Shown here piece by piece: positions 1 to 64,000 of a stretch of DNA of 64,000 nucleotides. Each line of letters begins with the position of its first letter. Positions within the stretch are counted from its first letter, which is position 1. The translations under genes and the position numbers were made by a program. Source of the stretch: an uncultured delta proteobacterium (lineage in GTDB: Bacteria > Desulfobacterota > Binatia > UBA9968); assembly GCA_963847445.1 (NCBI GenBank), contig CAWJZV010000008.1, positions 96,001 to 160,000 on the forward strand, written 5' to 3'. The notes under the pieces were generated by a model that did no database searches, had not been told where the DNA came from, and saw nothing but the letters and a program-made list of their open reading frames with translations.

Positions 1-2
1 AG

Positions 3-482
3 AGCGGCAGCGAGGTTGATTTAGCCATGGAGCGCGGCGAAGTGGTCTGCCGGGCGACCCGGGTCACGGTCCATTTCAGCCGCGAGCCGTTTCTATCCTG
101 GGAGAAAAAGGGTTTCGACCGTCATTTGCTGCAAGCCGGCAAGAAACGCGATGGCCGGTTGCCTGATGTGCCGACGATCTACGAGCTCATGGACAAGTAC
201 AAGACGCCTGACATCGGCCGCCGATTGGCGCAGATATTTTTAGCCGGCGATGAATTGGGCCGGCCGATGACGGCGCCGCCGGGCGTGCCGGCGGATCGAG
301 TGAAAATTCTCCGCGAGGCCTATGCGCGAGCGCTCAAAGATCCCGATCTATTGGCCGAAGTCGACCGGCAGAGGTTGGACATGGAGCCGTCCAGCGGCGA
401 AGAGATCCAAGCGCTGCACAGAGATTTGCTGGATCAGAAGCGCGAGGTCATCGAGCGGGTGAAGAAGATTTTGGAGAATTAA
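3..482 (+). CDS. Bug/TctC-family tripartite tricarboxylate transporter substrate-binding protein, 5'-truncated by the window edge
   Basis: Frame is open from position 3 (SGSEVDLAMERGEV). The C-terminal GRPMTAPPGVPADRVKILREAY motif is typical of TctC-like proteins and parallels the paralogs at 27589 and 41021. Confidence 0.8.
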   Translation, partial: SGSEVDLAMERGEVVCRATRVTVHFSREPFLSWEKKGFDRHLLQAGKKRDGRLPDVPTIYELMDKYKTPDIGRRLAQIFLAGDELGRPMTAPPGVPADRVKILREAYARALKDPDLLAEVDRQRLDMEPSSGEEIQALHRDLLDQKREVIERVKKILEN

Positions 483-531
483 CCGAATAGTCGGGGCTCA
501 CAGAGTGAGCTTTGTGTCGTTACTTTTCGAG

Positions 532-947
532 TTACGTAAATGGATTGAGCAGTCGAACACCTAATCCTTCAAAATGATCGAGGTTCCGCGTACCACTGTC
601 AGATCATGGGTCAATGCGGTGGCGGCGATCTGTTTGTCGATAGCGTTTTCTGGATGCGGCACTCGCAGTCGACCCCACACCTGCGCTTCATCGTGAGCGA
701 AATTGAGAATATGGTCTTCGAACTCTCTCAGCAGGAGTGCAAGCCATGATTCCAATCGTCTTGCCTGCCTGGTATCTCCTCGGTGCCGAATCAGTTCGAT
801 GCCGCGGCGTATTTCGCCTATGGTAATCACGCTGACGTAGAGCTAGTCGCCATTCACTTGAGCTTGTTCGAAGAAACGAATGACGCCGGGATTGGCTTTA
901 TCGCGCTTGCGGGCTTCGCTAACGACGTTGGTATCAATCAAGTACAT
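532..947 (-). pseudogene. vapC: PIN-domain (VapC/FitB-like) toxin, disrupted
   Basis: ATG at 947 gives MYLIDTNVVSEARK. In-frame TAG at 845-843. Continues ITIGEIRRG and DKQIAATA. A 1-nt frameshift near 590 restores TRNLDHFEGLGVRLLNPF, ending TAA at 532. Confidence 0.85.
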
Positions 948-1167
948 TAGAACTGTTTTTGTCTTGCACGCGCTTAAAGTCGGAGTCTTTGCCCACATTC
1001 GGCATTGCGGCGATCGCTTGAGCGAATGATCGTTTGCGTGGTTTCAACAATACCTGCGCGAGGATTTTGCGATGTTCAGCCTCGGCGTTGGTGCCGTGTC
1101 GCCCGGCCCTCGACTTGAGCGCTTTGATGATGTTCTCATCGACATTTCGGACAATTAGGTTTGCCAT
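934..1167 (-). CDS. FitA-like ribbon-helix-helix antitoxin
   Basis: MANLIVRNVDENIIKALKSRAGRHGTNAEAEHRKIL. GGAGGG RBS precedes ATG 1167. Overlaps the PIN toxin start. Confidence 0.85.
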   Translation of the reverse strand: MANLIVRNVDENIIKALKSRAGRHGTNAEAEHRKILAQVLLKPRKRSFAQAIAAMPNVGKDSDFKRVQDKNSSNVLD

Positions 1168-1700
1168 ATTCCCTCCGATCGAATCCGATGATTGCAATGA
1201 TATCATTCGACTCCCTAGCCGCCAAGATGCTGTGCGATCCGGACTCGTTATGGGCCGTCTATCAAAAAGGGCGTCGCGTCTGCTCTTGGCATTTAGCCAG
1301 AACGGGTCAATCTTGAAGGCGTCGCCCGCTCCCTTGTTTTCTCTTATCCTCGCTATTACCAACAGAACAAGAACGCCCGGCTAGTGGAAAGCAAAGGGTT
1401 CAAGTCGGCTTTTTGCTCTTAGCCAATATTTCGTCGATCTTTTGAACCATCTGGATAGCCTCTCTCTTCAGCAGGGACGCCAATAGTGACCCCATTAAAT
1501 TGCCGACATGTTATTGCAATTTTTGTACGGCAGCTTCGGCACAGCGCTCGCCATCCATGGCTGCCGAGACGATGACGCAGGCGAAGCGAATAGCGTGTTA
1601 AATGGTTCTTGTCGCTCCTAATATCGGCGGCTCTTGACCTGTCTGACCGAATGAACCGAAGGCAATGCAATCGAACTGCGTCGCTAGTTGATGCACGCGA

Positions 1701-1720
1701 ATTAGCGTATATACGCTAAT
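1701..1720. promoter_or_regulatory. Perfect 20-bp palindrome, putative operator of the BrnT/BrnA module
   Basis: ATTAGCGTAT-ATACGCTAAT lies directly upstream of the brnT-like coding sequence. Confidence 0.5.
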
Positions 1721-2118
1721 AGTTGGGACCCGCAAAAGGCCATCGCTAACTTTGAGAAACACGGCATCTCCTTTGACGAATCCGCCACTATTTTTCTAGA
1801 TTCCATTTAACCACGCCTCTTGAGGCGGGCACAATTACGTGGGGTTTCCAAAGGGGGCGAGCATCCCCTTTGGTCGCGAGCGGGGTTCAAACCCCGCTCG
1901 CGAATTCAATTAATGCACTGGCTTTGGACTGGGAGGATTTAACTCATGCCTCGCAGGGTAAAAGATACAAACGACTTGGCACCTCAAGCGAGGGAAAAAT
2001 TTTGTTGGTAGTTTATACAGTTAGGCGATCGAAAGATGAAAAAGAAACGATCAGGATCAACAGCGCGCGATGGGCGAGCCGCAAGGAACGCAATGCCTAT
2101 GCTAAACCGGCACATTGA
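1721..2118 (+). pseudogene. brnT: BrnT-family (DUF497) toxin interrupted by an insertion of about 110 bp
   Basis: 1721-1804 reads SWDPQKAIANFEKHGISFDESATIFLDS. After the insert, a different frame gives LALDWEDLTH...ILLVVYTVR...IRINSARWASRKER. No clear start codon. Confidence 0.8.
1805..1917. repeat. Small three-hairpin insertion (MITE/REP-like)
   Basis: Hairpins CGCCTC/GAGGCG (1814-1827), CCAAAGGGG/CCCCTTTGG (1848-1873) and TCGCGAGCGGGGT/ACCCCGCTCGCGA (1874-1903). Splits brnT. Confidence 0.65.
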
Positions 2119-2330
2119 TTTATCGGACATTCCGGAATCGACGGATGAGGAGCTTCGCAGGGCGCGCAGAGTCGGGCGGCCGAAATCCTCGCGCCGCCGC
2201 GCCGCTCATCGCTATCAGGATTGATCCGGTGTTATTGAAGCAGCTGAGAAAACTCGCCGCGAAACAAGACAAGCCCTATCAAACCTATATCCATGAACTA
2301 CTCGAAAGCGCGGCGAGAAAAGCGGCCTAA
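2093..2330 (+). CDS. BrnA/CopG-like antitoxin (frameshift near 2195)
   Basis: IDLSDIPESTDEELRRARRVGRP joins across frames to PLIAIRIDPVLLKQLRKLAAKQDKPYQTYIHELL. Overlaps the toxin 3' end. Confidence 0.8.
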
Positions 2331-2619
2331 TTTCCTCGTAGCATCGACGTGTACGGGCAACAGGCACGGGTTTGACAGTAGATAGTCGCCGTAATTGGGA
2401 TCGGCGTCGGTAACGAGCGAGCTTGTCGGGCCGCTCGCCAACAGCGAGCCTCGATGCGCAATGAACGCGCGCGTTAGGGTGGTCATTCCCGTGGAGTCGC
2501 GCGATGGTTCGGTACGTTGATGGAAGCGACCTGAGTGGCATCCCGGCTTTTGACAATCGGCTGATTGATGTCGCCAAGAGTTCGGCGCCGTCGGGATTTC
2601 CTCATGCTCGAGACGGGTC

Positions 2620-3938
2620 CAATCCATCGGGATTATTTCTGGAGTTGGGTTGCAAAGATCTTGGCGATCTCGCTGAGAGTTTGTTTTTCACTGCGAGTCG
2701 GGGATGGGCTAATGGGATCTTTGGGTTGCGGACTGACGCGCGGGTTGGCCATCGCAAAGATGCGCTCAAGCTTTTGCTCGATGCGTTTGGCCAGCTCAAA
2801 GGGATCGGTCTGGTCGCGTAGCCGTTTAAGCTGCTGGACTTTGACCGGATCGGCCTGGGGACATTGGAGCACCCGCTCCAATGGAGTCTGCGGTTTGTCG
2901 TAGCAGCGCTTGAGCTTGGAGCCTATCCGGGTTTTCTTGCTTAGCTTCATGGAGGGGAGAAACAGGTTTTGAAAGATTCTCAGTTCGTTTTGGTAAAGCT
3001 CGTTGATGGCTTGTTGCGCTGCCAGCGAGTCGTAGCGTAGGTAGCCCAAGATCTTGCGCACGTGGGTGTAATTTTTCTGTTCGATATGGGCGTTGTCATC
3101 TTTCTTGTAGGGCCGGCCGCGGGTGAGCTGGATACCCTTCTGATCGCAGAAGGTCTTGAGATGGTAGTTGATAAATTCCGAGCCATTGTCCGAATCGATG
3201 CCCAAGAGTTTGAAAGGCAGAGCCCGTTCAATGTCCTGCATGGCGTTAAGCACCCCGATCTGGCTTTTCCCCATCACCGCACGGCTTTCCACCCAGGTGG
3301 TATGGATGTCGGTGACGTTGAGCGAGTGCAGGAACTCGCCTGAAGCCGAGTTGCCCGAGTGAGAGACCAGATCGATCTCGGTAAAGCCGGGCGTTTTGAC
3401 ATCCCAGTTGTCGGTCTTGATTGGGATGTGGTGTTTGAGCAAGGTGCCCGGCTTGGTGCGCCCGTAGAGGCGCTTTTTGAGCTGGCCTCTTTTTCCCCTG
3501 AGCCGCCGGTCGATGGTTGCCGGGCTGATCGTGAGCAGTTGCTTTTGCACTGGGGCCGTCAGCGCCATGCGCTTGATCGCCCACGGCAGCCACAGGGGCA
3601 ACAGGGCTTTGAGCCGCACCGAGCACGGATAGCCAGCGGCTTCCCAGATCGCCGTCAGCGCTGAGATCACTTTGCCGCCATAGGCCGACCGACGCCCTTT
3701 TCGTACGATCGTCTTGGGCTTTTGCGGCGCTGGGCCATTGAGCAAGCGAATGGCGTATTTGCGATTGTAGTCGCAGACCTGGCAAAACTCGTCGAGAATC
3801 CGAGCTCTGAGCGGCTTGGATACTTTCTTGTAGCGTAAGTAAATCGCTTTGAGATAATCCCATCTGGTCTTTCCACTCATCTATGCGTAACCCTCCCTGG
3901 TGGCTGTTTTTTCCAACCATCTCTGGGTTACATTCACA
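2620..3938 (-). mobile_element. Insertion sequence, ends approximate
   Basis: Transposase ORF plus a short upstream leader. I could not find a matched terminal inverted repeat pair or a target duplication. Confidence 0.6.
2633..3880 (-). CDS. DDE integrase-core transposase
   Basis: Candidate DDE triad in EIDLVSH, IDSDNGSEF and DNAHIEQKN. N-terminal HTH-like ILDEFCQVCDYNRKYAIRLL. Intact 415-aa ORF. Confidence 0.9.
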   Translation of the reverse strand: MSGKTRWDYLKAIYLRYKKVSKPLRARILDEFCQVCDYNRKYAIRLLNGPAPQKPKTIVRKGRRSAYGGKVISALTAIWEAAGYPCSVRLKALLPLWLPWAIKRMALTAPVQKQLLTISPATIDRRLRGKRGQLKKRLYGRTKPGTLLKHHIPIKTDNWDVKTPGFTEIDLVSHSGNSASGEFLHSLNVTDIHTTWVESRAVMGKSQIGVLNAMQDIERALPFKLLGIDSDNGSEFINYHLKTFCDQKGIQLTRGRPYKKDDNAHIEQKNYTHVRKILGYLRYDSLAAQQAINELYQNELRIFQNLFLPSMKLSKKTRIGSKLKRCYDKPQTPLERVLQCPQADPVKVQQLKRLRDQTDPFELAKRIEQKLERIFAMANPRVSPQPKDPISPSPTRSEKQTLSEIAKIFATQLQK

Positions 3939-4294
3939 ACAATCTGCGCGGCGCGCGGCGCTCGATGAATTCTCATAATCATCTATGCGAGCTGGCTCGG
4001 CGAACGATGCCGATCGCTCGCCGGCGTTCAGCGATACCCCTAGCGCCGCTGCGGCTGGCCGACGTGCGGGCGCTTGGCAGTGCGCCCAATGAGGCTGCCG
4101 TCACTGCGAGTACACAAGCCAGAAGCCGAGCTGCTTGGCCCGTGACGGGCGCGCCGGATTGACGTGAACGTGGCGCGGTTGCGCTGGCGCTTGCACGGGT
4201 AACCCGAAGGCGACCAGAGGCGCCGGCGGACTCCGCAAACGTCCGGCGCAGTGAGTTGAGCTTCATGGCAAACCGCCTTCAAGATCTTGCGCCG

Positions 4295-5275
4295 CTAACG
4301 TCTCGCCCGTTCAGCGAAGCTCCAATCGACGACCACCGAAGGTTTGGCGGTGATTTTTTCTTTGGCGCGAAAGGTGCCGACGGCGATCCATTCTTCGACG
4401 ACCGAGTCGGGCACGGAGAGGTCGGGGTTATACTGGTCGCGATAGATGCCGTAGAAGCGCTCGGCGACGGGCCGGTCGAGCTTGAGCAATTTTTCGATCA
4501 AGCTGACCCCGGCTTCGCGCTGGCTCTGCAAAAACAGGATGGCGTTGCGCAGGGCGCGCAGATAACGGACGATCTCGTCAGGTTCTCTATCGATTTTTCT
4601 CTGTGTGGTGCTCAAGCCGACGATCGGTATTTTGACGAACTCGGCGGTTTCCTTCACGGATAATAGCGTCTTAAAGCCTTTTTGCTCGGCGCGGTATTCG
4701 AACGGACTATTGACCACGGTGGCGTCGACGGCGCCGCTCAGCAGCGCGGCGAAACGGGCGTCCGGGCTGCCGGCGATCGCCTGCAAGGTGACGTCTTTGT
4801 TGGGATCGAGGCCGTTGCGGCTGAGCAGTTGATAGATCGCGAAGTCCGCCGAGCTGCCAAAGGTGTTGATGGCGATTCTCTTGCCCTTGAGCGCTTTGAC
4901 GCTGTCGATATCGGGCCGGGAGATGATCGCATAGCCGCTCGGTCTTGACCGTGGCGGCGACGATTTTCACCGGCAGACCGCGGGTAGCCGCGCCGGCGAT
5001 GAACGGCAGGATCGTCACATAATCGAGCTCGTTGGCCATCAAGGCGCTGAGCATCAGGTTGGTTCCTTGAAACTGCATGTAGCGCGGCCTGAGCCCTTCT
5101 TTTTCGAAGAAGCCGCGCTCCATGGCGACCCGGTCCGGCAGCGCGGTCCAGGCGGTGCCGCCGGTCCAGCCGATGTTGAGCAGCTTGGGCTCGGCGGCGA
5201 CGACTTGTGCGAGGCGCGACTGCGAGCGCATAGGACCGATAGGACGTGTAGAACTAATAAAAAGGGCAGCTTCAC
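4295..5275 (-). CDS. NMT1/SsuA-type ABC substrate-binding protein (two frameshifts)
   Basis: Signal peptide (ORF 5054..5275), VAMERGFFEKEGL (ORF 4707..5231) and RFAALLSGAVDATV (ORF 4295..4786) join into one gene. Confidence 0.8.
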
Positions 5276-5288
5276 TTTTGCCTCGGGC

Positions 5289-6027
5289 TCAGCCTGCCGC
5301 CGCGACTTTCTTCGGCGCTGCGGCGAGATGTTTTTGGAAAAATTCCAGGCTCCTGCGCCCAGGAGGTCGCATCAAGGTCGGGCTTGTATGTCTTCCCATC
5401 GCTGCGATTAAAGCCATGGTGCGTGTCGGGATAAAAGAAAAATTCATGGGGTTTGCCCAAGCGGGTGAGCTCGGCGTCGAGCTTGCGCATTTCGTCAGGC
5501 GGCGGATTCTTATCGAGCTCGCCGAAGTGGCCTTGCACCGGGCAGCAAACATTCGCCGCCATGGTTGCCGGCGCCGGGCGGTCGCCCCATTGCGAGTAAC
5601 AGCCGCCGCCGTAGAAATCGACGGCGGCTTTGAATAGCGTGGTCGCCGCCGCGCCGAGAAAGGCGATGCGCCCGCCCATGCAGAAGCCGACGATGCCTAA
5701 CCGCGAGGTGTCCGCCGCGGCGCAGCCTTTGAGAAAATTAATCGTCGCATCGATGTCGCTCATGACGTTGGCGTCGCTGCGGCTACTCTTGATGCTCGCC
5801 GTCGCCTCGGGGGTCTTGGGTTCGCCCTCGCGATGATAGAATTGCGGCGCGATGCCGACATAGCCGGCGGCGGCGACCCGGCGGGTCATTTCTTGGGTAA
5901 ACTCGGCGACGCCGTCTTGATTCTGCACGACGATGATCGCCGGCACGGCGCCAGCGACTTCGGGTTGAGCGAGGTACATGCCCATGGGGCTATTGTCGAC
6001 AGTGGCCTTTTCCCAGGATGTTTTCAT
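5289..6027 (-). CDS. Dienelactone hydrolase family protein (C-terminal frameshift)
   Basis: GFCMGG nucleophile motif and YPDTHHGF. Alternate frame supplies the end SLEFFQKHL. Confidence 0.9.
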
Positions 6028-6276
6028 AAATCTTTGGTCCAGCCTCTCAACAGGATTTTGTCTTCATTTATGCCCCCATGGGTGAGCTGTCAAACGCTGC
6101 GTGCGCCGGTAGTGGTTCAGTTTCGAAATCAGTGGGGCGACCTGTGCTCGCTCAGGGGCAGTAAGTTGCCCTTGTCGTCGAAATCAGTAACCATAAGTTC
6201 CTTGTCGCCGAAATATGTTACAAATAGGACCATGACAAGAGTGGTTATGCAGGAGTTTTCGCGATGAACGCCAAAC

Positions 6277-7737
6277 GTGGAGAGTTCTATTTCCGCATAC
6301 AGAGCCTGGGCGGCGCTTTGGATCGCGCTGCTGTTTCTCGCCGCCGCTCTGAATGCCGAAGGGGCCGCGGCCAAGCCGACCAAGCGCAAGGCGGCGAACG
6401 CCAAAGCAGCCGCCGCCAAGCAAACCAAACCGGCGGCAAAAGCAGAGAGCGCCGCGGCAAAATCTTACGATATCGTTTTTGACGAGTTCAAACTCAAAAA
6501 CGGCCTGCGCGTGCTGCTCGCCGAAGATCACCGCGCGCCGACCTTTTCCATCTGCATGACCTACAATGTCGGCTCCCGCGATGAGCGCCCCGGGCGCACC
6601 GGCTTTGCCCATCTGTTCGAGCATATGCTGTTTCAAGGCTCGGAAAATGTCGGCAAGGGCGAGCATTTCATCCTGGTGCAAAACAACGGCGGCAGCGCCA
6701 ACGGCACGACCAACACCGATCGCACCAACTATTTTGAAACGCTACCGGCCAATCAGCTGGAACTGGCAATCTTTCTCGAGGCCGACCGCATGCGCGCGCC
6801 GGCGATCAACCAGGCGAACTTCGACAATCAACGCTTGACGGTGCAAGAGGAGCGCCGGCAGAGCTATGACAACCGCGCCTACGGCAAGACCTATGAGGCG
6901 GTGATCGATCTGGTCTACGACAATTTCCCCTACAAACATTCGACCATCGGCTCCATGGAAGATTTGAACGCCGCGACGCTGGACGATGCCATGGCTTTTT
7001 TTCGCACTTACTACGCGCCCAACAATGCGGTGCTGTCGATGGTCGGTAGTTTCAAAACCGAAGCCGCCTTGGCATTGATCAAGAAGTATTTCGAGAATAT
7101 TCCGGCGCAGCCGGCGCCGGCGCCGGCTGACATGAATGAGCCGGAGCAGCAAGCCGAGCGGCGCAAGACTGTCGAAGACGGTTTCGCGCAAACGCCCCGC
7201 CTCGATATCGTGTTCAAAATTCCCCCAGCCAATACGCCGGATTGGTACGCCTTGGAAATGCTCGGGCAGGTCCTTTCCAGCGGCGTGTCCTCGCGGCTGT
7301 ATCAGAAGTTCGTCAAGGAAAAAGAAATGGCCTTGAGTGTCTATGCCGACGCCGAGGAGAAGCGCGGGCCGTCGCTGTTCTGGTTCAGCCTGATGGCGCG
7401 GCCGACCACCGACTTGGGCGCCCTGGAGAAACTGCTCTACGAAGAGATCCTGCGGATTCAAAAAAGCCCGGTGGAAGATTCGGAGTTAAATAAAGTCCGC
7501 ATGCAGATGCGCCGCCAACGGGCGCAGCAGCTCTACAGCACGCGGTCGCGGGCTAACTCGCTGGGCCATTTCGCCGTCTACTACAACGATCCCGGTTTGA
7601 TCAACAAGGTTTGGGCGCGCTACGAGCAGATCACCAAGGCCGATATTCAACGCGTCGCGCAAAAATATTTCACTGACTCCAACCGTACGGTGGTGACCAC
7701 CCTGCCTAAGGCGGCCGCGGCGCCGAGCGGCGGTTGA
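6277..7737 (+). CDS. M16 (pitrilysin-family) zinc peptidase, catalytic subunit
   Basis: GFAHLFEHMLFQGS inverted zinc motif, NGTT and YYAPNNAVL. Signal peptide. Confidence 0.93.
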   Translation: MESSISAYRAWAALWIALLFLAAALNAEGAAAKPTKRKAANAKAAAAKQTKPAAKAESAAAKSYDIVFDEFKLKNGLRVLLAEDHRAPTFSICMTYNVGSRDERPGRTGFAHLFEHMLFQGSENVGKGEHFILVQNNGGSANGTTNTDRTNYFETLPANQLELAIFLEADRMRAPAINQANFDNQRLTVQEERRQSYDNRAYGKTYEAVIDLVYDNFPYKHSTIGSMEDLNAATLDDAMAFFRTYYAPNNAVLSMVGSFKTEAALALIKKYFENIPAQPAPAPADMNEPEQQAERRKTVEDGFAQTPRLDIVFKIPPANTPDWYALEMLGQVLSSGVSSRLYQKFVKEKEMALSVYADAEEKRGPSLFWFSLMARPTTDLGALEKLLYEEILRIQKSPVEDSELNKVRMQMRRQRAQQLYSTRSRANSLGHFAVYYNDPGLINKVWARYEQITKADIQRVAQKYFTDSNRTVVTTLPKAAAAPSGG

Positions 7738-7746
7738 ACGGCTAAC

Positions 7747-9251
7747 ATGAGTAAATCGATGGCGAAATTTCATCGCATTTTTTGCACCGTCGTTGCCCTC
7801 GCGATGCGGCTTAACCCTGGCACCGGCAGCGGTGCGCGGCCAAGAGGGCGCGGCGATGCCGCCGAGCCAAAGTCGAGCGCAAGAACCGCGCGCCGGTGGC
7901 GCGGGATATTCTCACCTTGAAACTTCCCAGACCGGTGGAAGCCAAGCTCAAAAATGGCCTGACGGTTCTAATTGTCGAAGATCGCCGCGCCCCTTATGTC
8001 AGCGTGCAGCTGCATGTCGGCGGCGCGGGCGGTTTGTTTGAACCGACGGCGCTGACCGGCTTGGCCAGTGTCACGGCGCAAATGCTGCGCGAGGGGACGA
8101 AAACCAAGAACAGCATTCAGCTCGCGGAGTATATTGACCGGCTGGGCGCGTCCATCGGCGCCAGCTCTTCGTTCGGCTCGTCGGACACGGTGCTGAGCGC
8201 TGCCGGTCTCAGTGATAACTTTGACGACTGGATGGGCATCGCTTTTGAGATCCTGCTGCAACCGAGTTTTGCCGCCGATGAGTTAGAGAAGCTCAAACAA
8301 CGGCTGCGGGTGCAGCTGCGCGAGCAGCGCTCCAACGCTAATTTTCTCTTGAGCGAACGTTTCAACCGGGCCGTCTACGGCGACCATCCGGCGGCCAACG
8401 TGTCGGTGACGGCGGAGTCTCTCGACCGGCTCACTCCGGACGGGCTGCGCCAGTGGCACCGCGAGCGCTATGCGCCGCAGAATGCGATCCTCGGCATCGC
8501 CGGCGATGTCCGCGCCAAGGATCTCATCGCCAAATTAGAAAAGCTGCTCGCCGGTTGGAAAAAGACCGAGCTGAAGCCGAGCCTGCCGCGCGATCCACAG
8601 GCCGCGAGCGCGCGCAAAGTGTTTCTCGTCCACCGCCCTAACTCGGTGCAGACGACGGTTTCCCTGGGCAACATCGCCATCGACCGGCGCAGCCCCGACT
8701 ACATGCCGATGGTGGTGATGAACGATGTCATCGGCGGCGGCGCGTCGGCGCGATTGTTTCTCAACCTGCGCGAGGAAAAAGGCTACACCTACGGGGTTTA
8801 CAGCGACTTTACCGCGGTACGGTATCCCGGACCCTGGCGCGCCGGCGGCAACATGCGCACGGAAGTCACCGAGGGCGCGATGGTCGAATTTTTCAACGAG
8901 ATCCGGCGCATTCGCGATGAACCAGTCCCGCTCGGCGAATTGGCAGAGAGTCAGCGCTCGATCGTCGCGAGCTTCGCGCTGTCATTGGAGCAACCGTCGC
9001 GCGCGTTGGGCTTTGCCATTACCCGTAAGCTTTACGGCTTGCCGGCCGATTATTGGGATGGTTATGCCGCCAAGATCGCCGCGGTGACGGCGGCGGATGT
9101 GCAGCGGGTGGCGCGCAAGTATCTCGATCCCGACAAGCTTCAGATCGCCGCCGTCGGCGATGCCGGCAGGATCAAAGCGGTTTTGGAAAAATACGGCGCG
9201 GTGGAAGTGTACGACAGCAACGGTGCGCCGTTGCCGCCTGGCAAGTCTTAG
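7747..9251 (+). CDS. M16 peptidase partner subunit lacking HXXEH (N-terminal frameshifts)
   Basis: LKNGLTVL and RLFLNLREEKGYTYG present, zinc motif absent. Directly follows the catalytic subunit. Confidence 0.88.
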
Positions 9252-9391
9252 CCGGCGCGGCCAATTTCATCTTCGTCGGCAGCGCCAGCGAATGGTCCAG
9301 GGCGAATCTGTTGGCGTCTTGTTTCCTAGCGGCAACTTTAAATATACTCCGAGAGCTTGAGCGAAGACGCACTTTAGAATGGAGCTTCTCG

Positions 9392-11804
9392 ATGTCTGAT
9401 TCCAATCCAGCCACCGGCGCCTTGGCCGGCCTGCGTGTCCTCGACCTGACCGGCCGCATGGGCGGCTATTGCGGCTTACTGCTGGCCAATCTTGGCGCCC
9501 AAGTATTGCTCATCGAAGCGCCGGGCGGCGATCCGATGCGCCGCGAAGGGCCGTTCCAAAATACCACGCCCCATCGCGAACGCAGCTTATCCTTCGCCGC
9601 TTATCATACCAACAAGCATGGCGCGGTTTTGAATCTTGAAGATGCCAATGACAGGCAAAAATTTCGTGAGCTGGCGGCCGATGCCGATGTGGTGATCGAA
9701 GACAAACCGTTTGGCTATCTCGACGCTTTATGGCTCGGCTACGCTGAGCTGCAAAAGATCAACCCGGCGCTGGTGCTGACGTCGATCAGCGGCTTTGGCC
9801 GCACCGGACCCTATCGAGAATTCAAGGCGCCGAGCATTGTCGCCTTCGCCATGGGCGGACTGATGAATCTGTGCGGCCATCCGGGCCGCGCCCCGCTCAT
9901 GGGTCCGTGCGATGTGGCCTATCATCTGGGATCGGTGCATGCGGCCTTCGGCACCATGGCCGCGCTGTTCAACCAGCGCGCCACGGGTGTCGGCGATCAT
10001 GTCGATATATCGCTGCAGGATGTCTTGGCCGCCGATCCGTTTTTGCGCATTATTTCTCGATACAGCGTTACCGCGGAAGTGCCGGAGCGCAGCGGCCATA
10101 GCCAGTCGACTACCGTGGCGGAAACCTATCAGTGCCAGGACGGCTACGCGCGCATTTTCGTCAACCAGCCGGAGCATTGGCGCCGCTTCGTCGAGTGGTT
10201 GGGCAAACCGGCGGAACTGCTCGATCCGAAACTGGAGAATGTTCAGAGCCGCTTCGCGCTGCGCTCGATGATCGATCGTCTGGTCGAAGCGCGCACGCTC
10301 AACTATCCGGTCAAGAAATTCTTCGAGGAGTTTCAGACCAATCGTTTAGCCGCGGCGCCGATCAATCCGCCGAGCGGTTACGTTCTCGATGACCAGACCA
10401 AACATCGCAACTATTTTGTCGAAGTCGATCACCCCGAGTTGGGCAAGCATCGCTTTCCCGGCGATCCCTATAAGTTTTCCGCCAGTCCCTGGCGTATCGC
10501 GCGCGGCGCACCGCTGCTCGGCGCCAGCGCTGACAAAATTCCCGAGGAATTTATCGGCCCGTCCACTGTGGCGCGACGGCGTGGCGTTAGCGACGACTGC
10601 GAATGCGGCGATGCGCAAACCTCTCGAAGGTATTCGCGTGATCAGTTTCCCGACGGGAATCGTCGGTCCGGCGCTGGCTGGGCTCCTGGCCGATCAGGGC
10701 GCTGAGGTGATTACCATCGAAGCCAGCCGGGTCATCCGCAGCCCGCAACGGGGCCAGCGTTGGCAGGTAGCGGCGGATCTCGAAAGCAACCGCGAGCGTA
10801 AGCGCATCGCTCTCGACATGAAAAATCCCGAGGGGCTGGAGCTGGCGAAACAATTGATCGCCAAATCGGATGTGGTGGTAGAGAATTTCAGCGCACGGGT
10901 GATGGCGAGTTGGGGGCTGGATTATCCGCGCATGAAAGAAATTCGCCCGGACATCATCATGGCAAGTTTGCAGGCTTTCGGTCAGACCGGTCCGCGGCGC
11001 GACTATGTCAGCTTCGGTCCGATCCTCATGGCCTATTCCGGCATGACTTATCTCTGGCGCGATCCGCAGATAGAGCGGCCGGGTGCCGGCAGCCAGACCG
11101 CCTTTCCCGACTACATTGCGCCATCCTATGGCGCGGTGGCGATCCTCGCGGCGCTGCACCATAGAGCCCGCACCGGCGAAGGGCAGTACATCGACATCTC
11201 GCAAGCCGAAACCGCCGCGTCGATGATCGGCCCGGCGTTATTGGAACTGCTGGTCAACGGCCGCGAGCCCGAACCCCAGGGCAATTTCAGCGCGACGGCG
11301 GCGCCCCATGGCTGCTACCGCTGCAACGGCAACGATCGCTGGTGCGCCATTGCCATTGACGGCCAAGAAGAATGGAAACGATTCTGTGAAAGTATCGGCC
11401 ACCGCGAATGGCTCGCCGACGCGCGCTTTGCCAGCCCCGCGGCGCGCATCGCCAACCGCGCCGAGCTCGATGCCGAGATCGAAGCATGGACGAGCAAGTA
11501 CACACCGCATCAGTTGATGATCCTGTTGCAGCGCGATGGCTTCGCCGCCGGGGTTGTCCAGACGGCTGAAGATTTGTACCGCGATCCGCACCTGCGCGAG
11601 CGCGGCCTGGCGCGGGATGTGCATCATCGCGAGGTCGGCTGGGTAACCAGAGCCGGCCCGACGGCACGGCTGAGGCACAATAGAGTTATCACCGACGACC
11701 CGGTTCATGTCGCCGGCGAAGACAACGAAGCGGTATTGGGCGATCTCCTCGGCATGTCGGCCGAGGATATTCGTTGGTTATACGAACGCAAAGTGCTGCG
11801 TTAG
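9392..11804 (+). CDS. Tandem two-domain CaiB/BaiF family III CoA-transferase (frameshift near 10565)
   Basis: ALAGLRVLDL...SISGFGRTGPY, then KPLEGIRVI...DVVVENF...FGQTGP in overlapping ORFs 9053..10705 and 10389..11804. Confidence 0.85.
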
Positions 11805-11861
11805 GCACGCCGCTTAATCATTCGCCGCTGCCTTGGCAGCGGACAGGCGCGGGAGAGAAAG

Positions 11862-13002
11862 ATGCTGCAAGGTTATCGTCTGTTTGACGCCGATGCTCAT
11901 GCGATGATGAGCCCGCGCATGTGGAAGACCTTGCCGCAAGAGTTCGTGGCGCGCCGGCCGCGGCCGACGCGGGTGCATGACATCGCTGACATGGGACGGT
12001 GGACCAACGGTTGGTTGGTCGAGGGACAAATCATTCCCCACGCGTTAGGCCCTGGCAGCCAACCCGGCAATGAACCGGCGCGGGTGCTCGAAGAGTTCGG
12101 CGCCAAGACCCACAGTCCGGAATTTCCTCTCAGCGGTTTCGATCTATCCGACACCGGCGCGCGCCTGCGCGGCCTGGATTACATGGGCATCGATCACCAG
12201 ATGCTCTATCCGACCACGCTCTATGCGCGCATGACCAACGATCCGGCGTTCGAAGCGGCGCTGATGCGCTCGTACAATCGTTATGTCGGCGGCCAGTGCG
12301 CCGCAGCGCCGCAACGGCTCAAGTGGGCCGGGCTCTTGCCGCTGCGCGACGCCCGTCAAGGCTGCGCAGGCGTTGGCTGAGATGAAAGAGCTGGGCGCCA
12401 CTGCCGCCGTGGTTTACGGCACCGCCGGTGACCGCTTGCTGTGTCATCCCAGTTTTACTCCGGTGTGGGATGAGTTCGCTCGATCCGGTCTGCCGTTGTG
12501 CGTGCATATGGGCATGAGCTATCCGCCCTTCGCCGATGTCTGCAATGGCCTGCTCGCCGCCCATGGCATCGGCATGAGTCTGCCGGCACAGATGGCGTTT
12601 GTCGCCATCGTCGGCCATGGCATGCTCGACCGCTATCCGAATTTGAAAGTCGGCTTTCTCGAATTCGGCGCCGAGTGGATGCTCTACATGGTGCCGCGCC
12701 TCGATCACTACCTGCCCATCGACCGCAGTCAGATGCCGATCAAAACCGAAGTGCCGCAACGCGCCGTTGAAGAGTACGCCAAGTCGGGCAGGATTTTCAT
12801 CGCCGGCGAAGCCGACGATAAATTACTGCCGCAGGAAATCGAGCTGCTCGGCGAAGATCAGATTCTCTACTCCTCCGACCTGCCCCACGGCGAAGGCCGC
12901 CACAACGCCGCCAAGGAAATCATCGCGCGCAAAGATATCAATGAAAGACAGAAGCAGAAGATTCTCTACGACAACGCGGTCAACTTTTTCGGCGAGCCGT
13001 GA
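11862..13002 (+). CDS. Amidohydrolase_2 family protein (frameshift near 12362)
   Basis: DADAH, LDRYPNLKVGFLEFG and YSSDLPH motifs. Confidence 0.88.
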
Positions 13003-13043
13003 ACTCAACTGACTATGCAGGGCTGGCAAATTGACTGATACCT

Positions 13044-13683
13044 ATGGAGCAATCTCCCAACTCGCTCGACAAGATTATTGCCGCCCAAGCGATTCGCAAG
13101 GCCGAACGCCATTTGGCCAAAGCCGACCCGATCATGAAACGGCTAATCGCCAGGCATGGTCACTGCCCCATCGCCGAGCGCGAGTTCGAGCCGTTTCATA
13201 TGCTCGCCAACTCGATCATCAGCCAGCAGCTTTCGACTAAAAGCGGCGGCGTCGATCAAAGTTCGTGTCGGCGCTCTCGTCGGCGTGCCGTTTCAAATCG
13301 GCAAGGTGCTTTCCATCGCGCCGGCGGAATTACGCGGTGCCGGACTTTCGGGGGCAAAGACCCGTTACATCGGCGAGCTTGCGGCGCATGTCAGTGACGG
13401 CAGGTTGGACTTCGAGGAAATCTTGTTCCTCAATGACGAAGCTGCGATTGAGAAACTGGTTATAGTTCCCGGCATCGGTCGCTGGACCGCGGAGATGTTT
13501 CTGCTGTTCGGCTTGAAGCGATTGGATGTCCTCGCCATCGGTGACGCCGGGTTGCAACGAGCCGCGCGAAATCTTTACGGCAAAAAGCGCAGTTCAGCTA
13601 CATTGTTGCCGCTGGTTGCGGAAAACTGGCGGCCGTATCGGTCGATTGCGTCGTGGTATCTGTGGCGGTCTTTAGAAGACTGA
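13044..13683 (+). CDS. AlkA-like HhH-GPD DNA-3-methyladenine glycosylase (frameshift near 13240)
   Basis: SIISQQLS, VPGIGRWTAEMFLLF and WRPYRSIASWYLW motifs. Confidence 0.9.
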
Positions 13684-13834
13684 AGGTTATGCCGTTTATT
13701 ACCCGTAACCTTGCATACCGAGCCCTTGAGCCCCGTCTTCTCATTGTGGGAATTTGTTACGGGTTGATTAATCAGATTACACTGTAGTAATTAGACACGT
13801 TCGCCCGTTCACAAATTACTGCCTAACCAAACTG

Positions 13835-14401
13835 GTGACGTTCATGACTTGGCAAAATTCTGATCTAGTTGTCTACCACGGAAGTGACGAAGTATCAGCA
13901 AATCGAATACGTAAAACGTCAATGACTTCGCAAAATGGGATAGACCTTAAGCTATGTAAACCACGTACGGACTTTGGCCGAGGATTTTATACTACAACAA
14001 ATTTACACCAAGCGCGGAACTGGGCAAATCTGCGTGCGAAGAGATTAAACGCTGCGAGTGCTAACTCCGCTAGAGCAACGGTAATACAATTCAGTGTTAA
14101 GCGGGATGAATTTACTCGACTGAATACTTTGTGCTTTGTCACTGAAGGTTTGAATCCTGGGAACTCCGACTATTGGGAGTTTGTCAGTAGTTGTAGGAAC
14201 GCAACGATCTCTGACCATCAATTTAAGCCCGACCCAGCGCTTCCTGCTACGTCTAACTATGACGTGGTAATTGGGATCGTATCCTTATGGCCGCAGACGT
14301 TAGTTGTTAAGGATTGCGATCAAGTAAGCTTTCACACTCCTAAAGCAATCACGTTCCTCCTTAGTCCAACACTTATTTTAACTGGGAATCCTTATCTTTA
14401 A
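13835..14401 (+). CDS. DUF3990-like protein, predicted ADP-ribosyltransferase fold
   Basis: VYHGS, DFGRGFYTTTN..QA..WA, YDVVIG and QVSFHT.KA motifs. AT-rich. Start may be ATG 13844. Confidence 0.8.
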   Translation: MTFMTWQNSDLVVYHGSDEVSANRIRKTSMTSQNGIDLKLCKPRTDFGRGFYTTTNLHQARNWANLRAKRLNAASANSARATVIQFSVKRDEFTRLNTLCFVTEGLNPGNSDYWEFVSSCRNATISDHQFKPDPALPATSNYDVVIGIVSLWPQTLVVKDCDQVSFHTPKAITFLLSPTLILTGNPYL

Positions 14402-14424
14402 CCAAATTACAGGAGAACAGTAAC

Positions 14425-14700
14425 ATGCCAATAATTGATTCTTCTATTCCACCTATTCAGATCGACGAATATTGGTATGTTGTCCGAAAGACTGTGGAGG
14501 AAGTGTTTAACTGTAAGGACACCTCCGGTGTCGATAGGCTACGAACTGAAATACTTCGAAGCAAAGCGGATGAGCAGATATTGTTCTACCATGCTGAACC
14601 ATTAGACGTGGCAGCGGATCTTTCAGGCAAGTCTCCTGGAGAAGAGGAGATCAAAAAATACAATCAACTAGTTGAAAGGCATCGCAGATCGATACCATGA
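14425..14700 (+). CDS. Small helical protein, possible antitoxin (DUF3791-like partner)
   Basis: 91 aa with an AGGAG RBS, 23 bp after the DUF3990-like gene. Contains LFYHAEPLDVAADL. Function inferred from context. Confidence 0.65.
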   Translation: MPIIDSSIPPIQIDEYWYVVRKTVEEVFNCKDTSGVDRLRTEILRSKADEQILFYHAEPLDVAADLSGKSPGEEEIKKYNQLVERHRRSIP

Positions 14701-14738
14701 AGGTGTTCAGCAAGGAAAACCGAGTCGTAATAAGGAAA

Positions 14739-15713
14739 CTAAAGTAAAAATTCGCTTGATTCCAAACGTTCGTCGAGGGGGAGTTCCAAAATTTCCCGCA
14801 AGAGTTCTGTTCGAAGTACATCCGACGAAGTCGTGATTGGGGCGTGAAATGCGTATCGTGTTTTTAAATAAAGAGGCAATCCTTGTTCAATACGTGACGC
14901 ACGTACCACAACCTGATACTTTGTGCTATCTGGCGGTAAATTGGCAATATCGCCCTGAATGATCATTGTTTCCCAACCTACACCTCCCAACCTCCCGTCA
15001 GCTTTCTGTTTATACGCTTCGTCGCTTACAATTATCACTTTATGCGCCAACGCCAATTCGTTGCACATCCATTGGGGAAGATCCATACCGCGTCTAAGAT
15101 TAAACTTGTCTAGCCTCGCTTGAATACCTTTGTCTATCAGAAAGAGAGCAAGTTCTTTTACCCATTCCACCGATTCTTCCGTTTTAGAGGTATGGCTTAT
15201 GAATACTCGTATCGACTCCCGAGGTTTGCCCTCGATTGTTTTTCGGATTCCTTGAATCCGATCATAAACTTCTTTGTGTAATACGTGGACGATAAGGCTC
15301 GCGCTGTTTTTCTCTATACTACCAAACCCACGATGTAGTGCTGACAGTGCCTTTTGACTCTGAATACCCCCAGCGCCCGCCCCAAGTAATGGTGCTGCAA
15401 TAGATCGAACTGACGGCTGCTCACTTGCAAACTCGCCAAGAGTCTTACCGATTAGCTCGATTGCATCGACTGTTGACGACATTCCTTCAACAGACGCTGC
15501 ATAGGCAACGAACTGTGCAATATTTTCACCGCCTTCGAAAGGTAATATTTCGACCTCCCCGAGAGCCATTCCCTCCTTCGGGTGAGGGATAGAATAATGT
15601 TCCAATGATCGGGCAACAAAACGAGTGACGGTTCCGGCGGAAGAGCATGGTAGAACGATCAAGTCGGACGGTCCATCAAAAAGATTGCCGAGTCGCACTT
15701 TTACGTACGCCAT
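14739..15713 (-). CDS. Macrodomain plus SEFIR/TIR-like fusion protein
   Basis: N-terminus VKVRLGNLFD..DLIVLP and SIAAPLLGAGAGG (macro). C-terminus RVFISHT, WVKELA.FL, LDKFNLRRGMDLPQWM, YKQKADGRLGGVGWE and LPLYLK (SEFIR/TIR). Confidence 0.85.
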   Translation of the reverse strand: MAYVKVRLGNLFDGPSDLIVLPCSSAGTVTRFVARSLEHYSIPHPKEGMALGEVEILPFEGGENIAQFVAYAASVEGMSSTVDAIELIGKTLGEFASEQPSVRSIAAPLLGAGAGGIQSQKALSALHRGFGSIEKNSASLIVHVLHKEVYDRIQGIRKTIEGKPRESIRVFISHTSKTEESVEWVKELALFLIDKGIQARLDKFNLRRGMDLPQWMCNELALAHKVIIVSDEAYKQKADGRLGGVGWETMIIQGDIANLPPDSTKYQVVVRASRIEQGLPLYLKTRYAFHAPITTSSDVLRTELLREILELPLDERLESSEFLL

Positions 15714-16041
15714 GCGTATACCTCGAAACTGGTTTGGTGATTATTAGCACTTGATACGGAGACATCCTTTTTGGCAACGTGTTCCGCTCGTTTCGACTAA
15801 TCCCATACCGCAAGTCCCACGGAGTACTCATCTCGTGATTCGTCATTGCCTAATGTGGTTTCAGGTTCTCTGTCTAGGCAAATCGCACGCACAAGAATTC
15901 CGAACGATTTTTCAACCTATCAGCCAGAAAATATACTAGATGCGTTGAAGATCATGCAAATATCAAAACCCCTAGAAGTGGCTTCCGGGGAAACTTCTTG
16001 TAAAGCAAGCGTAAATTTCTTTGGGAACTCGGGTTTAGTTT

Positions 16042-16854
16042 CTACTTCCGATCTTCCGGCTTGACGTATTTCACCGTGCCGCCGCCTTTTTGCGAGTGCA
16101 GGTAGCCTTCGACGTCGTTCAATGGATTGGTGTAATAGCGCAGGCGGTGTTGCACCAGGTCGTCGGCGCGCAGCGCCATGTCGAAGGGCAAATCTTTTTG
16201 CATGTAAGCGGCGATCTTAGCGTTCTCCAAGGTCGGGCCGTTGCGGCTGGCGAGTTCTTTCGCCAGGGTGTCGACGTAGCTGTCCAAGTCTTTTTCCGGC
16301 ACGACGTCGGAAACTAAACCGACGCGCTCGGCTTCGACGCCGGTCAGGTTTCTGCCGGTGAGCGAAATAAAGAAAGCTTTCTTGAACGGGATTCCCGCAT
16401 GAAATAGCGACGGTGTCGCGGTGGCGCCGTAGCTGCCGCGGATGACTTCGGGCATGCCGAACTTTGCCGTGTCGGAGCTGATGACGAGATCGTGACCGTT
16501 GATCATCGCCAGACCGCCGCCCAGGCACCAGCCGCGCACTTTGGCGACGGTGACTTGCGGAAGTCTACGCATGATGTCGACGATCTCGGCGACGCCGCCG
16601 AAGCCGCGGGTGCGGCGCCGGTTGTCCTGGCCGCGCATGTCGTAGAGATCGCGGCCCGAAGAGTAGGAGTCGCCGGCGCCGGCGGTGACGATGCAGCGAA
16701 TTTTGTCGTTGTTCGCCAGCTCGCGCAGGGTGGTCGCGATCTCGGCGAGCAGGGCGACGCTCAGGGCGTTTTTCTTTTCCGGCCGATTGAAGGTCAGCCA
16801 GGCGATGCCGATGTTTTCGTCGATGTTGGCGGTGATTTGTTTCAGGTCGGACAT
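16042..16854 (-). CDS. Enoyl-CoA hydratase/isomerase (crotonase) family protein
   Basis: LTFNRPEKKNAL, SSGRDL, GWCLGGG and FGMPE motifs. Confidence 0.92.
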   Translation of the reverse strand: MSDLKQITANIDENIGIAWLTFNRPEKKNALSVALLAEIATTLRELANNDKIRCIVTAGAGDSYSSGRDLYDMRGQDNRRRTRGFGGVAEIVDIMRRLPQVTVAKVRGWCLGGGLAMINGHDLVISSDTAKFGMPEVIRGSYGATATPSLFHAGIPFKKAFFISLTGRNLTGVEAERVGLVSDVVPEKDLDSYVDTLAKELASRNGPTLENAKIAAYMQKDLPFDMALRADDLVQHRLRYYTNPLNDVEGYLHSQKGGGTVKYVKPEDRK

Positions 16855-16933
16855 TTAACTTCTCCGTGGGTTTAGTTTCGTTCAAATCGTTCAATAAGTT
16901 CAAGCCGTTCAAATCGTCGGTCGAATGCTAAAC

Positions 16934-16997
16934 TGCCATTTCGAGATGAAGCCGAGAAATATTTTCGCATAGATCTCTCACTTCGTTCGAGATGACA
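16934..16997. repeat. REP-like imperfect inverted repeat
   Basis: TGCCATTTCGA...GAGAAAT pairs with AGATCTCTC...TCGAGATGACA. Intergenic. Confidence 0.55.
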
Positions 16998-17020
16998 GCA
17001 TTGGCAATGACGACTTTCTA

Positions 17021-18029
17021 TTAAGCGAACCGGTAAAAATTTTTGGCGTTGCCGGCGAGGATTTTTTGCTTGGTCTGGTCCGAGATGTCTTTGCGTTTGA
17101 CCACCTGGCTGACGCTGTGCGGCCACTCCATGTCCCAGTGGGGATAATCCGACGCGTACATCATGCACTCGTCGCCGAACTGTTCGATGACCAACGGCAG
17201 CGCCGACTCTTCGCCTTCGCAGGTGAAGTAGCAGCGGTGGTCTTTGATGTACTCGCTGGGGAGCATTTTGAGCGGCTCCATCTCGGCTTTTCTAATCAAA
17301 TATTTCTCGTCGAAGCGCTCCATCCAATAGGGCAGAAAGCCGACGCCGGCTTCGAGAAAGCCGACTTTGAGCTTGGGGAAACGGTCGAGCACGCCGTTGG
17401 AGATGACTCGAGACCACCGACAGCATCTGTTCGAACGGGTGCGAAGTCATGTGCACGCCGATGTATTTATGAAAACGGGTGTTGCCGACGGCGACTTGGG
17501 CGGTGGCGTGAAAGCCGATGGGCACGCCAAGGTCCTGCGCCGCGGCGTAGATCGGGTCGAACTGCGGCTGGCCCAAGTCGAGGCCTTGCTGCACGTAGGT
17601 CGGCATCATGACGCCGACGGCGCCTTTCTCGGTGACGGCGCGGCGGACTTCTTTCGCCGCTTCAGCCACGACTTGCGGCGCGATCACGGCGGCGTACTTG
17701 ACGCGACCGCCGCTTTGTTTGCAGAAATCGGCAGCCCAGTCGTTGTAGGCTTTGGCCAGTTCCACGGCGAGGTCGAGTTCGCGCACGAGTCCGATGGCCA
17801 GCGCGTTACTGGGATAGGCGACCGCGTCGCCGATCTTTTCGACGTCGAGGTCTTGGCAATACTCGGCCGGGTTGGCCGGCTTTCTGCCGGTGGTGTCATT
17901 CAAAAAAATGTCCCAACCGAAGGATGGAAAATACGGCCCGCTGCGGATGCGAAACTTTTCCGGCAGGTATTGTTTATAAGCCGCGCCGTCCAAGTGATGG
18001 GCGTCGGCGTCGATGATGGTGAACTCCAC
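17021..18029 (-). CDS. Amidohydrolase_2 family protein (frameshift near 17410)
   Basis: GTG start with GGAGG RBS. IIDADAH, LDRFPKLKVGFLEAG and YASDYPHWD motifs. Confidence 0.88.
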
Positions 18030-18118
18030 GGTCAAACCTCCAAGCAAAATGAGAAATGCCTTCGACGTTACGAGTTCGTTCAAGTTCAAACGTTCAAACT
18101 CAACCCGAAACGACTAAA

Positions 18119-19814
18119 CTAGTCTTGTAACCCGTGGCGCTGGGCGAGCTTGAGAAAAACCGAGCCCACGACCACCGTGCCCATGGCGATGACTAGACTG
18201 AAGGCGGCGAGTTCGCCAACATGTCCGTTGTCCCATAGTTCCCAAATCGTTACCGCGACCACTTGTGAGCCCGGGGAATAAAGCAACAAAGCGATGGAAA
18301 GTTCTCTGAACGTGATCAGGAAAATATAGATCCAGCCGGCGAGCAAGGCCGGCATGATCAGCGGCACGACCACATGGCGCACCATCTGGAACCAACTGGC
18401 GCCGCTGGCCATGGCGCCTTCTTCGAGTTCTTTGTGCAGGCTCAAAAGCGCGGAGTGGCTGAAGCGAATGCCATAGGGCAGATAGCGCGCGATGAAAGCG
18501 AGCACGAGTATCCAGATGGTGCCGTACACGGGAACCGGCAGCCAGAGGTACATTTTCAAGATCGCGATGCCCATGACGATGCCGGGAAAGACCAGGGGCA
18601 ACATTGCCATCTGATCGAGCACCCAGCGCGCTTTGATCGAGGCGCGGACGACCAGCCAGGCGGCAAAGAAGGTGACGATGATGGCGATGGTCGCCGAGGT
18701 GACGCTTACGGTCAAACTATTCATCACCGAACGGACGATGCTGCTGTCGGAGAAGGCGCTGCGATAGTTATTCAAACTGAGCAGTCGAGACCGCTTTCCA
18801 CGACGGCGCTTGGGCGAAGGGCAAGAATGACGACCATGTGATCGCCATGATCGGGAAAAATTGCAGCGCCGGCAAAACCAGCATGAGCAAGCCGCCCACC
18901 CAGCGCCACTTGCCCAGGTCGAAGCGGTGCGGCCGATAAGCTTTGCCGCTGATGGTGGTGAATTTATAAGTTTTGCTGGTGACGCGGTAGTAAGGAATGA
19001 GGCCGAGGCCGACCAGGCCGATGAGAATGATGGAATACGCGCTGGCTTCGCCGTATTTAGGAATCAAGCCGCCTTTGATTTGCAAATAAATTTTCGTGGT
19101 AAAAACTTCGACGCCGGCGGGAATGCCGATCAGCGCGGGAATCTCGAAGGCCTCCAGTGAACGGATAAAAGTCAGAATCAACACCGCCAGGACGCTCGGC
19201 ATGGCGAGCGGGAAGGTGACCTTTCTAAAAACCTGCCAACCGGTGCTGCCGGCGGTGGTGGCGGCTTCTTCCAGGGAGGGGTCCATGGACCGAAACGGTG
19301 TCGACATCAACAAGAAGACGATGGGTATCCAAAGAAAGCTCTCGACCAAAATCATCCCTTGCATTGAAAAGATGTTGAGCAGGGGCCCGCCGGTAATCGG
19401 TGCGACGAACGAATTGAGGATACCGGCTTTAGGCCCAAGCAACATGATCCAGCCGACGACTTTGATGATTCCTGGAATGGCGAAGGAGACATAGGCGGTG
19501 ATGTAGGCCACGGTGCGAAACGGCGCGTTGGAACGTTCGGCGAGCCAGGCGAGCAGGGTGCCGTAACAGATCGCGATGCCCGCGCTACCGATGGAAAATA
19601 TCATCGAGTTGGTGAACAAGACTCCGACATCGCCGAGGGAGTCGACGATGTTGGCGAAATGCTGAATCGTGAAGCTGCCGGCCTGCAACCCTCGGTCGGT
19701 GACTAGACTCGTATGCAGGATGAAAAAGAACGGCGGCAGCACCAAATAAGCCAGCGTCACGCCAGTGAGCAGAAACATGATCTGGGCTGGATTACGCATC
19801 ATTAACGCAAACAT
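18119..19814 (-). CDS. FbpB-type two-module ABC permease (frameshift near 18780)
   Basis: Two EAA-like loops (DPSLEEAA, HKELEEGA) and many hydrophobic helices. Confidence 0.88.
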
Positions 19815-19930
19815 AAATTCACCCCTTTCAAATCGGCAAGTCCGGTCTCCTGGCCACAGCCGCTCAGCAGTCCTTGGGCTGGGAGATATATATTACAATT
19901 CGACGGCGTAAGACAATTGGCGTCGGGAAA

Positions 19931-20028
19931 GTTAGGCGTAAATAGTTAGGAGTGAGGAGGGAGGCCGGAGTCGGCCTTGAGCGACTGCGAACTGCTTACT
20001 TCTGACTACTCACTCCTCACCCTCTTAC
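19931..20028. repeat. 7-nt periodic repeats followed by their complement
   Basis: GTTAGGC/GTTAGGA/GTGAGGA, then ACTCACT/CCTCACC/CTCTTAC. Confidence 0.6.
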
Positions 20029-21221
20029 GCCCAGGGGCCGATGTACGGTTCGCCGGTGTAGGTGTCGGATAGCGGTTCGAGGATGTCCGGCCAGTGGTTC
20101 GGATCGACTTTGCGGCGCAATTCTTGCGGCCGCGGTTTGCCGTCCCAGCCCACCTGCTCCATGGAGTAGTAAAGCTCGAGGCAATGGCCGTCGGGATCGA
20201 AGGCGTAGGCGGCGTAGTCGATGCCCGGATGAAGTTCCGGCGGGATGATATCGGTCTCGACGCGCACGCCGTGGCCGCGCAGGAACTGCACCGCGTCTTG
20301 CAGCTGCCGGTAATTGGCCAATTGCAGGCCGAAGGACAGGTTCGACGTGGTTTCGCTCAGGCCGAGCTTTTTGCGCCATGATTTGGGGAAAATTCCCAGC
20401 GAATGATGTTCGTTGTTGCAGCGCAGGAAGGCGCATCGTTCGCCCTGCCAGTCCACTTCTTCGGTCAAGGTAAATCCCAGCACTTCCATGTGCCAGCGTT
20501 TGAGTCTCTCATAATCGTCGACGAACAGTTTCACCGGACCGACGCGAGTGATCTTGAAGGGTTGCGGCAGCAGGACGCCGTCGACGTTGTACTTAAGCGG
20601 CATCGCGCTGACGTAACGGGCGCCGTCGAGGACGGGGATGCCTTTGTTTATGTCCTCGGTGATGAGCTGGTAGTCCGGCAGCTGCGCTTCGCTGGGCGCG
20701 ACCGCGGTGCCGTGGCGCATGGCGACTGGACGGGCGTAACCGTTCCAGCTGATCTGCTCGATGCCATAATAGAGTTCGAAGATCTGTTCGTCCGGCGCCC
20801 AGACGTAGAGGTGAAATTGCGAACCGCCGCCACCGGCACGCCCCTCGCGCATGACCTCGACGCCGATGTCATGAAAATATTTTGTCGCGCCGGCCATCTC
20901 GGCGACGCTTTGGACCTGCCAGGTGATTTGATTGATGTCGTTTTCTTCCCGGAAATGTTTGGCGTTATCGCCGGCGTATTGGCGCTGGTTGAATTTCTTT
21001 TTCTCGAACAGGGCGAACGAGTGATGATCGCCGGCGTGGCGGCCGAAATAACCTGCGCCGGCGGGCTCAGTGATAAAGAAGCCAAGCAAGTCGAAATAGA
21101 AACGCCGGCTGGCTTCTAAGTCGGCGGCGTTGAAACCGAAGTGACCGAGGCGGAGAATCTTAAACGGCCGGTCGAGGGCGACGCCGCCGACGTTGTATTT
21201 TGCTCCATTGATTTTCGCCAT
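20025..21221 (-). CDS. Two-domain VOC (glyoxalase/extradiol dioxygenase-like) protein
   Basis: LGHFGF, DHHSFAL, FLRCNNEHHSL and DPDGHCLELYY. Internally duplicated. Confidence 0.82.
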   Translation of the reverse strand: MAKINGAKYNVGGVALDRPFKILRLGHFGFNAADLEASRRFYFDLLGFFITEPAGAGYFGRHAGDHHSFALFEKKKFNQRQYAGDNAKHFREENDINQITWQVQSVAEMAGATKYFHDIGVEVMREGRAGGGGSQFHLYVWAPDEQIFELYYGIEQISWNGYARPVAMRHGTAVAPSEAQLPDYQLITEDINKGIPVLDGARYVSAMPLKYNVDGVLLPQPFKITRVGPVKLFVDDYERLKRWHMEVLGFTLTEEVDWQGERCAFLRCNNEHHSLGIFPKSWRKKLGLSETTSNLSFGLQLANYRQLQDAVQFLRGHGVRVETDIIPPELHPGIDYAAYAFDPDGHCLELYYSMEQVGWDGKPRPQELRRKVDPNHWPDILEPLSDTYTGEPYIGPWA

Positions 21222-21439
21222 AGGTCTTTCTCCTCTATGAGCATTCGGCAGTCAATGAGTGATTACTTTACCGGCGCGCTGACTATCGCTTCGGGAGTAT
21301 ATGCCGACGCACCGGATCGACGACCTCACACCGTTGCGGCATCGAGATCGTGGCGCAGCCATAAGCTTTTATAGAAACTTGCCGGCCTGGCGTCAAACCC
21401 GACGAGTTGCCCAGGAAGCTTTCGCAGCCGGCTCCTCAG

Positions 21440-23212
21440 CTACGGCAGGCGCGCGAGATCGAGCAAAACGAGTCCATTGCGATTGAACACCGCCGCTTCT
21501 TGCTGCAGCGATGCGTTCATCAGATAGGCCTTATCTCGCACCGCTGCCAGTCGCGGGCCGATCCGCGAACGCCAGGGCGAGAAATATTCCGGCGGTCGTT
21601 TAGGATCGCTAAAGTGGTGCGTTTCGACCAACAGGTGGGTGACGCCAAACTGGTCTCGTAGCCGCCGCAGCGGCGCGGCGTCGACACTGAAGTAGGCTTC
21701 GAAGACGGCGTCCATGCGCTGGCGCATGGTTTCGACGAATTCAAGGTGGAGCACTTGGTGCAGTTGCGCGGTTAAGAAGGCGTTGCGCCGAGCGGCATAT
21801 TCGATGTTCTTGATTTCGCCGTAGGGCCAACCGGCGACCAAGCTGTTTTTCGGCAGGGCAGCGATGGCTGCGAATAACGGCTGTGACGCCTTTGCCACCA
21901 TGAAGCCTTTTTCAATCTCAACGTTGCCGCGCCCGCCGAAGGCGATGAGATAAACACCGATGATCGCCAGGAATGTGCAGTCGCGCAGTCTGCGGCGCTG
22001 TTTGGAATCTGCCGATGCGGCCGACAAGTAAATATAGCGACCAAGGAAAGATCAAAGTCACGATAAACGGCAACGAGAACATCAAGTAGCGGGTCGGTAT
22101 ATAAAGATAGGGCGCGGCTAGCCAGGCGACGACGTGCAGCAAAACGCAGACAATAAAAAATCCGAGCAAGCGGATTCCGGCGCCACGCTGATCGCTTTGC
22201 AAGACCCTGCGTAGACCCGCTGAGACGACGACTAAAATAGCCAATGCCGCGGCAGCCAACGCGGCGAGCAGCGTCACGGGGTCCAGGTTCTTGTGCAGGT
22301 TGACCCAGGGTGCGATGGCATCGCCGTGGCTATACAGAGGACCGAGATAGTACGACAGCGACTCTTGACCGAAAAGCGGATAGGGAAGCTGATCGTAGGG
22401 ACGATAGTTCCCATCGGCCCCGGCTTCGGGATAGTTGACGGTATCGGCGGCAACCAGACGCCGGCCATAGGCGCCATGACCCAGCAATAACGGCACGAGG
22501 CAGCTCACGGTGAGAAGCCCAGCCGCTGCCAAAGTCGCCAGCCGCCGCCGCAGCGACCAGCGGGTAACGCTACTCTGTTTTGCAAAAAGCGGCAGGATGA
22601 GCCAACCGCTAAGGCAAATGCCGGCGATGCTGGCAACGATCGGATAGAGTAACGCGCCGAGTATCGCCATTAGGCCAAGCAGCCGCGGGCGATCGCGCAC
22701 CAGGGCGTAAAGAGTGATCGCGATCAAGGGATAACCGTACATCCGCGGTGCCCCGCCGATGAATCCCAGGCCGATAAAAATCCATGCGCTGATAGTCAAC
22801 GCCATGACCGCGAAACTGAGCGCGGCCCCGCCCAACAGCCATCCGATGCGCCCCATGACGGCGACAAAGAGGCCGTAGGCTGCGTACATCAAGACCAATT
22901 GAACGTCGCGCACGTCGGCAAACCGGGCGCCGAGCGCGAGCGAGGCTTTGTATAGCGGCGGGCAGATGGCGTTGAGAAAGTATTCTTTTATGTAGGTCGT
23001 CGGTACCGGGTCGTTGGCGTCGAACTTGAAAAAGGCCGGGATGTACTGCACAGCGTCGAACGGCACGAAGTAAGGATCGCGGGCGATTTTCCAATGGTGC
23101 TGGATGCCGGGGCCAAAGAGAAAACCCAGCGACAAGAGGACGAGGAGTAATTTGCCGCAGGCAGGTATGTGCAATGGTGTTCCTCGGAAATGTCCAAAGC
23201 GAGTTGCGTCAA
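21440..23212 (-). CDS. Polytopic membrane protein, possibly GT-C-like (frameshifted)
   Basis: ORFs 21918..23174 and 21440..22027 join into a multi-helix membrane region followed by a soluble tail (FGVTHLLVE). Confidence 0.6.
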
Positions 23213-23427
23213 TGATTAGGTCATTCTCCGCTACCTAATTTTCATGGTCAAGCCGCCGCCAACGACTCACTCTAGCCAGCCGATGGCGAAGTTGCCTAAG
23301 ATCGCGCAGCAAAATTGCTGGCGCTGTCGGATGTCGCGGTTGCACGCGACAACGAACTTTGGGATATGATTGGGGGCTGTAAGCTAGGAGCCGACATCAT
23401 AACCACGAGAAGGGAAGCTGCGAAATC

Positions 23428-25165
23428 ATGGCACAAGCAGGGAACAATAATTGGGATCTCGAAGCCGACGTCATCGTCATCGGCTCAGGCGCGGCGGGCT
23501 TGCCGGCGGCGATCAAAGCCGTTGACAATGGCGCATCGGTGATCGTGGTCGAGGCGAATTACGACGTCGGCGGCCACGCGATTCTCAGCGGCGGCCATAT
23601 GGCCCTGGGCGGCGGCACCAGCGCGCAGAAGAAATATAATATTCCCGACTCGCCGGACACGGTGTTCTCCGATCTCACCGATTGGTCTATCGTTCAACCC
23701 AATGGCACGCCGGACTTTCGCTACAACGACCGGGCGGTGATGCGCGCCTTCGCCGATCACTGTGCCACGGCGTTCGAGTTTTTACTGGCCAATGGCGTCG
23801 AGTTCGCCGATAAGGCGCCGGACAATCAAGGCGCGTCAACCACCGGCAACTCGGCGCCGCGGGAAAATCATGCGATTTGGAGCAAAGGCGCGGGGCTGGA
23901 GAGCCCCAACGCGGCCAACGGCACCAGCGTGATCCGGCCACTGGAGGCGAGCGCGCGGGCCAAGGGCGTCAAGTTTTTGCTCAATTACAAAATGACCAGC
24001 CTGATTCGCGAGCCGTCGTCAGAGAAAAATCCCGGCCACGTGATCGGCATCGACGCGCAGTACAACCCGCATATCATGCCGGGCGCGACCGCGCCGCTAA
24101 AGAGTTTTCGCTCCGAAGGCAACATCGACAGCAGCAAACCGACGATGAAATTGCGCGCGCACAAGGCCGTCATCGTCGCCACCGGCGGCAGCACCAGCGA
24201 CGTAAATTTCCGCCGCATGTTCGATCCGCGCTTGACGCCGGAGTTTCAGGTTGGCGGCGAGCCGTACAGTTACCAAGACGCCAGCGGTGAACTCGCCGCC
24301 ATGGCCGTCGGCGCTTCGCTGTGGGGGTTGGTCCATCAGGCGCTGGAGAACGGCGCGACCATGCGCTCCCAGCGCGCCCTGGCGACCAAATATAACTACA
24401 CGACCTGGAAACTTGAGAGTCCGATCTTCCCGTTGGTGAAGTCAACGGGTTTCAACGTCAAAGACTGGCAGGATTTGATTCTCGTCAACCAAGTCGGCCA
24501 GCGGTTCTACGACGAGACCAAGGGCGATCCGCCGCACGGCAACCATGGACATGCAATATCCGGATTGCACGCCGAACGATTATCGCAACGCGGAAAACGT
24601 CAAGTACAATCCAACCCGATACAATTTTGTCAACGCGGCGTTGGCGATGAACGCATACTCCGAGCCGCCGGATTACTGTCCCGGGCCGCAGTGGGCGATC
24701 TTCGACGCCGACGCGGTGGAGCGCGAAGGCTGGAAGGTGGTGCCGCCCTACGTCGATCCCGATGGTTATTTTTTCTCCGGTAACACCCTCGGTGAACTCG
24801 CTGCCGCGATCAAGAATGAATATCAAGCCAAGCCGATGAGGGGGGAAGTTTTGCAAGCGACCGTCGAGCGTTACAACTCTTTCGTCGACGCGGGTGTCGA
24901 TGCCGACTTCGGCAAGCCCGCGCCCAAGTACAAAATCCAAAAGCCGCCGTTCTACGCCGCCTGGGGTACGGTGATCGTCCATGATACCCGCGCCGGTTTG
25001 CGCATCAACGCGCGCTGCCAAGTGGTCGACATGAGCGGGCAAGTGATTCCCGGACTTTACTGCGCCGGTGAATCGGCCGGCGGTTTCAATCAGCATGGCA
25101 TGGGCCGCTGCGTCACCCAGGGTTATATTTGCGGCAGCGACGCGGCGAAGCTGCCGCGACGTTAG
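23428..25165 (+). CDS. FAD_binding_2 flavoprotein (fumarate reductase/ketosteroid dehydrogenase-like; frameshift near 24550)
   Basis: DVIVIGSGAAG, VIVATGG and IPGLYCAGE motifs. Confidence 0.88.
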
Positions 25166-25170
25166 AAGAT

Positions 25171-25242
25171 CGTTAGGGGTGAGGCGTCAGGGGTTAGGGG
25201 TTCCGGACGCCTCACCCTCACCCCTCACCCCTCACGATTCAC
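25171..25242. repeat. 7-nt periodic repeat hairpin
   Basis: GTTAGGG GTGAGGC GTCAGGG GTTAGGG, then GCCTCAC CCTCAC CCCTCAC CCCTCAC. Confidence 0.7.
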
Positions 25243-25302
25243 GGTTTCGTCGCGGAGTGAACACCTTCGGTCATGAAGTCGAAAATCGAAAGGAAGATGA
25301 AG

Positions 25303-27318
25303 ATGTCACGCAATCAAATTCGCCTGGAGTTCGAGAGCAAAACCAGTTTCGCCGGCGGCAAGTCGTTCGGCGCCGTCGGGCCCTATGAGCGGCTGCTCGG
25401 CATGGTCCATTTCGCCATCGATCCCGATGAAAAAGATCTGCCGTTTGTTTGCGATCTCGAATTCGCGCCGCGCAATGCTGACGGCTTGGTCGAGTTCAAA
25501 GCGGTGATCGATCTGGTCAAGCCGGTGGACATGAGCAAAAGCAATGGCAAGTTGCTATTCGATTTTTCCAATCGCGGCGGGCGCGGCGCGTTCACGCGCT
25601 TGAACGACGGCGGCGGCGACTATACGAAAGAAAATTGCGCCGGCAACGGTTTTCTCAATCGCCAAGGTTACGCGGTGGTCACGGTGGGCTGGCAAGGCGA
25701 TTTGGTTTATAGCGGCAGCAATGTCGTCGCATTCGTGCCGGAAGCGCGCCAGAACGGCCAGCCATTGCGCGGCAAAGTGCGCCAGGAATTTATTTCCGAC
25801 AGAAAGGGAGTCCTTTCGATGCCGGTCAGCGGCGCGGCCAACATTCAATGCTACCCGGTGCTCAATCGCGCCACCGCGACGCTCACCCTTCGGGAAAAAG
25901 AAGCCGACCCTCGGGTGGCGGTTCCGGCGAGCGAATGGGATTTAGCCAAGGCCAAGGAGGTCGACGGTAAGATCGAGCTCAAACCTTCGAACGTCGATCT
26001 TTACATCAAGGGTGGATTCAAGACCGGCTGGATTTACGAATTGATCTACGACACCGAAGGCTCGCGCGTCATGGGGCTCGGCTTCCTCGGTCTGCGCGAT
26101 GTGGTTTCTTTCTTACACCATGGCAGTAAAGATGCCGCCGGTGTGGCCAATCCGCTCGCCGGCGCGATCGACAAGGTCTATGGTTACGGCGCATCGCTGG
26201 CCGGCCGGGTGGTGCGCGAGTTCGTATACGAAGGCTGGAATCGCGACGCCGAGGGGCGCAGAGTTTTCGACGCGGTGCAAACCCATACCGGCATCGGCCG
26301 TTTGTATTGCAACATGCGCTTCGCCCAGATCGGCCGCTATCCGCGCCAGCATGAAGAACATTCCTATCCGTCGGAGCGCTACCCATTTAACTTTGCGGCG
26401 ATTCCCGACCCATTTACCGGCAAAACAGACGCGGTGCTCAAGCGTCCCGACAGCGATCCGTTGCTGGTTCACTGTCATACCTCAAGCGAGTATTGGGAAC
26501 GGCATGGCTCGATGACCCACACCGATCCGCGCGACGGCAGCGACGCTGAGATTCCCGCCAACGTGCGCATGTACATGCTCGCGGGCTCGCCCCACGCGGC
26601 GATCGCCGCCGACAATCCCAAATGGGTCGGTCAACTGCCGCCGAGCAATTTTTCACCGCAGCCGTTCCTGCGCGCCTGTTTCGTTCTCATGGACCGCTGG
26701 GCGAGCGCCGGCGTGGCGCCGCCGCCCAACCGCGTGCCGCGACGTTCAGAGGGACAGTTGGTGTCGCCTAAAGAAGCGCTCAAGCGGTTTCCAAAAATCC
26801 CCGGCGTCAATCTGCCCGCCACGCCAAGCCGCTTGCCGCTATGGAACTACGGTCCCGACTTCGATGAGCGCGGCATCATGAGTATTTTCCCGCCTGAGGC
26901 GGTGCCGGGCAAAGAGTATCCGATCCAAGTACCGCAGGTGGACGCCGACGGCAACGACTTGGGCGGCGTGCGCTACCCGGACATGCAGGCGCCGATCGCG
27001 ACGTATATCGGCTGGGCGCTACGCAAAGCCGGCTTCGCCGAAGGCGAGCTGATGATGACCAACGGTTGTTTGAAGGCCTTTGCGCGCACCAAAGCCGAAC
27101 GCGAAAAAATCGGCGATCCACGCTTGTCGATCGCAGAGCGCTATCCGAGCCATCAGGCCTATGTCGACATCGTCAAACGCGCCGTCGATGAATTGGTCAA
27201 GGAAGGTTTCCTGCTGCCGGAAGACGGCGAAGACTACGTCGCAGCCGCCCAGCGGAAGAACCCGCTGGACCCGGCGGTGACGATCGAGCCGTTGGTGACG
27301 GCAGGCAGGGAGGATTAA
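25303..27318 (+). CDS. Large alpha/beta hydrolase-domain protein
   Basis: FGAVGPYE, YGASLAGR nucleophile elbow, TSSEYW and DADGNDLGG motifs. Confidence 0.8.
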   Translation: MSRNQIRLEFESKTSFAGGKSFGAVGPYERLLGMVHFAIDPDEKDLPFVCDLEFAPRNADGLVEFKAVIDLVKPVDMSKSNGKLLFDFSNRGGRGAFTRLNDGGGDYTKENCAGNGFLNRQGYAVVTVGWQGDLVYSGSNVVAFVPEARQNGQPLRGKVRQEFISDRKGVLSMPVSGAANIQCYPVLNRATATLTLREKEADPRVAVPASEWDLAKAKEVDGKIELKPSNVDLYIKGGFKTGWIYELIYDTEGSRVMGLGFLGLRDVVSFLHHGSKDAAGVANPLAGAIDKVYGYGASLAGRVVREFVYEGWNRDAEGRRVFDAVQTHTGIGRLYCNMRFAQIGRYPRQHEEHSYPSERYPFNFAAIPDPFTGKTDAVLKRPDSDPLLVHCHTSSEYWERHGSMTHTDPRDGSDAEIPANVRMYMLAGSPHAAIAADNPKWVGQLPPSNFSPQPFLRACFVLMDRWASAGVAPPPNRVPRRSEGQLVSPKEALKRFPKIPGVNLPATPSRLPLWNYGPDFDERGIMSIFPPEAVPGKEYPIQVPQVDADGNDLGGVRYPDMQAPIATYIGWALRKAGFAEGELMMTNGCLKAFARTKAEREKIGDPRLSIAERYPSHQAYVDIVKRAVDELVKEGFLLPEDGEDYVAAAQRKNPLDPAVTIEPLVTAGRED

Positions 27319-27588
27319 AAGCAATGCGAAGAATCGTAGAACAATCTCCGTTAAACTCTGCAGAAGCATGACTTTGACCGGAGATCTGGACGAAGCCTTA
27401 GCCGAACTGCCCGAGGCGATCAATCGCAATGTGCTGGAGTTTATCCGGGGGCACTAGGCGACAGGGACGTGAAGTTTGTCATTCTGGCCGCATCGGTTGC
27501 ATCTTGCTCGGGTTCAAAGCGTGATGAGCGATCTCGTGCAGTTCGCTCGCCGGCAGATAACAGCGAGAGAAGAAAGAGGAGGCCATTT

Positions 27589-28653
27589 GTGATTACTCAT
27601 GGAGCGGGCGTTAAAATAACCGCTTTGGGCGCGCTCTTAGTGTCCGCAGTGCTCTCAGCCGATCGCGGTTTCGCCCAAGCGTCATTTTATCAGGGGAAAA
27701 CCATAACCGTCGTCGCCGGTACCGCGCCGGGAGGAATCGGCGATGGCCGAGTAAAGTCGCTGATTCCGTATCTGCGCAAATACATCCCGGGCAGTCCGGC
27801 GATCGTGGTCGAATACATGGACGGCGGCGGTGGTCGCCAGGTAGGCAACCATATGGCTCGCAACGCCCGGCCGGACGGGCTCACCATCGGCGCATTCAGC
27901 AGCAGCGTGATCTCACTGAATATTCTGCGCGAAAGCGGCGTGATGTACGACATCGATAAATTTTTCTACCTCGGCTCGCCGGAAAGCACCAGCCACCTGG
28001 TGTTCTATACCAGAAAGGAAGCGGGTCTGAGCAATTTGGAGAAACTCCGAGCCACATCAGGAGTCAGAGTCGGTGCTCGGCCGGTTGGGCACAGCGCCTA
28101 CGTCGCGGCCCGTTTATTTGCCTATTATCTCGGTTTAAAAGACAGCAAGTTCATCCCGGGCTACGCGGCTCCGGAGCTAGACGTTGCCCTGCTGCGCGGC
28201 GAGGTCGATGCCAGAGCGAACACCTCGGCGTCGGTCTGGCAGCGCAATCCCGATTGGCTAGAAAAAGGTTTGATGGATTTTCACGCCGCGTTGGAGGTTC
28301 CCAAGGGAATCAAGCCTCCCCGCTTCGGCCATATCCCTGAGATCGAGAGCTTCGCCAAATCTGAAAAAGAGATCAAGCTTCTCACCATGGCGCGAACCTT
28401 CAGACTGACGGGCTCGCCCTACGTCATGCCTCCGGGAACGCCTAAAGATCGCGTGGAGATTGTCCAAGAGGCGATGCGCAAGGCGCTTAAAGATGGCGAT
28501 TTTCAGCGCGAATACCGTAAGATCGTCGGTGAGGACGCCGATCCCCTGATGCCCGAGGAATTGGCCAAGGCCATTCGCGACACCCCACGGGACGCTGAAT
28601 TGATCGAGATGTTCAAAACCCTCTCGGGCCCCGCGCCGCTGCCGGCGCGCTAA
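27589..28653 (+). CDS. Bug/TctC-family substrate-binding protein
   Basis: FYQGKTITVV, ARPDGLTIG and PPGTPKDRV. GAGGAGG RBS precedes GTG 27589. Confidence 0.85.
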   Translation: MITHGAGVKITALGALLVSAVLSADRGFAQASFYQGKTITVVAGTAPGGIGDGRVKSLIPYLRKYIPGSPAIVVEYMDGGGGRQVGNHMARNARPDGLTIGAFSSSVISLNILRESGVMYDIDKFFYLGSPESTSHLVFYTRKEAGLSNLEKLRATSGVRVGARPVGHSAYVAARLFAYYLGLKDSKFIPGYAAPELDVALLRGEVDARANTSASVWQRNPDWLEKGLMDFHAALEVPKGIKPPRFGHIPEIESFAKSEKEIKLLTMARTFRLTGSPYVMPPGTPKDRVEIVQEAMRKALKDGDFQREYRKIVGEDADPLMPEELAKAIRDTPRDAELIEMFKTLSGPAPLPAR

Positions 28654-28975
28654 ACCCGCAAGTGAAGATTAGGAAGCAAATCTTTTTCCGCGAGCATATC
28701 GGCGCTTGGGCGCACGCTGGCGCCATTGAAATTGATCTGATCCCTCGATGCTTGTCTCGCATTGGCTGGCACTTCGACTTGAGTCGGTATTCACATCCCA
28801 GCGGTTTCAAGTTGACATAACGCGAACCTATCGAATACGGTTTGACCCACAGATGAGGATAGGTTGCCAGTCGGTTTTCTGAATTAGCTGCTCGCGAGTC
28901 TGAAACACCGGCTTGCATGGTCTGCGGCCCCGATTGCCGCTTGATCAGGAATTCACACCCCACGAGAGGTCGGTC

Positions 28976-31900
28976 ATGAAAAAGACAACGAAAGCCAAAC
29001 GATCCACCGCTGCCACACGGAAGCCCGCAACTCGCGCCGCCGCGGCCGTCGAGGTCGAACGACGAGTCTCGGCGCTCGACTGGAAGGAACTCGCGACCGG
29101 TTTGGGCGGCGCGACCCGCGGCACAGGCGGCATATCAGAGAACGACCTGAGGGATTACTTCGGCGCCGAGGAATTCGAGCGGCTTCAGCAGCTCGCCGGA
29201 TTCAGTCAGACCGTGCGGTCGCGCTCGGCGCCGCTCGGCAACGTGATCTTTCTCCACGGCATCACCGGCTCGGACCTGGGCGTTGCCGCCGGTTCGGGAG
29301 AGCCGGACGAAGTCTGGGTGAACTTTTTCCGCCTGATCAACGGCCGCATCGAACGCCTCAAGCTCGCCGCGGACGGCGCCAAGGAAGCGGACCGCACTTG
29401 GCGAGTCGTGCCGATGGGGGTGAATAAGCGCTACTACGCCCGCGCCGTGCTCGCCCTCGGCGGCCGCTGGAACGTCACGCCCTTCGCCTACGACTGGCGC
29501 AAAGACATCGACGACTCTTCGAACGAGCTCGCTAAGCTCATCCGCCGCGACTTTCAGGGCAAGCCCGTGCATCTCGTCGCCCACTCGATGGGCGGGCTGG
29601 TCTGCCGCAATTTTATCCGGCTGCACCAGGATCTTTGGGAGGCCATGAAAGACCCTGGGCTCGTGCGCGGCGGGCGCCTGATCATGCTCGGCACACCGAA
29701 CTACGGCTCGTTCGCCATCCCGCAGGTAATCACCGGGCAGGACAAGATGATCAGCCTGCTCGCCACGCTCGACGTGAGGCACGATCTGGGCGAACTCCTC
29801 GAGGTTACCAACTCGTTCGTCGGCAGTTACATGATGCTTCCGGCCCCGGCGAAGCTGACTCCCGCGCTCCAGAAGCTGTATCGCGGCGAAACCTGGGGTG
29901 AGAGCACAGGGCTGGTGTCGCAGCGCCACCTCGACCGCTCCTATCAGTTCCATCACGATCTCGAGGCTGCTGCGCCGACTATCGACCCGACGCGCATGAT
30001 CTACGTCGCAGGATGCCGGCAGGCGACACTGTCCGGGTTGAAGATCGCCAGCCGCGGCGACTTCGATTACGAGTTGACCTACGCCGGCGACGGGCGGGTG
30101 CCGCACGACCTCGGCCTGCTGGAGAACGTGCCGACCTACTACGTCGACGAAGCGCATGGCGATCTTGCGCGCAACGAATCGGTCATCGCCGCCGTCGATG
30201 AGTTGCTCGAAAGAGGCCAGACGGCGACGCTCGGGACACAGGTGCTGCGCGCGGTGAAACGCGCGGCGCCGACGATGCGCGACTACCGTACACCTGAGGA
30301 TAAGCAGCTTATCGAGGATCTCGGGCGGCTCGCGCGCAAGGCCGAGGCAACTCACCAGGCTGTTCGCGGCGCCGGTGCGCGCGCCGACGAGACCGAACGT
30401 GCCGCGCTGCGCGCCACCTTCACCGACGAAGAGGCGCGCTTCGCCGAAGACGCAATCGTCAAGGCTGCGCTCGGCGGCCGCGGCCGCCCGGCGCAGCAGA
30501 TAGCGGTGCAACCGATGTCGCCGGCGGTGCGCGCTCAGATCAAGCCAATCAACGTCACCCTGCTCAAGGGCGACATCACCGAGGTCGAGGCACCGCTTGT
30601 CGTCGTCGGCCATTACAAGGGCGTGCCGCCGACGCGCGCGGTCGGCGCCATCGACCATAAACTCGGCGGCTGGATCGAGCGTGCCGGGCGCCTGGGCATG
30701 ATCGGCGGGAACCTCGGCGAGACGTTCTTCGTGCCGAACGTCGCCAATGCGTTAAAGGCCGGAGGCGCGGTCCTCGCAGGCATGGGCGAGTTCGGCAAGT
30801 TCACGCGTGATGACCTGGTGCTCCTCATGTCGAACGTGACCATAGGCGTATCGGCTCTCGGCCTGAAGGGCTACGCCAGCGTGCTGATCGGTTCCGGTGA
30901 AGGCAACCTCGACCGCGAGAGCGCGCTCAAGGCTTTTCTCGAGGGCGTCGCTGCCGGCGCCGAGCGCTTCGAGAAGGAGTCCGACGGCAGACTGGCGGCG
31001 TCTCGGTCGCTGACGATCGTCGAGAAGTACGACGCCCCGTTCAAGAGCCTGGAAGAGCAGCTTCGGCGGCTGGCAGGACCCCAATCCTCAAGGGCGGGTA
31101 AAGAGCGGACAAGCGGCCGCAAGTCCGCGCGCCCGCAAGGCAAGGCGTCGCGCATCGACGAGGCGGAGGCGAACGCGCCGATCACGCTCACCGTCAAAAA
31201 GGGCGCGCGCTCGGCGGCCAAGCCGGCGCAGCGCGACAGAGCCGGGAAAAGGGCCGACGTTCCATCGAGCCTGGATGAAGTGCGGCTCACCGTCGAGCAG
31301 TTGAAGGAGGGCACGTTCCGCTTCTCGGCTCTCGCGGAGACGGCCGTCGTGCCGGTGCGCGAGGTCGAGATCAACGCGACATTCGCCAGGGGCGCCGCCG
31401 ACCGGTTGATGAGCTCGACGACGCGCGACGAGCAGATCAAGTTCGGCGAGCTGCTCTACACCTACCTGGTGCCGGAAGACTTTCACCGGATGATCGATAG
31501 CGGCAAACCGCTCAAGCTCATCCTCGACCGCAGCACCGCCTCGTATCCTTGGGAGATGGCATGCTTCCGCAGCGCGCAGAATCCGAATCGCGTCTCGAGC
31601 CTCGGCGTCGACCTGCGCGTGACACGCCAGTTCCGCACGCTGCTTTCGAGCGCGCCGGGCATGAAGCCGGTGCTCAACCGCAACCTCAAGGTGCTGATCA
31701 TCGCCGACCCTGCGCGGGAGCCGGACTACCAGCTACCGGGCGCGCGCCGCGAGGGACGCGAGGTGGCGAGCGTCTTCCGCAACTTCCCGGCGAAGCAGCA
31801 CGGGATCTTTATCGAGGTCGATGAACATATCGGCCCCGATCAATGCGACCCGGTCGAGATCCTGGCGCTGCTGCTCTCCGGAGCATTCGATATCGTGCAT

Positions 31901-32338
31901 TACGCCGGTCACGGCGGCTATGACAAGGACAACCCGGCCGGAAGCGGCTGGATCTTCGGCAAGGACTGCGTCCTGTCCGCGCGGGAGATCTTCCGCGCGC
32001 GCAAGGTGCCGCGGCTGGTGTTCGCCAACGCCTGCTTCTCGGCAGTCACGACCCAGGGGCGGGCACTGTCCGCCGACGAGCAGTCGAAAGGGCTCGCAAG
32101 CATCGCTCAGGCGTTCTTCGAGCGTGGCGTGAGCAACTACATCGGCAGCGGCTGGCCGGTCAATGACGACCAGGCGACGACGCTCGCGCGAACGTTCTAC
32201 GACGGCCTGCTGAAAGGAAAGCCAATCTGCGACGCTCTCAAGGCGGGGCGCGCGGAGATCGGCGGCTACGGCGATACCTGGGGTGCGTACCAGCACTATG
32301 GCAATCCGAACGACGTCGTGATCAAGGCCGACAAGTAG
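28976..32338 (+). CDS. Lipase/acyltransferase, macro-like and CHAT caspase-like protease multidomain protein
   Basis: LHGITGS, YDWRK, AHSMGG, GTPNYGS, GDGRVP and AHGDL (hydrolase). LLKGDI..VVVGHY and SVLIGSG (macro-like). HYAGHG, FANACFS, GWPVND and AYQHYG (CHAT). Confidence 0.88.
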   Translation: MKKTTKAKRSTAATRKPATRAAAAVEVERRVSALDWKELATGLGGATRGTGGISENDLRDYFGAEEFERLQQLAGFSQTVRSRSAPLGNVIFLHGITGSDLGVAAGSGEPDEVWVNFFRLINGRIERLKLAADGAKEADRTWRVVPMGVNKRYYARAVLALGGRWNVTPFAYDWRKDIDDSSNELAKLIRRDFQGKPVHLVAHSMGGLVCRNFIRLHQDLWEAMKDPGLVRGGRLIMLGTPNYGSFAIPQVITGQDKMISLLATLDVRHDLGELLEVTNSFVGSYMMLPAPAKLTPALQKLYRGETWGESTGLVSQRHLDRSYQFHHDLEAAAPTIDPTRMIYVAGCRQATLSGLKIASRGDFDYELTYAGDGRVPHDLGLLENVPTYYVDEAHGDLARNESVIAAVDELLERGQTATLGTQVLRAVKRAAPTMRDYRTPEDKQLIEDLGRLARKAEATHQAVRGAGARADETERAALRATFTDEEARFAEDAIVKAALGGRGRPAQQIAVQPMSPAVRAQIKPINVTLLKGDITEVEAPLVVVGHYKGVPPTRAVGAIDHKLGGWIERAGRLGMIGGNLGETFFVPNVANALKAGGAVLAGMGEFGKFTRDDLVLLMSNVTIGVSALGLKGYASVLIGSGEGNLDRESALKAFLEGVAAGAERFEKESDGRLAASRSLTIVEKYDAPFKSLEEQLRRLAGPQSSRAGKERTSGRKSARPQGKASRIDEAEANAPITLTVKKGARSAAKPAQRDRAGKRADVPSSLDEVRLTVEQLKEGTFRFSALAETAVVPVREVEINATFARGAADRLMSSTTRDEQIKFGELLYTYLVPEDFHRMIDSGKPLKLILDRSTASYPWEMACFRSAQNPNRVSSLGVDLRVTRQFRTLLSSAPGMKPVLNRNLKVLIIADPAREPDYQLPGARREGREVASVFRNFPAKQHGIFIEVDEHIGPDQCDPVEILALLLSGAFDIVHYAGHGGYDKDNPAGSGWIFGKDCVLSAREIFRARKVPRLVFANACFSAVTTQGRALSADEQSKGLASIAQAFFERGVSNYIGSGWPVNDDQATTLARTFYDGLLKGKPICDALKAGRAEIGGYGDTWGAYQHYGNPNDVVIKADK

Positions 32339-32544
32339 CGCGACGGCAGGTTGTCTAGAGCGATTATTGATCACCAGCTGATGCGTGAGAAGTAGAGACT
32401 CTGCGGCGACGGCTGATACGCCACCTGTCATTTTTCAGCATTTTTCAGGGTCAAGCTTTTCAATACAAGCCGTGCGCGTTGGCGCACGGGCCCGGGTGTG
32501 GGGCGCACCATATACGACCGCGTGATTTGCTACTCAGCGTGCGA

Positions 32545-33448
32545 CTATTTGAATGCGCCAATCCCGGGTGTTTTAACTTCGAGTTTGGCGAGGGCACCGC
32601 GTGTCGTGAGATACAGGGTGCGAAAGTCCGGTCCGCCGAAAGCGAGGTTGCGAACTATCTCCGGCATCCGGAGGATGCCGATGACCTCACCCGATGGAGC
32701 GATAACCCAGATGCCGCCGGAGCCGACGCAAAACACTCGACCTTTGGTGTCGACCTTCATGCCGTCGGGAACGCCGGGAGCCGCCGAGGACATATCACAG
32801 AACACGCGGTTGTTGCTCAGGATCCCGTCCGGGGCCACGTCGAACGCGCGGATGCGCCGATGATTACAAACCTCGCCACGCTCGCGCCTCCTGGAAGCAG
32901 CGCTCGTCGAGCCGGCTAATCGCGACGTACAGCACCGACTCATCGGGAGAGAACGCCAGCCCATTGGGGTACTCACACTCGTCGGTGGCCAGGTGCACGT
33001 GGCCCGTCGGATCGATGCGAAATACGCCGGAAAATCCGATCTCGCGCAGCTCTGCTGGAAGGCGCAGCCCGGGGTCGGTGAAAAAGATGGTGCCGTCGGA
33101 GCGGCACACCACATCGTTCGGTTTATTGAACCGTTTGCCTTGCCAGCGCTCGGCAATGGCCGTGACCGTGCCATCTGCCGCCATCCGGGTAATGCGCCGG
33201 TGATCGGCGCCTTCGCACATGATGAGACGGCCCTGGCGATCGAGCGTGCAGCCGTTGCCCTCGCCGGTATTTTCCCGCACTACGGTTATTGCACCGTTGG
33301 GGTCCCAGCGCAGCAGCCGGTTCCCCTCTAGATCGACAAAGGTAACATAACCCTCGGCATGCCAGAGCGGCCCTTCGGCGCGGCCCCAGCCAGTGGCAAG
33401 CTGAGTCGGTTCTGTGGATGCGAATATGTCGGACAGGTTCTCAGCCAT
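32545..33448 (-). CDS. SMP-30/gluconolactonase family protein (frameshift near 32870)
   Basis: EGPLW, FNKPND, PNGLAFSPDE and PDGMKVD motifs. Confidence 0.9.
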
Positions 33449-33940
33449 CGTACACCTCCTTGATTTCCATGAGCGGTAATGAACAGTGCGGACATCGCGA
33501 AGATGCTGCTTGTTCTCGCGTAGACGGACTTCGGGGCACTACTTTTGCTCCAGGCAACAGCGAAAAATCGACAAACTTCTGCGGGTCGAGATCGGCAGGG
33601 ATCCGCGCTGTGGCTCGCGCGCGGCAGCAAAAAGCTCATTGCCAGCAATAGGACGATCGATGGCAATTGTCGTTTCATGCTTTGACTCCTTCACACGATG
33701 GCTGTCCACTTATGATTGGTCAGGGATAGAAGTGTCCTCAGCCTGCGCTGGCGATCTTAATCAAGGGCGAGAGCGCCCGTCAAACTCGTGAGGCGCTTTT
33801 GCGCGCCAACCACATGGGCGATAAGCGTTCGATGCCTTGTCGGCGAGCAACCGTGGTTTTGAATTTGGCGACAATTGTTGACAGCCAGCAACGCCGCTCT
33901 TAGAGTGGGCACCGGCTCCTATGCTGTGACTTTAGCTATA

Positions 33941-35066
33941 ATGACAAAGGCATTATTAACATTTCTCCTTACCCTCTCCATCAGCGGCAGCAGCTTTGCT
34001 GCGGATGCTAAGCCGTCGTGGCGCATCGAATGGGACAAGACCGTGGCGGCAGCGGAGAAGGAGGGCACGGTTTCGATTTACATATTCGAAGCCGGGCCGC
34101 TCACCGAAGAAACCGTGCTTGCCTTCGAGCGCGCCTATCCGAAGATTAAAGTTAACCAATTGCGCGGCCGCGGCAACGATCTCGGTCCGCGCATCGTCGC
34201 CGAGCGGCGCGCCGGCAAATATCTGGTCGATCTCTTCGCCGGTGGCAAAGGGACCGCGTTGGGCACCCTTTACGTCGGCAAACTGCTGGATCCAATCAAG
34301 CCGCTTTTGCTGCTTCCGGATGTCCTGGATGAAACCGAAATGGTGGCGCCGCGAACATAAATACGTCGATCCGGAGAATAAATATATTTTCGCTTACATC
34401 GGCAACGCCGGCGGTGTCGAGATCAATTACAATTCTACTTCGGTCAACCCCAAGGAGTTTACATCCTATTGGGATCTGACCCAGCCCAAGTGGAAAGGCA
34501 AAATCGCCGCCACCGACCCGCGTTCCCGCGGCATGGACAACCCGGTGCTGTTTTTCTACTACCATGCCAAACTTGGACCCGAGTTCATTCGCAAACTTTA
34601 CGGCGACATGGAAGTCGCGATCGCGCGCGACTATCGGCAGCCGGTGGATTGGCTGGCATCTGGAAGGTACGCCCTCTGTATCCCCTGTGTTTCGGACGAA
34701 ATGGACAAGGCGATGGATCAAGGTCTGCCGGTGGGGCAAATTCTCCGGCTTAAGGAAGGCGGCACCCTGAGTTCTTCCGGTGGGACGCTGACGTTGCTGC
34801 AAAATGCGCCCCATCCCAATGCGGCGAAAGTATTCGTCAACTGGCTGTTGTCGCGGGAAGGACAAACCGTGGTGCAAAAAGGCCGCAAGGGGCGCACGCG
34901 CACCGCGTCCAATTCGCTGCGAATCGATATTGCCAAGAACGATCTGCCGGAAGAAGTTCAACGCCGAGAGGGCGTCGACTACTTCGATGCCGACGATGAT
35001 AACTTCGCCGACCGCCGACCGGCGGACAAGTTGTTCAATGAAATTTTTGGCAAGACGAGTAAATAA
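33941..35066 (+). CDS. Fe/polyamine-type extracellular solute-binding protein (frameshift near 34335)
   Basis: AAAEKEG, DLTQPKWKGKI and APHPNAAKVFVNWLLSREGQ motifs. Confidence 0.85.
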
Positions 35067-35090
35067 ACCGCGAGCGAAACTCGGAATAAC

Positions 35091-35200
35091 TCTCGCAAAG
35101 GCGCCAAGCTCGCAAAGTTCGGAACATTACGGTGAAAATAAATCGTAAGACTTTTTTATCCTCTCCGTGTGAACTTCGCGCCTTTGCGCCTTTGCGGGAG
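35091..35200. repeat. 9-nt periodic inverted-repeat element
   Basis: CGCAAAGGCGCCAAGCTCGCAAAG pairs with CTTCGCGCCTTTGCGCCTTTGCG. Confidence 0.65.
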
Positions 35201-35239
35201 AAATATCCGATTCCGGTAAATTACATTTGGGAGAATGCC

Positions 35240-36247
35240 ATGACCAAGATCGTCGGGCGAAGTGGGTTACTCACATTGGTTCTCGCGCTGCTGGTGTTCC
35301 CATCGCAAGGCGTGGCGCAGGACAAGCCGCTGAAAAAAATCTATTGGGGCGTGTCGACATTGTCGCCGACCTTGTGGATCCCTTGGATCGCCAAGGAAGC
35401 GAAGATTTTTGACAAGAACGGCCTCGATGTCGAAGCAGTTTTGCTCAATGGCTCGGGGCGGACTTCGCAGGCCATGCTCTCGGGCAGTCTGTTCGCGGCG
35501 TCCGTCGCGCTGCCGCAGGTTATGTTAGCGGACTTGACCGGCGCCGATCTGGTCAACGTCGCCCACGGCATCGGCGTGCAGGCGAGCCGTCTGATGGTGC
35601 GGCCGGAGATTCGCAAGGTCGAAGATCTCAAGGGCAAGCGCATTGGTATTTCAAGTTTGGGTTCCGCCGGTGATCTATTGTTCGGTTACGTGCTGCGCAA
35701 ATATGGCATCGACACTACCCGCGATGTCATTTGGTTGGCCGTCGGCAACACCGCGGAGCGGCTGCAGGCATTGATGGCCGGTACGGTCGATGCGGCGGAC
35801 ATGACTTACCCCGCCGACGTTGAGGCGGAGCGCAAAGGCTTTCGCCCCTTGCTGGATGCGCGCAAAGAAATTGTCTATCCGACCGCATCGGTGGTGACGC
35901 GGCGTAAGACCATTCGCGAAGAGCGCGACACGGTGATGCGCTTCGTGCGCTCGTTTGTCGAAGGCATCGCCTATCTCAAGCAGAACAAGGAATTCAGCAA
36001 AAAAGTCCTGACCAAATACATGCGCACGACCGATGCGGAATATCTCGAAGGTTCCTACAACATGTTCCGGGACGATTTTATTTCCGTGCCCTATCCGATC
36101 ACCAAAAATCTCGAGGCGATCTATGAGATCGCGGCGTTTCGCCGCCCGGAGATTCGCACGCACAAACCCGAGGAGTTCGTCGACCCAAGCTTTGTCGCCG
36201 AGCTAGAGAAGAGCGGTTTCATCAAAAAGCTTTATGAGGGGAAGTAG
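35240..36247 (+). CDS. NMT1/SsuA-type ABC substrate-binding protein
   Basis: WIAKEAKIFDKNGLDVE, DLKGKRIG and ELEKSGFI. Signal peptide. Confidence 0.87.
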   Translation: MTKIVGRSGLLTLVLALLVFPSQGVAQDKPLKKIYWGVSTLSPTLWIPWIAKEAKIFDKNGLDVEAVLLNGSGRTSQAMLSGSLFAASVALPQVMLADLTGADLVNVAHGIGVQASRLMVRPEIRKVEDLKGKRIGISSLGSAGDLLFGYVLRKYGIDTTRDVIWLAVGNTAERLQALMAGTVDAADMTYPADVEAERKGFRPLLDARKEIVYPTASVVTRRKTIREERDTVMRFVRSFVEGIAYLKQNKEFSKKVLTKYMRTTDAEYLEGSYNMFRDDFISVPYPITKNLEAIYEIAAFRRPEIRTHKPEEFVDPSFVAELEKSGFIKKLYEGK

Positions 36248-36259
36248 GAGGGGAATGGC

Positions 36260-36640
36260 CGCATAGAACGCATAGAACGCAAAAGTTGGATAGGATCATT
36301 CACCACGAAGTGTCCGTGAGCTTGCGCGCCTATAGAGCATGAAAATGGTTGGCTTTCCCAGAACATGCCCCCTCCTCGATTCGGCGCACGCGGGAATCGG
36401 TTTGTTCTGCGCCGAATGCTGGATACCCACTTTCGCGGTATGACGGAACCCAGGTGCCCTTTCATTTTGAAGACCATCCCTACATGTAGTATGTAAGAGG
36501 ACGAAGAGCACGAAGTTCGGAAGAAGATTTGAACCGCAAAGAGCGCAACAAAACGTAAGAGTAAATCCCAACGTAGGGCGCAGCATGCTGCGCCCTTTGT
36601 CAATTCGAACCTTCGTGTCCTTCGTGCCTTCGTGGTGAAA
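36260..36640. repeat. Cluster of nested short repeats and a GTAG-type palindrome
   Basis: GCATAGAAC twice. CACCACGAAG and GCACGAAG pair with CTTCGTG three times. Palindrome AGGGCGCAGCATGCTGCGCCCT at 36575-36596, starting within GTAG. Confidence 0.6.
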
Positions 36641-36683
36641 AATCTGCTTCTATAACAGCCTACAAAAACTTCTAGGGTGCCAT

Positions 36684-37748
36684 TCAAGCGCCCTTGCGGC
36701 CGGTTTCCTTCAGTAGCTTGTCCCAGCGCTCGAGTTCTTTTTCGTATTTGTCCAGCGGCAGGTCGCGTTCGGGGCGCCATTTTTTGAAGCCGTAGTTTTT
36801 GGCGCCGTTGCCGTAGTGATATTTCTCTAGGATGCCTTGGCCTTCGGGGCCGAGCAGGTAGTCGGCGAGCAGCAACGCGGCGTGGGGATGGGGCGGTTGC
36901 GCGGCGATGGCGACGCCGCCGACGTTGGTCGGCACCACATCCATGGCGACCCATTCCACCGGCGCGCCTTTTTGCTGGGCGACGATGACATGGTTGCGAA
37001 AGATCGCCGCGCCGGCGAGGATTTCGCCCGATGCGATGAGATCGAGCAAGGCCGGCGGAATGATCGTGTGCAGGCTGATATCCTGGCCCTTCAATTTTTT
37101 CACCAGCTCCGGACCGTGGGTTTTTAGAATTCCTGCGATGGTTTTGTTACTGGTATCGTCGAGGGTGAGGCCCATTCTGCCCTTGAGAGCGGGATGGAGC
37201 AGTCCTTGGTAGTTTTTTGGCACGGCGTCTTTGGGCAGCAGGTTCTTGTTATAGCCGAAGCCGATGTAGGACTCGCGCGCGGTGCCCCAGAAGTATAGTC
37301 CGCGTTCGCCCTTGACCTTGGCGTCCTCGGGATAGGAGGCAAAATAAGGCGAGTGATAAGGCCGTAGCAGAAAAGCCTCGCGCTGGAACATTAAGTTGGA
37401 TTCGGTGGTTTCGATGGTGTCGACGATGGCCCGTTTGGCCTTGGCTTCCTCGACCATGCGGTTGGTGATCTCGCCGCCGTTGGTGCGGTAAGCTTCGATT
37501 TTGACGCCGGCATATTTTGTCTCGAAGGCCTTGATCATGGCCTTGTAGGAGTCGCCGGCGAGGGACGTGTACCAGGTCGCTTTCCCTTCGGTCTTCGCGC
37601 CGGCGTAGAGCATCGCTTCGCGGTCTTTGCCGTTGTAGGTGACCAGCTCGGAGGCGGTCTGCGGCTTGCGCGGCTGAGCGTCGAGTTCGCCGGGCAATAG
37701 CACCGAATCGAGCGCTAGGACTGATAGGACGAATAATAAGACAAGCAT
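36684..37748 (-). CDS. Extracellular solute-binding protein, tandem paralog 1
   Basis: GAKTEGKATWYTS and PPHPHAALL. Very similar to both neighbours. Confidence 0.88.
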   Translation of the reverse strand: MLVLLFVLSVLALDSVLLPGELDAQPRKPQTASELVTYNGKDREAMLYAGAKTEGKATWYTSLAGDSYKAMIKAFETKYAGVKIEAYRTNGGEITNRMVEEAKAKRAIVDTIETTESNLMFQREAFLLRPYHSPYFASYPEDAKVKGERGLYFWGTARESYIGFGYNKNLLPKDAVPKNYQGLLHPALKGRMGLTLDDTSNKTIAGILKTHGPELVKKLKGQDISLHTIIPPALLDLIASGEILAGAAIFRNHVIVAQQKGAPVEWVAMDVVPTNVGGVAIAAQPPHPHAALLLADYLLGPEGQGILEKYHYGNGAKNYGFKKWRPERDLPLDKYEKELERWDKLLKETGRKGA

Positions 37749-37811
37749 CGTTGTGGTTCTCCTGCAAGACTCTTATCGTGCGCCGGCTCCGCTGACAAGC
37801 CGAGATTACTT

Positions 37812-38864
37812 CTATGCGCCGCGGCGGCTGATCTCTTTCAGCAGCTTTTCCCAGCGCTCCAGCTCCTTTTCGTACTTGTCGGTAGTGATGCCATGGTCGG
37901 GGCGCCATTTGTTGAAACCGAGTTTCTTCGCCGCGCTGCCATATTCATATTTTTCCAAGACCGCTTGTCCTTCACTGCCGAGGAGATAATCGGCCAGCAG
38001 CAAAGCGCCGTGCGGGTGCGGTGGTTGCACGGCGATGGCGGCGCCGCCGACATTGGTCGGCACGATGTCCATGGGTACCCATTCTACCGGCGCGCCTTTG
38101 CTGATCGCGTTCAATGTGTGGTTGCGAAAGATGCCGGGCGACGCCAGCACTTCACCGGAAGCGATCAATTCCAACAGCGCCGGCGGGATGATTGTATGCA
38201 GGGCGATTTCTTGCACCTTTAGTTTTTTGACAAACTCTTGGCCCTTGGTGCGCAGCATGGCGCCGATGACTTTATAGGCGGGATCGCTGACCGACACGCC
38301 CATGCGGCCTTTGAGCTCTGGATGGAGCAGACCGTCATAGTTTTTCGGCACGGCGCTTTTCGACAGGAGCTTCTTGTTGTAAGCAAAACCGATATAAGAC
38401 TCCCGCGCGATGCCCCAGAAATATAATCCGCGCTCGCTTTTTTCCTTGGCGTCCTCCGGATAATTGGCGAAGTGCGGTGAGTGATAGGGACGCAAGAGAA
38501 AAGCGTCGCGCATGAACATCAAGTTGCCTTCGGTGGTTTCGACGGCATCGACGATGTAACGCTTGGCCTTCGACTCCTCCATCATGCGCACGGTCATGTC
38601 GGAGCCGGAGACGCGGTAGGCATCGAGCTTGACACCGGGATACCTGGCTTCAAAGGCTTTGGCCATGCCTTTATACGAGTCGCCGGAAAGCGACGTGTAC
38701 CAGGTGACTTTGCCTTCGCTCTTGGCGCCGGCGTAGAGCAGGGCTTCGCGGTCTTTGCCGTTGTAAGTGACGAGCTCGGAGATAGTCTGCGGCTTGCGTT
38801 GGGCGAGCAGGTCGTTGGCGAAGAGGATCGATCCGACCGATAAGACGAATATTAGGAAGTGCAT
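37812..38864 (-). CDS. Extracellular solute-binding protein, tandem paralog 2
   Basis: GAKSEGKVTWYTS and PPHPHGALL. Confidence 0.88.
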   Translation of the reverse strand: MHFLIFVLSVGSILFANDLLAQRKPQTISELVTYNGKDREALLYAGAKSEGKVTWYTSLSGDSYKGMAKAFEARYPGVKLDAYRVSGSDMTVRMMEESKAKRYIVDAVETTEGNLMFMRDAFLLRPYHSPHFANYPEDAKEKSERGLYFWGIARESYIGFAYNKKLLSKSAVPKNYDGLLHPELKGRMGVSVSDPAYKVIGAMLRTKGQEFVKKLKVQEIALHTIIPPALLELIASGEVLASPGIFRNHTLNAISKGAPVEWVPMDIVPTNVGGAAIAVQPPHPHGALLLADYLLGSEGQAVLEKYEYGSAAKKLGFNKWRPDHGITTDKYEKELERWEKLLKEISRRGA

Positions 38865-38886
38865 CGCGATAGGCTCCTTTGCTGCG

Positions 38887-39045
38887 TTAGTGTTGGCTGA
38901 TTTCTCTAGCGAGTTTACCCCACTTTAAGCTGTCTTTCTCATAGTCTTCCGACGATCGACCTTGGTCTTGGTACCATCTTTTGAAGCCGTAGTCTGTTGC
39001 CGGTTGGCCGTAGTGAAACTTATCGAGAATCTTCGGCGCATCGGC
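38887..39045 (-). pseudogene. 3' remnant of a fourth solute-binding protein paralog
   Basis: KILDKFHYGQPATDYGFKRWY...YEKDSLKWGKLAREISQH matches the C-termini of the flanking paralogs. Confidence 0.75.
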
Positions 39046-39107
39046 AAGCAGGATAGGAAGGATGGACCAAAACCAGAGAGTGCATCGCGGAAGTCTCCTC
39101 TGCTGCG

Positions 39108-40157
39108 TCAACGTTGAGTGATTTCCTTGGCGAGCTTTTCCCACTTCTCGCTATCTTTCTCAAATTGTTCGAGGGAGCGGCCGAAGCCGGGATGCCAACG
39201 TTTGAACGGCAGATTGCTGGACGGATGACCGTATTGAAACTTCTCCAAGACCTTGCGCGCTTCGGCGCCGAGCAGAAAGTCGACAAACAGCGTCGCGGCG
39301 TGCGGGTGCGGCGGCTGGGCGCTGAGGCTGACGCATCCCGAGTTGGTCGGCACCAGCTCCATCGGCACCCAGCTCGCCGGCGAGCCGCGCTCGGCCGAGA
39401 CCATGGCGTGATTTCTGTAAATATGAAACGACGCGCCGAGCTCGCCTGACGCCATCAGATCCACCAGCGCGGCGCTGCTGACGGTGTAAATGCGAATCTG
39501 CTGCGCTTTGAGTTTTTTGACGAAGGCTTCGCCCTTAAGTTTAATCATGGCGCCGATCATGCGCGCTGAACTTTCATTGAGCGTGATGCCCAGTTTCCCT
39601 TTCAACTGCGGATGGAGCAGGCCATCGAAACCTTTGGGCACAGCATCGGCAGGCACCTGATCCTTGCTAAAACCGAAGCCCATGTACGATTCGCGAAAGA
39701 TCGTCCAGAAGGTTAGACCGGCATCGGCCTTCTCCTTGGCGTCGCTTGGGTAGGCGGCGAGCAGCGGCGAATTGTACGGCCGGGTGAGGCCGTAGGCCTT
39801 CGACACCATGGTGAAATCGTAGGTGGTTTCGAGCGCATCCATGGTCGGCCGGCGCGCCTTGGTTTCCTCCGACATGCGCGTGACCAGATCGCTGCCGCCG
39901 GCGCGAAACGCTTCGACGCGCACGCCCGGATATTTAGTTTCGAAGGCTCGCGCCAGCGTCTTGTACGAGTCGCCCGCCAGCGAGGTGTACCAGGTGATCA
40001 CGCCTTCGCTCTTGGCGCCGGCATAGAGCAGCTGCTCGCGGTCCGCGCCCATGTAGGTGGAGATTTCCGACACGGTGGCGGGCTTGCGCGGCTGGGCGAA
40101 GAGTTGATTGGCGAAAAGCAGCGAAAAGACTACTAGACCGGATATCGCATGCAACAT
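39108..40157 (-). CDS. Extracellular solute-binding protein, tandem paralog 3
   Basis: GAKSEGVITWYTS and PPHPHAATL. AGGAG RBS precedes ATG 40157. Confidence 0.88.
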   Translation of the reverse strand: MLHAISGLVVFSLLFANQLFAQPRKPATVSEISTYMGADREQLLYAGAKSEGVITWYTSLAGDSYKTLARAFETKYPGVRVEAFRAGGSDLVTRMSEETKARRPTMDALETTYDFTMVSKAYGLTRPYNSPLLAAYPSDAKEKADAGLTFWTIFRESYMGFGFSKDQVPADAVPKGFDGLLHPQLKGKLGITLNESSARMIGAMIKLKGEAFVKKLKAQQIRIYTVSSAALVDLMASGELGASFHIYRNHAMVSAERGSPASWVPMELVPTNSGCVSLSAQPPHPHAATLFVDFLLGAEARKVLEKFQYGHPSSNLPFKRWHPGFGRSLEQFEKDSEKWEKLAKEITQR

Positions 40158-40393
40158 GATGGTGATCTCCTGTGCCTTTGCTGGCCGGTGGGGCTGGCAA
40201 CGCGTATCTCTTCCGCCCGGATAGCATGGCGCATCGAAGCGAGTCAATGCGCAGGCGATCCTTCTTCCCAAAAGGGGGCGATCACCAACTTACCCGAATG
40301 GGGCTTGTGAGAAGTTTTCGTAGTTGTTATCGCTCTGACCGGATTGAGGAGCAGGAACGGTTAAGAAAAACGACCAACTCGAGGAGGAGTTTT

Positions 40394-40951
40394 ATGAATA
40401 GGAAATTGGTTGCAGCGTTTGCGCTGGGGATATCACTCATCGTGAGTGGAACTGTTTTTGCGGACGACAAACGCAAGAAGGAAACTGTGCTTCATGCAAG
40501 CTTGCACGGCTTTCAGGAAGTTCCGTCAGTGTCGACGCCGGCACGCGGCGAGTTCCGTGCAAGAATCAACAAGGATGAATTGTCCATCGATTATGAGCTC
40601 ACTTACGAGGGGCTACAGAACACGGTTACCCAAGCTCATATTCACTTTGGCCAGCGGGCCGTCAACGGCAGTATTGTTATCTGGCTATGCGGTACCGCGT
40701 CCAACCCTGGACCGGCTGGTACCCAGACTTGTCCTCAAACCGCGAAAGATCTCACCACCGTCAAGGGCACGATCACCGCGTCAAATGTGATAGCGTCGAG
40801 CCAGTTAAATCAAGAGATCCTGGCGGGAGAACTGGCGGAAGTCATCGCGGCGCTGCGTGCCGGGGTTGCTTACGCAAATGTTCACTCGACACCAAACACG
40901 ACCGGTGGTGAAATCCGCGGGCAGATCAACCAAGGACGTAAGGACGACTAA
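40394..40951 (+). CDS. Secreted CHRD-domain protein
   Basis: Signal peptide. LHGFQEVP, QAHIHFG, YANVHS and GGEIRGQI motifs. GAGGAG RBS. Confidence 0.9.
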   Translation: MNRKLVAAFALGISLIVSGTVFADDKRKKETVLHASLHGFQEVPSVSTPARGEFRARINKDELSIDYELTYEGLQNTVTQAHIHFGQRAVNGSIVIWLCGTASNPGPAGTQTCPQTAKDLTTVKGTITASNVIASSQLNQEILAGELAEVIAALRAGVAYANVHSTPNTTGGEIRGQINQGRKDD

Positions 40952-40978
40952 CATCGTCCCAATGCTGGTCTTATCGAT

Positions 40979-41022
40979 AAAGCGGCGCTTCCACAAGTTG
41001 TCCGTGCAAGCGCCGCTTTTTT
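40979..41022. terminator. Intrinsic terminator between convergent genes
   Basis: AAAGCGGCGCTT/AAGCGCCGCTTT stem followed by a T run. Confidence 0.7.
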
Positions 41023-42124
41023 ATCGATTAAAGTTGTTTACTTGCTTCCTTGCTCCATGTACTGGCGCAGGAAGCTCAATAGCTCCGGCGCTACTTGCGC
41101 GGCACGTTGAAAGGTTTTCTCTCCCTGTTCGCCGACCTCGAAGCGCGGATAAAAGCGCATGACTTTCTGCGATTCGGCGATGAAATCGGCGTCTTTCGAT
41201 AGCGCTGTGACCGCTTGCTCGCAGCGTCGTCACCGCTTCCGGCGGCGAGTTGGGCGGCAGCATGATGGTGCGGGTCATGTTGGTGCTCGACATGTTCGCG
41301 GCTTTCAATGCGTCGTACTTGATGCCGCTCGGCAGCTTGCCAAAAACTTGCCGGTAATAATGGGTGAAGGGGAGCAGTTCCGGGACATCGGGACTGACGA
41401 CGATTTCGCCGTCGAAGGAGACCAGATCGGTGTAATAGAGCGCTGTAACCATGCCGGTTTGCACCATCTGCGGTTCGACGGCGGAGCGGTAGCTCGGCAG
41501 CGTCTCGTCGTGGTAATGCGCTTCGCCGCGCTGCACCGCGAGCCTGGCGGTGGACGAGGAATTGTATCCAGTCACGTAATCATATTTCAGCCCAAGCAGA
41601 TCGAAGGACAGCCGGAAACGCACGTCTTTGGAACTCGCTAAGCCCAACCCCGCCGCTCTGAAACGGTCGGCCTTGACGAAGTCCGCGGCCTTCTTAATGC
41701 CCGGCGCGAGATCGGAGCGAATATAAGAAACCGTCACTCCCTGGACGCCGGAGATGAAGCCGAACTTGGCGAAGTCGACGCGCAGGCCCGGCTCTTTCAA
41801 TTGATGATGAAACAAGGTGCCGGTGAGATAGCCGGCGGTAAGACCATCCGGTTTCGCCACCTCGCCGAGAAAATTCACCGCGGTCACGCCGCCGCCCCCG
41901 CCCATCGCCTGGATCGTCACCGCGGGATTGCCTGGAATATGCTTCGCTAAATGTTTGGCGATGACCCGCCCTTCGATATCGGTGGGGCCGCCGGCGGCGA
42001 AGTTGATGATGACGGTGAGTGTCTTGCCCTGATAGAAAGGAACCTTCTCCGCGGCGCGCACCGGCGTGTAAACACCGAGAACCAAACCGAGGCAGAAAAT
42101 CTGCAATAAATGTTTTCGTTTCAT
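41021..42124 (-). CDS. Bug/TctC-family substrate-binding protein (C-terminal frameshift likely)
   Basis: FYQGKTL, AGGPTD, KPDGLT and LPPNSP motifs. Confidence 0.85.
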   Translation of the reverse strand: MKRKHLLQIFCLGLVLGVYTPVRAAEKVPFYQGKTLTVIINFAAGGPTDIEGRVIAKHLAKHIPGNPAVTIQAMGGGGGVTAVNFLGEVAKPDGLTAGYLTGTLFHHQLKEPGLRVDFAKFGFISGVQGVTVSYIRSDLAPGIKKAADFVKADRFRAAGLGLASSKDVRFRLSFDLLGLKYDYVTGYNSSSTARLAVQRGEAHYHDETLPSYRSAVEPQMVQTGMVTALYYTDLVSFDGEIVVSPDVPELLPFTHYYRQVFGKLPSGIKYDALKAANMSSTNMTRTIMLPPNSPPEAVTTLRASGHSAIERRRFHRRIAESHALLSALRGRRTGRENLSTCRASSAGAIELPAPVHGARKQVNNFNR

Positions 42125-42438
42125 GGTGCTCTCCTTTTTGACGCTGGAAAGTTAGAAACAGAAATCCCTTTAAACCGCGCCGCCGCCACAGTGGTTGCAA
42201 AGGAACCTTTAGCATTAAACTCATCTGGCGCCAAATGCGCCGACAATAGCCCGCATGTCCGGCTAAATCAGCGACTTGGCCACCCGTGGAGACCGCGTCC
42301 GATTGCCGCAGCTTGCCAAAGTCACCAGCAAATCTCCGGGCAAACTCCATAACTGTTCAACGCCACGGTCGATATTAGGTCTCAGGTCGGGAGTCGGCAC
42401 AAGATAATTATCCGCCTTCGCCGCCCCGATGATTTATA

Positions 42439-45400
42439 ATGACATGCTTAATGATGACTGCATCCTGGCTAACCCGCAGTGCCAACATAATCGTAACTAT
42501 CTCGGGCTATTTCATTCTGGCGTGGCTAGTTAACTCATTAAACAGCGGATCGACTTCCGAGGCGGTGATTTGGCCGTCCGCCGGTCTGGCCCTTGCGGCA
42601 TTGTTGGGTTTTGGTTATTCGGCGAGTGTTGGAGTTTTCCTCGGGTCCTTCGCGTTTAGCAGCTGGCTCGCCTGGCAAAACGATCAGCTCGCTTCCATAG
42701 CCAGTCAAGCTGGTATAGCGGCGATGGGTCGGGCGCTTGGAGCAACTTTGCAAGCGCTGATCGGCGCGCTGCTGGTGCGCCGTTTCATAATATTGCCGAA
42801 TAATTTTGACCGCGAACTCGATATCGCGAAGTTTCTCGTCATCGCTGGGCCGTTGACGGGTCTGGTCAGCGCCAGTGGGTCCGTAACGCTGCAATGGATC
42901 ACCGGCGCCGTTCCATCGAGCGAATATTTTTCAATCTGGCTTGCCTGGTGGGTGCGCGATCTGGTCGGCAGCCTGATGATAACGCCAATTTTGCTCTTGT
43001 TCCTGGGCGAACAGCGTCTTGTGAACTGGCGTCGCATCCTAACGGTTGGCGCGCCAGTAACTGTCCTGGCCGTGGTGGTGTGCGGCATCTTTATCTACGC
43101 GCGAGATTGGCAGAAAACCGAGAGCCAAATCGAACTTGGCAGGCAGGCGACCAGCGTCTCTGACTCTTTGCAGAATAGCTTGAGCAGCCAATTAGCGTTG
43201 CTCCAAACCATGGCCAGTTTTTATGCCAGCGCCGATGAAGTGAGCCGTCGGGAGTTCGCCAGCTTCGTGCGCACCTTAAGCAAAGACAATCGCGGGTTGC
43301 AGGCGATCGCATGGGTGCCGCGCGTGACCAACGCGCAGCGCGCCGAGTATGAGCGCATGGCGCGCCAGGACGGCTATCCGGCGTTTGAACTCAAAGAGCG
43401 CAATTATTACGGCAAATTAATTCGCGCCGGCGTGCGCGCCGAATACTTTCCGGTTTATTTCGTCGAGCCTTACCAGGGAAACGAAGCGGTGATCGGTTTC
43501 GATCTAGGGTCGAGCCCGCCCCGTCTAGCGGCGCTGTCCTCGGCGCGAGACAACGGAGTGGCTACTGCCAGTGGCCGAGTCCAATTGATCCCAACACAGA
43601 GCGGCCAGTCTGGAGTCCTAGTTTTGCAACCTATCTACGGCGAAGGCCGGCCGCTAAGTATCGCGAACCAACGGCAGCAGAATCTGCGTGGCTTCGCTCT
43701 GGTGGTTTTAAATGTTGAAGACCTAGTTAACAGTGCAATCGGTCATCTTGGGCTGACCCATATTGACCTGAAGATCTATGACGACAACGGCGTGGCCGGC
43801 GACCAACTGCTTTTCTCTTCGGCTCGAGGCGACGAGGATGATCATTCGAATGACACCGGGTTACACTGGGTGACGACAGCTAAATTTGCCGGCCGCGACT
43901 GGCGCATCGCGATCTATCCATCGGCCTTGTCGCAACTTAAAAATGATTCTTGGCAAGCGTCAGCGGTGCTCATTTTCGGCACGGCGTTGACGACGATGTT
44001 GGGGGTGATTCTTCTGTGGACGACCGGACGGGCGGCCAGAGTCGAAGGCTTGGTGCATGAGCGGACCGCCGATCTGGCGCGGGAGATCACCCAGCGCAAA
44101 GCCACTGATGCGAAATTACGGAGCAGCGAAACCCGCGTTCAAGCAGTGTTCGAAGCCGCGCCCAGCGGCATTTTTACCGTCGACGGTAGTGGCAATGTGG
44201 AATCGATCAATCCCGCCGGCGAAACGATTTTTGGATACCCTGCGGCGGCTCTGATCGGCAAGCCGGCGCGCTCGTTATTCTTCGGTCCGTACCAGCGTTT
44301 ATTCGAAAGCCGCATCGGCATTTATGAAGAATCAGGGGTGAGCGAAGTGCAGCACTCGGCGTGGGAATTGCAAGGTCAACGCTCGGACGGTTCAGTGTTT
44401 CCTCTAGAGCTGGCGCTGAGCGCGGCGCGCATAGAAGATCAGGTAATCTCCATCGGTATCGTCCACGATATATTCGAACAGAAACGCGTCCATGCGGAGT
44501 TAGCGCAAGCTAAAGAGGCGGCTGAGAGCTCCAGTCGCGCCAAAAGCGAATTTCTCGCCAGCATGAGCCATGAAATCCGCACGCCAATGAACGCGATTAT
44601 CGGCATGGCGGATTTGCTCAGAGAGACATCTCTTAACTCTGAACAAACGGATTACGTCAACACCTTCGCCAACGCAGGCGAAGCGCTGCTCAGCCTGATC
44701 AACGATATTTTAGATGTGTCAAAAATCGAAGCGGGGCAACTGGAGCTCGAACAGGTTCCCATTCAGCCTCGAACCCATGATCGAGAAGCCCTTCGCCATG
44801 CTCGCTGGGCGCGCCCATAAAAAGGGGCTGGAGATCGCCTACAAGATAGCCCCCGACGTTCCCCGTGGAATCGTCGGCGACGCCACGCGGCTGGGACAAA
44901 TGATCATCAACTTGATGACCAACGGGATTAAATTTACTGAAAAAGGCGAGGTTATTTTGACCGTCGCCGTCGACGCCGATAGCTCCCCGGAAAACTGTAT
45001 CTTGCGCTTTTCCGTCAGCGATACTGGCATCGGTATTCCGGCGGAGAAGCTCGATATGATCTTCGAGCGCTTCACCCAAGTCGATTCGTCGACGACGCGC
45101 CGGTTTGGCGGCACCGGCCTCGGTTTGGCGATCTGTAAACAACTAGCTGCGATGATGGGCGGGCGGATTTGGGTCGAAAGCACTCTCGGTCACGGCAGTA
45201 GGTTTAGTTTTACCGCCCGCTTCGCAGTGGCGGCTGAAGCAGACTTACCAGGGCTGCCGCGGCAAAATCTTAGCGGCCTCAAAGCCATGATCGTTGACGA
45301 TAACCTGACCAATTTGATGATTGAGCAGCAGATCCTGGTCTCGATGGGAATGCACGCCGGGGTGTGTGCCAGCGGTCGCGAGGGTTTAGCCGAGTTGCAG

Positions 45401-46102
45401 CGCGCCCATTTGCGCGGCGATCCCTACGATCTGGTTTTGCTCGACCGCGAAATGCCTGAGATGGATGGCTTTACGGTCGCGCAAAATATTTCCCGCGACC
45501 CGAGCCTGGCCGGCATCAAGATTGTCATGTACGTCTCTTCTTTGGCAGCCGGCGACGTTAGCCGCATGCAAACCCTCGGCGTCGCGCGGGTGCTGATCAA
45601 GCCGGTGCGCCGGTCGATTTTGGCGGAAGCGATCACCGCGGTATTCGGCGAGCGCGGCGGCGCGAAGGCGCTAGAAGGCGCGCCTACCGTGACATCCTTG
45701 GCGCCGGCGGAAGCGCGCGCGCTGCGCATTCTCGTCGTCGACGATACCTCGGATAACCGTAATCTGATCCGGGCCTATTTGAAAAAATCTCCCTACCTGA
45801 TCGACATGGCGGAAAACGGCGCGATCGCCGTGCAAAAATTCACCGCAAGTCGCTACGATCTGGTTTTGATGGATATGCAGATGCCGGTGCTGGATGGCTA
45901 CAGCGCCACCGCGGCAATTCGCGATTGGGAAAGAGAGCATGGGGTCGTGCCGACGCCGATCGTCGCGCTTACCGCCCACGCCCTCGCCGGCGATATGGAG
46001 AAGTCGCTTGAGGCCGGTTGCACGGCCCATGTGACCAAGCCGATTAAAAAACCCAAATTGATGGAAACCATCGCACAGTTCGCAGGGGGTAAGGAGTTAT
46101 GA
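42439..46102 (+). CDS. Hybrid sensor histidine kinase MASE1-CHASE-PAS-HisKA-HATPase-REC-REC (frameshift near 44760)
   Basis: [62 protein letters not shown] and LMDMQMP. Confidence 0.92.
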
Positions 46103-46413
46103 GTCACGCCGAAGCGATCCTCGTTCGCGTCGATATAGTTCTGGAGGATTTGGTTCCACAGTTTCTCAGCAACCGACTGGGCGACATTGAGTCGATCCGT
46201 TGCGCGACGGCCAGCGGCGACTACGAAACTGTCGGCGCCTTGGGCCATGGTATGAAAGGCGCCGGCGGCGGGTTTGGTTTCGACGACATTACCGTGATCG
46301 GCGCGGCTCTGGAGCAGGCGGCAAAACGACAGGATATCCCGGCGATCGCCGCCGAACTGGAAAAACTCGCCGATTATTTGGCGCGAGTCGAAGTAGTCTA
46401 TGAAGAACTCTGA
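46099..46413 (+). CDS. Hpt phosphotransfer protein
   Basis: GHGMKGAGGGFG motif. Start overlaps the kinase stop codon. Confidence 0.88.
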   Translation: MSHAEAILVRVDIVLEDLVPQFLSNRLGDIESIRCATASGDYETVGALGHGMKGAGGGFGFDDITVIGAALEQAAKRQDIPAIAAELEKLADYLARVEVVYEEL

Positions 46414-46708
46414 TGCAACGCTGGTCCTGAACGTCGATGACGACAAGGATAGTCGGAAGCTCATCGAGCGCTTCCTCGCTGGTGCCGGTTATTGTGTGTT
46501 GTCGGCGGACAGCGGTGCCAGCGCGCTTTCGCTTGTGAGCGAGGCGACGCCGGACTTGATCTTGCTCGACGTCATCATGCCGGGGATGGACGGCTACGCA
46601 GTTTGTGCCGAGTTACTGCAGCCGACGACGGCATCGATGCGATCATGCAGTTGGGCCGTAAACAGCAAGAGAGTCACTGATAGTCTAACTGGCGACAAGG
46701 GAGGATGA
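46400..46708 (+). pseudogene. Truncated response regulator
   Basis: VDDD...PDLILLDVIMPGMDGYAVC present, then the receiver pattern stops with no T/S or KP motif. Confidence 0.7.
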
Positions 46709-47919
46709 TGATTACCATACAGGAAACATTCGACGCTGAGTTGCTGGCCAAGCGCAATACCTCTCTGCGCGAACTGGGCGCCGATCTGGACACTATTGAG
46801 GGTTTGATTCTCGCTTTGGCAGATCCCACCGTCGCCGTGGAGCGCGGACGTAGACTGGCCCGCATCGCCCACTCCATCAAAGGTATCGCCGGCAGGTATG
46901 GCCTCGATTTGATCTCGGTGGCGGTGCATCGAATGGAAGACGATATGGCGATCCAGGATCTCGTCGATGGCGAAAACGATAAATATGTCGAGCGCATGTT
47001 AAAGCACAAGGAGCGCTTGGTGAAATTGGTCGAGGCCTATTTCAATGATGACCAGCAGGTATTGGCCGACATGCAGCCAATCTTCGCCCGTGCCCCGGCT
47101 GCGCCGGCACTCGAGCCGGACGCTGCCGAGGCCGCGTCATGGTTCCGCGTGCTCCTGGTCGATTCCTCACGGGCGACGCTGAAGGTCTGCGTCGATGTGC
47201 TCAATGAACTAGGGGTAGAGGAAGTCGCCACCGAGCAAGACGGCTACGAAGCCCTGGGCCGGCTGCTCAAAGAGCCGTTTGACGCCGTGATCACCGCGCT
47301 CCATGTGCCGACCATTGGTGGTCACTCGTTGATGCCGGCACTAAGAACCATCCCCGGACCCAATCAGATGACGCCGGTGATCTTGCTGACCCCGTCGGCC
47401 GCGGACCTCGTTGCCAACGCGGTCCGGCCCGACTACATCGTCGAAACAAATCTCAAAATGACGCAGCGCTTGAAAAGAATCCTGAGCGAATTGAAAGACG
47501 CTGCTAGGCTTGGCGCGCCACTGGTTTGGCCGAAGATTGATCGGGTGTTGAAGAAAATCGTCTTGGTCGACGATTCGCCGACGATTCATCAATTGCTTCG
47601 GATATCGTTCAAACGCTTTAAGCATATCCAGATCGCCAGCTTAGAAGATCCGACGACGGCGGTGGCTTTTGTCCGTAACGAGCGGCCCGATTTAGTCTTG
47701 CTGGACTTAAACATGCCGAAGCTAAGCGGCAAGGACGTCATACGCGAGATCAAGATGAGCGCCGACCTGCAAGACATTCCGGTGGCGTTTCTAACCGCGG
47801 CTGACACTGCCGACGAGCGCGAAGAGTTGTTCGGCCTGGGCGCTTGGCAGGTTTTTAAGAAACCTTTTGTGCCGAAAACTTTCGCCGACGAATTGCTCCA
47901 AATCTATAAAGAAGCGTAG
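46705..47919 (+). CDS. Hpt-REC-REC signalling protein
   Basis: AHSIKG (Hpt). First receiver VITALHVP lacks the acceptor Asp. Second receiver LLDLNMP...FLTA...KKPF is intact. Confidence 0.82.
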   Translation: MMITIQETFDAELLAKRNTSLRELGADLDTIEGLILALADPTVAVERGRRLARIAHSIKGIAGRYGLDLISVAVHRMEDDMAIQDLVDGENDKYVERMLKHKERLVKLVEAYFNDDQQVLADMQPIFARAPAAPALEPDAAEAASWFRVLLVDSSRATLKVCVDVLNELGVEEVATEQDGYEALGRLLKEPFDAVITALHVPTIGGHSLMPALRTIPGPNQMTPVILLTPSAADLVANAVRPDYIVETNLKMTQRLKRILSELKDAARLGAPLVWPKIDRVLKKIVLVDDSPTIHQLLRISFKRFKHIQIASLEDPTTAVAFVRNERPDLVLLDLNMPKLSGKDVIREIKMSADLQDIPVAFLTAADTADEREELFGLGAWQVFKKPFVPKTFADELLQIYKEA

Positions 47920-48047
47920 CCGGTGCGGCGAATGCCGCCCCGCCGACCCCCAAGGCGTAACACGATACGCGCTTGCGTCCGGGCTTCCTCTTTGGATTCG
48001 TTGCGTATTGCGCGGCTATCTCGGCGGTTCCGATTTACCGCGTTAGC

Positions 48048-49052
48048 TTACAAGCCGAAGATTTTGCGAAACTCGCGCGCGTGATCGTCCAGTCCTGAGT
48101 ACACCTCTTTGGGTACCGCTTTCACCTTCAATTTGCTTTGATCCATTTTCGCCGCCAGCGGTTTGACGTCGGTCCGAGCCGGGATGCGACGCATCTCGCG
48201 GATCATTTCCTGACCTTTACGCGAAGTCGCGAAGTTGATCAGCAGCTTGGCGGCATTGGGGCTGGTCGCCTTGGCGCTGAGCGCTATGCCGCTGATGGTC
48301 GCGACGATGGGATCGAAGCTTTCGATCCAATCCACTGGCGCGCCGTCGCTCTTCATTCTTTCGATGCGGAAGTTATAGGCCCACGCCAAGGGCACTTCGC
48401 CGGCGCCGACCAGTTGTGCGGTTAAGCCGTGGCCGCGGCGCCAGAGCGGGTCTTGCTTGGCCAGCTGCTGCATGTACTTGACGGTCTTTTCCCGGCCCCA
48501 CACCGTCAACAACGTGCCGAACCAGTCGTAGTCGGTGGAGTCCATGAGCATCTGCCCTTTCCATTTTGGCGCGAGCAGATCCTCATAACTTTTCGGCGCG
48601 TCTTTGGCGGCGAGCATCTTGGTGTTGTATGCGAGCACCAGATTATTGACGAACACGCCGGTCCAGTAGCCCTGGGGGTCTTTAAATTGATCCATAAAGA
48701 GATCGCGATCGGGCGCTAGATAGGGCGTGATCATCTTGCGCTCGATCATCGTCGCGATCGAGCTCGTCGATAGGACATCGAATGCCCAGCGCCCGGCGCG
48801 GGTCTCGCTCAAGATGCGGTTTACCAGTTGTTCTTCGCCCAATCGAACCAGTTCCGGTTTGATGAATGGATGCTCTTTAACAAAGGCGTCGAGCAACGGC
48901 TTCGAGGTATCCACCGCCATCGAAGTGTACCAAGTGAGTTTGCCTTCTTTCCTGGCGCCGTCGATGAGGCTGGACTGGGATTGTGCGTCGAGGTTGGCGG
49001 CGAGCGAGAGACTGAGGCTTACCGCAGCGACTAAAAGTAGGTAATATTTCAT
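48048..49052 (-). CDS. Extracellular solute-binding protein
   Basis: GARKEGKLTWYTS, DLLAPKWKG and SPNAAKLL. Signal peptide. Confidence 0.87.
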   Translation of the reverse strand: MKYYLLLVAAVSLSLSLAANLDAQSQSSLIDGARKEGKLTWYTSMAVDTSKPLLDAFVKEHPFIKPELVRLGEEQLVNRILSETRAGRWAFDVLSTSSIATMIERKMITPYLAPDRDLFMDQFKDPQGYWTGVFVNNLVLAYNTKMLAAKDAPKSYEDLLAPKWKGQMLMDSTDYDWFGTLLTVWGREKTVKYMQQLAKQDPLWRRGHGLTAQLVGAGEVPLAWAYNFRIERMKSDGAPVDWIESFDPIVATISGIALSAKATSPNAAKLLINFATSRKGQEMIREMRRIPARTDVKPLAAKMDQSKLKVKAVPKEVYSGLDDHAREFRKIFGL

Positions 49053-49080
49053 GCTACTCCACTGGGCTGCTCCGGGTCGA

Positions 49081-49146
49081 GATGGACGATGGAGGACGGC
49101 TCGGATTGAAGCACGCGATCTTCTATCGTCCATCCTCGATCCTCGA
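49081..49146. repeat. 7-nt periodic repeat hairpin
   Basis: GATGGAC GATGGAG, then CTATCGT CCATCCT CGATCCT. Confidence 0.55.
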
Positions 49147-49156
49147 CCCGTCAGTT

Positions 49157-50277
49157 CTACGCCCGCGGGTAAAACGCGTCGACCATCAAACGTTTATGAT
49201 GACCGGGCGTGCCGAGATATTGATATAGCGTATGAGCGAGGACGCTGTGCGCCATCATCGGGTGGCTGTAGTCCGTGCCCGGTCCGGCCCAGACCATGTG
49301 CGCGTAGTTGGTGCCATGATAGTAGCCGTCGCTGGCGGTGGCTTTGGCCTCATGCACACCGGCGCGGGCGTCCATGCCGGTTTCTAAGCGCCAGATCGCT
49401 TCATAGGTCGCCCAGCGCGCGGTGTCCAAGCAGATCGAGATATCGACGCAGTGATCTTGGACCCGTTGAAAGCGACCGATGGGTTGTCCGAAGACCACGC
49501 GGGTGCGGGTGTACTCGCAGGTGAAGTCAAAGACTTCCTGGGTGGCGCCGACTTGATAGGCCGACAAAATCGGCAGCGCTTTGTCGAGAGCTTTTTCCAG
49601 GGTCGCCCAACTGGCGCCGCTCGAGCCGAGCAGGTTGTCGGCGTGACGATGACATTGTTGAAACGCACTTCAAATACCGAGACGAAGAAGCCAATGTGCT
49701 GAGTCACGGTGACGCCGGGGCTCTTGGCGTCGACCAGCAGGAAGACCACTTTGCCTTCTTCACTGCGCGCGGCGCAGAGAAAACTCGTCGCGGCGTCGGC
49801 GTCGAAGACGAAACGCTTGGTGCCGTTCATCAAATAGCCGCTGGGGGTTTTGCTCAAGCGGGTTTCGACCGCTTCCGGTCCCCAGTAGGCGGACTGGTCG
49901 ACGATCGCCGGTACGACGATGGTCTTGCCGCTGCACAACTCCGGCAGCAACGCTTTTCTTTGTGCGTCGGTGCAGGCTTCGAAAATCATCTGGGCGCTGA
50001 GTATGCCGGACGTGAACAGCGGACCCGGCACCGGGCCGTGGCCCAACTGTTCGAAAACTACGGCGCAGTCCATCGGCGACAGGCCGGCGCCGCCCCATTC
50101 TTCCGGCAACATCATGCCCAACCAGCCGAGCTCGGCGGCTTTTTTTAAGATCTCTGGTCTAAACACTTGCTTGTTTTTGTACCACTGGGTCATCTGGTGC
50201 GCCGGCACTTCTGCCTTGACGAAATCCGCGGCAACTTTTTTCAACATCTCTTGGTCTTCGGTTAAACCTAAATCCAT
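49157..50277 (-). CDS. Acyl-CoA dehydrogenase family protein (frameshift near 49640)
   Basis: AELGWLG..PEEWGG, NGTKRFV and RVVFGQPIGRFQ motifs. Confidence 0.88.
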
Positions 50278-50303
50278 TTCTTTTCTCCTACGTTCAGAGC
50301 CCG

Positions 50304-50373
50304 TGGAACCTTATGGAACCTCTGGAACGAAACAGCTCATGTATCAATCGTTCCAATGGTTCCGGATGTTCCA
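50304..50373. repeat. TGGAAC/GTTCCA periodic repeat hairpin
   Basis: TGGAAC three times, then GTTCC three times. Confidence 0.55.
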
Positions 50374-50399
50374 GTTGTTACCTGTTGCCCCATGGCCAA

Positions 50400-51615
50400 T
50401 TAATGCGTTTCCGGCGCGGTTTCTTTGGTCGGACGGCCGAGGCCGAGACGACGGGCGAAGATCAACCGGTCGGTGTCTAATGTGCCGCCGCCATGCAATT
50501 GGCCGGGGCCAGTGCGCACAGCGTACTCGAAGTCAATCACTTCGTGCACCGATAAATTCTGCACCAGGGCGTCGGCGCCCATGATCGCCTGCAAGGCGTT
50601 CGCCGTTGCGCAGGCGCAACATGCGTTGAAAATAGCGCTGTTGGGGGCCGCCGTAGGGATGCGGCTTTTTGGCGAATCGGCACCAGTAGATCAATTGATT
50701 GAAGCGGCGCAGGGTGTTCAACTCGATGGTCATGTCGGCGACCAGGTCGCGCACGCGTGGATCTTCGATGATTGGTTTGCCGTCGATGTGAGTATTGCGG
50801 CAGTACTCGACGACGCGTTCGATCAACGGGTCGACGGCGATGCGGCCGTCGCCGCCATGTTCCAATTCCAGATGGGTGGTCGCGACCCTCCAGCCGTTGT
50901 TCTCGCCGCCGACCAGGTAGTTCGCCGGCACACGCACGTTGTCGAAGAACACCGCGTTCTTGATGCCCATCATCAAGTTCATATGTTGAATCGTGATGCC
51001 CGGCAGGTTGGCCGGGATATGCAGCCAGGCGAGGTTTTCGTGGCGTTTGCCCTGGGAGTTCGTGCACACCAATGTCCAGAGAAAATCCGGCGGCAGATGA
51101 TGGCCGACCATGACTTTCTGGCCGTTGACGACGTAGTGATCGCCGTCGCGGATCGCTTTGGTCTGACAATTGGCGATGTCGCTGCCGCCGTGCGGCTCGG
51201 TGAGCACCTGCCAGACGCAGATCTGCGCCTTGGTGATGGCCGGCAAGAATTCCGCCTTTTGTTCTTCCGTGCCCCAGCGGATCAACACCGGCGCGACGAT
51301 GCGCGCCAAGGTGTAGAACGTGTGCGAGAGATTAAGCCCGTATTTGAACAGCTCGGTTTCCAGCACCATCTGATGATCGACGGTGAGTTCGGCGCCGCCG
51401 TATTGTTCGGGAAAAAGCGGGAATAACCAGCCCTTGGCGCCGAGCTTTTCGGCCAGGCCGCGGCGGAACTGGTACTCGTCGGCATCCTCGCGCGTCGACC
51501 AGGAAGCCGACCAACGCAGATGCTCGTTGCCTTTGAACTGCTCGGCGAGCCAGGCGCCGACTTCTTTGCGAAACTCCACTACGTGGGGTGGATCTGCACT
51601 GACATTAAAGTCCAT
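50400..51615 (-). CDS. Acyl-CoA dehydrogenase family protein (frameshift near 50597)
   Basis: LTEPHGGSD, VNGQK, VFFDNVRVP..LVG..N.GW and GGGTLD motifs. Confidence 0.88.
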
Positions 51616-51704
51616 GGTTCACTCCTTCATCGCCTGTGGTATGGAATTGGGCGTCTCGCTCTGGGGTTAATGTTGCACGCCAGGCGCTCGACTCCCGAAG
51701 AAAT

Positions 51705-52900
51705 TCAAATCACTCCACTTGCCTTAAAATCCTTAACAGCATTGCGGTCGTAACCCAACTTCGCCAATACTTCTTCGGTGTTTTCTCCAAGCAGCGGCGC
51801 GGCGCGAAAAAATTTTGGCGGCGTGCCCGACATATTGATCGGACTGCCGACCAGATTGCTCACGCCCATCTTCGGATGCTCGATTTGTCTGGGAATGCCC
51901 AGATGTTTGATCTGCGGATTGTCGAACACTTCCTGAATCGTGTTGATCGGCGCGTTGGGGATGCTATTAGCGTCGAGGCGCGGCAGCCAATAGTCGCGTC
52001 GTTTCCTAACCGAACGCTGCGCGCAGCATGGCGACGATCTCGTCATGGCGATCGCTGCGTTGCTTGCGCGTGGCGAAGCGCGGGTCGCCGACCCGCTCGT
52101 CGAGCTCGCCGGCTTTGAGCAGACCCTCCCAAGCTTCGTTGTGGCCGGACAAATGCACCATGAACGGTTTCTTATCACAATCGAGCAGGCTGTAAATTCG
52201 CCCCTTGGGAAAATTCTCCCGCGACACCGCTTCGCCGCCGTTCAAGTAATCCGAAACATGGGATTCGATGAAGGCGATGGCGACTTGCAAGAGCGAGACA
52301 TCGATAAACTGACCAACCCCGGTTTTGGCCCGCGCCAAAAGCGCTGCCATGATGCCGTGAGCGGCGAAAATGCCGGCCGAGTCGTGAGCCGGAGGGAATC
52401 CGCGGCGACTTTCAGTCGTCGAGATCGGTGACCAGGCTCATCATGCCGCTGAGCGCCTGGCCGATGGTGTCAAAGCCGGGTTTGTCTCGGTACGGGCCGC
52501 TCTGGCCGTAGCCGGAGATCGAGCAGTGGATCGGTCCGGATTCAATTTCGCCAGTTCGTCGTAGTCGAGGCCCAGCTGCTGGCGCGTCGGCGGGCGAAAG
52601 TTTTCCAAAAAAATTATCCGCCGTGACGAGTAGCTTGGACAAAATCTCACGGGCTTTTTTGTCGCGCAGGTTGCAGCGTGACGCTCTTTTTATTACGATT
52701 GAGCGCGCGGAAACTCGGACCGTAGCCGTCGTATTTGGGATTGCGCCCGCGGTGGTATGACCGCCCTTGGGCAGCTCGACTTTGATCACTTCACAACCCA
52801 GGTCGCCGAGCAAGCTGCCGGCGTGGGCCCGGCCACATGGCCGCTGACATCGATACAAGTGAATCCTTCGAGAGCGCCGGAGATCATTTATTTTCGCCAA
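51705..52900 (-). CDS. CaiB/BaiF CoA-transferase (several frameshifts; may be a pseudogene)
   Basis: LGDLGCEVIKVE, ENFRP, CSISGYGQSGPY, GVGQFIDVSL and APLLGENT spread over four ORFs. Confidence 0.8.
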
Positions 52901-52924
52901 TTCCTAACAGACGGGTTTTACTAT

Positions 52925-53245
52925 CGTCATTCCCGCGCACGCGGGAATCCAGGTTGTGTTTTGGGTCACGGGACTGAAACCCTACTATAACGGAGCCGCG
53001 CCGACCGACCCGAAATGACGAACGGATATCGTTTCACTTATCGCAATCAAAAATGGTTTTCCACCTCGGCTGGTGCAAAGGTTCAAACCCAAGGGAGCGT
53101 GGGCGTTCTAGCCCCCGTTTAACCAGAGCGGACAGGAATGTCCGCGCTCGTCTTTAATTGTTACGACGGTAGTAGGCAGTTTGCAACTATGGCTATCGCG
53201 GAGTGCATCCTGAGCAACAGCCGAAGGGCTTCACCCATCCTACAG
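52925..53245. repeat. Cluster of REP-like palindromes
   Basis: ATTCCC-N8-GGGAAT at 52929-52948, GCGGACAGGAATGTCCGC, and CTTCACCCATCCTAC (GTAG-type on the minus strand). Confidence 0.55.
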
Positions 53246-53347
53246 GACTTGCGATCTCGGCTTGACTGCGAGCCGCGCGCAGGGTTATAGCTGCCAAGTT
53301 CGGCGAATGGGCCGACAATACGTCAACGTTCGGAGGAGCAAAAATAG

Positions 53348-53754
53348 ATGAACTGGCAAGAAGCACTTCCCCTGTTGCAGGGAAATCATACTGGTGTCGC
53401 GGCGACTGTCACGGCGAAAGGCCGTGCACAGGCGACCATCGTCTCGACTGCGGTGCTGGACGGCAAGGTCAGCATCCGCGCGGCCGCGCACCGTCAAGGC
53501 TAAAAACATCGAACGGACGGGCCAGAGCGGCGATCACGGTCATCAAACTCGAAAACCGCCGTTACGTCACCGTCGAAGGGCCGGCGTCCATCGAACCGTG
53601 GCAAGACACCCCGGCGCACATCAAGCGGCTGAAAGACTTTTACGTTTCGATGGGACGAGCCAAGGGGACTGACGAGGAATTTGCCAAGCAGATGCGCGAG
53701 GAGCAGCGCAGCCTGATTCTAGTTACCCCCGAGCAGCTCTACGGCAGCCTTTGA
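53348..53754 (+). CDS. PPOX-class (pyridoxamine 5'-phosphate oxidase-like, possibly F420-dependent) oxidoreductase, multiply frameshifted
   Basis: GGAGGAG RBS. Joined frames give MNWQEALPLL...ATIVS...TVKAKNIER...YVTVEGPA...MREEQRSLILVTPEQLYG. Confidence 0.7.
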
Positions 53755-53853
53755 TCGGGAACCTGGCGAATTTTCCTTTCGCGTCCGCAGGCGTCGGGAC
53801 GGCAGGCTGGCTTCTACGGTCAAGCCAACCTGTCGCCGCGCGCAACTTGTGCG

Positions 53854-54010
53854 TCAGTCGCGCAATAGGTATTCGCCCGAAAACTTCACCTGATCACTTT
53901 CCGGCAGCGGATGGTAGCGCGCCGCTTGAACGTCGCGGAACAGCCGTTCCAGACCGAAATCGCGATAGAAACCCGCCCCTCCGACGATTTCCATCGCCTT
54001 GGTACAGGAT
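53854..54010 (-). pseudogene. Orphan 3' fragment of an acyl-CoA dehydrogenase
   Basis: Minus strand reads KAMEIVGGAGFYRDFGLERLFRDVQAARYHPLPE, ending TGA at 53854. Confidence 0.75.
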
Positions 54011-54237
54011 CGCTGATTAGCGCTTACTGTCCGGAAATATGGCGGCGCGCGTTCGGGTGTGGTGCCCGACTTGCACGCTGCGCTAGTTCAAATCAACCAG
54101 GCATTTCGCGATCGGGGTATGAACCACGCTCGCGACCAAAGTGGATGTTCAACCCCCTTTGGAAACCCCAGCAATTTTCGTGCCCGCAGCAAGCTGCGGG
54201 GAATGTTAGATTCAAAAAAACCGGAGGTGTTCCCGTG

Positions 54238-54867
54238 ATGACGCTCTATTTCAGTCCTGGCGCCTGTTCTTTGGCTTCGCATATCGGTCTCGAAGAAACC
54301 GGCGCGCCCTACGAGGCCAAGCCGATTCTTCTGGCCAAGGGACAGCAGCGCACCGAAAACTGTCTGAAGATCAACCCGCGCGGGTAAAGTCCCGGCGCTC
54401 AGCGTCGACGGCAAGATTCTGGTCGAGAACACCGGGATACTCACTTATCTGGCGCGGCGATTTCCGGAAAAGAAGCTGCTGCCCGCCCCGATCCCGCCGA
54501 GGAGGGGCGTTGCATCGGCACCATGTGCTGGTTTTCGAGCGTGGTCCATCCGTCGTACCAGCGCTTCCATCGGCCCGAGCGTTTCGCCGACAGCGAGGTG
54601 GCGCATGCCGCGGTCAAGGAAAACGGCCGAAAGTCGTTCTGGGCCAATCTTCAAGAGATCGACTCGATGATCCAAGCAAACGGCTGGGTCATGGGCAAAG
54701 AGTTCACCGCCGTCGATGGCTACGCTCTGGTTTTTTACGGCTGGGGCGCGCGCAGCGGGTTTCCCATGAAGGACCTCGGTGCCTACACGGCATGGCGGGA
54801 GCGCATGATGCAGCGCCCGACGGTTCGGAAAAGTGTCGAGAGCGAGGAAAGCGTTTCGGCGTCATAG
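54238..54867 (+). CDS. Glutathione S-transferase (frameshifted)
   Basis: LYFSPGACSLASHI, INPRGKVP and WRERMMQRPTV. GGAGG RBS. Confidence 0.88.
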
Positions 54868-55038
54868 TTCGTCATCGAATACTCGCCGCTCGCTTGCGGG
54901 AAATAAATCGTTGCGGTGCGTCATCGCAGCGGAATACGCTCCCGGTTTGCACTTGAGATTGATTCTTATTGATGAGCCCGCTGATTTAGCTTTCATGCTC
55001 CCTCGTGGTGGCGCGGCTTGAAGGCGGCATTACAACGT

Positions 55039-55503
55039 ATGTCCGAGCACTACGGTAAACATCCGCTCGCAACCGTGCCGGGAGTGTTTGCGCTTGCCCT
55101 ATGGTCGGGTTACTCGCTTTACGCGGCGCTTTACTATCCCGATGTCCTTACCTCAATGCTCATTGCCGGTTGCTTCGGCTTGGCCGCCTGCTTGGCTGTG
55201 ATTTTTAATTTCACCTATTGGCGTTCCACTGTGTTACTGGCTTCATCTGTTTATTTGGTGCTCTATGTGATCCGAATCGTGCGCATGACGGCGATAGCGA
55301 AAGACCTCTCGTTTCTGTCTGCGCTCTCCTTTTATTACAGCGCCTCGTGGCGCGTGGCTACGGGCGCGTTTGAAGAGAAAGGTTTGGTGGGTGGTTTGAC
55401 ACATGCCTTTTTAGAATTCGCAATGCCCGTGCTGGTGATCGCTCTTATCTCAGTTATTCTATCAACTTCGCGACGGAAGCTTGTCGTTTCGCGGACCGGC
55501 TGA
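55039..55503 (+). CDS. Hypothetical membrane protein
   Basis: About four hydrophobic segments; no recognised motif. Confidence 0.6.
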   Translation: MSEHYGKHPLATVPGVFALALWSGYSLYAALYYPDVLTSMLIAGCFGLAACLAVIFNFTYWRSTVLLASSVYLVLYVIRIVRMTAIAKDLSFLSALSFYYSASWRVATGAFEEKGLVGGLTHAFLEFAMPVLVIALISVILSTSRRKLVVSRTG

Positions 55504-55620
55504 TCCAGAGAACCGTGGCGAGAAAAAAGGCCGGTTAGATTTTCTGGCCATCACGAAACTTTTCTGCTTCTATAGAGACAGTGTCGCACCTCAGCATCGA
55601 AGGAAACAGGAGGAAACTAT

Positions 55621-56211
55621 ATGGCCAGGATCAAAGGCGTAACGGAAAGTGACGCCAATGATGATGTGCGGCAGATTGTCGAAGAGCAGAAGAAACGTCA
55701 CGGATTTGTCTCAAACGCTGCGCAGGTGTCCGCCGTAAGGCCGACAATTCAGAAGGGAGTTCAGGCGCTCGCCCGGGGAATTCAGGATTCAGGACTGATA
55801 GCGCAGGAGTTACGCAACCTGGTCTGCGTCAGGACTGCTCACATCAATGGCTGTCCTTATTGAATTGATAGTAACGCATCCGGGGCGATGCAAAACGGAG
55901 CGGCGGGGGAAAGGTCGAGGCGGCATTAGGGCGATTACAAGAGAAATCCATTGTTTTCCGTGCGCGAGCGGCTGGCGCTGGAGCTGGCCGAGCGAATGAC
56001 CTACACGGGCAAACGGGTCTCGGATAAGTTTTTCAATCGTCTCAAGAAGCATTTTAGCGACGAGGAATTAGTCGAATTGGCGGCGGTGATCGCCCTCGAG
56101 AACTTTCGCAGCAAGTTCAACCCGGTCTTCGCCATCGAGGCGAACAATTTCTGCCCTCTGCCCGGAATCAAAGAAGCTGCCGCCGCCGCCACGCGGCGCT
56201 TCCGTGAGTGA
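55621..56211 (+). CDS. AhpD/carboxymuconolactone decarboxylase-like protein, probable selenoprotein (CxxU)
   Basis: NGCPY-TGA-ID sits at the CxxC position. Downstream ORF 55951..56211 is in the same frame (FSVRERLAL..AE.MT, FSDEELVEL). Confidence 0.8.
55876..55891 (+). promoter_or_regulatory. Candidate bacterial SECIS hairpin
   Basis: GCATC-CGGGGC-GATGC begins 12 nt after the in-frame TGA at 55861-55863. Confidence 0.55.
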
Positions 56212-56353
56212 GACGATGCATTTTGCAAATTGAGACGAGCGATCTCATCGCCATTCGTTGGGCCGCGAAGAACTCGGCTCGCGGGCGAGAACGTTGATTT
56301 TCAACGATTGGAGCGTTCACTGACTCTTACGCCGTTCGACCAGGCAAAGCACC

Positions 56354-56869
56354 ATGTGGGAATATACCGGCCATAGGCGGCCGCCTTTCGCCGCAACACC
56401 GGAGTCCGGACAGGAGTCGGTGTGGGATTATCCTCGGCCGCCCAAACTTGTTGCAGACCATCGGCGCATCGTCGTGCAATGCGGCGATCTGCCCATCGCC
56501 GACTCGCGTGAAACTTATCGCGTCCTGGAGACTGCGGGACCGCCGACTTTCTACATTCCGCCCGGAGATGTGCATGCGGAGCTGCTGAAGCCGTTTCCCG
56601 GCACGTCGATTTGCGAATGGAAAGGCGCGGCGCAGTACTGGACATTGGCAACGTCGATAGCGCCGCGAGAAGCGATCGCCTGGAGTTATCCGCGGGCGCA
56701 AGCGCCATACGGCGCGATTGCCAATTACTTTTCCTTCTATCCCGGTCGCGTCGACTGTTGCGTCGATGGCGAGCGCGTGCGCCCGCAGCCAGGTTATTTC
56801 TATGGCGGTTGGATAACCAATGAAATTGTCGGTCCATGGAAAGGGGAGCCGGGGACGGAAGGATGGTAG
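56354..56869 (+). CDS. DUF427 domain protein
   Basis: QESVWDYPRPP, VLET..PPTFYIP, CEWKGAA.YW and FYGGWIT motifs. Confidence 0.88.
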   Translation: MWEYTGHRRPPFAATPESGQESVWDYPRPPKLVADHRRIVVQCGDLPIADSRETYRVLETAGPPTFYIPPGDVHAELLKPFPGTSICEWKGAAQYWTLATSIAPREAIAWSYPRAQAPYGAIANYFSFYPGRVDCCVDGERVRPQPGYFYGGWITNEIVGPWKGEPGTEGW

Positions 56870-56959
56870 CTGGCGATGTTCAGGGAAGAGGGCGCAGTTT
56901 CGTTTTTCTTCCTTGATAGCTCTTGCGACGGCAATCGCCGTGGTGCAGGTGCTCACAGC

Positions 56960-57195
56960 TGCCGAAGAGTTCGGTCATCCGATATGGCACCTCCCGCCAG
57001 GCTCCGGATCGGGTGAAGCTCCTACGCCAGGCTTATGCGAAAGGCGTGAAGGATCCAGAGCTGTTCGCTGAAGCGCAGTTCTCTTGTGGCGATGGATCCC
57101 GTCCGGGGGACGATCTCCTAGGAACTGGCGCGTCGGGTCGTGCAGCAACCGCGCGGTCATCGAACAGATCAAAGACGCCTGCGTTACGAACTAAG
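56960..57195 (+). pseudogene. Degenerate TctC-like 3' fragment
   Basis: EEFGHP..PP and PDRVKLLRQAYAKGVKDPEL.AEA match the C-terminus of the gene at 3..482. Confidence 0.65.
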
Positions 57196-57264
57196 CCGGC
57201 TCGCAGACGGAGAGGCTTCGATGCAGAGCCTTAAAACCGTTCGCATCATTAAAGCGAGGGCAGA

Positions 57265-57993
57265 ATGGATCGTGTAAAAATCGGCTTTCTCGGCTCCACG
57301 GCGCCGTCGAGCCCGCATCTCGACAGCTTCCGCCCCTGCGTGCCACAGGACGTCGAGTTCACCTTCGTGCAGGAGGCGGACGCGGGGGATTCCCTTTGGG
57401 ATGTCAAAGGCAAAACCGAGGGTTTGATTCGCCAGGCCAACGAGTTGATCGAGCGCCATGGTTGGGATGGCCTGGTGATCAGCGGCGGGCCCAAAGAAGT
57501 TCTCAATCCCGGCATGTGGGAACGCCTCTGCGTCGAGATCAAAGTGCCGGTGGCCACGGCGCTGCGCTCGTCGGCGCTCGCCCTCAGAGCGCTAGGCGCG
57601 GGGCGGATCTTGCTGATGACCCCGGTCGACGACAAGCTCAAAGACCTTTACCGAGATTATCTTGCCGGGTTTGGTTTCGCCGCAGTCTATCCACCGCAGA
57701 CCCTGCACAAGCACACCGACGCGCTCAAGCTCACGCCGCAGGAGGTCGCGCAAATGACGCGCCAAACATTCGCGGCGCACCCAGGGGTCGACGCGATTTA
57801 TTTCCAAGGCGCCTTGCTCGATCCATTGCCGATTTTGGACCAGCTCGAAACCGAGCTCCGGGTGCCGATAGTCGCCAGCAGCCTGGCGCGGATGTGGGAT
57901 ATCCTCTCTCAGCTCGGTCGCAGCTACAAATTACCTGGTTACGGCACCCTGCTCGCCGACTGGCCGCCTTTGCCGCGCCTTGAAAAGGTGTGA
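57265..57993 (+). CDS. Asp/Glu racemase, maleate isomerase/AMDase-superfamily protein
   Basis: ALRALGAGRILLMTP, DAIYFQG, LETELRVPIVASS and GYGTLL motifs. Confidence 0.78.
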   Translation: MDRVKIGFLGSTAPSSPHLDSFRPCVPQDVEFTFVQEADAGDSLWDVKGKTEGLIRQANELIERHGWDGLVISGGPKEVLNPGMWERLCVEIKVPVATALRSSALALRALGAGRILLMTPVDDKLKDLYRDYLAGFGFAAVYPPQTLHKHTDALKLTPQEVAQMTRQTFAAHPGVDAIYFQGALLDPLPILDQLETELRVPIVASSLARMWDILSQLGRSYKLPGYGTLLADWPPLPRLEKV

Positions 57994-58043
57994 TGTTGGT
58001 AGTTACAAAACGTTGAGGGAGTAGACCCGATTGGCCGGCCGCG

Positions 58044-58082
58044 AAACAAAAGGGGCATCCTGCCCTTCGGCAGGATGCCCCT
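58044..58082 (-). terminator. Intrinsic terminator
   Basis: 14-bp stem AGGGGCATCCTGCC/GGCAGGATGCCCCT with a U-rich tail on the minus strand, just after the gene ending at 58108. Confidence 0.85.
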
Positions 58083-58107
58083 GAAATATTCTCAGAGAGA
58101 AATCTTG

Positions 58108-59124
58108 TTATTTGCTTTTGTACATCTTCTCGAAGAAACCCTCGTCGTCGAGTTTCTTGAGCCAAGTGGGGTCGACGATGCGCTCGGCTTTGATCGACGC
58201 GACCTTGGGATTTTGCTCGGCGACGTATTTGATGACGGTTCGGGTGCCCTCGACGGTCGGATAGGGTTTGCGATCGAGTTCCTCCAAGGCTTCAACGTAA
58301 AAGTCCTCGGCGGCTTCGACATTGGACAAGCGCAGGTTCTTGGCGAGCACTTCCTTGACCGCTTGCTTGTTTTCCTTGTTGAAGACGTACGCATAGCCTT
58401 CCACCATGGCCCGAGTGAAGTTCTCGAACAGCTTCGGATTGGCCGCCATCTGATCCCGGCGCGACGCCAGCACGGTGTTTTGGTAAGGGATCTTCGCCTG
58501 ATTCATGTTGAGCAACTGGTGATATCCTTTGCCAATCATGGTTTTGGTGGCAAGCCGCTGCAGCATGGCGGCATCGAGTGCTTTTTGCTCCAGAGCGGCC
58601 ATGCGTTCGGGGTCGAGGCCGGTTTGCATGATAATCACATTGTCGCGCTTGGCCTCGAGGCCGAGATGATCGAGCGCGATCAGGGCCGATACATGGGACG
58701 AGCCGCCGAAGCGCGCGGTGCCTAGTCGCTTGCCTCTGAGATCGGCCGCGGTCTTGATGTTGGTTTGAGTGATCAAGGCAAACGGAGAGGTATTGCTGAC
58801 GCCGAGAAACATCGAGATATCGACGCCGTTGGCGATCAAGCTCAAAAGAGCGGCGGGCGCATTGGCGGCGACTTGGATTTCCCCGGCGGCCAACATCTGG
58901 CTCACTAGCGCGCCGCCCATGACGAAGATCAATTGAACGTCGACGCCGTACTTGTCGAAGATCTTTTTGTCTCTGGCCACCCACAGCGGTGTGTTGTGCG
59001 GCGTCGCCGTGGACACCGCGACTTTGAGTTGCTGGGATTTCGATGTTTGGGCCAGGCTAGGAGCGGCGGTTGCGAGCGCCAAGAGCACGGCAACGAATCC
59101 GATCCGAAAAGATTTATAGGTCAT
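58108..59124 (-). CDS. NMT1/SsuA-type ABC substrate-binding protein
   Basis: WVARDKKIFDKYGVDV, DLRGKRLG and LDDEGFF. GGAGGTG RBS precedes ATG 59124. Confidence 0.87.
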   Translation of the reverse strand: MTYKSFRIGFVAVLLALATAAPSLAQTSKSQQLKVAVSTATPHNTPLWVARDKKIFDKYGVDVQLIFVMGGALVSQMLAAGEIQVAANAPAALLSLIANGVDISMFLGVSNTSPFALITQTNIKTAADLRGKRLGTARFGGSSHVSALIALDHLGLEAKRDNVIIMQTGLDPERMAALEQKALDAAMLQRLATKTMIGKGYHQLLNMNQAKIPYQNTVLASRRDQMAANPKLFENFTRAMVEGYAYVFNKENKQAVKEVLAKNLRLSNVEAAEDFYVEALEELDRKPYPTVEGTRTVIKYVAEQNPKVASIKAERIVDPTWLKKLDDEGFFEKMYKSK

Positions 59125-59459
59125 ATTTTTCACCTCCGGTTTTTGTGATATCCATCCGCGCTCTGAATCTCAATCGCTTCATCGCCAACAGTGTGGACAG
59201 AGGGCCAGATCATTTCTTATGACATGCGGCAGGGATGACTTATCCTATCGCCTCTCCTGCGACAAGGGGCCCATCCTGCCGCTCCGGTAATCTTTCATCG
59301 CCTGGCAATTCCAAATCCTTTGCCGCTAATCACCTGTCCCTGTCCGGGGATGTCCATTACCCCGCTGGACTTCGTCTAGCCCTTGGTGCCCTAAAGCGTT
59401 ACGTTGGATAAGAAGGTAAGGGAAGCTTAACAGGTCAGGGAACAGGGAAGGAAGTCGAA

Positions 59460-59672
59460 ATGAATCCTGCCATATTCCGGTTTCTTATTGGGTTATTCCT
59501 TTCGTTCATGGGATGCACCGCCGAACCCGACCGCATTCTCATGAAAGTACAGGGCGAGGATAATCGCTGCCATATGAAGATCGAGACCTATGGCGATCCG
59601 GCCATGCCGACCGAACGCGAGGTTGTCGATTATTACGGGCCCTGTGATGAACGGCCTGGTCCCAGGCGTTAA
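59460..59672 (+). CDS. Small putative lipoprotein
   Basis: Signal peptide ending FMGC, two further Cys, and a purine-rich RBS region. Confidence 0.55.
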   Translation: MNPAIFRFLIGLFLSFMGCTAEPDRILMKVQGEDNRCHMKIETYGDPAMPTEREVVDYYGPCDERPGPRR

Positions 59673-59845
59673 TCATGGCGGCGTCAAGTGATCATGTAGC
59701 GGAAGCCTGTAGCGTTCTGTTGAACGCCAATCGCCACTTTCATCCCGTTAGCAGTCTGCATTGTTTACCTGGTTATTGTAAATCTCGTCCTGCTGGCCAG
59801 GATACCTCCCGTTTGCGCAGTTTTCGATTATGCTTTGCTCGACGG

Positions 59846-60325
59846 GTGAGGAACTCCTGGCTAAGTTATTTGCTGTCGGCGGCGCTGACAATCTCCTGTA
59901 GTGCGCCAACGCCGATTCCGCCGCAGCATGCAGCAGCTGGCCTCGGCGGCACGTCCTGGCAGTTAGTCAGGTTTCAGGGCGGTAACGACATGCTGCTGAC
60001 GCCCGACGACCCGGCGAAGTACACGATCGCCTTCGGCACCGACGGCAGCGTTAGCGCGCGCATCGACTGCAACCGTGGGCGCGGAACCTGGAAATCTTCG
60101 GGACCGAACCATCTCCAGTTTGGTCCGCTCGCGCTCACTCGCGCGACATGCCAGCCCGGCTCCCTCCATGATCGCATAGTCAAGGACTGGGAGTTTGTGC
60201 GGTCATACATTTGGCAAGGTAAACGTCTCTTTGTGGCGCTCATGGCCGATGGTGGCATTTACGAGTTCGAGCCGCTCGGCGGAGCGAATGCACGCCCGCC
60301 GGAGCCGGCAACGATAAGATCATAG
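59846..60325 (+). CDS. META/HslJ-domain lipoprotein
   Basis: TISC lipobox-like site, LGGTSWQL, DCNRG.G and FGPLALTRATC. Confidence 0.82.
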   Translation: MRNSWLSYLLSAALTISCSAPTPIPPQHAAAGLGGTSWQLVRFQGGNDMLLTPDDPAKYTIAFGTDGSVSARIDCNRGRGTWKSSGPNHLQFGPLALTRATCQPGSLHDRIVKDWEFVRSYIWQGKRLFVALMADGGIYEFEPLGGANARPPEPATIRS

Positions 60326-60376
60326 CGACGTTCTACAAGACACTACCGCTGACTTCTCATCCCGCCTCTCAGGGAG

Positions 60377-60703
60377 CTATGTCTGGCGCACTCGCCGCTC
60401 CGGGATGTTGTCTCGACGGGCGATAAGCATGAGCACCCCGAGCAAAACAAGTAGCGTCGGCAATAACACGAACCAGGTCACATGCCATCGATCATGGAGC
60501 GCCCAGGCGATACCACTGGCGATCAGAATCGGCCCAGTGACCACCGAGTTCTTGGTGATTCCATCCATAATCAAGATCGCGATGCCGCCCAGGACAAGCC
60601 CCGCGGCGATGATCCAATCGATGTCGGGAAACAACCGGTAGTACCAAAGCAACCACGCGCTGCCGACGACAATCAGAGTAATGGGCAATCCGGCATCTCT
60701 CAT
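60377..60703 (-). CDS. Small four-helix membrane protein
   Basis: GGGAGG RBS precedes ATG 60703. Hydrophobic helices. Confidence 0.7.
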   Translation of the reverse strand: MRDAGLPITLIVVGSAWLLWYYRLFPDIDWIIAAGLVLGGIAILIMDGITKNSVVTGPILIASGIAWALHDRWHVTWFVLLPTLLVLLGVLMLIARRDNIPERRVRQT

Positions 60704-61077
60704 GAATCCTCCCAGCCAAACGTTTGACCCAGAGATCGCCGTGTCGTTAACCGGGCCGAGTGAAAAATACCGGAGTTCATAGGAATCTTCGCAACGGTCG
60801 AAACCTTTGCGGAGTTTATTAAAGAGTACGAACGCCGTCAACCAGAGGAAAAACCTAGGAAAAACAGGGATACCGGGTTAGCACCATACGGTCGCAGTCG
60901 ACCCCTTCGAAGCCGGTGGCCTTGACCCGCACACCCTTCCTAAGCGCCGCGCTTGACGTTGAAACGAGCGACGGCGAGCAGTCCACTACCGGCTACGGCT
61001 AAGTTTGGACGTAGTTCGGTGAATGCGCGTGGCTCAATCCCATGTGCGCGAGTTGCCGCCCAGGTGCGCCGTGATTG

Positions 61078-61722
61078 TCAGGCCGCCGGAGGATCATCCA
61101 TCTGCGGCACTGTGAAAAATAAATCGTCCAATTGAGTGGGCTTATGTCGCGCAAGGAAGGTCAGGTAATTGGAAATGCGCGTTTCCTTATCCAACAACGA
61201 TTGCACGAGCAGGGTTTGATCGCTGCTGCGGTTCGCATGGGTGAAGCTCTGCACGTAATCAGCGATATCAGGAAAGTATTGTAATTCAGTAGGTTTGGCG
61301 ACAATGATTTTCAACCTCTCCAACAGTATCGCCATCGATTCGGTCGTGATCAGGCGCTTCCAGTCCCGCGGCGCGTTGCTGCCGATGTCCCGTCGTAACA
61401 ACCGTGCAATCCCGCAATCGATACTGGATGGCAGACGGGGCTGCACATCGCTGACAATGGCAACCGGCTTAAGATTGCCGATACTCGGCGATTGCCGTTC
61501 GTTATCGGTCGCCAATCCACGTGTCGTTCGATCGAGATTCACTTGTAGCGGCGCGCGCTGCGACGGCCGCGCCTGCTCGGCAAGATTACGGGAGAGTGCG
61601 TTGCGAAATTTGTCGAAACGATTGCCGATTATGCGTGATTTCCAGCGCAGTAGCGGCTGGTAAACACCGAATAAATCACTGGTGTTTGGCATGATACCTT
61701 TAACATCGGCCGGTGCTTTCAT
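61078..61722 (-). CDS. Hypothetical protein, possibly truncated
   Basis: 214-aa ORF in lower-GC sequence; no recognised motif. Confidence 0.5.
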   Translation of the reverse strand: MKAPADVKGIMPNTSDLFGVYQPLLRWKSRIIGNRFDKFRNALSRNLAEQARPSQRAPLQVNLDRTTRGLATDNERQSPSIGNLKPVAIVSDVQPRLPSSIDCGIARLLRRDIGSNAPRDWKRLITTESMAILLERLKIIVAKPTELQYFPDIADYVQSFTHANRSSDQTLLVQSLLDKETRISNYLTFLARHKPTQLDDLFFTVPQMDDPPAA

Positions 61723-62263
61723 GGAGTTCGCTTCCTTACCATAGGAAATAGGGAAATATTTCTGTGCTTAGGTTGTTTTTTGCTTAAGCAACGTCTGTTC
61801 CAGAGGTTTTTAGTTAGTGTAACCAGGTAAAAGGCCTTTCTTCGTTAAGTCCGCGTAAACTTTTGTTTACATTTGGTGTATCCGCTAGTTGCAAAGTCGG
61901 GGCGGGAAAGCAAGTTTATACGAAGATTCTTTCAATTCAACGTTGTTGGTCACCAGGTACGCAGGCGACGTAAGGGCTCATCGCGAACGGCCTCGGCGCC
62001 TACCCTGGGTTTCTCGAAAAGCGGGCCGAAGGGTGAGCCAGATATCACGCATGCTCAAATCGACATGAAGGAAAAATTTGTAGGAAAACTACAGACACTT
62101 ATATGGCGACAGTTTATATCGACAGGTAAGTTGGCAGATTCCTGACAAACCCCAACCATCGCTCGATTTTTGAGCAGCCGGATATTCTACCTCCTGAGGC
62201 GGCCGCGGCGGTAGGCGGGTTCGTTGGTTTAGCGCGCTGCCGCCTAGCGCCAGGGGGCCTGTT

Positions 62264-62512
62264 TTACCTTTGGTTTATTGACTCGTTGGCTTTTCTCGAT
62301 GCGATCTCATCCCGCTCCCGTTTTGAATACCAATCTTCTGTCCAGTTTTTTACTTCTTCTTGTTTATCGCCATATCTCTTCTGGATAACCCCTAAGAATT
62401 TATCGTAGTCACCCTCTGCTTCTAACAAATCGTCGTCGGTTAAGTCTGCCCATTTGCTCTTGAGCTCGCCTTTGAACTGTTTCCATTCGCCTTTAAACTG
62501 ATTGCTATTCAT
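62264..62512 (-). CDS. csbD: CsbD-family general stress protein
   Basis: FKGEWKQFKGELKSKWADLTDDDL...G.IQKRYG. AAGGAG RBS. Confidence 0.88.
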   Translation of the reverse strand: MNSNQFKGEWKQFKGELKSKWADLTDDDLLEAEGDYDKFLGVIQKRYGDKQEEVKNWTEDWYSKRERDEIASRKANESINQR

Positions 62513-62789
62513 ACAAGTCTCCTTTCCGTAACGGGGATGTTGTAAAAGCACATATGAGACCAACAAAAAGTCGCTGACGATTCACCGGAAAACATTTCTG
62601 CGATGATAATTATGAGACAAAACACATGAATATGTCCCGTCAGTGGGACGAGCCGGGATATCGACGGGCAATTGCCAATATCTGACGGTGGGCCGCGGCA
62701 TGGTGCCAATCCGCGTTGGCCTATTCAAGGCTATAAGCGTGTGGAGTTATGGAAAAGACAGTGAGGGTTATTATTCACGAACTCATGAT

Positions 62790-63794
62790 TCAATGCATGA
62801 GCGCCAACGCAACTGCTACACACGCGGTGATCAACGCGGTGCCGGCTAGCGCCAGCGCCATGAAAATTGCGGTTCGCCAAAACGGCTCCATTGCGAGCGC
62901 GCTAACGGCATCGGTTGCTGCAATCCGGCTATCGGCGAAAAGTGACTGCTGCATCACCGTCTTGGCCGCCAACACCTCATCCATAGCGGATTCGAAATCC
63001 TGCTGTTTTATGCGCTTACCCAAATCCGGGCCCGCTTCTGCGGCCGCCGAGGCCGCGGCCTTGAGAACCGCATTCTTGATATCGCCACCACTCACTGTAT
63101 AGCGCTCGGCGAGCCGCCGGAAATCCACGTCGGGCGCCAAGGGAGTCTTCTTCGGGTGGATTTGCAGCTCCCAGATGCGTGCGCGTTCTTCCGGTCCTGG
63201 GATCTCAAACAGTATATGTGCGCGGATGCGGCGTTCGAAGGCGGAATCGAAGTTCGCTGCCAGATTGGTGGCGAAAATTACGATGCCATTGAACGCCTCC
63301 AACTCGCGCAGGAGAACGTTGACCGTGAGATTGCTTTCCCGTTCATGCGGCAGTCCGGCGCCCGAGGAGCGGCGCATGGCGATGGCGTCGGCCTCGTCAA
63401 ATAACAGGACGGCATTTTGCTCAGCCGCCGCGCGGAACGTCGCAACGATATTTTTTGGCGTCTCGCCGAACCACATCGACTCGGCCTCGGCATAGTTGAC
63501 CACGAGCAGCTTCAGGCCAAGCTCATGGGCAATCGCTTCGGCACAGATCGTCTTTCCCGTGCCGGGCTGTCCGGCGAAGTTAAACGCCAGTCCCCGTCCC
63601 GAAGTATGCCGTTCGCCCAGGCCCCAGCGGTCAAAAATCAAGTGGTGATGGCGCACCTGCGCCAGCGCCTGCTCCAAGGTACGGCGGGTTTGTGGCGCCA
63701 AAACAACATCGGCCAACGAACGCGCCGGGGTGACGGCTTCCACGACTCGGCGCGAACCGAGGCCCGTAAAGAAAGAAATCAGTGGACTAGCCAT
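62790..63794 (-). CDS. AAA+ ATPase with a C-terminal membrane anchor
   Basis: Walker A GQPGTGKT, Walker B LLFDEAD, ATN...DSAFERR and SGGDIKN. Hydrophobic C-terminus. Confidence 0.88.
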   Translation of the reverse strand: MASPLISFFTGLGSRRVVEAVTPARSLADVVLAPQTRRTLEQALAQVRHHHLIFDRWGLGERHTSGRGLAFNFAGQPGTGKTICAEAIAHELGLKLLVVNYAEAESMWFGETPKNIVATFRAAAEQNAVLLFDEADAIAMRRSSGAGLPHERESNLTVNVLLRELEAFNGIVIFATNLAANFDSAFERRIRAHILFEIPGPEERARIWELQIHPKKTPLAPDVDFRRLAERYTVSGGDIKNAVLKAAASAAAEAGPDLGKRIKQQDFESAMDEVLAAKTVMQQSLFADSRIAATDAVSALAMEPFWRTAIFMALALAGTALITACVAVALALMH

Positions 63795-64000
63795 AACTGA
63801 TTCTGGTCGATTTCTCTCTGTGAATCCAGAATACCGAGGATAAAAATCTGACGGCTAAAAACTTGCGATGGCAGCCGGAGATTAATTCATTTTTTGCCTC
63901 TGTTTTTCGCGCCAGTTGGCTTTACCGCCCATTCGGGCTGGAAAGCGTTGGAAAAGTGCAGTAAGCAGTAGACATTACAGCGGGGAGGTACCGAGATGGC

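Follow-up and report, generated by a model that had tools for sequence, protein, structure and literature searches.

What is the function of a protein that carries a macro domain and a SEFIR domain in a single chain, and does it act alone in defense, as part of a module with its neighbors, or in ordinary metabolism? The question is raised by one gene of the window (i.e., the entire 64,000-nucleotide stretch of uncultured delta proteobacterium DNA that was analyzed), for which the ORF listing gives an intact reading frame of 324 amino acids with an ATG start at 14739..15713 on the minus strand. Homologue alignments begin at residues 2 to 4, and the start codon is, therefore, considered correct, while scans for promoters and terminators around the gene returned no excess over shuffled sequence. 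The features of the gene and its predicted product are as follows.

14739..15713, minus strand: whole gene for the macro-SEFIR protein, 324 amino acids plus stop codon (ORF list; homologues of similar length)
15721..15724, minus strand: Shine-Dalgarno-like GAGG, 7 nt 5′ of the ATG (direct sequence reading)
15246..15713, minus strand: predicted macro domain, residues 1 to 156 (profile match to 2dx6, Foldseek, AlphaFold2 model)
15675..15689, minus strand: GNLFD, residues 9 to 13, in the loop after strand 1 (translation; aligned with GDIT of 2dx6)
15636..15650, minus strand: LPCSS, residues 21 to 25, in place of the canonical macro NAAN (2dx6 alignment)
15366..15392, minus strand: PLLGAGAGG, residues 108 to 116, glycine-rich loop (aligned with PLLGTGVGG of 2dx6)
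15210..15245, minus strand: variable linker, residues 157 to 168 (pLDDT below 50 at residues 161 to 163; low identity)
14784..15209, minus strand: predicted SEFIR (TIR-like) domain, residues 169 to 310 (Pfam, PADLOC, BcSEFIR profile, Foldseek)
14970..14972, minus strand: codon of E248, the candidate catalytic Glu (first turn of helix 245-257 in the model; conservation)
14739..14783, minus strand: carboxyl-terminal tail, residues 311 to 324, plus stop codon (conserved only within the close clade)

The earlier note had assigned the amino-terminal half of the protein to the macro domains from the motifs GNLFD and APLLGAGAGG, which, like GGVGWE in the other half, are exact translations of the DNA (residues 9 to 13 at 15675..15689, residues 107 to 116 at 15366..15395, and residues 243 to 248 at 14970..14987, respectively). 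Taken alone, the window protein stays below the cut-off of the Pfam Macro model (PF01661), with an E value of 0.11 and 12.9 bits where 22 are required. A profile built from 38 family sequences matches TTHA0132 (2dx6) with E=1.1e-11 over residues 2 to 155 as well as the macro domains of alphaviruses, PARP9, and DarG, and three relatives exceed Pfam Macro's own cut-off (P0161 with 32.3 bits, P0165 with 24.2, and P0202 with 22.9). Structure prediction followed by fold comparison, which the earlier note had recommended, returned macro domains as the top Foldseek matches. In the AlphaFold2 model (mean pLDDT of 89.6), the macro half comprises six strands and four helices, with a pLDDT of 85 to 98 per 10-residue block, and PDB matches include 2dx6 (TM 0.75), DarG with ADP-ribose (TM 0.72), and the Getah and chikungunya virus macro domains (TM 0.77). 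All 33 PDB matches listed among ranks 1 to 50 are macro domains or macro-scaffold designs, with the exception of BcSEFIR, and those from the viral library are likewise macro domains, phage entries annotated as "protein-ADP-ribose hydrolase" included. As judged from these profiles and the model, residues 1 to 156 are a true macro domain with a predicted three-layer α/β/α fold, and the earlier assignment is thus borne out by the fold and by retention of the glycine-rich loop.

That loop, PLLGAGAGG, corresponds to loop 2 of macro domains, which binds the diphosphate, and is highly conserved among relatives (P108 in 247/249, G111 in 249/250, G113 in 241/250, and G115 in 246/249). GNLFD presumably occupies the adenine-contact site of macro domains, with G9 being Gly in 226 of 230 relatives and F12 being Phe in 221 of 234. 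The intervening position 10, which aligns with the D of the GDIT stretch of 2dx6, is Asn in the window protein and varies among relatives, 122 of which have Asp, 88 Asn, and 17 Ser. In MacroD-type macro domains, catalytic loop 1 consists of an Asn followed by a GGG or GxG stretch. The profile alignment places "VNAANNYLKLGAGV" of 2dx6 opposite "VLPCSTAGTVTEFV" of the family, such that the canonical loop 1 of 2dx6, "VNAAN...GAG," corresponds to "VLPCS..GT." No MacroD-type loop 1 was found in the family alignment, in which S, N, or D occupies position 24 (in 202, 18, and 8 relatives, respectively) and a Gly triplet is absent. The replacing stretch is itself conserved, with P22 kept in 236/238 relatives and C23 in 223/238, and a further polar residue, S74, is strongly conserved (229/248). 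Because the pocket is non-canonical, with loop 1 replaced and position 10 variable, the binding of ADP-ribose is argued from the fold and loop 2 only.

The carboxyl-terminal half, which had been described as SEFIR-like, scores well above the Pfam SEFIR cut-off (PF08357; 42.3 bits against a cut-off of 23, E=1.2e-10), while the Pfam TIR_2 match is weaker (E=2.1e-8). Its profile matches BcSEFIR of Bacillus cereus (5y8e) with E=2.7e-42, and the Foldseek TM score to the same structure is 0.70 for this half. The family profile also matches the human Act1 SEFIR domain (E=4e-9), and the PADLOC bSEFIR model matches with E=1.2e-35 over profile positions 37 to 188 of 412. Residues 169 to 310 are, on these profile matches, a SEFIR domain closely related to BcSEFIR, as the earlier note had anticipated.

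A more specific suggestion was that the Glu of GGVGWE may represent the catalytic Glu of TIR domains, and this has fared less evenly. Of 198 aligned relatives, 197 have Glu at position 248, which opens helix 245-257 of the AlphaFold2 model within its first turn and aligns with the Glu of "GGVGTE" in BcSEFIR, whereas human Act1, whose SEFIR domain is non-enzymatic, has His or Ile in this column. A two-step alignment extends the comparison to the TIR domains: E248 and the conserved Glu residue found in four of five Macro-TIR_2 relatives occupy one column of a MAFFT alignment, and the Glu column of these relatives aligns with E208 of AbTir, within the stretch "WTNYE." E208 is described as the catalytic residue of AbTir (10.1101/2022.05.07.491051). 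A forced hhalign comparison, in contrast, puts E248 out of register, with the Glu of TIR domains lying two residues downstream of it, and single TIR_2 relatives compared with the PDB were uninformative or ambiguous. When profiles are aligned directly with TIR NADases, the match breaks off near residue 237, before E248, because the SEFIR domain has an insertion of approximately five residues (KADGR.) ahead of the Glu; the matches to AbTir and PdTIR span the first three strands. The superfamily fold and, probably, a single invariant Glu at the opening of helix αC are shared with TIR NADases such as AbTir, SARM1, ThsB, and those of plants, while the motif reads W-E rather than their WxxxE. The conservation and the two-step alignment support E248 as the probable equivalent of the TIR catalytic Glu, while the two-residue offset and the early end of the direct alignments speak against it.

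Both halves of the protein appear to be under constraint. In the broad alignment (A1), mean pairwise identity is 0.32 for the macro domain, 0.12 for the linker, and 0.43 for the SEFIR domain, and in the close clade (A2) these values are 0.68, 0.35, and 0.80, while residues 297 to 324 are 0.63 identical in A2 versus 0.22 in A1. The aligned sequences, therefore, present two conserved domains and an unconserved linker. With a pTM of 0.58, the AlphaFold2 model does not define an interface of the macro domain with the SEFIR domain.

We infer an NADase activity, the binding of a ligand and its identity, the direction of regulation, and an anti-phage role, and propose, with what we consider an even chance of being right, that the protein works by itself as an effector that depletes NAD+ and is gated by a ligand of the ADP-ribose type. 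It would represent a self-contained and horizontally mobile immune effector, the SEFIR domain of which, once several copies assemble, would convert NAD+ to ADP-ribose and nicotinamide using E248, with a chemistry modeled on that of single-gene bSEFIR and the TIR NADases. Loss of NAD+ would then stop both the infected cell and the phage. The amino-terminal macro domain would serve as the control module by binding an ADP-ribose-containing ligand, for which free ADP-ribose, an ADP-ribose conjugate of the type produced by TIR or SEFIR domains, and an ADP-ribosyl mark set by a phage enzyme are the candidates. Positive feedback, which the earlier note had raised together with the sensing of ADP-ribose or of phage-ADP-ribosylated proteins, would be possible, since ADP-ribose would also be a product of the SEFIR domain. 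For anti-phage systems of the TIR type, one study predicts that macro domains are regulators targeting cADPR (PMC9503650).

The closest known system is bSEFIR, the single-gene SEFIR system of Bacillus sp. NIO-1130 (Millman et al., 10.1101/2022.05.11.491447; PADLOC PDLC03957), in which a single protein is reported to deplete NAD+ through its SEFIR domain (10.1101/2024.02.11.579819), the products of SEFIR domains being ADP-ribose and nicotinamide (10.64898/2026.01.28.702374). Phage protection by this route is known for the Bacillus protein only. The two share a homologous SEFIR domain, a GGVG-x-E motif that aligns via BcSEFIR, a single-gene organization without a conserved partner, and, following the bSEFIR selection rule of its authors, a SEFIR match that is stronger than the TIR match. 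That rule also places the SEFIR domain of bSEFIR at the amino terminus; a further domain of approximately 220 residues comes after it. In the window protein, in contrast, the SEFIR domain is carboxyl terminal and preceded by the macro domain, the chain ends 14 residues after it, and the carboxyl-terminal domain of the bSEFIR profile (approximately positions 200 to 412) is not matched. The protein falls outside the bSEFIR architecture rule because of the position of its SEFIR domain and the missing bSEFIR carboxyl-terminal domain.

Type II Thoeris likewise pairs NAD+ processing by a domain of the TIR superfamily with a macro domain that recognizes an ADP-ribose-type molecule, which in the case of the macro-SEFIR protein would be the presumed ligand. 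Two reports agree with the statement of the earlier note that TIR and TM-macro reside on separate proteins, and describe the ThsA macro domains as binding ADPR/IAD or His-ADPR and then oligomerizing (PMC11204291; 10.1101/2024.01.03.573942). Thoeris employs two or three separate genes and kills via transmembrane helices, whereas the macro-SEFIR protein is one chain with no other domain. Its macro domain, unlike that of ThsA, is confined to 156 residues, and no ThsA macro domain was present among the best 50 Foldseek matches, the nearest being 2dx6, DarG, and alphavirus macro domains. Membership of type II Thoeris was rejected, given the fused gene and the lack of any match to ThsA or ThsB models at E≤1.

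TTHA0132 and the macro domains of DarG and alphaviruses remain the nearest in profile (best match, E=1.1e-11), fold (TM 0.72 to 0.77), and aligned glycine loops, and differ in that the macro-SEFIR protein has a replaced loop 1, a nearly invariant Cys, and no DarT partner. Assignment to DarTG was tried and dismissed (PADLOC DarG model, E=0.043; NCBIfam, 11.9 bits against a cut-off of 250; the neighboring gene being of the DUF3990 type and unconserved). A further resemblance is to the effector-associated-domain (EAD) cassettes of NTPase-centered conflict systems, as relatives of the macro-SEFIR protein adjoin EAD1, EAD5, or EAD7. ADP-ribose-processing macro domains are mentioned among the variable carboxyl-terminal modules of such systems in the survey by Kaur, Iyer, Burroughs, and Aravind (PMC8195603). 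The window protein, in contrast, has no adaptor domain and no adjacent STAND or NTPase gene.

The family is large, with 3,675 cluster representatives at E≤1e-3 and 1,110 homologues of nearly the same length, the best 120 of which span 324 to 341 amino acids. The gene is scattered across at least 13 phyla, copies from different phyla share 61 to 71% identity, and in a quick tree the well-supported 19-row clade with the window protein mixes at least six phyla. Names and precomputed Pfam assignments of the 120 listed homologues mention SEFIR and TIR_2 only, the macro half being missing from them. Full-length copies were found neither on plasmids, where none of 130 matching records spans 80% or more of the query, nor in phage records (0 of 2), and the literature searched contained no description of a macro-SEFIR fusion.

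Beyond SEFIR, the same macro subtype is joined to TIR_2 (e.g., P0171, P0210, P0219, P0220, and P0245, with further examples in P0249, P0252, P0257, P0261, and P0263), lies carboxyl terminal of a CAP12/Pycsar-type TIR (P0215, P0231, and P0232), and in P0254 accompanies DUF4062, which more recent work describes as the NIR NADase. It therefore recurs with four NADase-type folds, namely, SEFIR, TIR_2, CAP12-type TIR, and DUF4062/NIR, and, since the order of macro domain and NADase-type fold varies, their coupling looks functional rather than steric. EAD7 is joined to the whole macro-SEFIR unit in P0122, and P0270 combines macro, SEFIR, and AAA modules and matches bSEFIR profile positions 37 to 348. 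Fusions of the macro domain alone to the adaptors EAD1 or EAD5 (P0248, P0256, and P0269) suggest that it may, in addition, have an effector function of its own.

These recurrent pairings invite a bolder reading, which we advance tentatively and consider somewhat unlikely, in which the macro subtype is a general ADP-ribose gate of NAD+-cleaving immune domains that binds their own product or a phage mark and drives assembly of the NADase, as a one-protein Thoeris. The first few turnovers would in that case lead to an all-or-none collapse of NAD+, and one protein would generate, read, and execute its own signal. A separate idea, that the macro domain defeats phage NAD+ reconstitution (NARP1) by removing ADP-ribose, was rejected on reasoning, because one-to-one sequestration cannot match cellular NAD+ pools; macro domains bind or de-esterify ADP-ribose without destroying it.

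A 2.3-kb islet with a GC content of 40 to 51%, flanked by DNA of 55 to 66%, surrounds the gene and, like the clade of mixed phyla, is in keeping with mobility. As to hallmarks of mobile elements, no tRNA was found within 10 to 20 kb, and repeats were only 12 to 16 nt, a size expected by chance. The islet is shared with an immediate neighbor of the DUF3990/PDC-M13 type (13835..14401), which has a weak ART-PolyVal match (E=0.15), and with an ORF of 91 amino acids (14425..14700), both of which are convergent with the macro-SEFIR gene and hence not in one operon with it. At a second, distant locus (L049), a DUF3990-like gene (E=3e-9 to that of the window) and a PDC-M10B gene lie no more than 1.5 kb from the macro-SEFIR gene. 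Among the 63 sources searched, only these two, the window and L049, have a DUF3990-like gene within approximately 10 kb. No neighbor is conserved in the 56 loci compared, the largest neighbor cluster comprising 7 of 56 sources, which supports the view that the protein is a single-chain unit without a conserved partner gene and agrees with the stand-alone role envisaged by the earlier note.

The same note had advised testing homologues for enrichment in defense islands. Defense neighbors were enriched around distant relatives, with PADLOC defense matches in 8 of 93 near ORFs versus 0 of 66 far ORFs (p=0.02), and not in the close clade that includes the window gene (4/109 near versus 4/87 far). 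The DUF3990/PDC-M13-like neighbor and the EAD7 fusion of P0122 likewise speak for a defense context. Across all loci, the difference was weak (12/202 near versus 4/153 far; p=0.20). Some PADLOC "defense" neighbors proved to be housekeeping genes by Pfam, i.e., DNA polymerase I (L046), FtsK (L051), and ABC ATPases, and such neighbors were left out of these counts. A defense, toxin-antitoxin, or mobile-element marker was found by Pfam or PADLOC within two ORFs in 18 of 56 sources, a count that has no control, and many copies are flanked by housekeeping, often metabolic, genes.

Four other explanations were weighed against a ligand-gated effector. The macro domain may be a working ADP-ribosyl hydrolase that strips the marks of phage ADP-ribosyltransferases from host proteins or nucleic acids, or degrades ADP-ribose-derived signals, with the SEFIR domain providing self-association or a second effector; this we regard as unlikely. 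Its nearest structures are indeed hydrolytic macro domains (DarG, 0.72; alphavirus nsP3, 0.77; phage hydrolase entries), the macro domain of P0161 matches the DarG model with E=8e-11, the placement of the macro domain alone on EAD1 or EAD5, the usual effector position, fits an enzyme at least as well as a sensor, and C23 (223/238), within the stretch replacing NAAN, and S74 (229/248) are conserved polar residues. The MacroD-type loop 1 with its Asn and GGG is, however, absent, the DarG score of the window protein is 11.9 bits against a cut-off of 250, Glu at 248 in 197 of 198 SEFIR domains would be unexpected for a mere scaffold, and the repeated pairing with NADase-type folds is better explained by coupling through a product or ligand. 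The macro domain might instead act as an antitoxin-like brake within the same chain, occupying or removing an activating ADP-ribose species until the toxic SEFIR NADase is set free, either by a phage factor or because the ligand is lost, for which macro antitoxins of the DarG type provide a precedent and with which the joint conservation of both domains is consistent. The predicted regulation of TIR anti-phage systems by macro domains via cADPR, as outlined in PMC9503650, may be read in the same direction. Against this stand the flexible linker and a model without a fixed interdomain contact (pTM of 0.58), as well as the CAP12-TIR fusions, in which the reversed domain order renders a steric lock improbable, and we hold such a brake to be decidedly unlikely.

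That the protein has no immune function, being instead a housekeeping or signaling enzyme of NAD+ and ADP-ribose metabolism, would accord with the lack of defense enrichment in the close clade (4/109 versus 4/87), with flanking genes that are often metabolic, and with the absence of full-length copies from the plasmid and phage records. We nevertheless consider it improbable in light of the low-GC islet, the patchy and phylum-mixing distribution with 61 to 71% identity across phyla, the effector-associated domains and the bSEFIR-like AAA module that are found fused in relatives, the enrichment of defense neighbors near distant relatives, the markers within two ORFs in 18 of 56 sources (counted without a control), and the literature found, in which bacterial SEFIR domains are described only in defense. 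A module akin to DarT/DarG, with a macro domain that would reverse a modification made by the adjacent ART-like DUF3990 product and its 91-amino-acid partner, draws on the shared low-GC islet, the weak ART-PolyVal match (E=0.15), and the recurrence of DUF3990-like and PDC-M10B genes near the macro-SEFIR gene at L049. It appears highly improbable, as a DUF3990-like gene lies within approximately 10 kb in only 2 of 63 sources, conservation is lacking for every neighbor, the convergent genes do not form one operon, and DarG model scores are negligible.

If the ligand-gated effector is correct, its significance lies in the control of immunity. The depletion of NAD+, carried out by SIR2, TIR, and SEFIR domains, is central to the immunity of bacteria, and for few of the single-protein systems that act in this way is the trigger known. 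The macro-SEFIR family is large and spans many phyla, and its sensor-like macro half has a known class of ligand, so that the proposed switch would be directly testable in vitro. As no PADLOC model covers the macro-SEFIR architecture, current rules, which expect an amino-terminal SEFIR domain, would miss or mislabel it. That a single macro subtype recurs with four NADase folds hints at a principle of regulation that can be reused and that, if true, would connect the sensing of products with phage ADP-ribosylation and with abortive infection.

The macro-SEFIR gene is an unbroken open reading frame (ORF) of 324 codons (14739..15713, minus strand) with an ATG start and a GAGG sequence located 7 nt 5′ of it, and its translation places GNLFD at residues 9 to 13, APLLGAGAGG at residues 107 to 116, and GGVGWE at residues 243 to 248, as quoted in the earlier note. 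The assignment made there of an N-terminal macro fold and a C-terminal SEFIR domain was confirmed, because profile, Pfam, and fold matches agree on both halves. The C-terminal half matched Pfam SEFIR with 42.3 bits (cutoff, 23) and, more weakly, Pfam TIR_2, while the PADLOC model for bSEFIR, a known single-gene SEFIR defense system, matched the protein (E=1.2e-35) over profile positions 37 to 188 of 412 only. A family profile of 38 sequences, also the basis of the AlphaFold2 model, matched the crystallized SEFIR domain of Bacillus cereus (BcSEFIR, 5y8e; E=2.7e-42), with GGVGWE facing GGVGTE, and, across residues 2 to 155, the Thermus macro protein TTHA0132 (2dx6; E=1.1e-11), with further matches to the macro domains of alphavirus nsP3, PARP9, DarG, and TARG1. 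Pfam Macro remained below threshold for the N-terminal half alone (E=0.11), and its own cutoff was passed by three relatives. The AlphaFold2 model (mean pLDDT, 89.6; pTM, 0.58) comprises two well-defined domains with a low-confidence linker between them. Foldseek comparison with the PDB matched the macro domain to 2dx6 (TM, 0.75), DarG with ADP-ribose (0.72), and the Getah and chikungunya virus macro domains (0.77), and the SEFIR half to BcSEFIR (TM, 0.70); viral models returned macro domains only. The Macro domain was absent from the precomputed Pfam lists of all 120 listed homologs, for which the source names shown were TIR or SEFIR only.

A word-index search recovered 1110 near-length homologs, the best 120 of which are 324 to 341 aa long and 66 to 100% identical, and an exhaustive search returned 3675 representatives at E<=1e-3, of which 86 reached E<=1e-30. 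Constraint is evident on the macro and SEFIR domains, with none such on the linker, as mean pairwise identity for macro, linker, and SEFIR is, respectively, 0.32, 0.12, and 0.43 across the broad alignment, rising to 0.68, 0.35, and 0.80 within the close clade. In 270 fetched proteins aligned to the domain HMMs, where counts are not independent because approximately 120 of the proteins are close relatives, the glycine loop is nearly invariant (P108, 247/249; G111, 249/250; G115, 246/249), D17 (230/234), P22 (236/238), and C23 (223/238) are as constant, and position 248 is Glu in 197 of 198 relatives. The canonical loop 1 ('VNAAN...GAG' in 2dx6) is replaced in this macro subtype by 'VLPCS..GT', position 24 being S, N, or D, while position 10, aligned to the D of 2dx6 'GDIT', is D, N, or S in the family and Asn in the window protein. 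The fold, together with loop 2, argues for binding of an ADP-ribose-type ligand. The near-invariant C23 (codon at 15645..15647) belongs to the 'LPC[S/N/D]' stretch, the counterpart of the canonical 'NAAN', and, with the conserved Ser74 of 'AASV', may mark a distinct ligand pocket or chemistry.

The Glu of GGVGWE had been suggested to be the TIR catalytic residue. Direct profile alignments to TIR NADases end near residue 237, immediately before a SEFIR-specific insertion, and Macro-TIR_2 relatives were used as a bridge between SEFIR and AbTir. The Macro-TIR_2 profile places a conserved Glu opposite that of 'DWTNYEL' in AbTir (8g83), in which E208, on helix αC, is reported as the key catalytic residue, with W204 and T205 alongside (10.1101/2022.05.07.491051). 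When 20 SEFIR and five TIR_2 domains were aligned with MAFFT L-INS-i, E248 fell in the Glu column of four of the five TIR_2 domains, the fifth relative (P0252) having a Glu register ambiguous by two residues. This bridge reaches E208, whereas hhalign, in global or low-threshold mode, pairs the TIR Glu with M250, which lies two residues C-terminal to E248. In the model, the helix after strand C carries E248 in its first turn, and human Act1, a non-enzymatic SEFIR protein, has His or Ile at this column. E248 is a likely candidate for the equivalent of the TIR catalytic Glu.

Pfam scans of the 150 best representatives and one longer protein, read against the matched ranges of the exhaustive search, established that the macro subtype is mostly paired with SEFIR. 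Other relatives combine it with TIR_2 without a SEFIR match (e.g., P0171, P0210, P0219, P0220, P0245, P0249, P0252, P0257, P0261, and P0263), with a CAP12/Pycsar-type TIR to which the macro domain is C-terminal (P0215, P0231, and P0232), with TIR and Mrr_cat followed by macro (P0239), or with DUF4062 (P0254), a domain renamed NIR and reported to be an NADase in a 2026 preprint; P0122 has the order EAD7-macro-SEFIR. That four NADase-type folds have repeatedly been joined to the subtype, with either partner first, speaks for a functional link mediated by a common small molecule or by assembly, and against a fixed steric arrangement of the macro and NADase domains. Use of the subtype is, therefore, wider than NADase partners, given its fusions to Ser/Thr kinase-GGDEF, HTH-KAP NTPase, DUF2203, CarboxypepD_reg, and PD40 repeats (P0176, P0213, P0189, P0260, and P0268).

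One scan of a species-representative genome collection yielded 62 loci, 55 of which, in addition to the window, hold a homolog at E<=1e-20. Clustering of all ORFs within 5 kb identified no conserved neighbor among these 56 sources (largest cluster, 7/56; next, 5/56), the members of the two largest clusters among the scanned ORFs being ABC transporters and histidine-kinase or response-regulator proteins; this makes the macro-SEFIR gene a stand-alone unit. Copies with 61 to 71% identity come from Pseudomonadota, Acidobacteriota, Chloroflexota, Bacteroidota, Planctomycetota, and Zixibacteria, and a quick IQ-TREE tree placed the window protein in a well-supported clade of 19 rows in which at least six phyla are mixed. 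None of the matching plasmid (130) or phage (2) records covers >=80% of the protein, the matches being to the SEFIR half only. Rhodoplanes elegans (locus L032) carries tandem diverged paralogs (9968..11116 and 11646..12854; identity to the window protein, 37% and 29%). In two loci the homolog is split into two ORFs (L037, 9989..10219 and 10302..11102; L059, 202..900 and 917..1225) as the result of a frameshift, a stop codon, or faulty assembly, and in L030 and L008 the called ORFs are missing part of the N terminus. Loci L033 and L034, from bins labeled Lachnospiraceae and Oscillospiraceae, encode identical macro-SEFIR proteins and share an adjoining 594-aa ORF, which is a very recent transfer or a binning artifact.

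Enrichment of homologs in defense islands, proposed as a check in the earlier note, was assessed by comparing two ORFs per side (204 ORFs) with control ORFs >6 kb away (153) using PADLOC at E<=1e-10. Raw counts with self-hits removed were 20/202 (near) versus 7/153 (far) (p=0.07). Generic matches (ABC ATPases, TPR, and a desaturase) were then dropped, and two near matches that Pfam identified as DNA polymerase I and FtsK were discarded; with this Pfam check applied to the near set and the far set uncorrected by Pfam, counts were 12/202 versus 4/153 (p=0.20). By clade, they were 8/93 versus 0/66 (p=0.02) for distant relatives and 4/109 versus 4/87 for the close clade (>=45% identity), so that support from defense islands is real among distant relatives and lacking in the clade to which the window gene belongs. 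A defense, toxin-antitoxin, or mobile-element marker (Pfam or PADLOC; near ORFs, uncontrolled) lies within two ORFs in 18/56 sources, examples being AbiU2, PIN-MazE, GmrSD, a type IIG restriction-modification enzyme, Fic, FRG, an integrase, and transposases.

The gene itself lies in an islet of approximately 2.3 kb (approximately 13700..16050) with 40 to 51% G+C, against 55 to 66% in the flanks, bordered by genes for an HhH-GPD glycosylase and an enoyl-CoA hydratase. No tRNA, integrase, or meaningful flanking repeat, direct repeats included, was found in its surroundings. Two further islet genes, convergent with the macro-SEFIR gene on the opposite strand, and a related pair at L049, a Lachnospiraceae genome bin locus, are as follows:

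13835..14401, plus strand (window): DUF3990 gene, 188 aa (Pfam, E=4.7e-15; PADLOC PDC-M13B, E=4e-16)
14425..14700, plus strand (window): 91-aa ORF of the same low-GC islet, no family
11958..12422, minus strand (L049): DUF3990-like gene
12379..12852, minus strand (L049): PDC-M10B gene

The islet DUF3990 protein also matches ART-PolyVal weakly (E=0.15), and a search of 5.8 billion proteins gave just 4 homologs of the 91-aa ORF. Together, the two genes are a candidate for a small toxin-antitoxin or defense module. The L049 genes lie approximately 1 kb downstream of a distant macro-SEFIR homolog (9995..11023), the DUF3990-like gene being 29% identical to that of the window (E=3e-9), a recurrence that could be due to chance, to a common preference for the same islands, or to a functional relationship.

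By analogy, macro-SEFIR appears to work most like bSEFIR and a one-chain Thoeris, as a member of neither. It falls outside the bSEFIR architecture, as it has no bSEFIR C-domain and its SEFIR domain does not stand at the N terminus. In the 637-aa relative P0270 (macro-SEFIR-AAA+), the bSEFIR profile reaches the AAA part (positions 37 to 348 of 412), which suggests that the C-domain of canonical bSEFIR is ATPase-like. A ThsA/ThsB pair and a DarTG pair were both rejected for the window protein on profile matches and neighbor clustering. The literature searched yielded no description of the fusion; macro domains are mentioned, as a general remark, as predicted regulators accompanying TIR antiphage systems (PMC9503650).

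SEFIR is reported to yield ADPR and nicotinamide, as do TIR and SIR2 (10.64898/2026.01.28.702374), D40A, predicted to break SEFIR-SEFIR contacts, to abolish defense (10.1101/2022.05.11.491447), and ThsA macro domains to oligomerize with ADPR/IAD or His-ADPR bound (PMC11204291; 10.1101/2024.01.03.573942). We give an even chance to a stand-alone NAD+-depleting effector, in which the SEFIR domain would deplete NAD+ via E248, its assembly would be gated by a macro domain binding an ADP-ribose-type ligand, and product feedback would be possible. The two folds, their conservation, the autonomy of the gene, and the pattern of fusions are established by the results above; catalysis, ligand binding and ligand identity, which way control runs, and a phage phenotype are predicted features of this proposal.

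The macro domain could instead be a hydrolytic effector, which we consider unlikely. Fusions in which it is the sole partner of an EAD5 or EAD1 adaptor (P0248, P0256, and P0269) show that it can also be used by itself in the place an effector usually takes; the family alignment of the subtype lacks a MacroD-type catalytic signature. Somewhat less probable still is a macro domain acting as a brake within the same chain, and a non-immune enzyme is improbable. Cooperation with the neighboring DUF3990 pair is the most doubtful, such a neighbor occurring in the window and L049 only among 63 sources searched. The macro-SEFIR family is large, and its predicted switch is open to direct test.

Follow-up and report, generated by a model that had tools for sequence, protein, structure and literature searches.

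In the type III-B CRISPR-CBASS loci of Haliangium ochraceum, activated SAVED-CHAT has been described as cleaving and activating PCaspase (bioRxiv 10.1101/2023.06.23.546230). Borvo, as outlined in another preprint, is a single-gene anti-phage system built on the CHAT protease BovA and proposed to kill infected cells (bioRxiv 10.1101/2024.10.26.620412), and the effector of type II Thoeris is described as binding His-ADPR through a Macro domain (bioRxiv 10.1101/2024.10.24.620036; 10.64898/2025.12.03.692087). The gene analyzed here, located in a 64-kb stretch of DNA referred to as the window, encodes a protein with elements reminiscent of each of these systems: an LCAT/LPLA2-type alpha/beta hydrolase, an M17-N-type macro-fold domain, a variable Lys/Arg-rich linker, and a CHAT protease, in that order.

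The open reading frame was called at positions 28913-32338 of the forward strand. The ATG at 28976, which agrees with the start in aligned homologs and has GAGAGG 6 nt 5' of it, gives a gene of 1,120 codons plus stop (28976..32338, + strand) and a protein of 1,120 amino acids. The first-pass annotation had proposed an intact three-domain protein of this length with a Ser-Asp-His triad, a CHAT His/Cys dyad, and no signal peptide, and the open reading frame, the Pfam matches, and the conserved residues bear this out. The 3,360-base frame is uninterrupted with all catalytic residues intact, the five motifs (AHSMGG, GDGRVP, AHGDL, HYAGHG, and NAC) occur once apiece in the protein, and S204, D372, H394, H979, and C1020 are each present in 107 of 107 aligned homologs (47 to 95% identity), a set that was complemented by a second one of distant family representatives. 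No hydrophobic stretch was found at the N terminus, and no transmembrane-like segment anywhere in the protein, in a simple Kyte-Doolittle scan (maximum 19-residue mean, 1.52), which is a plain hydropathy check rather than a dedicated signal-peptide predictor. The N-terminal region (residues 1-84; 28976..29227, +) consists in the structure model of a basic disordered tail (residues 1-18, pLDDT <50) and then helices (residues 20-83); the tail measures 0 to 73 amino acids across the family.

Like SAVED-CHAT, the protein carries a regulatory domain N-terminal to CHAT, the fold of its CHAT domain resembles that in the activated filament of SAVED-CHAT (8tl0; E 1.2e-5), and a separate Peptidase_C14 gene is found at the locus in 21 of 56 relatives. 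However, SAVED is absent here, with the PADLOC SAVED_CHAT model matching residues 973-1090 only (E 1.8e-4); the regulatory domain is instead of the M17-N/macro type with a phospholipase-like module fused in front, no CRISPR or CBASS genes were seen in the neighborhoods scanned, and a caspase is absent from the whole window. Craspase (gRAMP/Cas7-11 plus the TPR-CHAT protein Csx29) provides the best structural match of the C-terminal module (8eex, 7zoq, and 8d9f; E 2e-9 to 1.5e-8) and would share the logic of a protease kept inactive until a signal arrives. In contrast to Craspase, the window protein comes without a TPR region, a CRISPR effector, or a gene for a Csx30-like substrate, and its activation cannot be RNA-guided. 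Borvo is likewise a large stand-alone CHAT protein, and the PADLOC BovA model, which we take to stand for Borvo, gave the best PADLOC match (E 4.1e-6), but this match takes in only the catalytic region of CHAT, at profile positions 526-661 out of 711 in BovA, and Borvo is not known to contain a lipase or a macro-like module. Since the PADLOC models gave only weak partial matches, via the CHAT region, the family is not a recognized defense system. No match to the family was found in the phage collection, no gasdermin family member was found in the part of the loci's neighbors that was scanned, and a literature search found no published description of the family.

The N-terminal module (residues 85-420; 29228..30235, +) is a phospholipase-like alpha/beta hydrolase of the LCAT/LPLA2 type according to Pfam, profile, and fold matches. 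The LCAT family (PF02450) matches residues 166-289 (E 3.1e-8, 33.7 bits against a cutoff of 21), spanning profile positions 86-203 of 392 only, and a profile of the module (A2) found LPLA2 in the PDB (4x90; E 5.8e-5). About 396 columns of the module's model align with the LPLA2 fold (TM 0.67-0.68), and there are further fold matches to LCAT and the T6SS phospholipase Tle4 (4r1d). The triad comprises Ser204 (29585..29587, +), the nucleophile in the GxSxG elbow of AHSMGG (from residue 202; 29579-29596, +); Asp372 (30089..30091, +) in GDGRVP (from residue 371; 30086-30103, +); and His394 (30155..30157, +) in AHGDL (from residue 393; 30152-30166, +). Among the distant representatives, these residues are kept in 61 of 71, 82 of 82, and 78 of 82, respectively. 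The likeness to LPLA2 (PLA2G15) and LCAT includes both the Ser/Asp/His triad with GxSxG and a fold shared over nearly the whole 377-residue LPLA2, whereas the window protein is only 17-18% identical to them and is bacterial, cytoplasmic, and fused to regulatory and protease modules. As a putative phospholipase, the module would attack the cell's own membrane. A helical connector in the model (residues 421-520; 30236..30535, +), disordered at its end (510-520), follows the module; across the family, it measures 75 to 101 amino acids, with a mean identity of 33% to the window protein.

The middle domain (residues 521-700; 30536..31075, +), in which GDIT occupies residues 532-535, has a macro fold of the M17-aminopeptidase N-terminal type by Pfam and model. 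Peptidase_M17_N (PF02789), which has been placed in the Macro clan (CL0223) (PMC6500376), matches residues 543-667 (E 1.6e-7, 31.7 bits against a cutoff of 23.4) over nearly the full profile (positions 1-124 of 129). The resemblance to the macro fold suspected at the outset was recovered by structure prediction: the model (pLDDT 92.3) returned 368 PDB matches at E<=1e-3, with LAP N-domains and macro domains on top, at TM 0.73-0.75 for M17 aminopeptidase N-domains and 0.64-0.72 for macroH2A1.1, Af1521, VEEV macro, YmdB, and MacroD2. Sequence (3jru, E 1.3e-5) and fold (8pz0, E 5.5e-10, TM 0.73) alike place the middle domain nearest to the N-domain of M17 LAP/PepA; a profile of the domain (A5) matched M17 aminopeptidases only in the PDB, and canonical Macro (PF01661) had no match in the protein at E<=1. 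The domain is followed here by a CHAT protease, as opposed to the M17 metallopeptidase domain of LAP/PepA. In LAPs, the N-domain makes oligomer contacts and, in PepA, it binds DNA, roles that need not apply to the window protein.

A conserved aspartate at adenine N6 is a trait of canonical ADP-ribose-binding Macro domains (PMC6500376). Asp533 of GDIT, which is equated with this aspartate by motif likeness rather than by structural superposition, is near-invariant in close relatives, but only 64 of 135 family representatives in the alignment have it. We know of no M17 aminopeptidase N-domain that binds ADP-ribose. A role of the middle domain as an ADP-ribose sensor is only weakly suggested, its nearest relative by sequence being an aminopeptidase N-domain and the GDIT aspartate being variable. 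Type II Thoeris resembles the window protein in having a macro-fold domain fused to a cell-killing module (a predicted one in the window protein), and SIR2 or SIR2+SLOG genes stand beside 9 of 62 relatives, with a SEFIR/TIR gene 13 kb away in the window. It differs in that the domain here is of the M17-N subtype and not Pfam Macro, that the position of the adenine-contacting aspartate is variable, and that a protease and a lipase form the predicted output here, versus a membrane pore in Thoeris. No TIR gene is adjacent in the window, and none was seen among those neighbors of the relatives that were scanned.

The low-complexity basic linker that had been noted ahead of CHAT is indeed present (residues 701-767; 31076..31276, +), containing 24% Lys plus Arg and modeled with low confidence. 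Its counterparts in the family are 35 to 67 amino acids long and only 19% identical to it, with a semiconserved short strand and basic motif at residues 736-745 (of 107 homologs, 103 have L, I, or V at 736, and K or R stands at 741, 742, and 745 in 58, 80, and 69, respectively). The remainder of the protein (residues 768-1120; 31277..32335, +) comprises, by Pfam and fold, a pre-CHAT beta/alpha region and a CHAT clan CD protease with a predicted active dyad. CHAT (PF12770) matches residues 824-1094 (E 2.5e-23, 83.4 bits against a cutoff of 24), and Foldseek matches to the region include Csx29/TPR-CHAT, separase, SAVED-CHAT 8tl0, and DdvA. The predicted catalytic residues are His979 (31910..31912, +) in HYAGHG (from residue 975; 31898-31915, +), kept in 107 of 108 distant representatives, and Cys1020 (32033..32035, +) in NAC (from residue 1018; 32027-32035, +), kept in 105 of 107.

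Among 8,000 candidates searched, 862 full-length relatives were found at E<=1e-3, and the middle-domain profile matched 2,261 cluster representatives (50% identity), 237 of them at E<=1e-30. The loci surveyed are mostly on MAG contigs, with approximate taxonomy; distant homologs also occur on plasmids. A survey of homolog architectures, which had been suggested as a check, identified a constant core of the macro-like and CHAT domains behind an exchangeable front module, and CHAT follows the macro-like domain in 45 of 47 representatives of noncanonical length. The front module may be missing (L053 and L056, 574-580 amino acids), an LCAT-like or DUF7379 hydrolase (DUF7362 plus DUF7379 in P0239), Metallophos (P0178), or a STAND NTPase (nSTAND1 in P0194), and P0248 has an additional PLDc_2 domain at its C-terminal end. 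Such swapping on a fixed core fits a cargo or effector under protease control. The family is large, uncharacterized, and bacterial, and it has the appearance of a device for cell suicide or defense against viruses.

Of 62 loci, 21 had a match to a metacaspase HMM; the matching gene invariably lies upstream of the main gene in the same orientation, within 300 nt of it in 19 cases. As 6 of the 62 are too short upstream to judge, the frequency is 21 of 56 assessable loci. Two more loci (L019 and L028) have a clostripain gene in the same position and orientation, and 33 of the 56 are without an upstream clan CD protease. Each of the three major clades of the gene tree includes members with the metacaspase, and both of the closest relatives of the window gene have it. 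Its His and Cys are invariant (17 of 17), and, in the manner of a cassette, L001 and L002 have the metacaspase and main gene in common and no other neighbor. In 12 pairs of metacaspase and main protein, the identities of the two covary (Mantel r 0.97; 0 of 2,000 permutations), a correlation that common ancestry by itself could yield. At 9 of the 62 loci, the main gene has a SIR2-like neighbor, which in L011 is a ThsA-like SIR2+SLOG gene; on a Rhizobium plasmid, a SIR2-like gene comes after a 28%-identical homolog, and in L052 the metacaspase is separated from the main gene by a TPR-S+patatin gene. The HMMs for metacaspase, SIR2, and clostripain partners had no match in the six-frame translation of the window. 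The absence of a partner gene reported in the first-pass annotation therefore holds for the window but not for the family, and a self-contained module is not usual in the family. A 1-kb segment of the syntenic L001 (blastn breakpoints 8942/9965 in L001), which encodes a Peptidase_C14 partner (E 3.8e-26), corresponds to just about 22 bases at 28916..28938 of the window, and the window lineage has most likely lost its metacaspase.

In the window, the gene is surrounded by genes for transport and metabolism, among them two for further alpha/beta hydrolases close by; most partnerless loci are likewise without a recognizable defense neighbor and adjoin metabolic, transport, or unknown genes, and some sources label homologs "pimeloyl-ACP methyl ester carboxylesterase." These features would suit a housekeeping enzyme that acts on a normal cellular substrate in the turnover of lipids or proteins, with the neighborhood patterns being coincidental, but we regard this as highly improbable. 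Location in housekeeping lipid-metabolism operons had been named beforehand as a finding that would count against an effector, and the neighborhoods of the relatives are not such operons; nor was any metabolic neighbor conserved across phyla found among genes called by a simple longest-ORF rule and scanned in part with Pfam. The gene tree is at odds with MAG taxonomy labels, the GC content of the gene (65-67%) departs from that of its flanks (55-59%), the gene diverges faster from L001 (87% identity) than the flanks do (91-96%), and exchangeable front modules with proteases or SIR2 as partners also argue against a housekeeping role. Several neighboring genes in the window appear frameshifted, so the region, or the assembly, tolerates broken genes, and this and the missing partner would be compatible with a gene that has had no role since the metacaspase was lost and has simply not yet decayed. 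That explanation is very unlikely given the intact frame and catalytic residues, the retention of the gene without a partner in many independent lineages, and a dN/dS of 0.14-0.16 in the folded domains. Relative to the L001 orthologue, the whole gene has a dN/dS of 0.216; by segment, the lipase has 0.135, the macro-like domain 0.145, CHAT 0.158, and the linker 0.85. These values span the entire divergence from L001 and say nothing on usefulness after partner loss; the folded domains show purifying selection.

This selection in a partnerless lineage also speaks for the inference of the first-pass annotation in its strict form, a self-contained device in which the macro-like domain would sense a signal and cleavage of the protein by itself (in cis) or between copies (in trans) would free a lipase that its precursor had kept inhibited, all without a partner. 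Flexible, low-confidence connectors on either side of the macro-like domain (510-520 and 703-764), the second of them Lys/Arg-rich with the semiconserved basic motif, the cargo-like front module, and the lack of an adjacent second protease in the window and in 33 of the 56 assessable loci point the same way. We consider it doubtful nonetheless, since the occurrence of the metacaspase in all three major clades and in the nearest relatives means that partnerless copies may be secondary, and since oligomerization without any cut could equally turn the lipase on. Large multidomain toxins can contain cysteine protease domains that a small molecule from the target cell activates, and an exported or contact-delivered antibacterial toxin that combines a Tle-like phospholipase with CHAT as a similarly triggered autoprocessing protease would account for the Tle4 fold match, the plasmid location of distant homologs, and a small-molecule-binding fold beside a clan CD protease. 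It is the least probable of the explanations considered: neither a signal peptide nor a hydrophobic segment appeared in the simple scan, the recurring partners (metacaspase, clostripain, and SIR2) are of an intracellular type, and no secretion-system, PAAR, VgrG, Rhs, or conserved small immunity-like gene was present among the neighbors clustered or scanned.

We give about an even chance to the reading that the protein is a soluble cytoplasmic effector, a phospholipase controlled by a protease, of a widespread bacterial conflict system of the abortive infection or programmed cell death type. Against it count the 33 assessable loci with no upstream clan CD protease, most of them also with no recognizable defense neighbor, and the transport and metabolic surroundings in the window. 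Under this effector reading, we infer every step, from activation and cleavage to the substrate and the biological role. A trigger acting on the macro-like domain, or on oligomerization, would turn on the CHAT protease, which would then cut the Lys/Arg-rich linkers in its own chain and/or in a partner zymogen, freeing the phospholipase and, where present, the metacaspase. By analogy with how SAVED-CHAT turns on PCaspase, the upstream metacaspase or clostripain suggests that CHAT may start a proteolytic cascade; in the window protein, with its partner most likely lost, the lipase would be the sole executioner. More tentatively, and with the balance somewhat against it, the M17-N/macro-like and CHAT pair may constitute a new protease switch, widespread and governed by a signal, that serves bacterial immunity or programmed cell death independently of CRISPR and CBASS. 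If so, the switch would drive exchangeable fused effectors (phospholipase, phosphoesterase, PLD, and STAND), with a two-step, caspase-like cascade where a metacaspase or clostripain is present, and the macro-like domain would read a signal derived from a nucleotide, for example a product of NAD+ breakdown, which would link the switch to the adjoining SIR2 genes.

A single long open reading frame spans 28913 to 32338 (+ strand; ORF listing of the window), within which an ATG at 28976, with GAGAGG 6 bases upstream, begins a protein of 1,120 residues. The first-pass annotation had chosen this start codon, which is common to the homologs, and each of the motifs that it quoted occurs once, at the position it gave. 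Three Pfam families match the protein over their curated cutoffs, namely, LCAT (residues 166 to 289; E, 3.1e-8), Peptidase_M17_N (residues 543 to 667; E, 1.6e-7; profile positions 1 to 124 of 129), and CHAT (residues 824 to 1094; E, 2.5e-23). The NCBIfam search of the protein gave no informative match (best E, 0.058), and PADLOC returned only weak matches confined to the CHAT region (BovA, E of 4.1e-6; SAVED_CHAT, E of 1.8e-4). A simple hydropathy scan detected no hydrophobic N terminus and no membrane-like segment, in keeping with the earlier claim that a signal peptide is absent. A scan for promoters and terminators around the gene revealed nothing above chance.

A word-seeded search recovered 862 relatives at an E of ≤1e-3 among 8,000 scored candidates. 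The best 120 are 884 to 1,160 amino acids long and 45 to 94% identical, with query coverage mostly of 96 to 100%, and most of them contain the same three Pfam domains. Alignment of 107 relatives shows no variation at S204, D372, H394, H979, or C1020. In a more distant set of 149 cluster representatives, counted wherever a residue aligned at the window's catalytic positions, the CHAT dyad is present as His in 107 of 108 and Cys in 105 of 107, and the lipase triad as Asp in 82 of 82, His in 78 of 82, and Ser in 61 of 71; the serine exceptions include 8 glycines, which may be one-residue alignment slips.

The model of the whole protein (pLDDT, 83.9; pTM, 0.53) consists of confident domains and low-confidence stretches at residues 1 to 18, 510 to 520, 703 to 731, and 745 to 764. 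Its N-terminal module resembles lysosomal phospholipase A2 (TM of 0.67 to 0.68 over ~396 columns) as well as LCAT and the T6SS lipase Tle4; a direct phmmer search of the PDB gave only marginal LPLA2/LCAT matches (E of 0.11 to 0.86), and a profile search performed better. The C-terminal module has fold matches to Csx29/TPR-CHAT, separase, SAVED-CHAT, and DdvA. The middle domain (window 30518 to 31105), modeled from the family alignment with a pLDDT of 92.3 and a pTM of 0.88, has its best PDB fold matches in the N-domains of M17 leucine aminopeptidases (8pz0, E of 5.5e-10 and TM of 0.73; 3h8f, TM of 0.75), followed by genuine macro domains, including macroH2A1.1, VEEV macro with ADP-ribose, Af1521, YmdB, and MacroD2 (TM of 0.64 to 0.72). 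The first-pass description of this domain as macro-like was correct, since its predicted structure matches macro domains and PMC6500376 lists PF02789 (Peptidase_M17_N) in the Macro clan.

The linker at residues 701 to 767 consists of 24% Lys plus Arg in the window (family average, 21%), ranges from 35 to 67 amino acids over the family, and has a mean identity to the window of 19%. Compared with the nearest relative, the window has a dN/dS ratio of 0.85 in the linker, which is almost neutral, and of 0.135 to 0.158 in the three folded modules. Within the linker are a short strand, with L, I, or V at position 736 in 103 of 107 sequences, and a semiconserved basic tail, with K or R at positions 741 (58/107), 742 (80/107), and 745 (69/107).

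A profile of the middle domain (alignment A5, 36 sequences) matched only M17 aminopeptidases among the PDB sequences and 2,261 representatives of 50%-identity clusters at an E of ≤1e-3, including 946 at ≤1e-10 and 237 at ≤1e-30. A Pfam scan covered 83 of the best 150 of these representatives. CHAT lies C-terminal to the macro-like domain in 45 of the 47 that were picked for noncanonical length; among the other 36, 10 are long and contain CHAT, and the remainder are short or end soon after the domain, many of them possibly fragments. The front of the protein can be absent altogether (L053 and L056, 574 to 580 amino acids) or can consist of an LCAT-like hydrolase as in the window, DUF7362 plus DUF7379 (the latter having alpha/beta-hydrolase-like matches in the present analysis), a Metallophos domain (representative P0178), an nSTAND1 NTPase (P0194), or, in several proteins, a region of 200 to 400 residues without a Pfam family. 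The varying front part and the CHAT domain behind the macro-like domain argue that these two domains are the constant unit of the family and that the lipase is one among several exchangeable front modules. A look-up in the ESM Atlas was consistent with this, giving CHAT+LCAT+M17_N clusters and larger DUF7379 forms. One representative, P0248, has an additional PLD domain at its C terminus, and locus L031 encodes a 2,091-residue ORF (7063 to 13338) in which lipase, macro-like, and CHAT domains follow an N-terminal extension of ~980 residues lacking a Pfam family.

The gene neighborhoods of relatives were surveyed by scanning one genome per species, which gave 273 relatives, with 62 loci retained. 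Most of these loci come from MAG contigs, whose taxonomy is approximate; their ORFs were called by a crude longest-ORF rule, neighbors within 10 kb were clustered, and part of the neighbors were searched against Pfam. The sole neighbor cluster spanning phyla is a protein of ~280 amino acids, encoded immediately upstream on the same strand, that belongs to the Peptidase_C14 caspase family (E of 1e-23 to 1e-35) and has yeast metacaspase-1 as its closest solved relative (E, 4.3e-26). All 17 metacaspase sequences compared retain its His and Cys. When six-frame translations were searched with a metacaspase HMM, 21 of the 62 loci contained the gene, always upstream on the same strand and within 300 nt in 19; the exceptions lie at 2.7 kb (L052, with a TPR-S+patatin gene inserted) and 2.0 kb (L054). 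Because six loci with <1 kb of upstream sequence were set aside, the metacaspase is counted in 21 of 56 assessable loci. Two further loci (L019 and L028) have a Peptidase_C11 clostripain at the position of the metacaspase. The gene inserted in L052, a Nitrospira MAG, encodes a TPR-S+patatin phospholipase and lies between the metacaspase and main genes (6421 to 9870). In the isolate Hymenobacter sp. 15J16-1T3B (L037, 6978 to 9785), the caspase domain forms the C terminus of a 936-residue ORF that begins with Amidase_2, a peptidoglycan amidase.

SIR2-like genes adjoin the main gene in 9 of the 62 loci, and eight of them are 146 to 297 nt downstream on the same strand. Six are in a Pyrinomonadaceae subclade (32 to 35% identical), where an nSTAND1-WD40 gene comes next, and the SIR2 neighbor in L011 is a ThsA-like SIR2+SLOG protein. 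On plasmid p1 of Rhizobium leguminosarum GLR17, the gene for a 28%-identical homolog (WP_168302769.1) likewise precedes a SIR2+pYEATS gene and an endonuclease gene, and a copy on an Azotobacter plasmid sits amid Fic, methyltransferase, recombinase, and IS genes. The remaining immediate neighbors scanned are mostly metabolic, transport related, or unknown, which counts against a defense reading, as does the lack of any match in a search of a phage collection. No gasdermin and no adjacent TIR gene were seen among the neighbors scanned.

The first-pass annotation had reported no partner gene in the window, and this holds over all 64 kb, to which HMMs for metacaspase, SIR2, and clostripain match nothing. 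The closest relative, on a MAG contig also named uncultured delta proteobacterium (L001), is syntenic with the window, with flanks that are 91 to 96% identical and a gene that is 87% identical. There, a 1-kb segment (8942 to 9965) carries a metacaspase gene, and its equivalent in the window is ~22 bases at 28916 to 28938. At ~9914 to 9965, between the metacaspase stop and the main-gene start, L001 has a GC-rich inverted repeat or hairpin that might serve as an attenuator or terminator.

In an unrooted FastTree phylogeny of 53 main proteins, which excludes ten loci that had no long ORF, L001 is the first to join the window and L002 the next; both have the metacaspase. (The placement of L031 is unreliable and to be ignored, its ORF having been trimmed by eye and its branch being very long.) The metacaspase is found in all three large clades, and its presence changes at least 8 times on the tree. 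Most simply read, this is a loss of the partner in the lineage of the window, a direction that the unrooted count cannot prove. The metacaspase/main pair is common to L001 and L002, which share no other neighbor, as expected for a two-gene cassette. Metacaspase and main-protein identities covary (Mantel r of 0.97 over 12 pairs, reached by 0 of 2,000 permutations), as they would under common descent.

The region is indel rich between the window and L001. Two other L001 segments are missing from the window: a 2.3-kb segment encoding a solute-binding protein and an alpha/beta hydrolase (5104 to 7436; absent at window 27408/27409) and a 2.8-kb segment encoding an AT3+SGNH acyltransferase (13348 to 16170; absent at 32338 to 32502). 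Over codons 1 to 84 (window 28976 to 29227), synonymous divergence from L001 is 0.047, compared with 0.33 to 0.58 in the rest of the gene, and a recombination breakpoint near the missing-metacaspase site is possible. Per 200 bases, identity to L001 is 72 to 96% in the gene and 85 to 98% in the flanks, a modest difference, and gene-body divergence was not taken as evidence for allele replacement. GC content is 64 to 67% over the main gene and 55 to 59% in its flanks (window 28500 to 32500); together with the lower identity of the gene to L001, this hints at foreign origin or faster evolution of the gene.

Elsewhere in the window, a 324-residue protein (14742 to 15713, − strand) has a SEFIR/TIR_2 domain at residues 169 to 248 (E of 1.2e-10 and 2.1e-8), with the bacterial SEFIR domain protein 5y8e as its best PDB match (E, 4e-15). 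Its gene, which may be a single-gene SEFIR-type defense gene, adjoins a DUF3990 gene (13835 to 14398, + strand); the 13 kb that separate it from the CHAT gene contain metabolic genes. Split or truncated-looking genes occur at 23428 to 25165 (+), 32545 to 33448 (−), 49387 to 51615 (−), and 52415 to 52900 (−). A FAD_binding_2 gene is spread over two overlapping frames, an SGL gluconolactonase that is one intact 300-residue ORF in L001 (16210 to 17112, −) is in two pieces, and acyl-CoA dehydrogenase and CoA transferase are represented by pieces and a fragment, respectively. Either these genes are pseudogenes or the assembly contains indel errors; the 3.4-kb CHAT gene, unlike these neighbors, is intact. 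Paralogous genes for periplasmic solute-binding proteins (SBP_bac and NMT1), several in tandem, are unusually numerous (33996 to 40271, 48051 to 49133, and 58111 to 59133). The left end encodes a FitA-like ribbon-helix-helix antitoxin (937 to 1362, −) and an rve integrase-core protein (2636 to 3880, −) and may be near a mobile element. A tRNA scan of the window found none, and thus there is no tRNA-linked island signature.

CHAT proteases are inactive until a signal arrives. In the most probable reading, the macro-like and CHAT core would act as a switch. It would drive the fused front module and, in loci that encode one, the clan-CD protease upstream. In the window, the sole output would be the phospholipase, damaging the producer's own membrane. 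The lipase could be released by a cut, as the first-pass annotation proposed in describing a self-contained sensor-protease-lipase, or could be activated within the uncut chain through assembly. A bolder reading, which we regard as possible but doubtful, is that the core constitutes a novel and widely distributed protease switch whose effectors can be exchanged. When the L001 metacaspase was co-folded with residues 515 to 1114 of the L001 main protein (macro-like plus CHAT), the score of 0.00 carried no information either way.

The signal to such a switch might be ADP-ribose, an idea suggested by the macro fold of the middle domain, its GDIT motif, and the SIR2 neighbors; the type II Thoeris effector detects His-ADPR through a Macro domain (bioRxiv 10.1101/2024.10.24.620036; 10.64898/2025.12.03.692087). 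However, in sequence the middle domain is closer to the N-domains of aminopeptidases, its GDIT aspartate varies (kept in 64 of 135 representatives), and most loci lack an NAD-processing partner. The Gly-rich motifs of the domain were rejected as a sign of ADP-ribose binding because the identical motifs align with aminopeptidase N-domains.

To our knowledge, caspase-like proteolytic cascades have been described in bacteria for only a handful of systems, namely, SAVED-CHAT/PCaspase, Craspase, gasdermin activators, and the caspase of type IV Thoeris. The proposed switch would be closest in working mode to the first of these, in which SAVED-CHAT, once activated by cA3, cuts and activates PCaspase, and the latter goes on to degrade many proteins (bioRxiv 10.1101/2023.06.23.546230). 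By its defining features, however, the protein falls outside the SAVED-CHAT/PCaspase family: it lacks a SAVED domain, no CRISPR or CBASS genes were seen in the neighborhoods scanned, and a caspase is missing from the window. Nor is the protein a full-length match to BovA of Borvo. A literature search for the LCAT/lipase, macro/M17_N, and CHAT architecture, largely within open journals and in main texts, found no paper.

The family would add a large and phylogenetically broad set to the bacterial caspase-like cascades, set apart by a regulatory domain of another type, fusion to an enzyme that would attack membranes, and a recurring second protease. L001 and the window form a natural pair of close relatives with and without the partner, so that what the cascade does can be tested directly. 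For the M17-N branch of the macro fold, a function beyond the aminopeptidases would be added. Should the family instead prove to have an ordinary function, the result corrects the annotation of thousands of genes called "CHAT domain-containing protein" or "pimeloyl-ACP methyl ester carboxylesterase."
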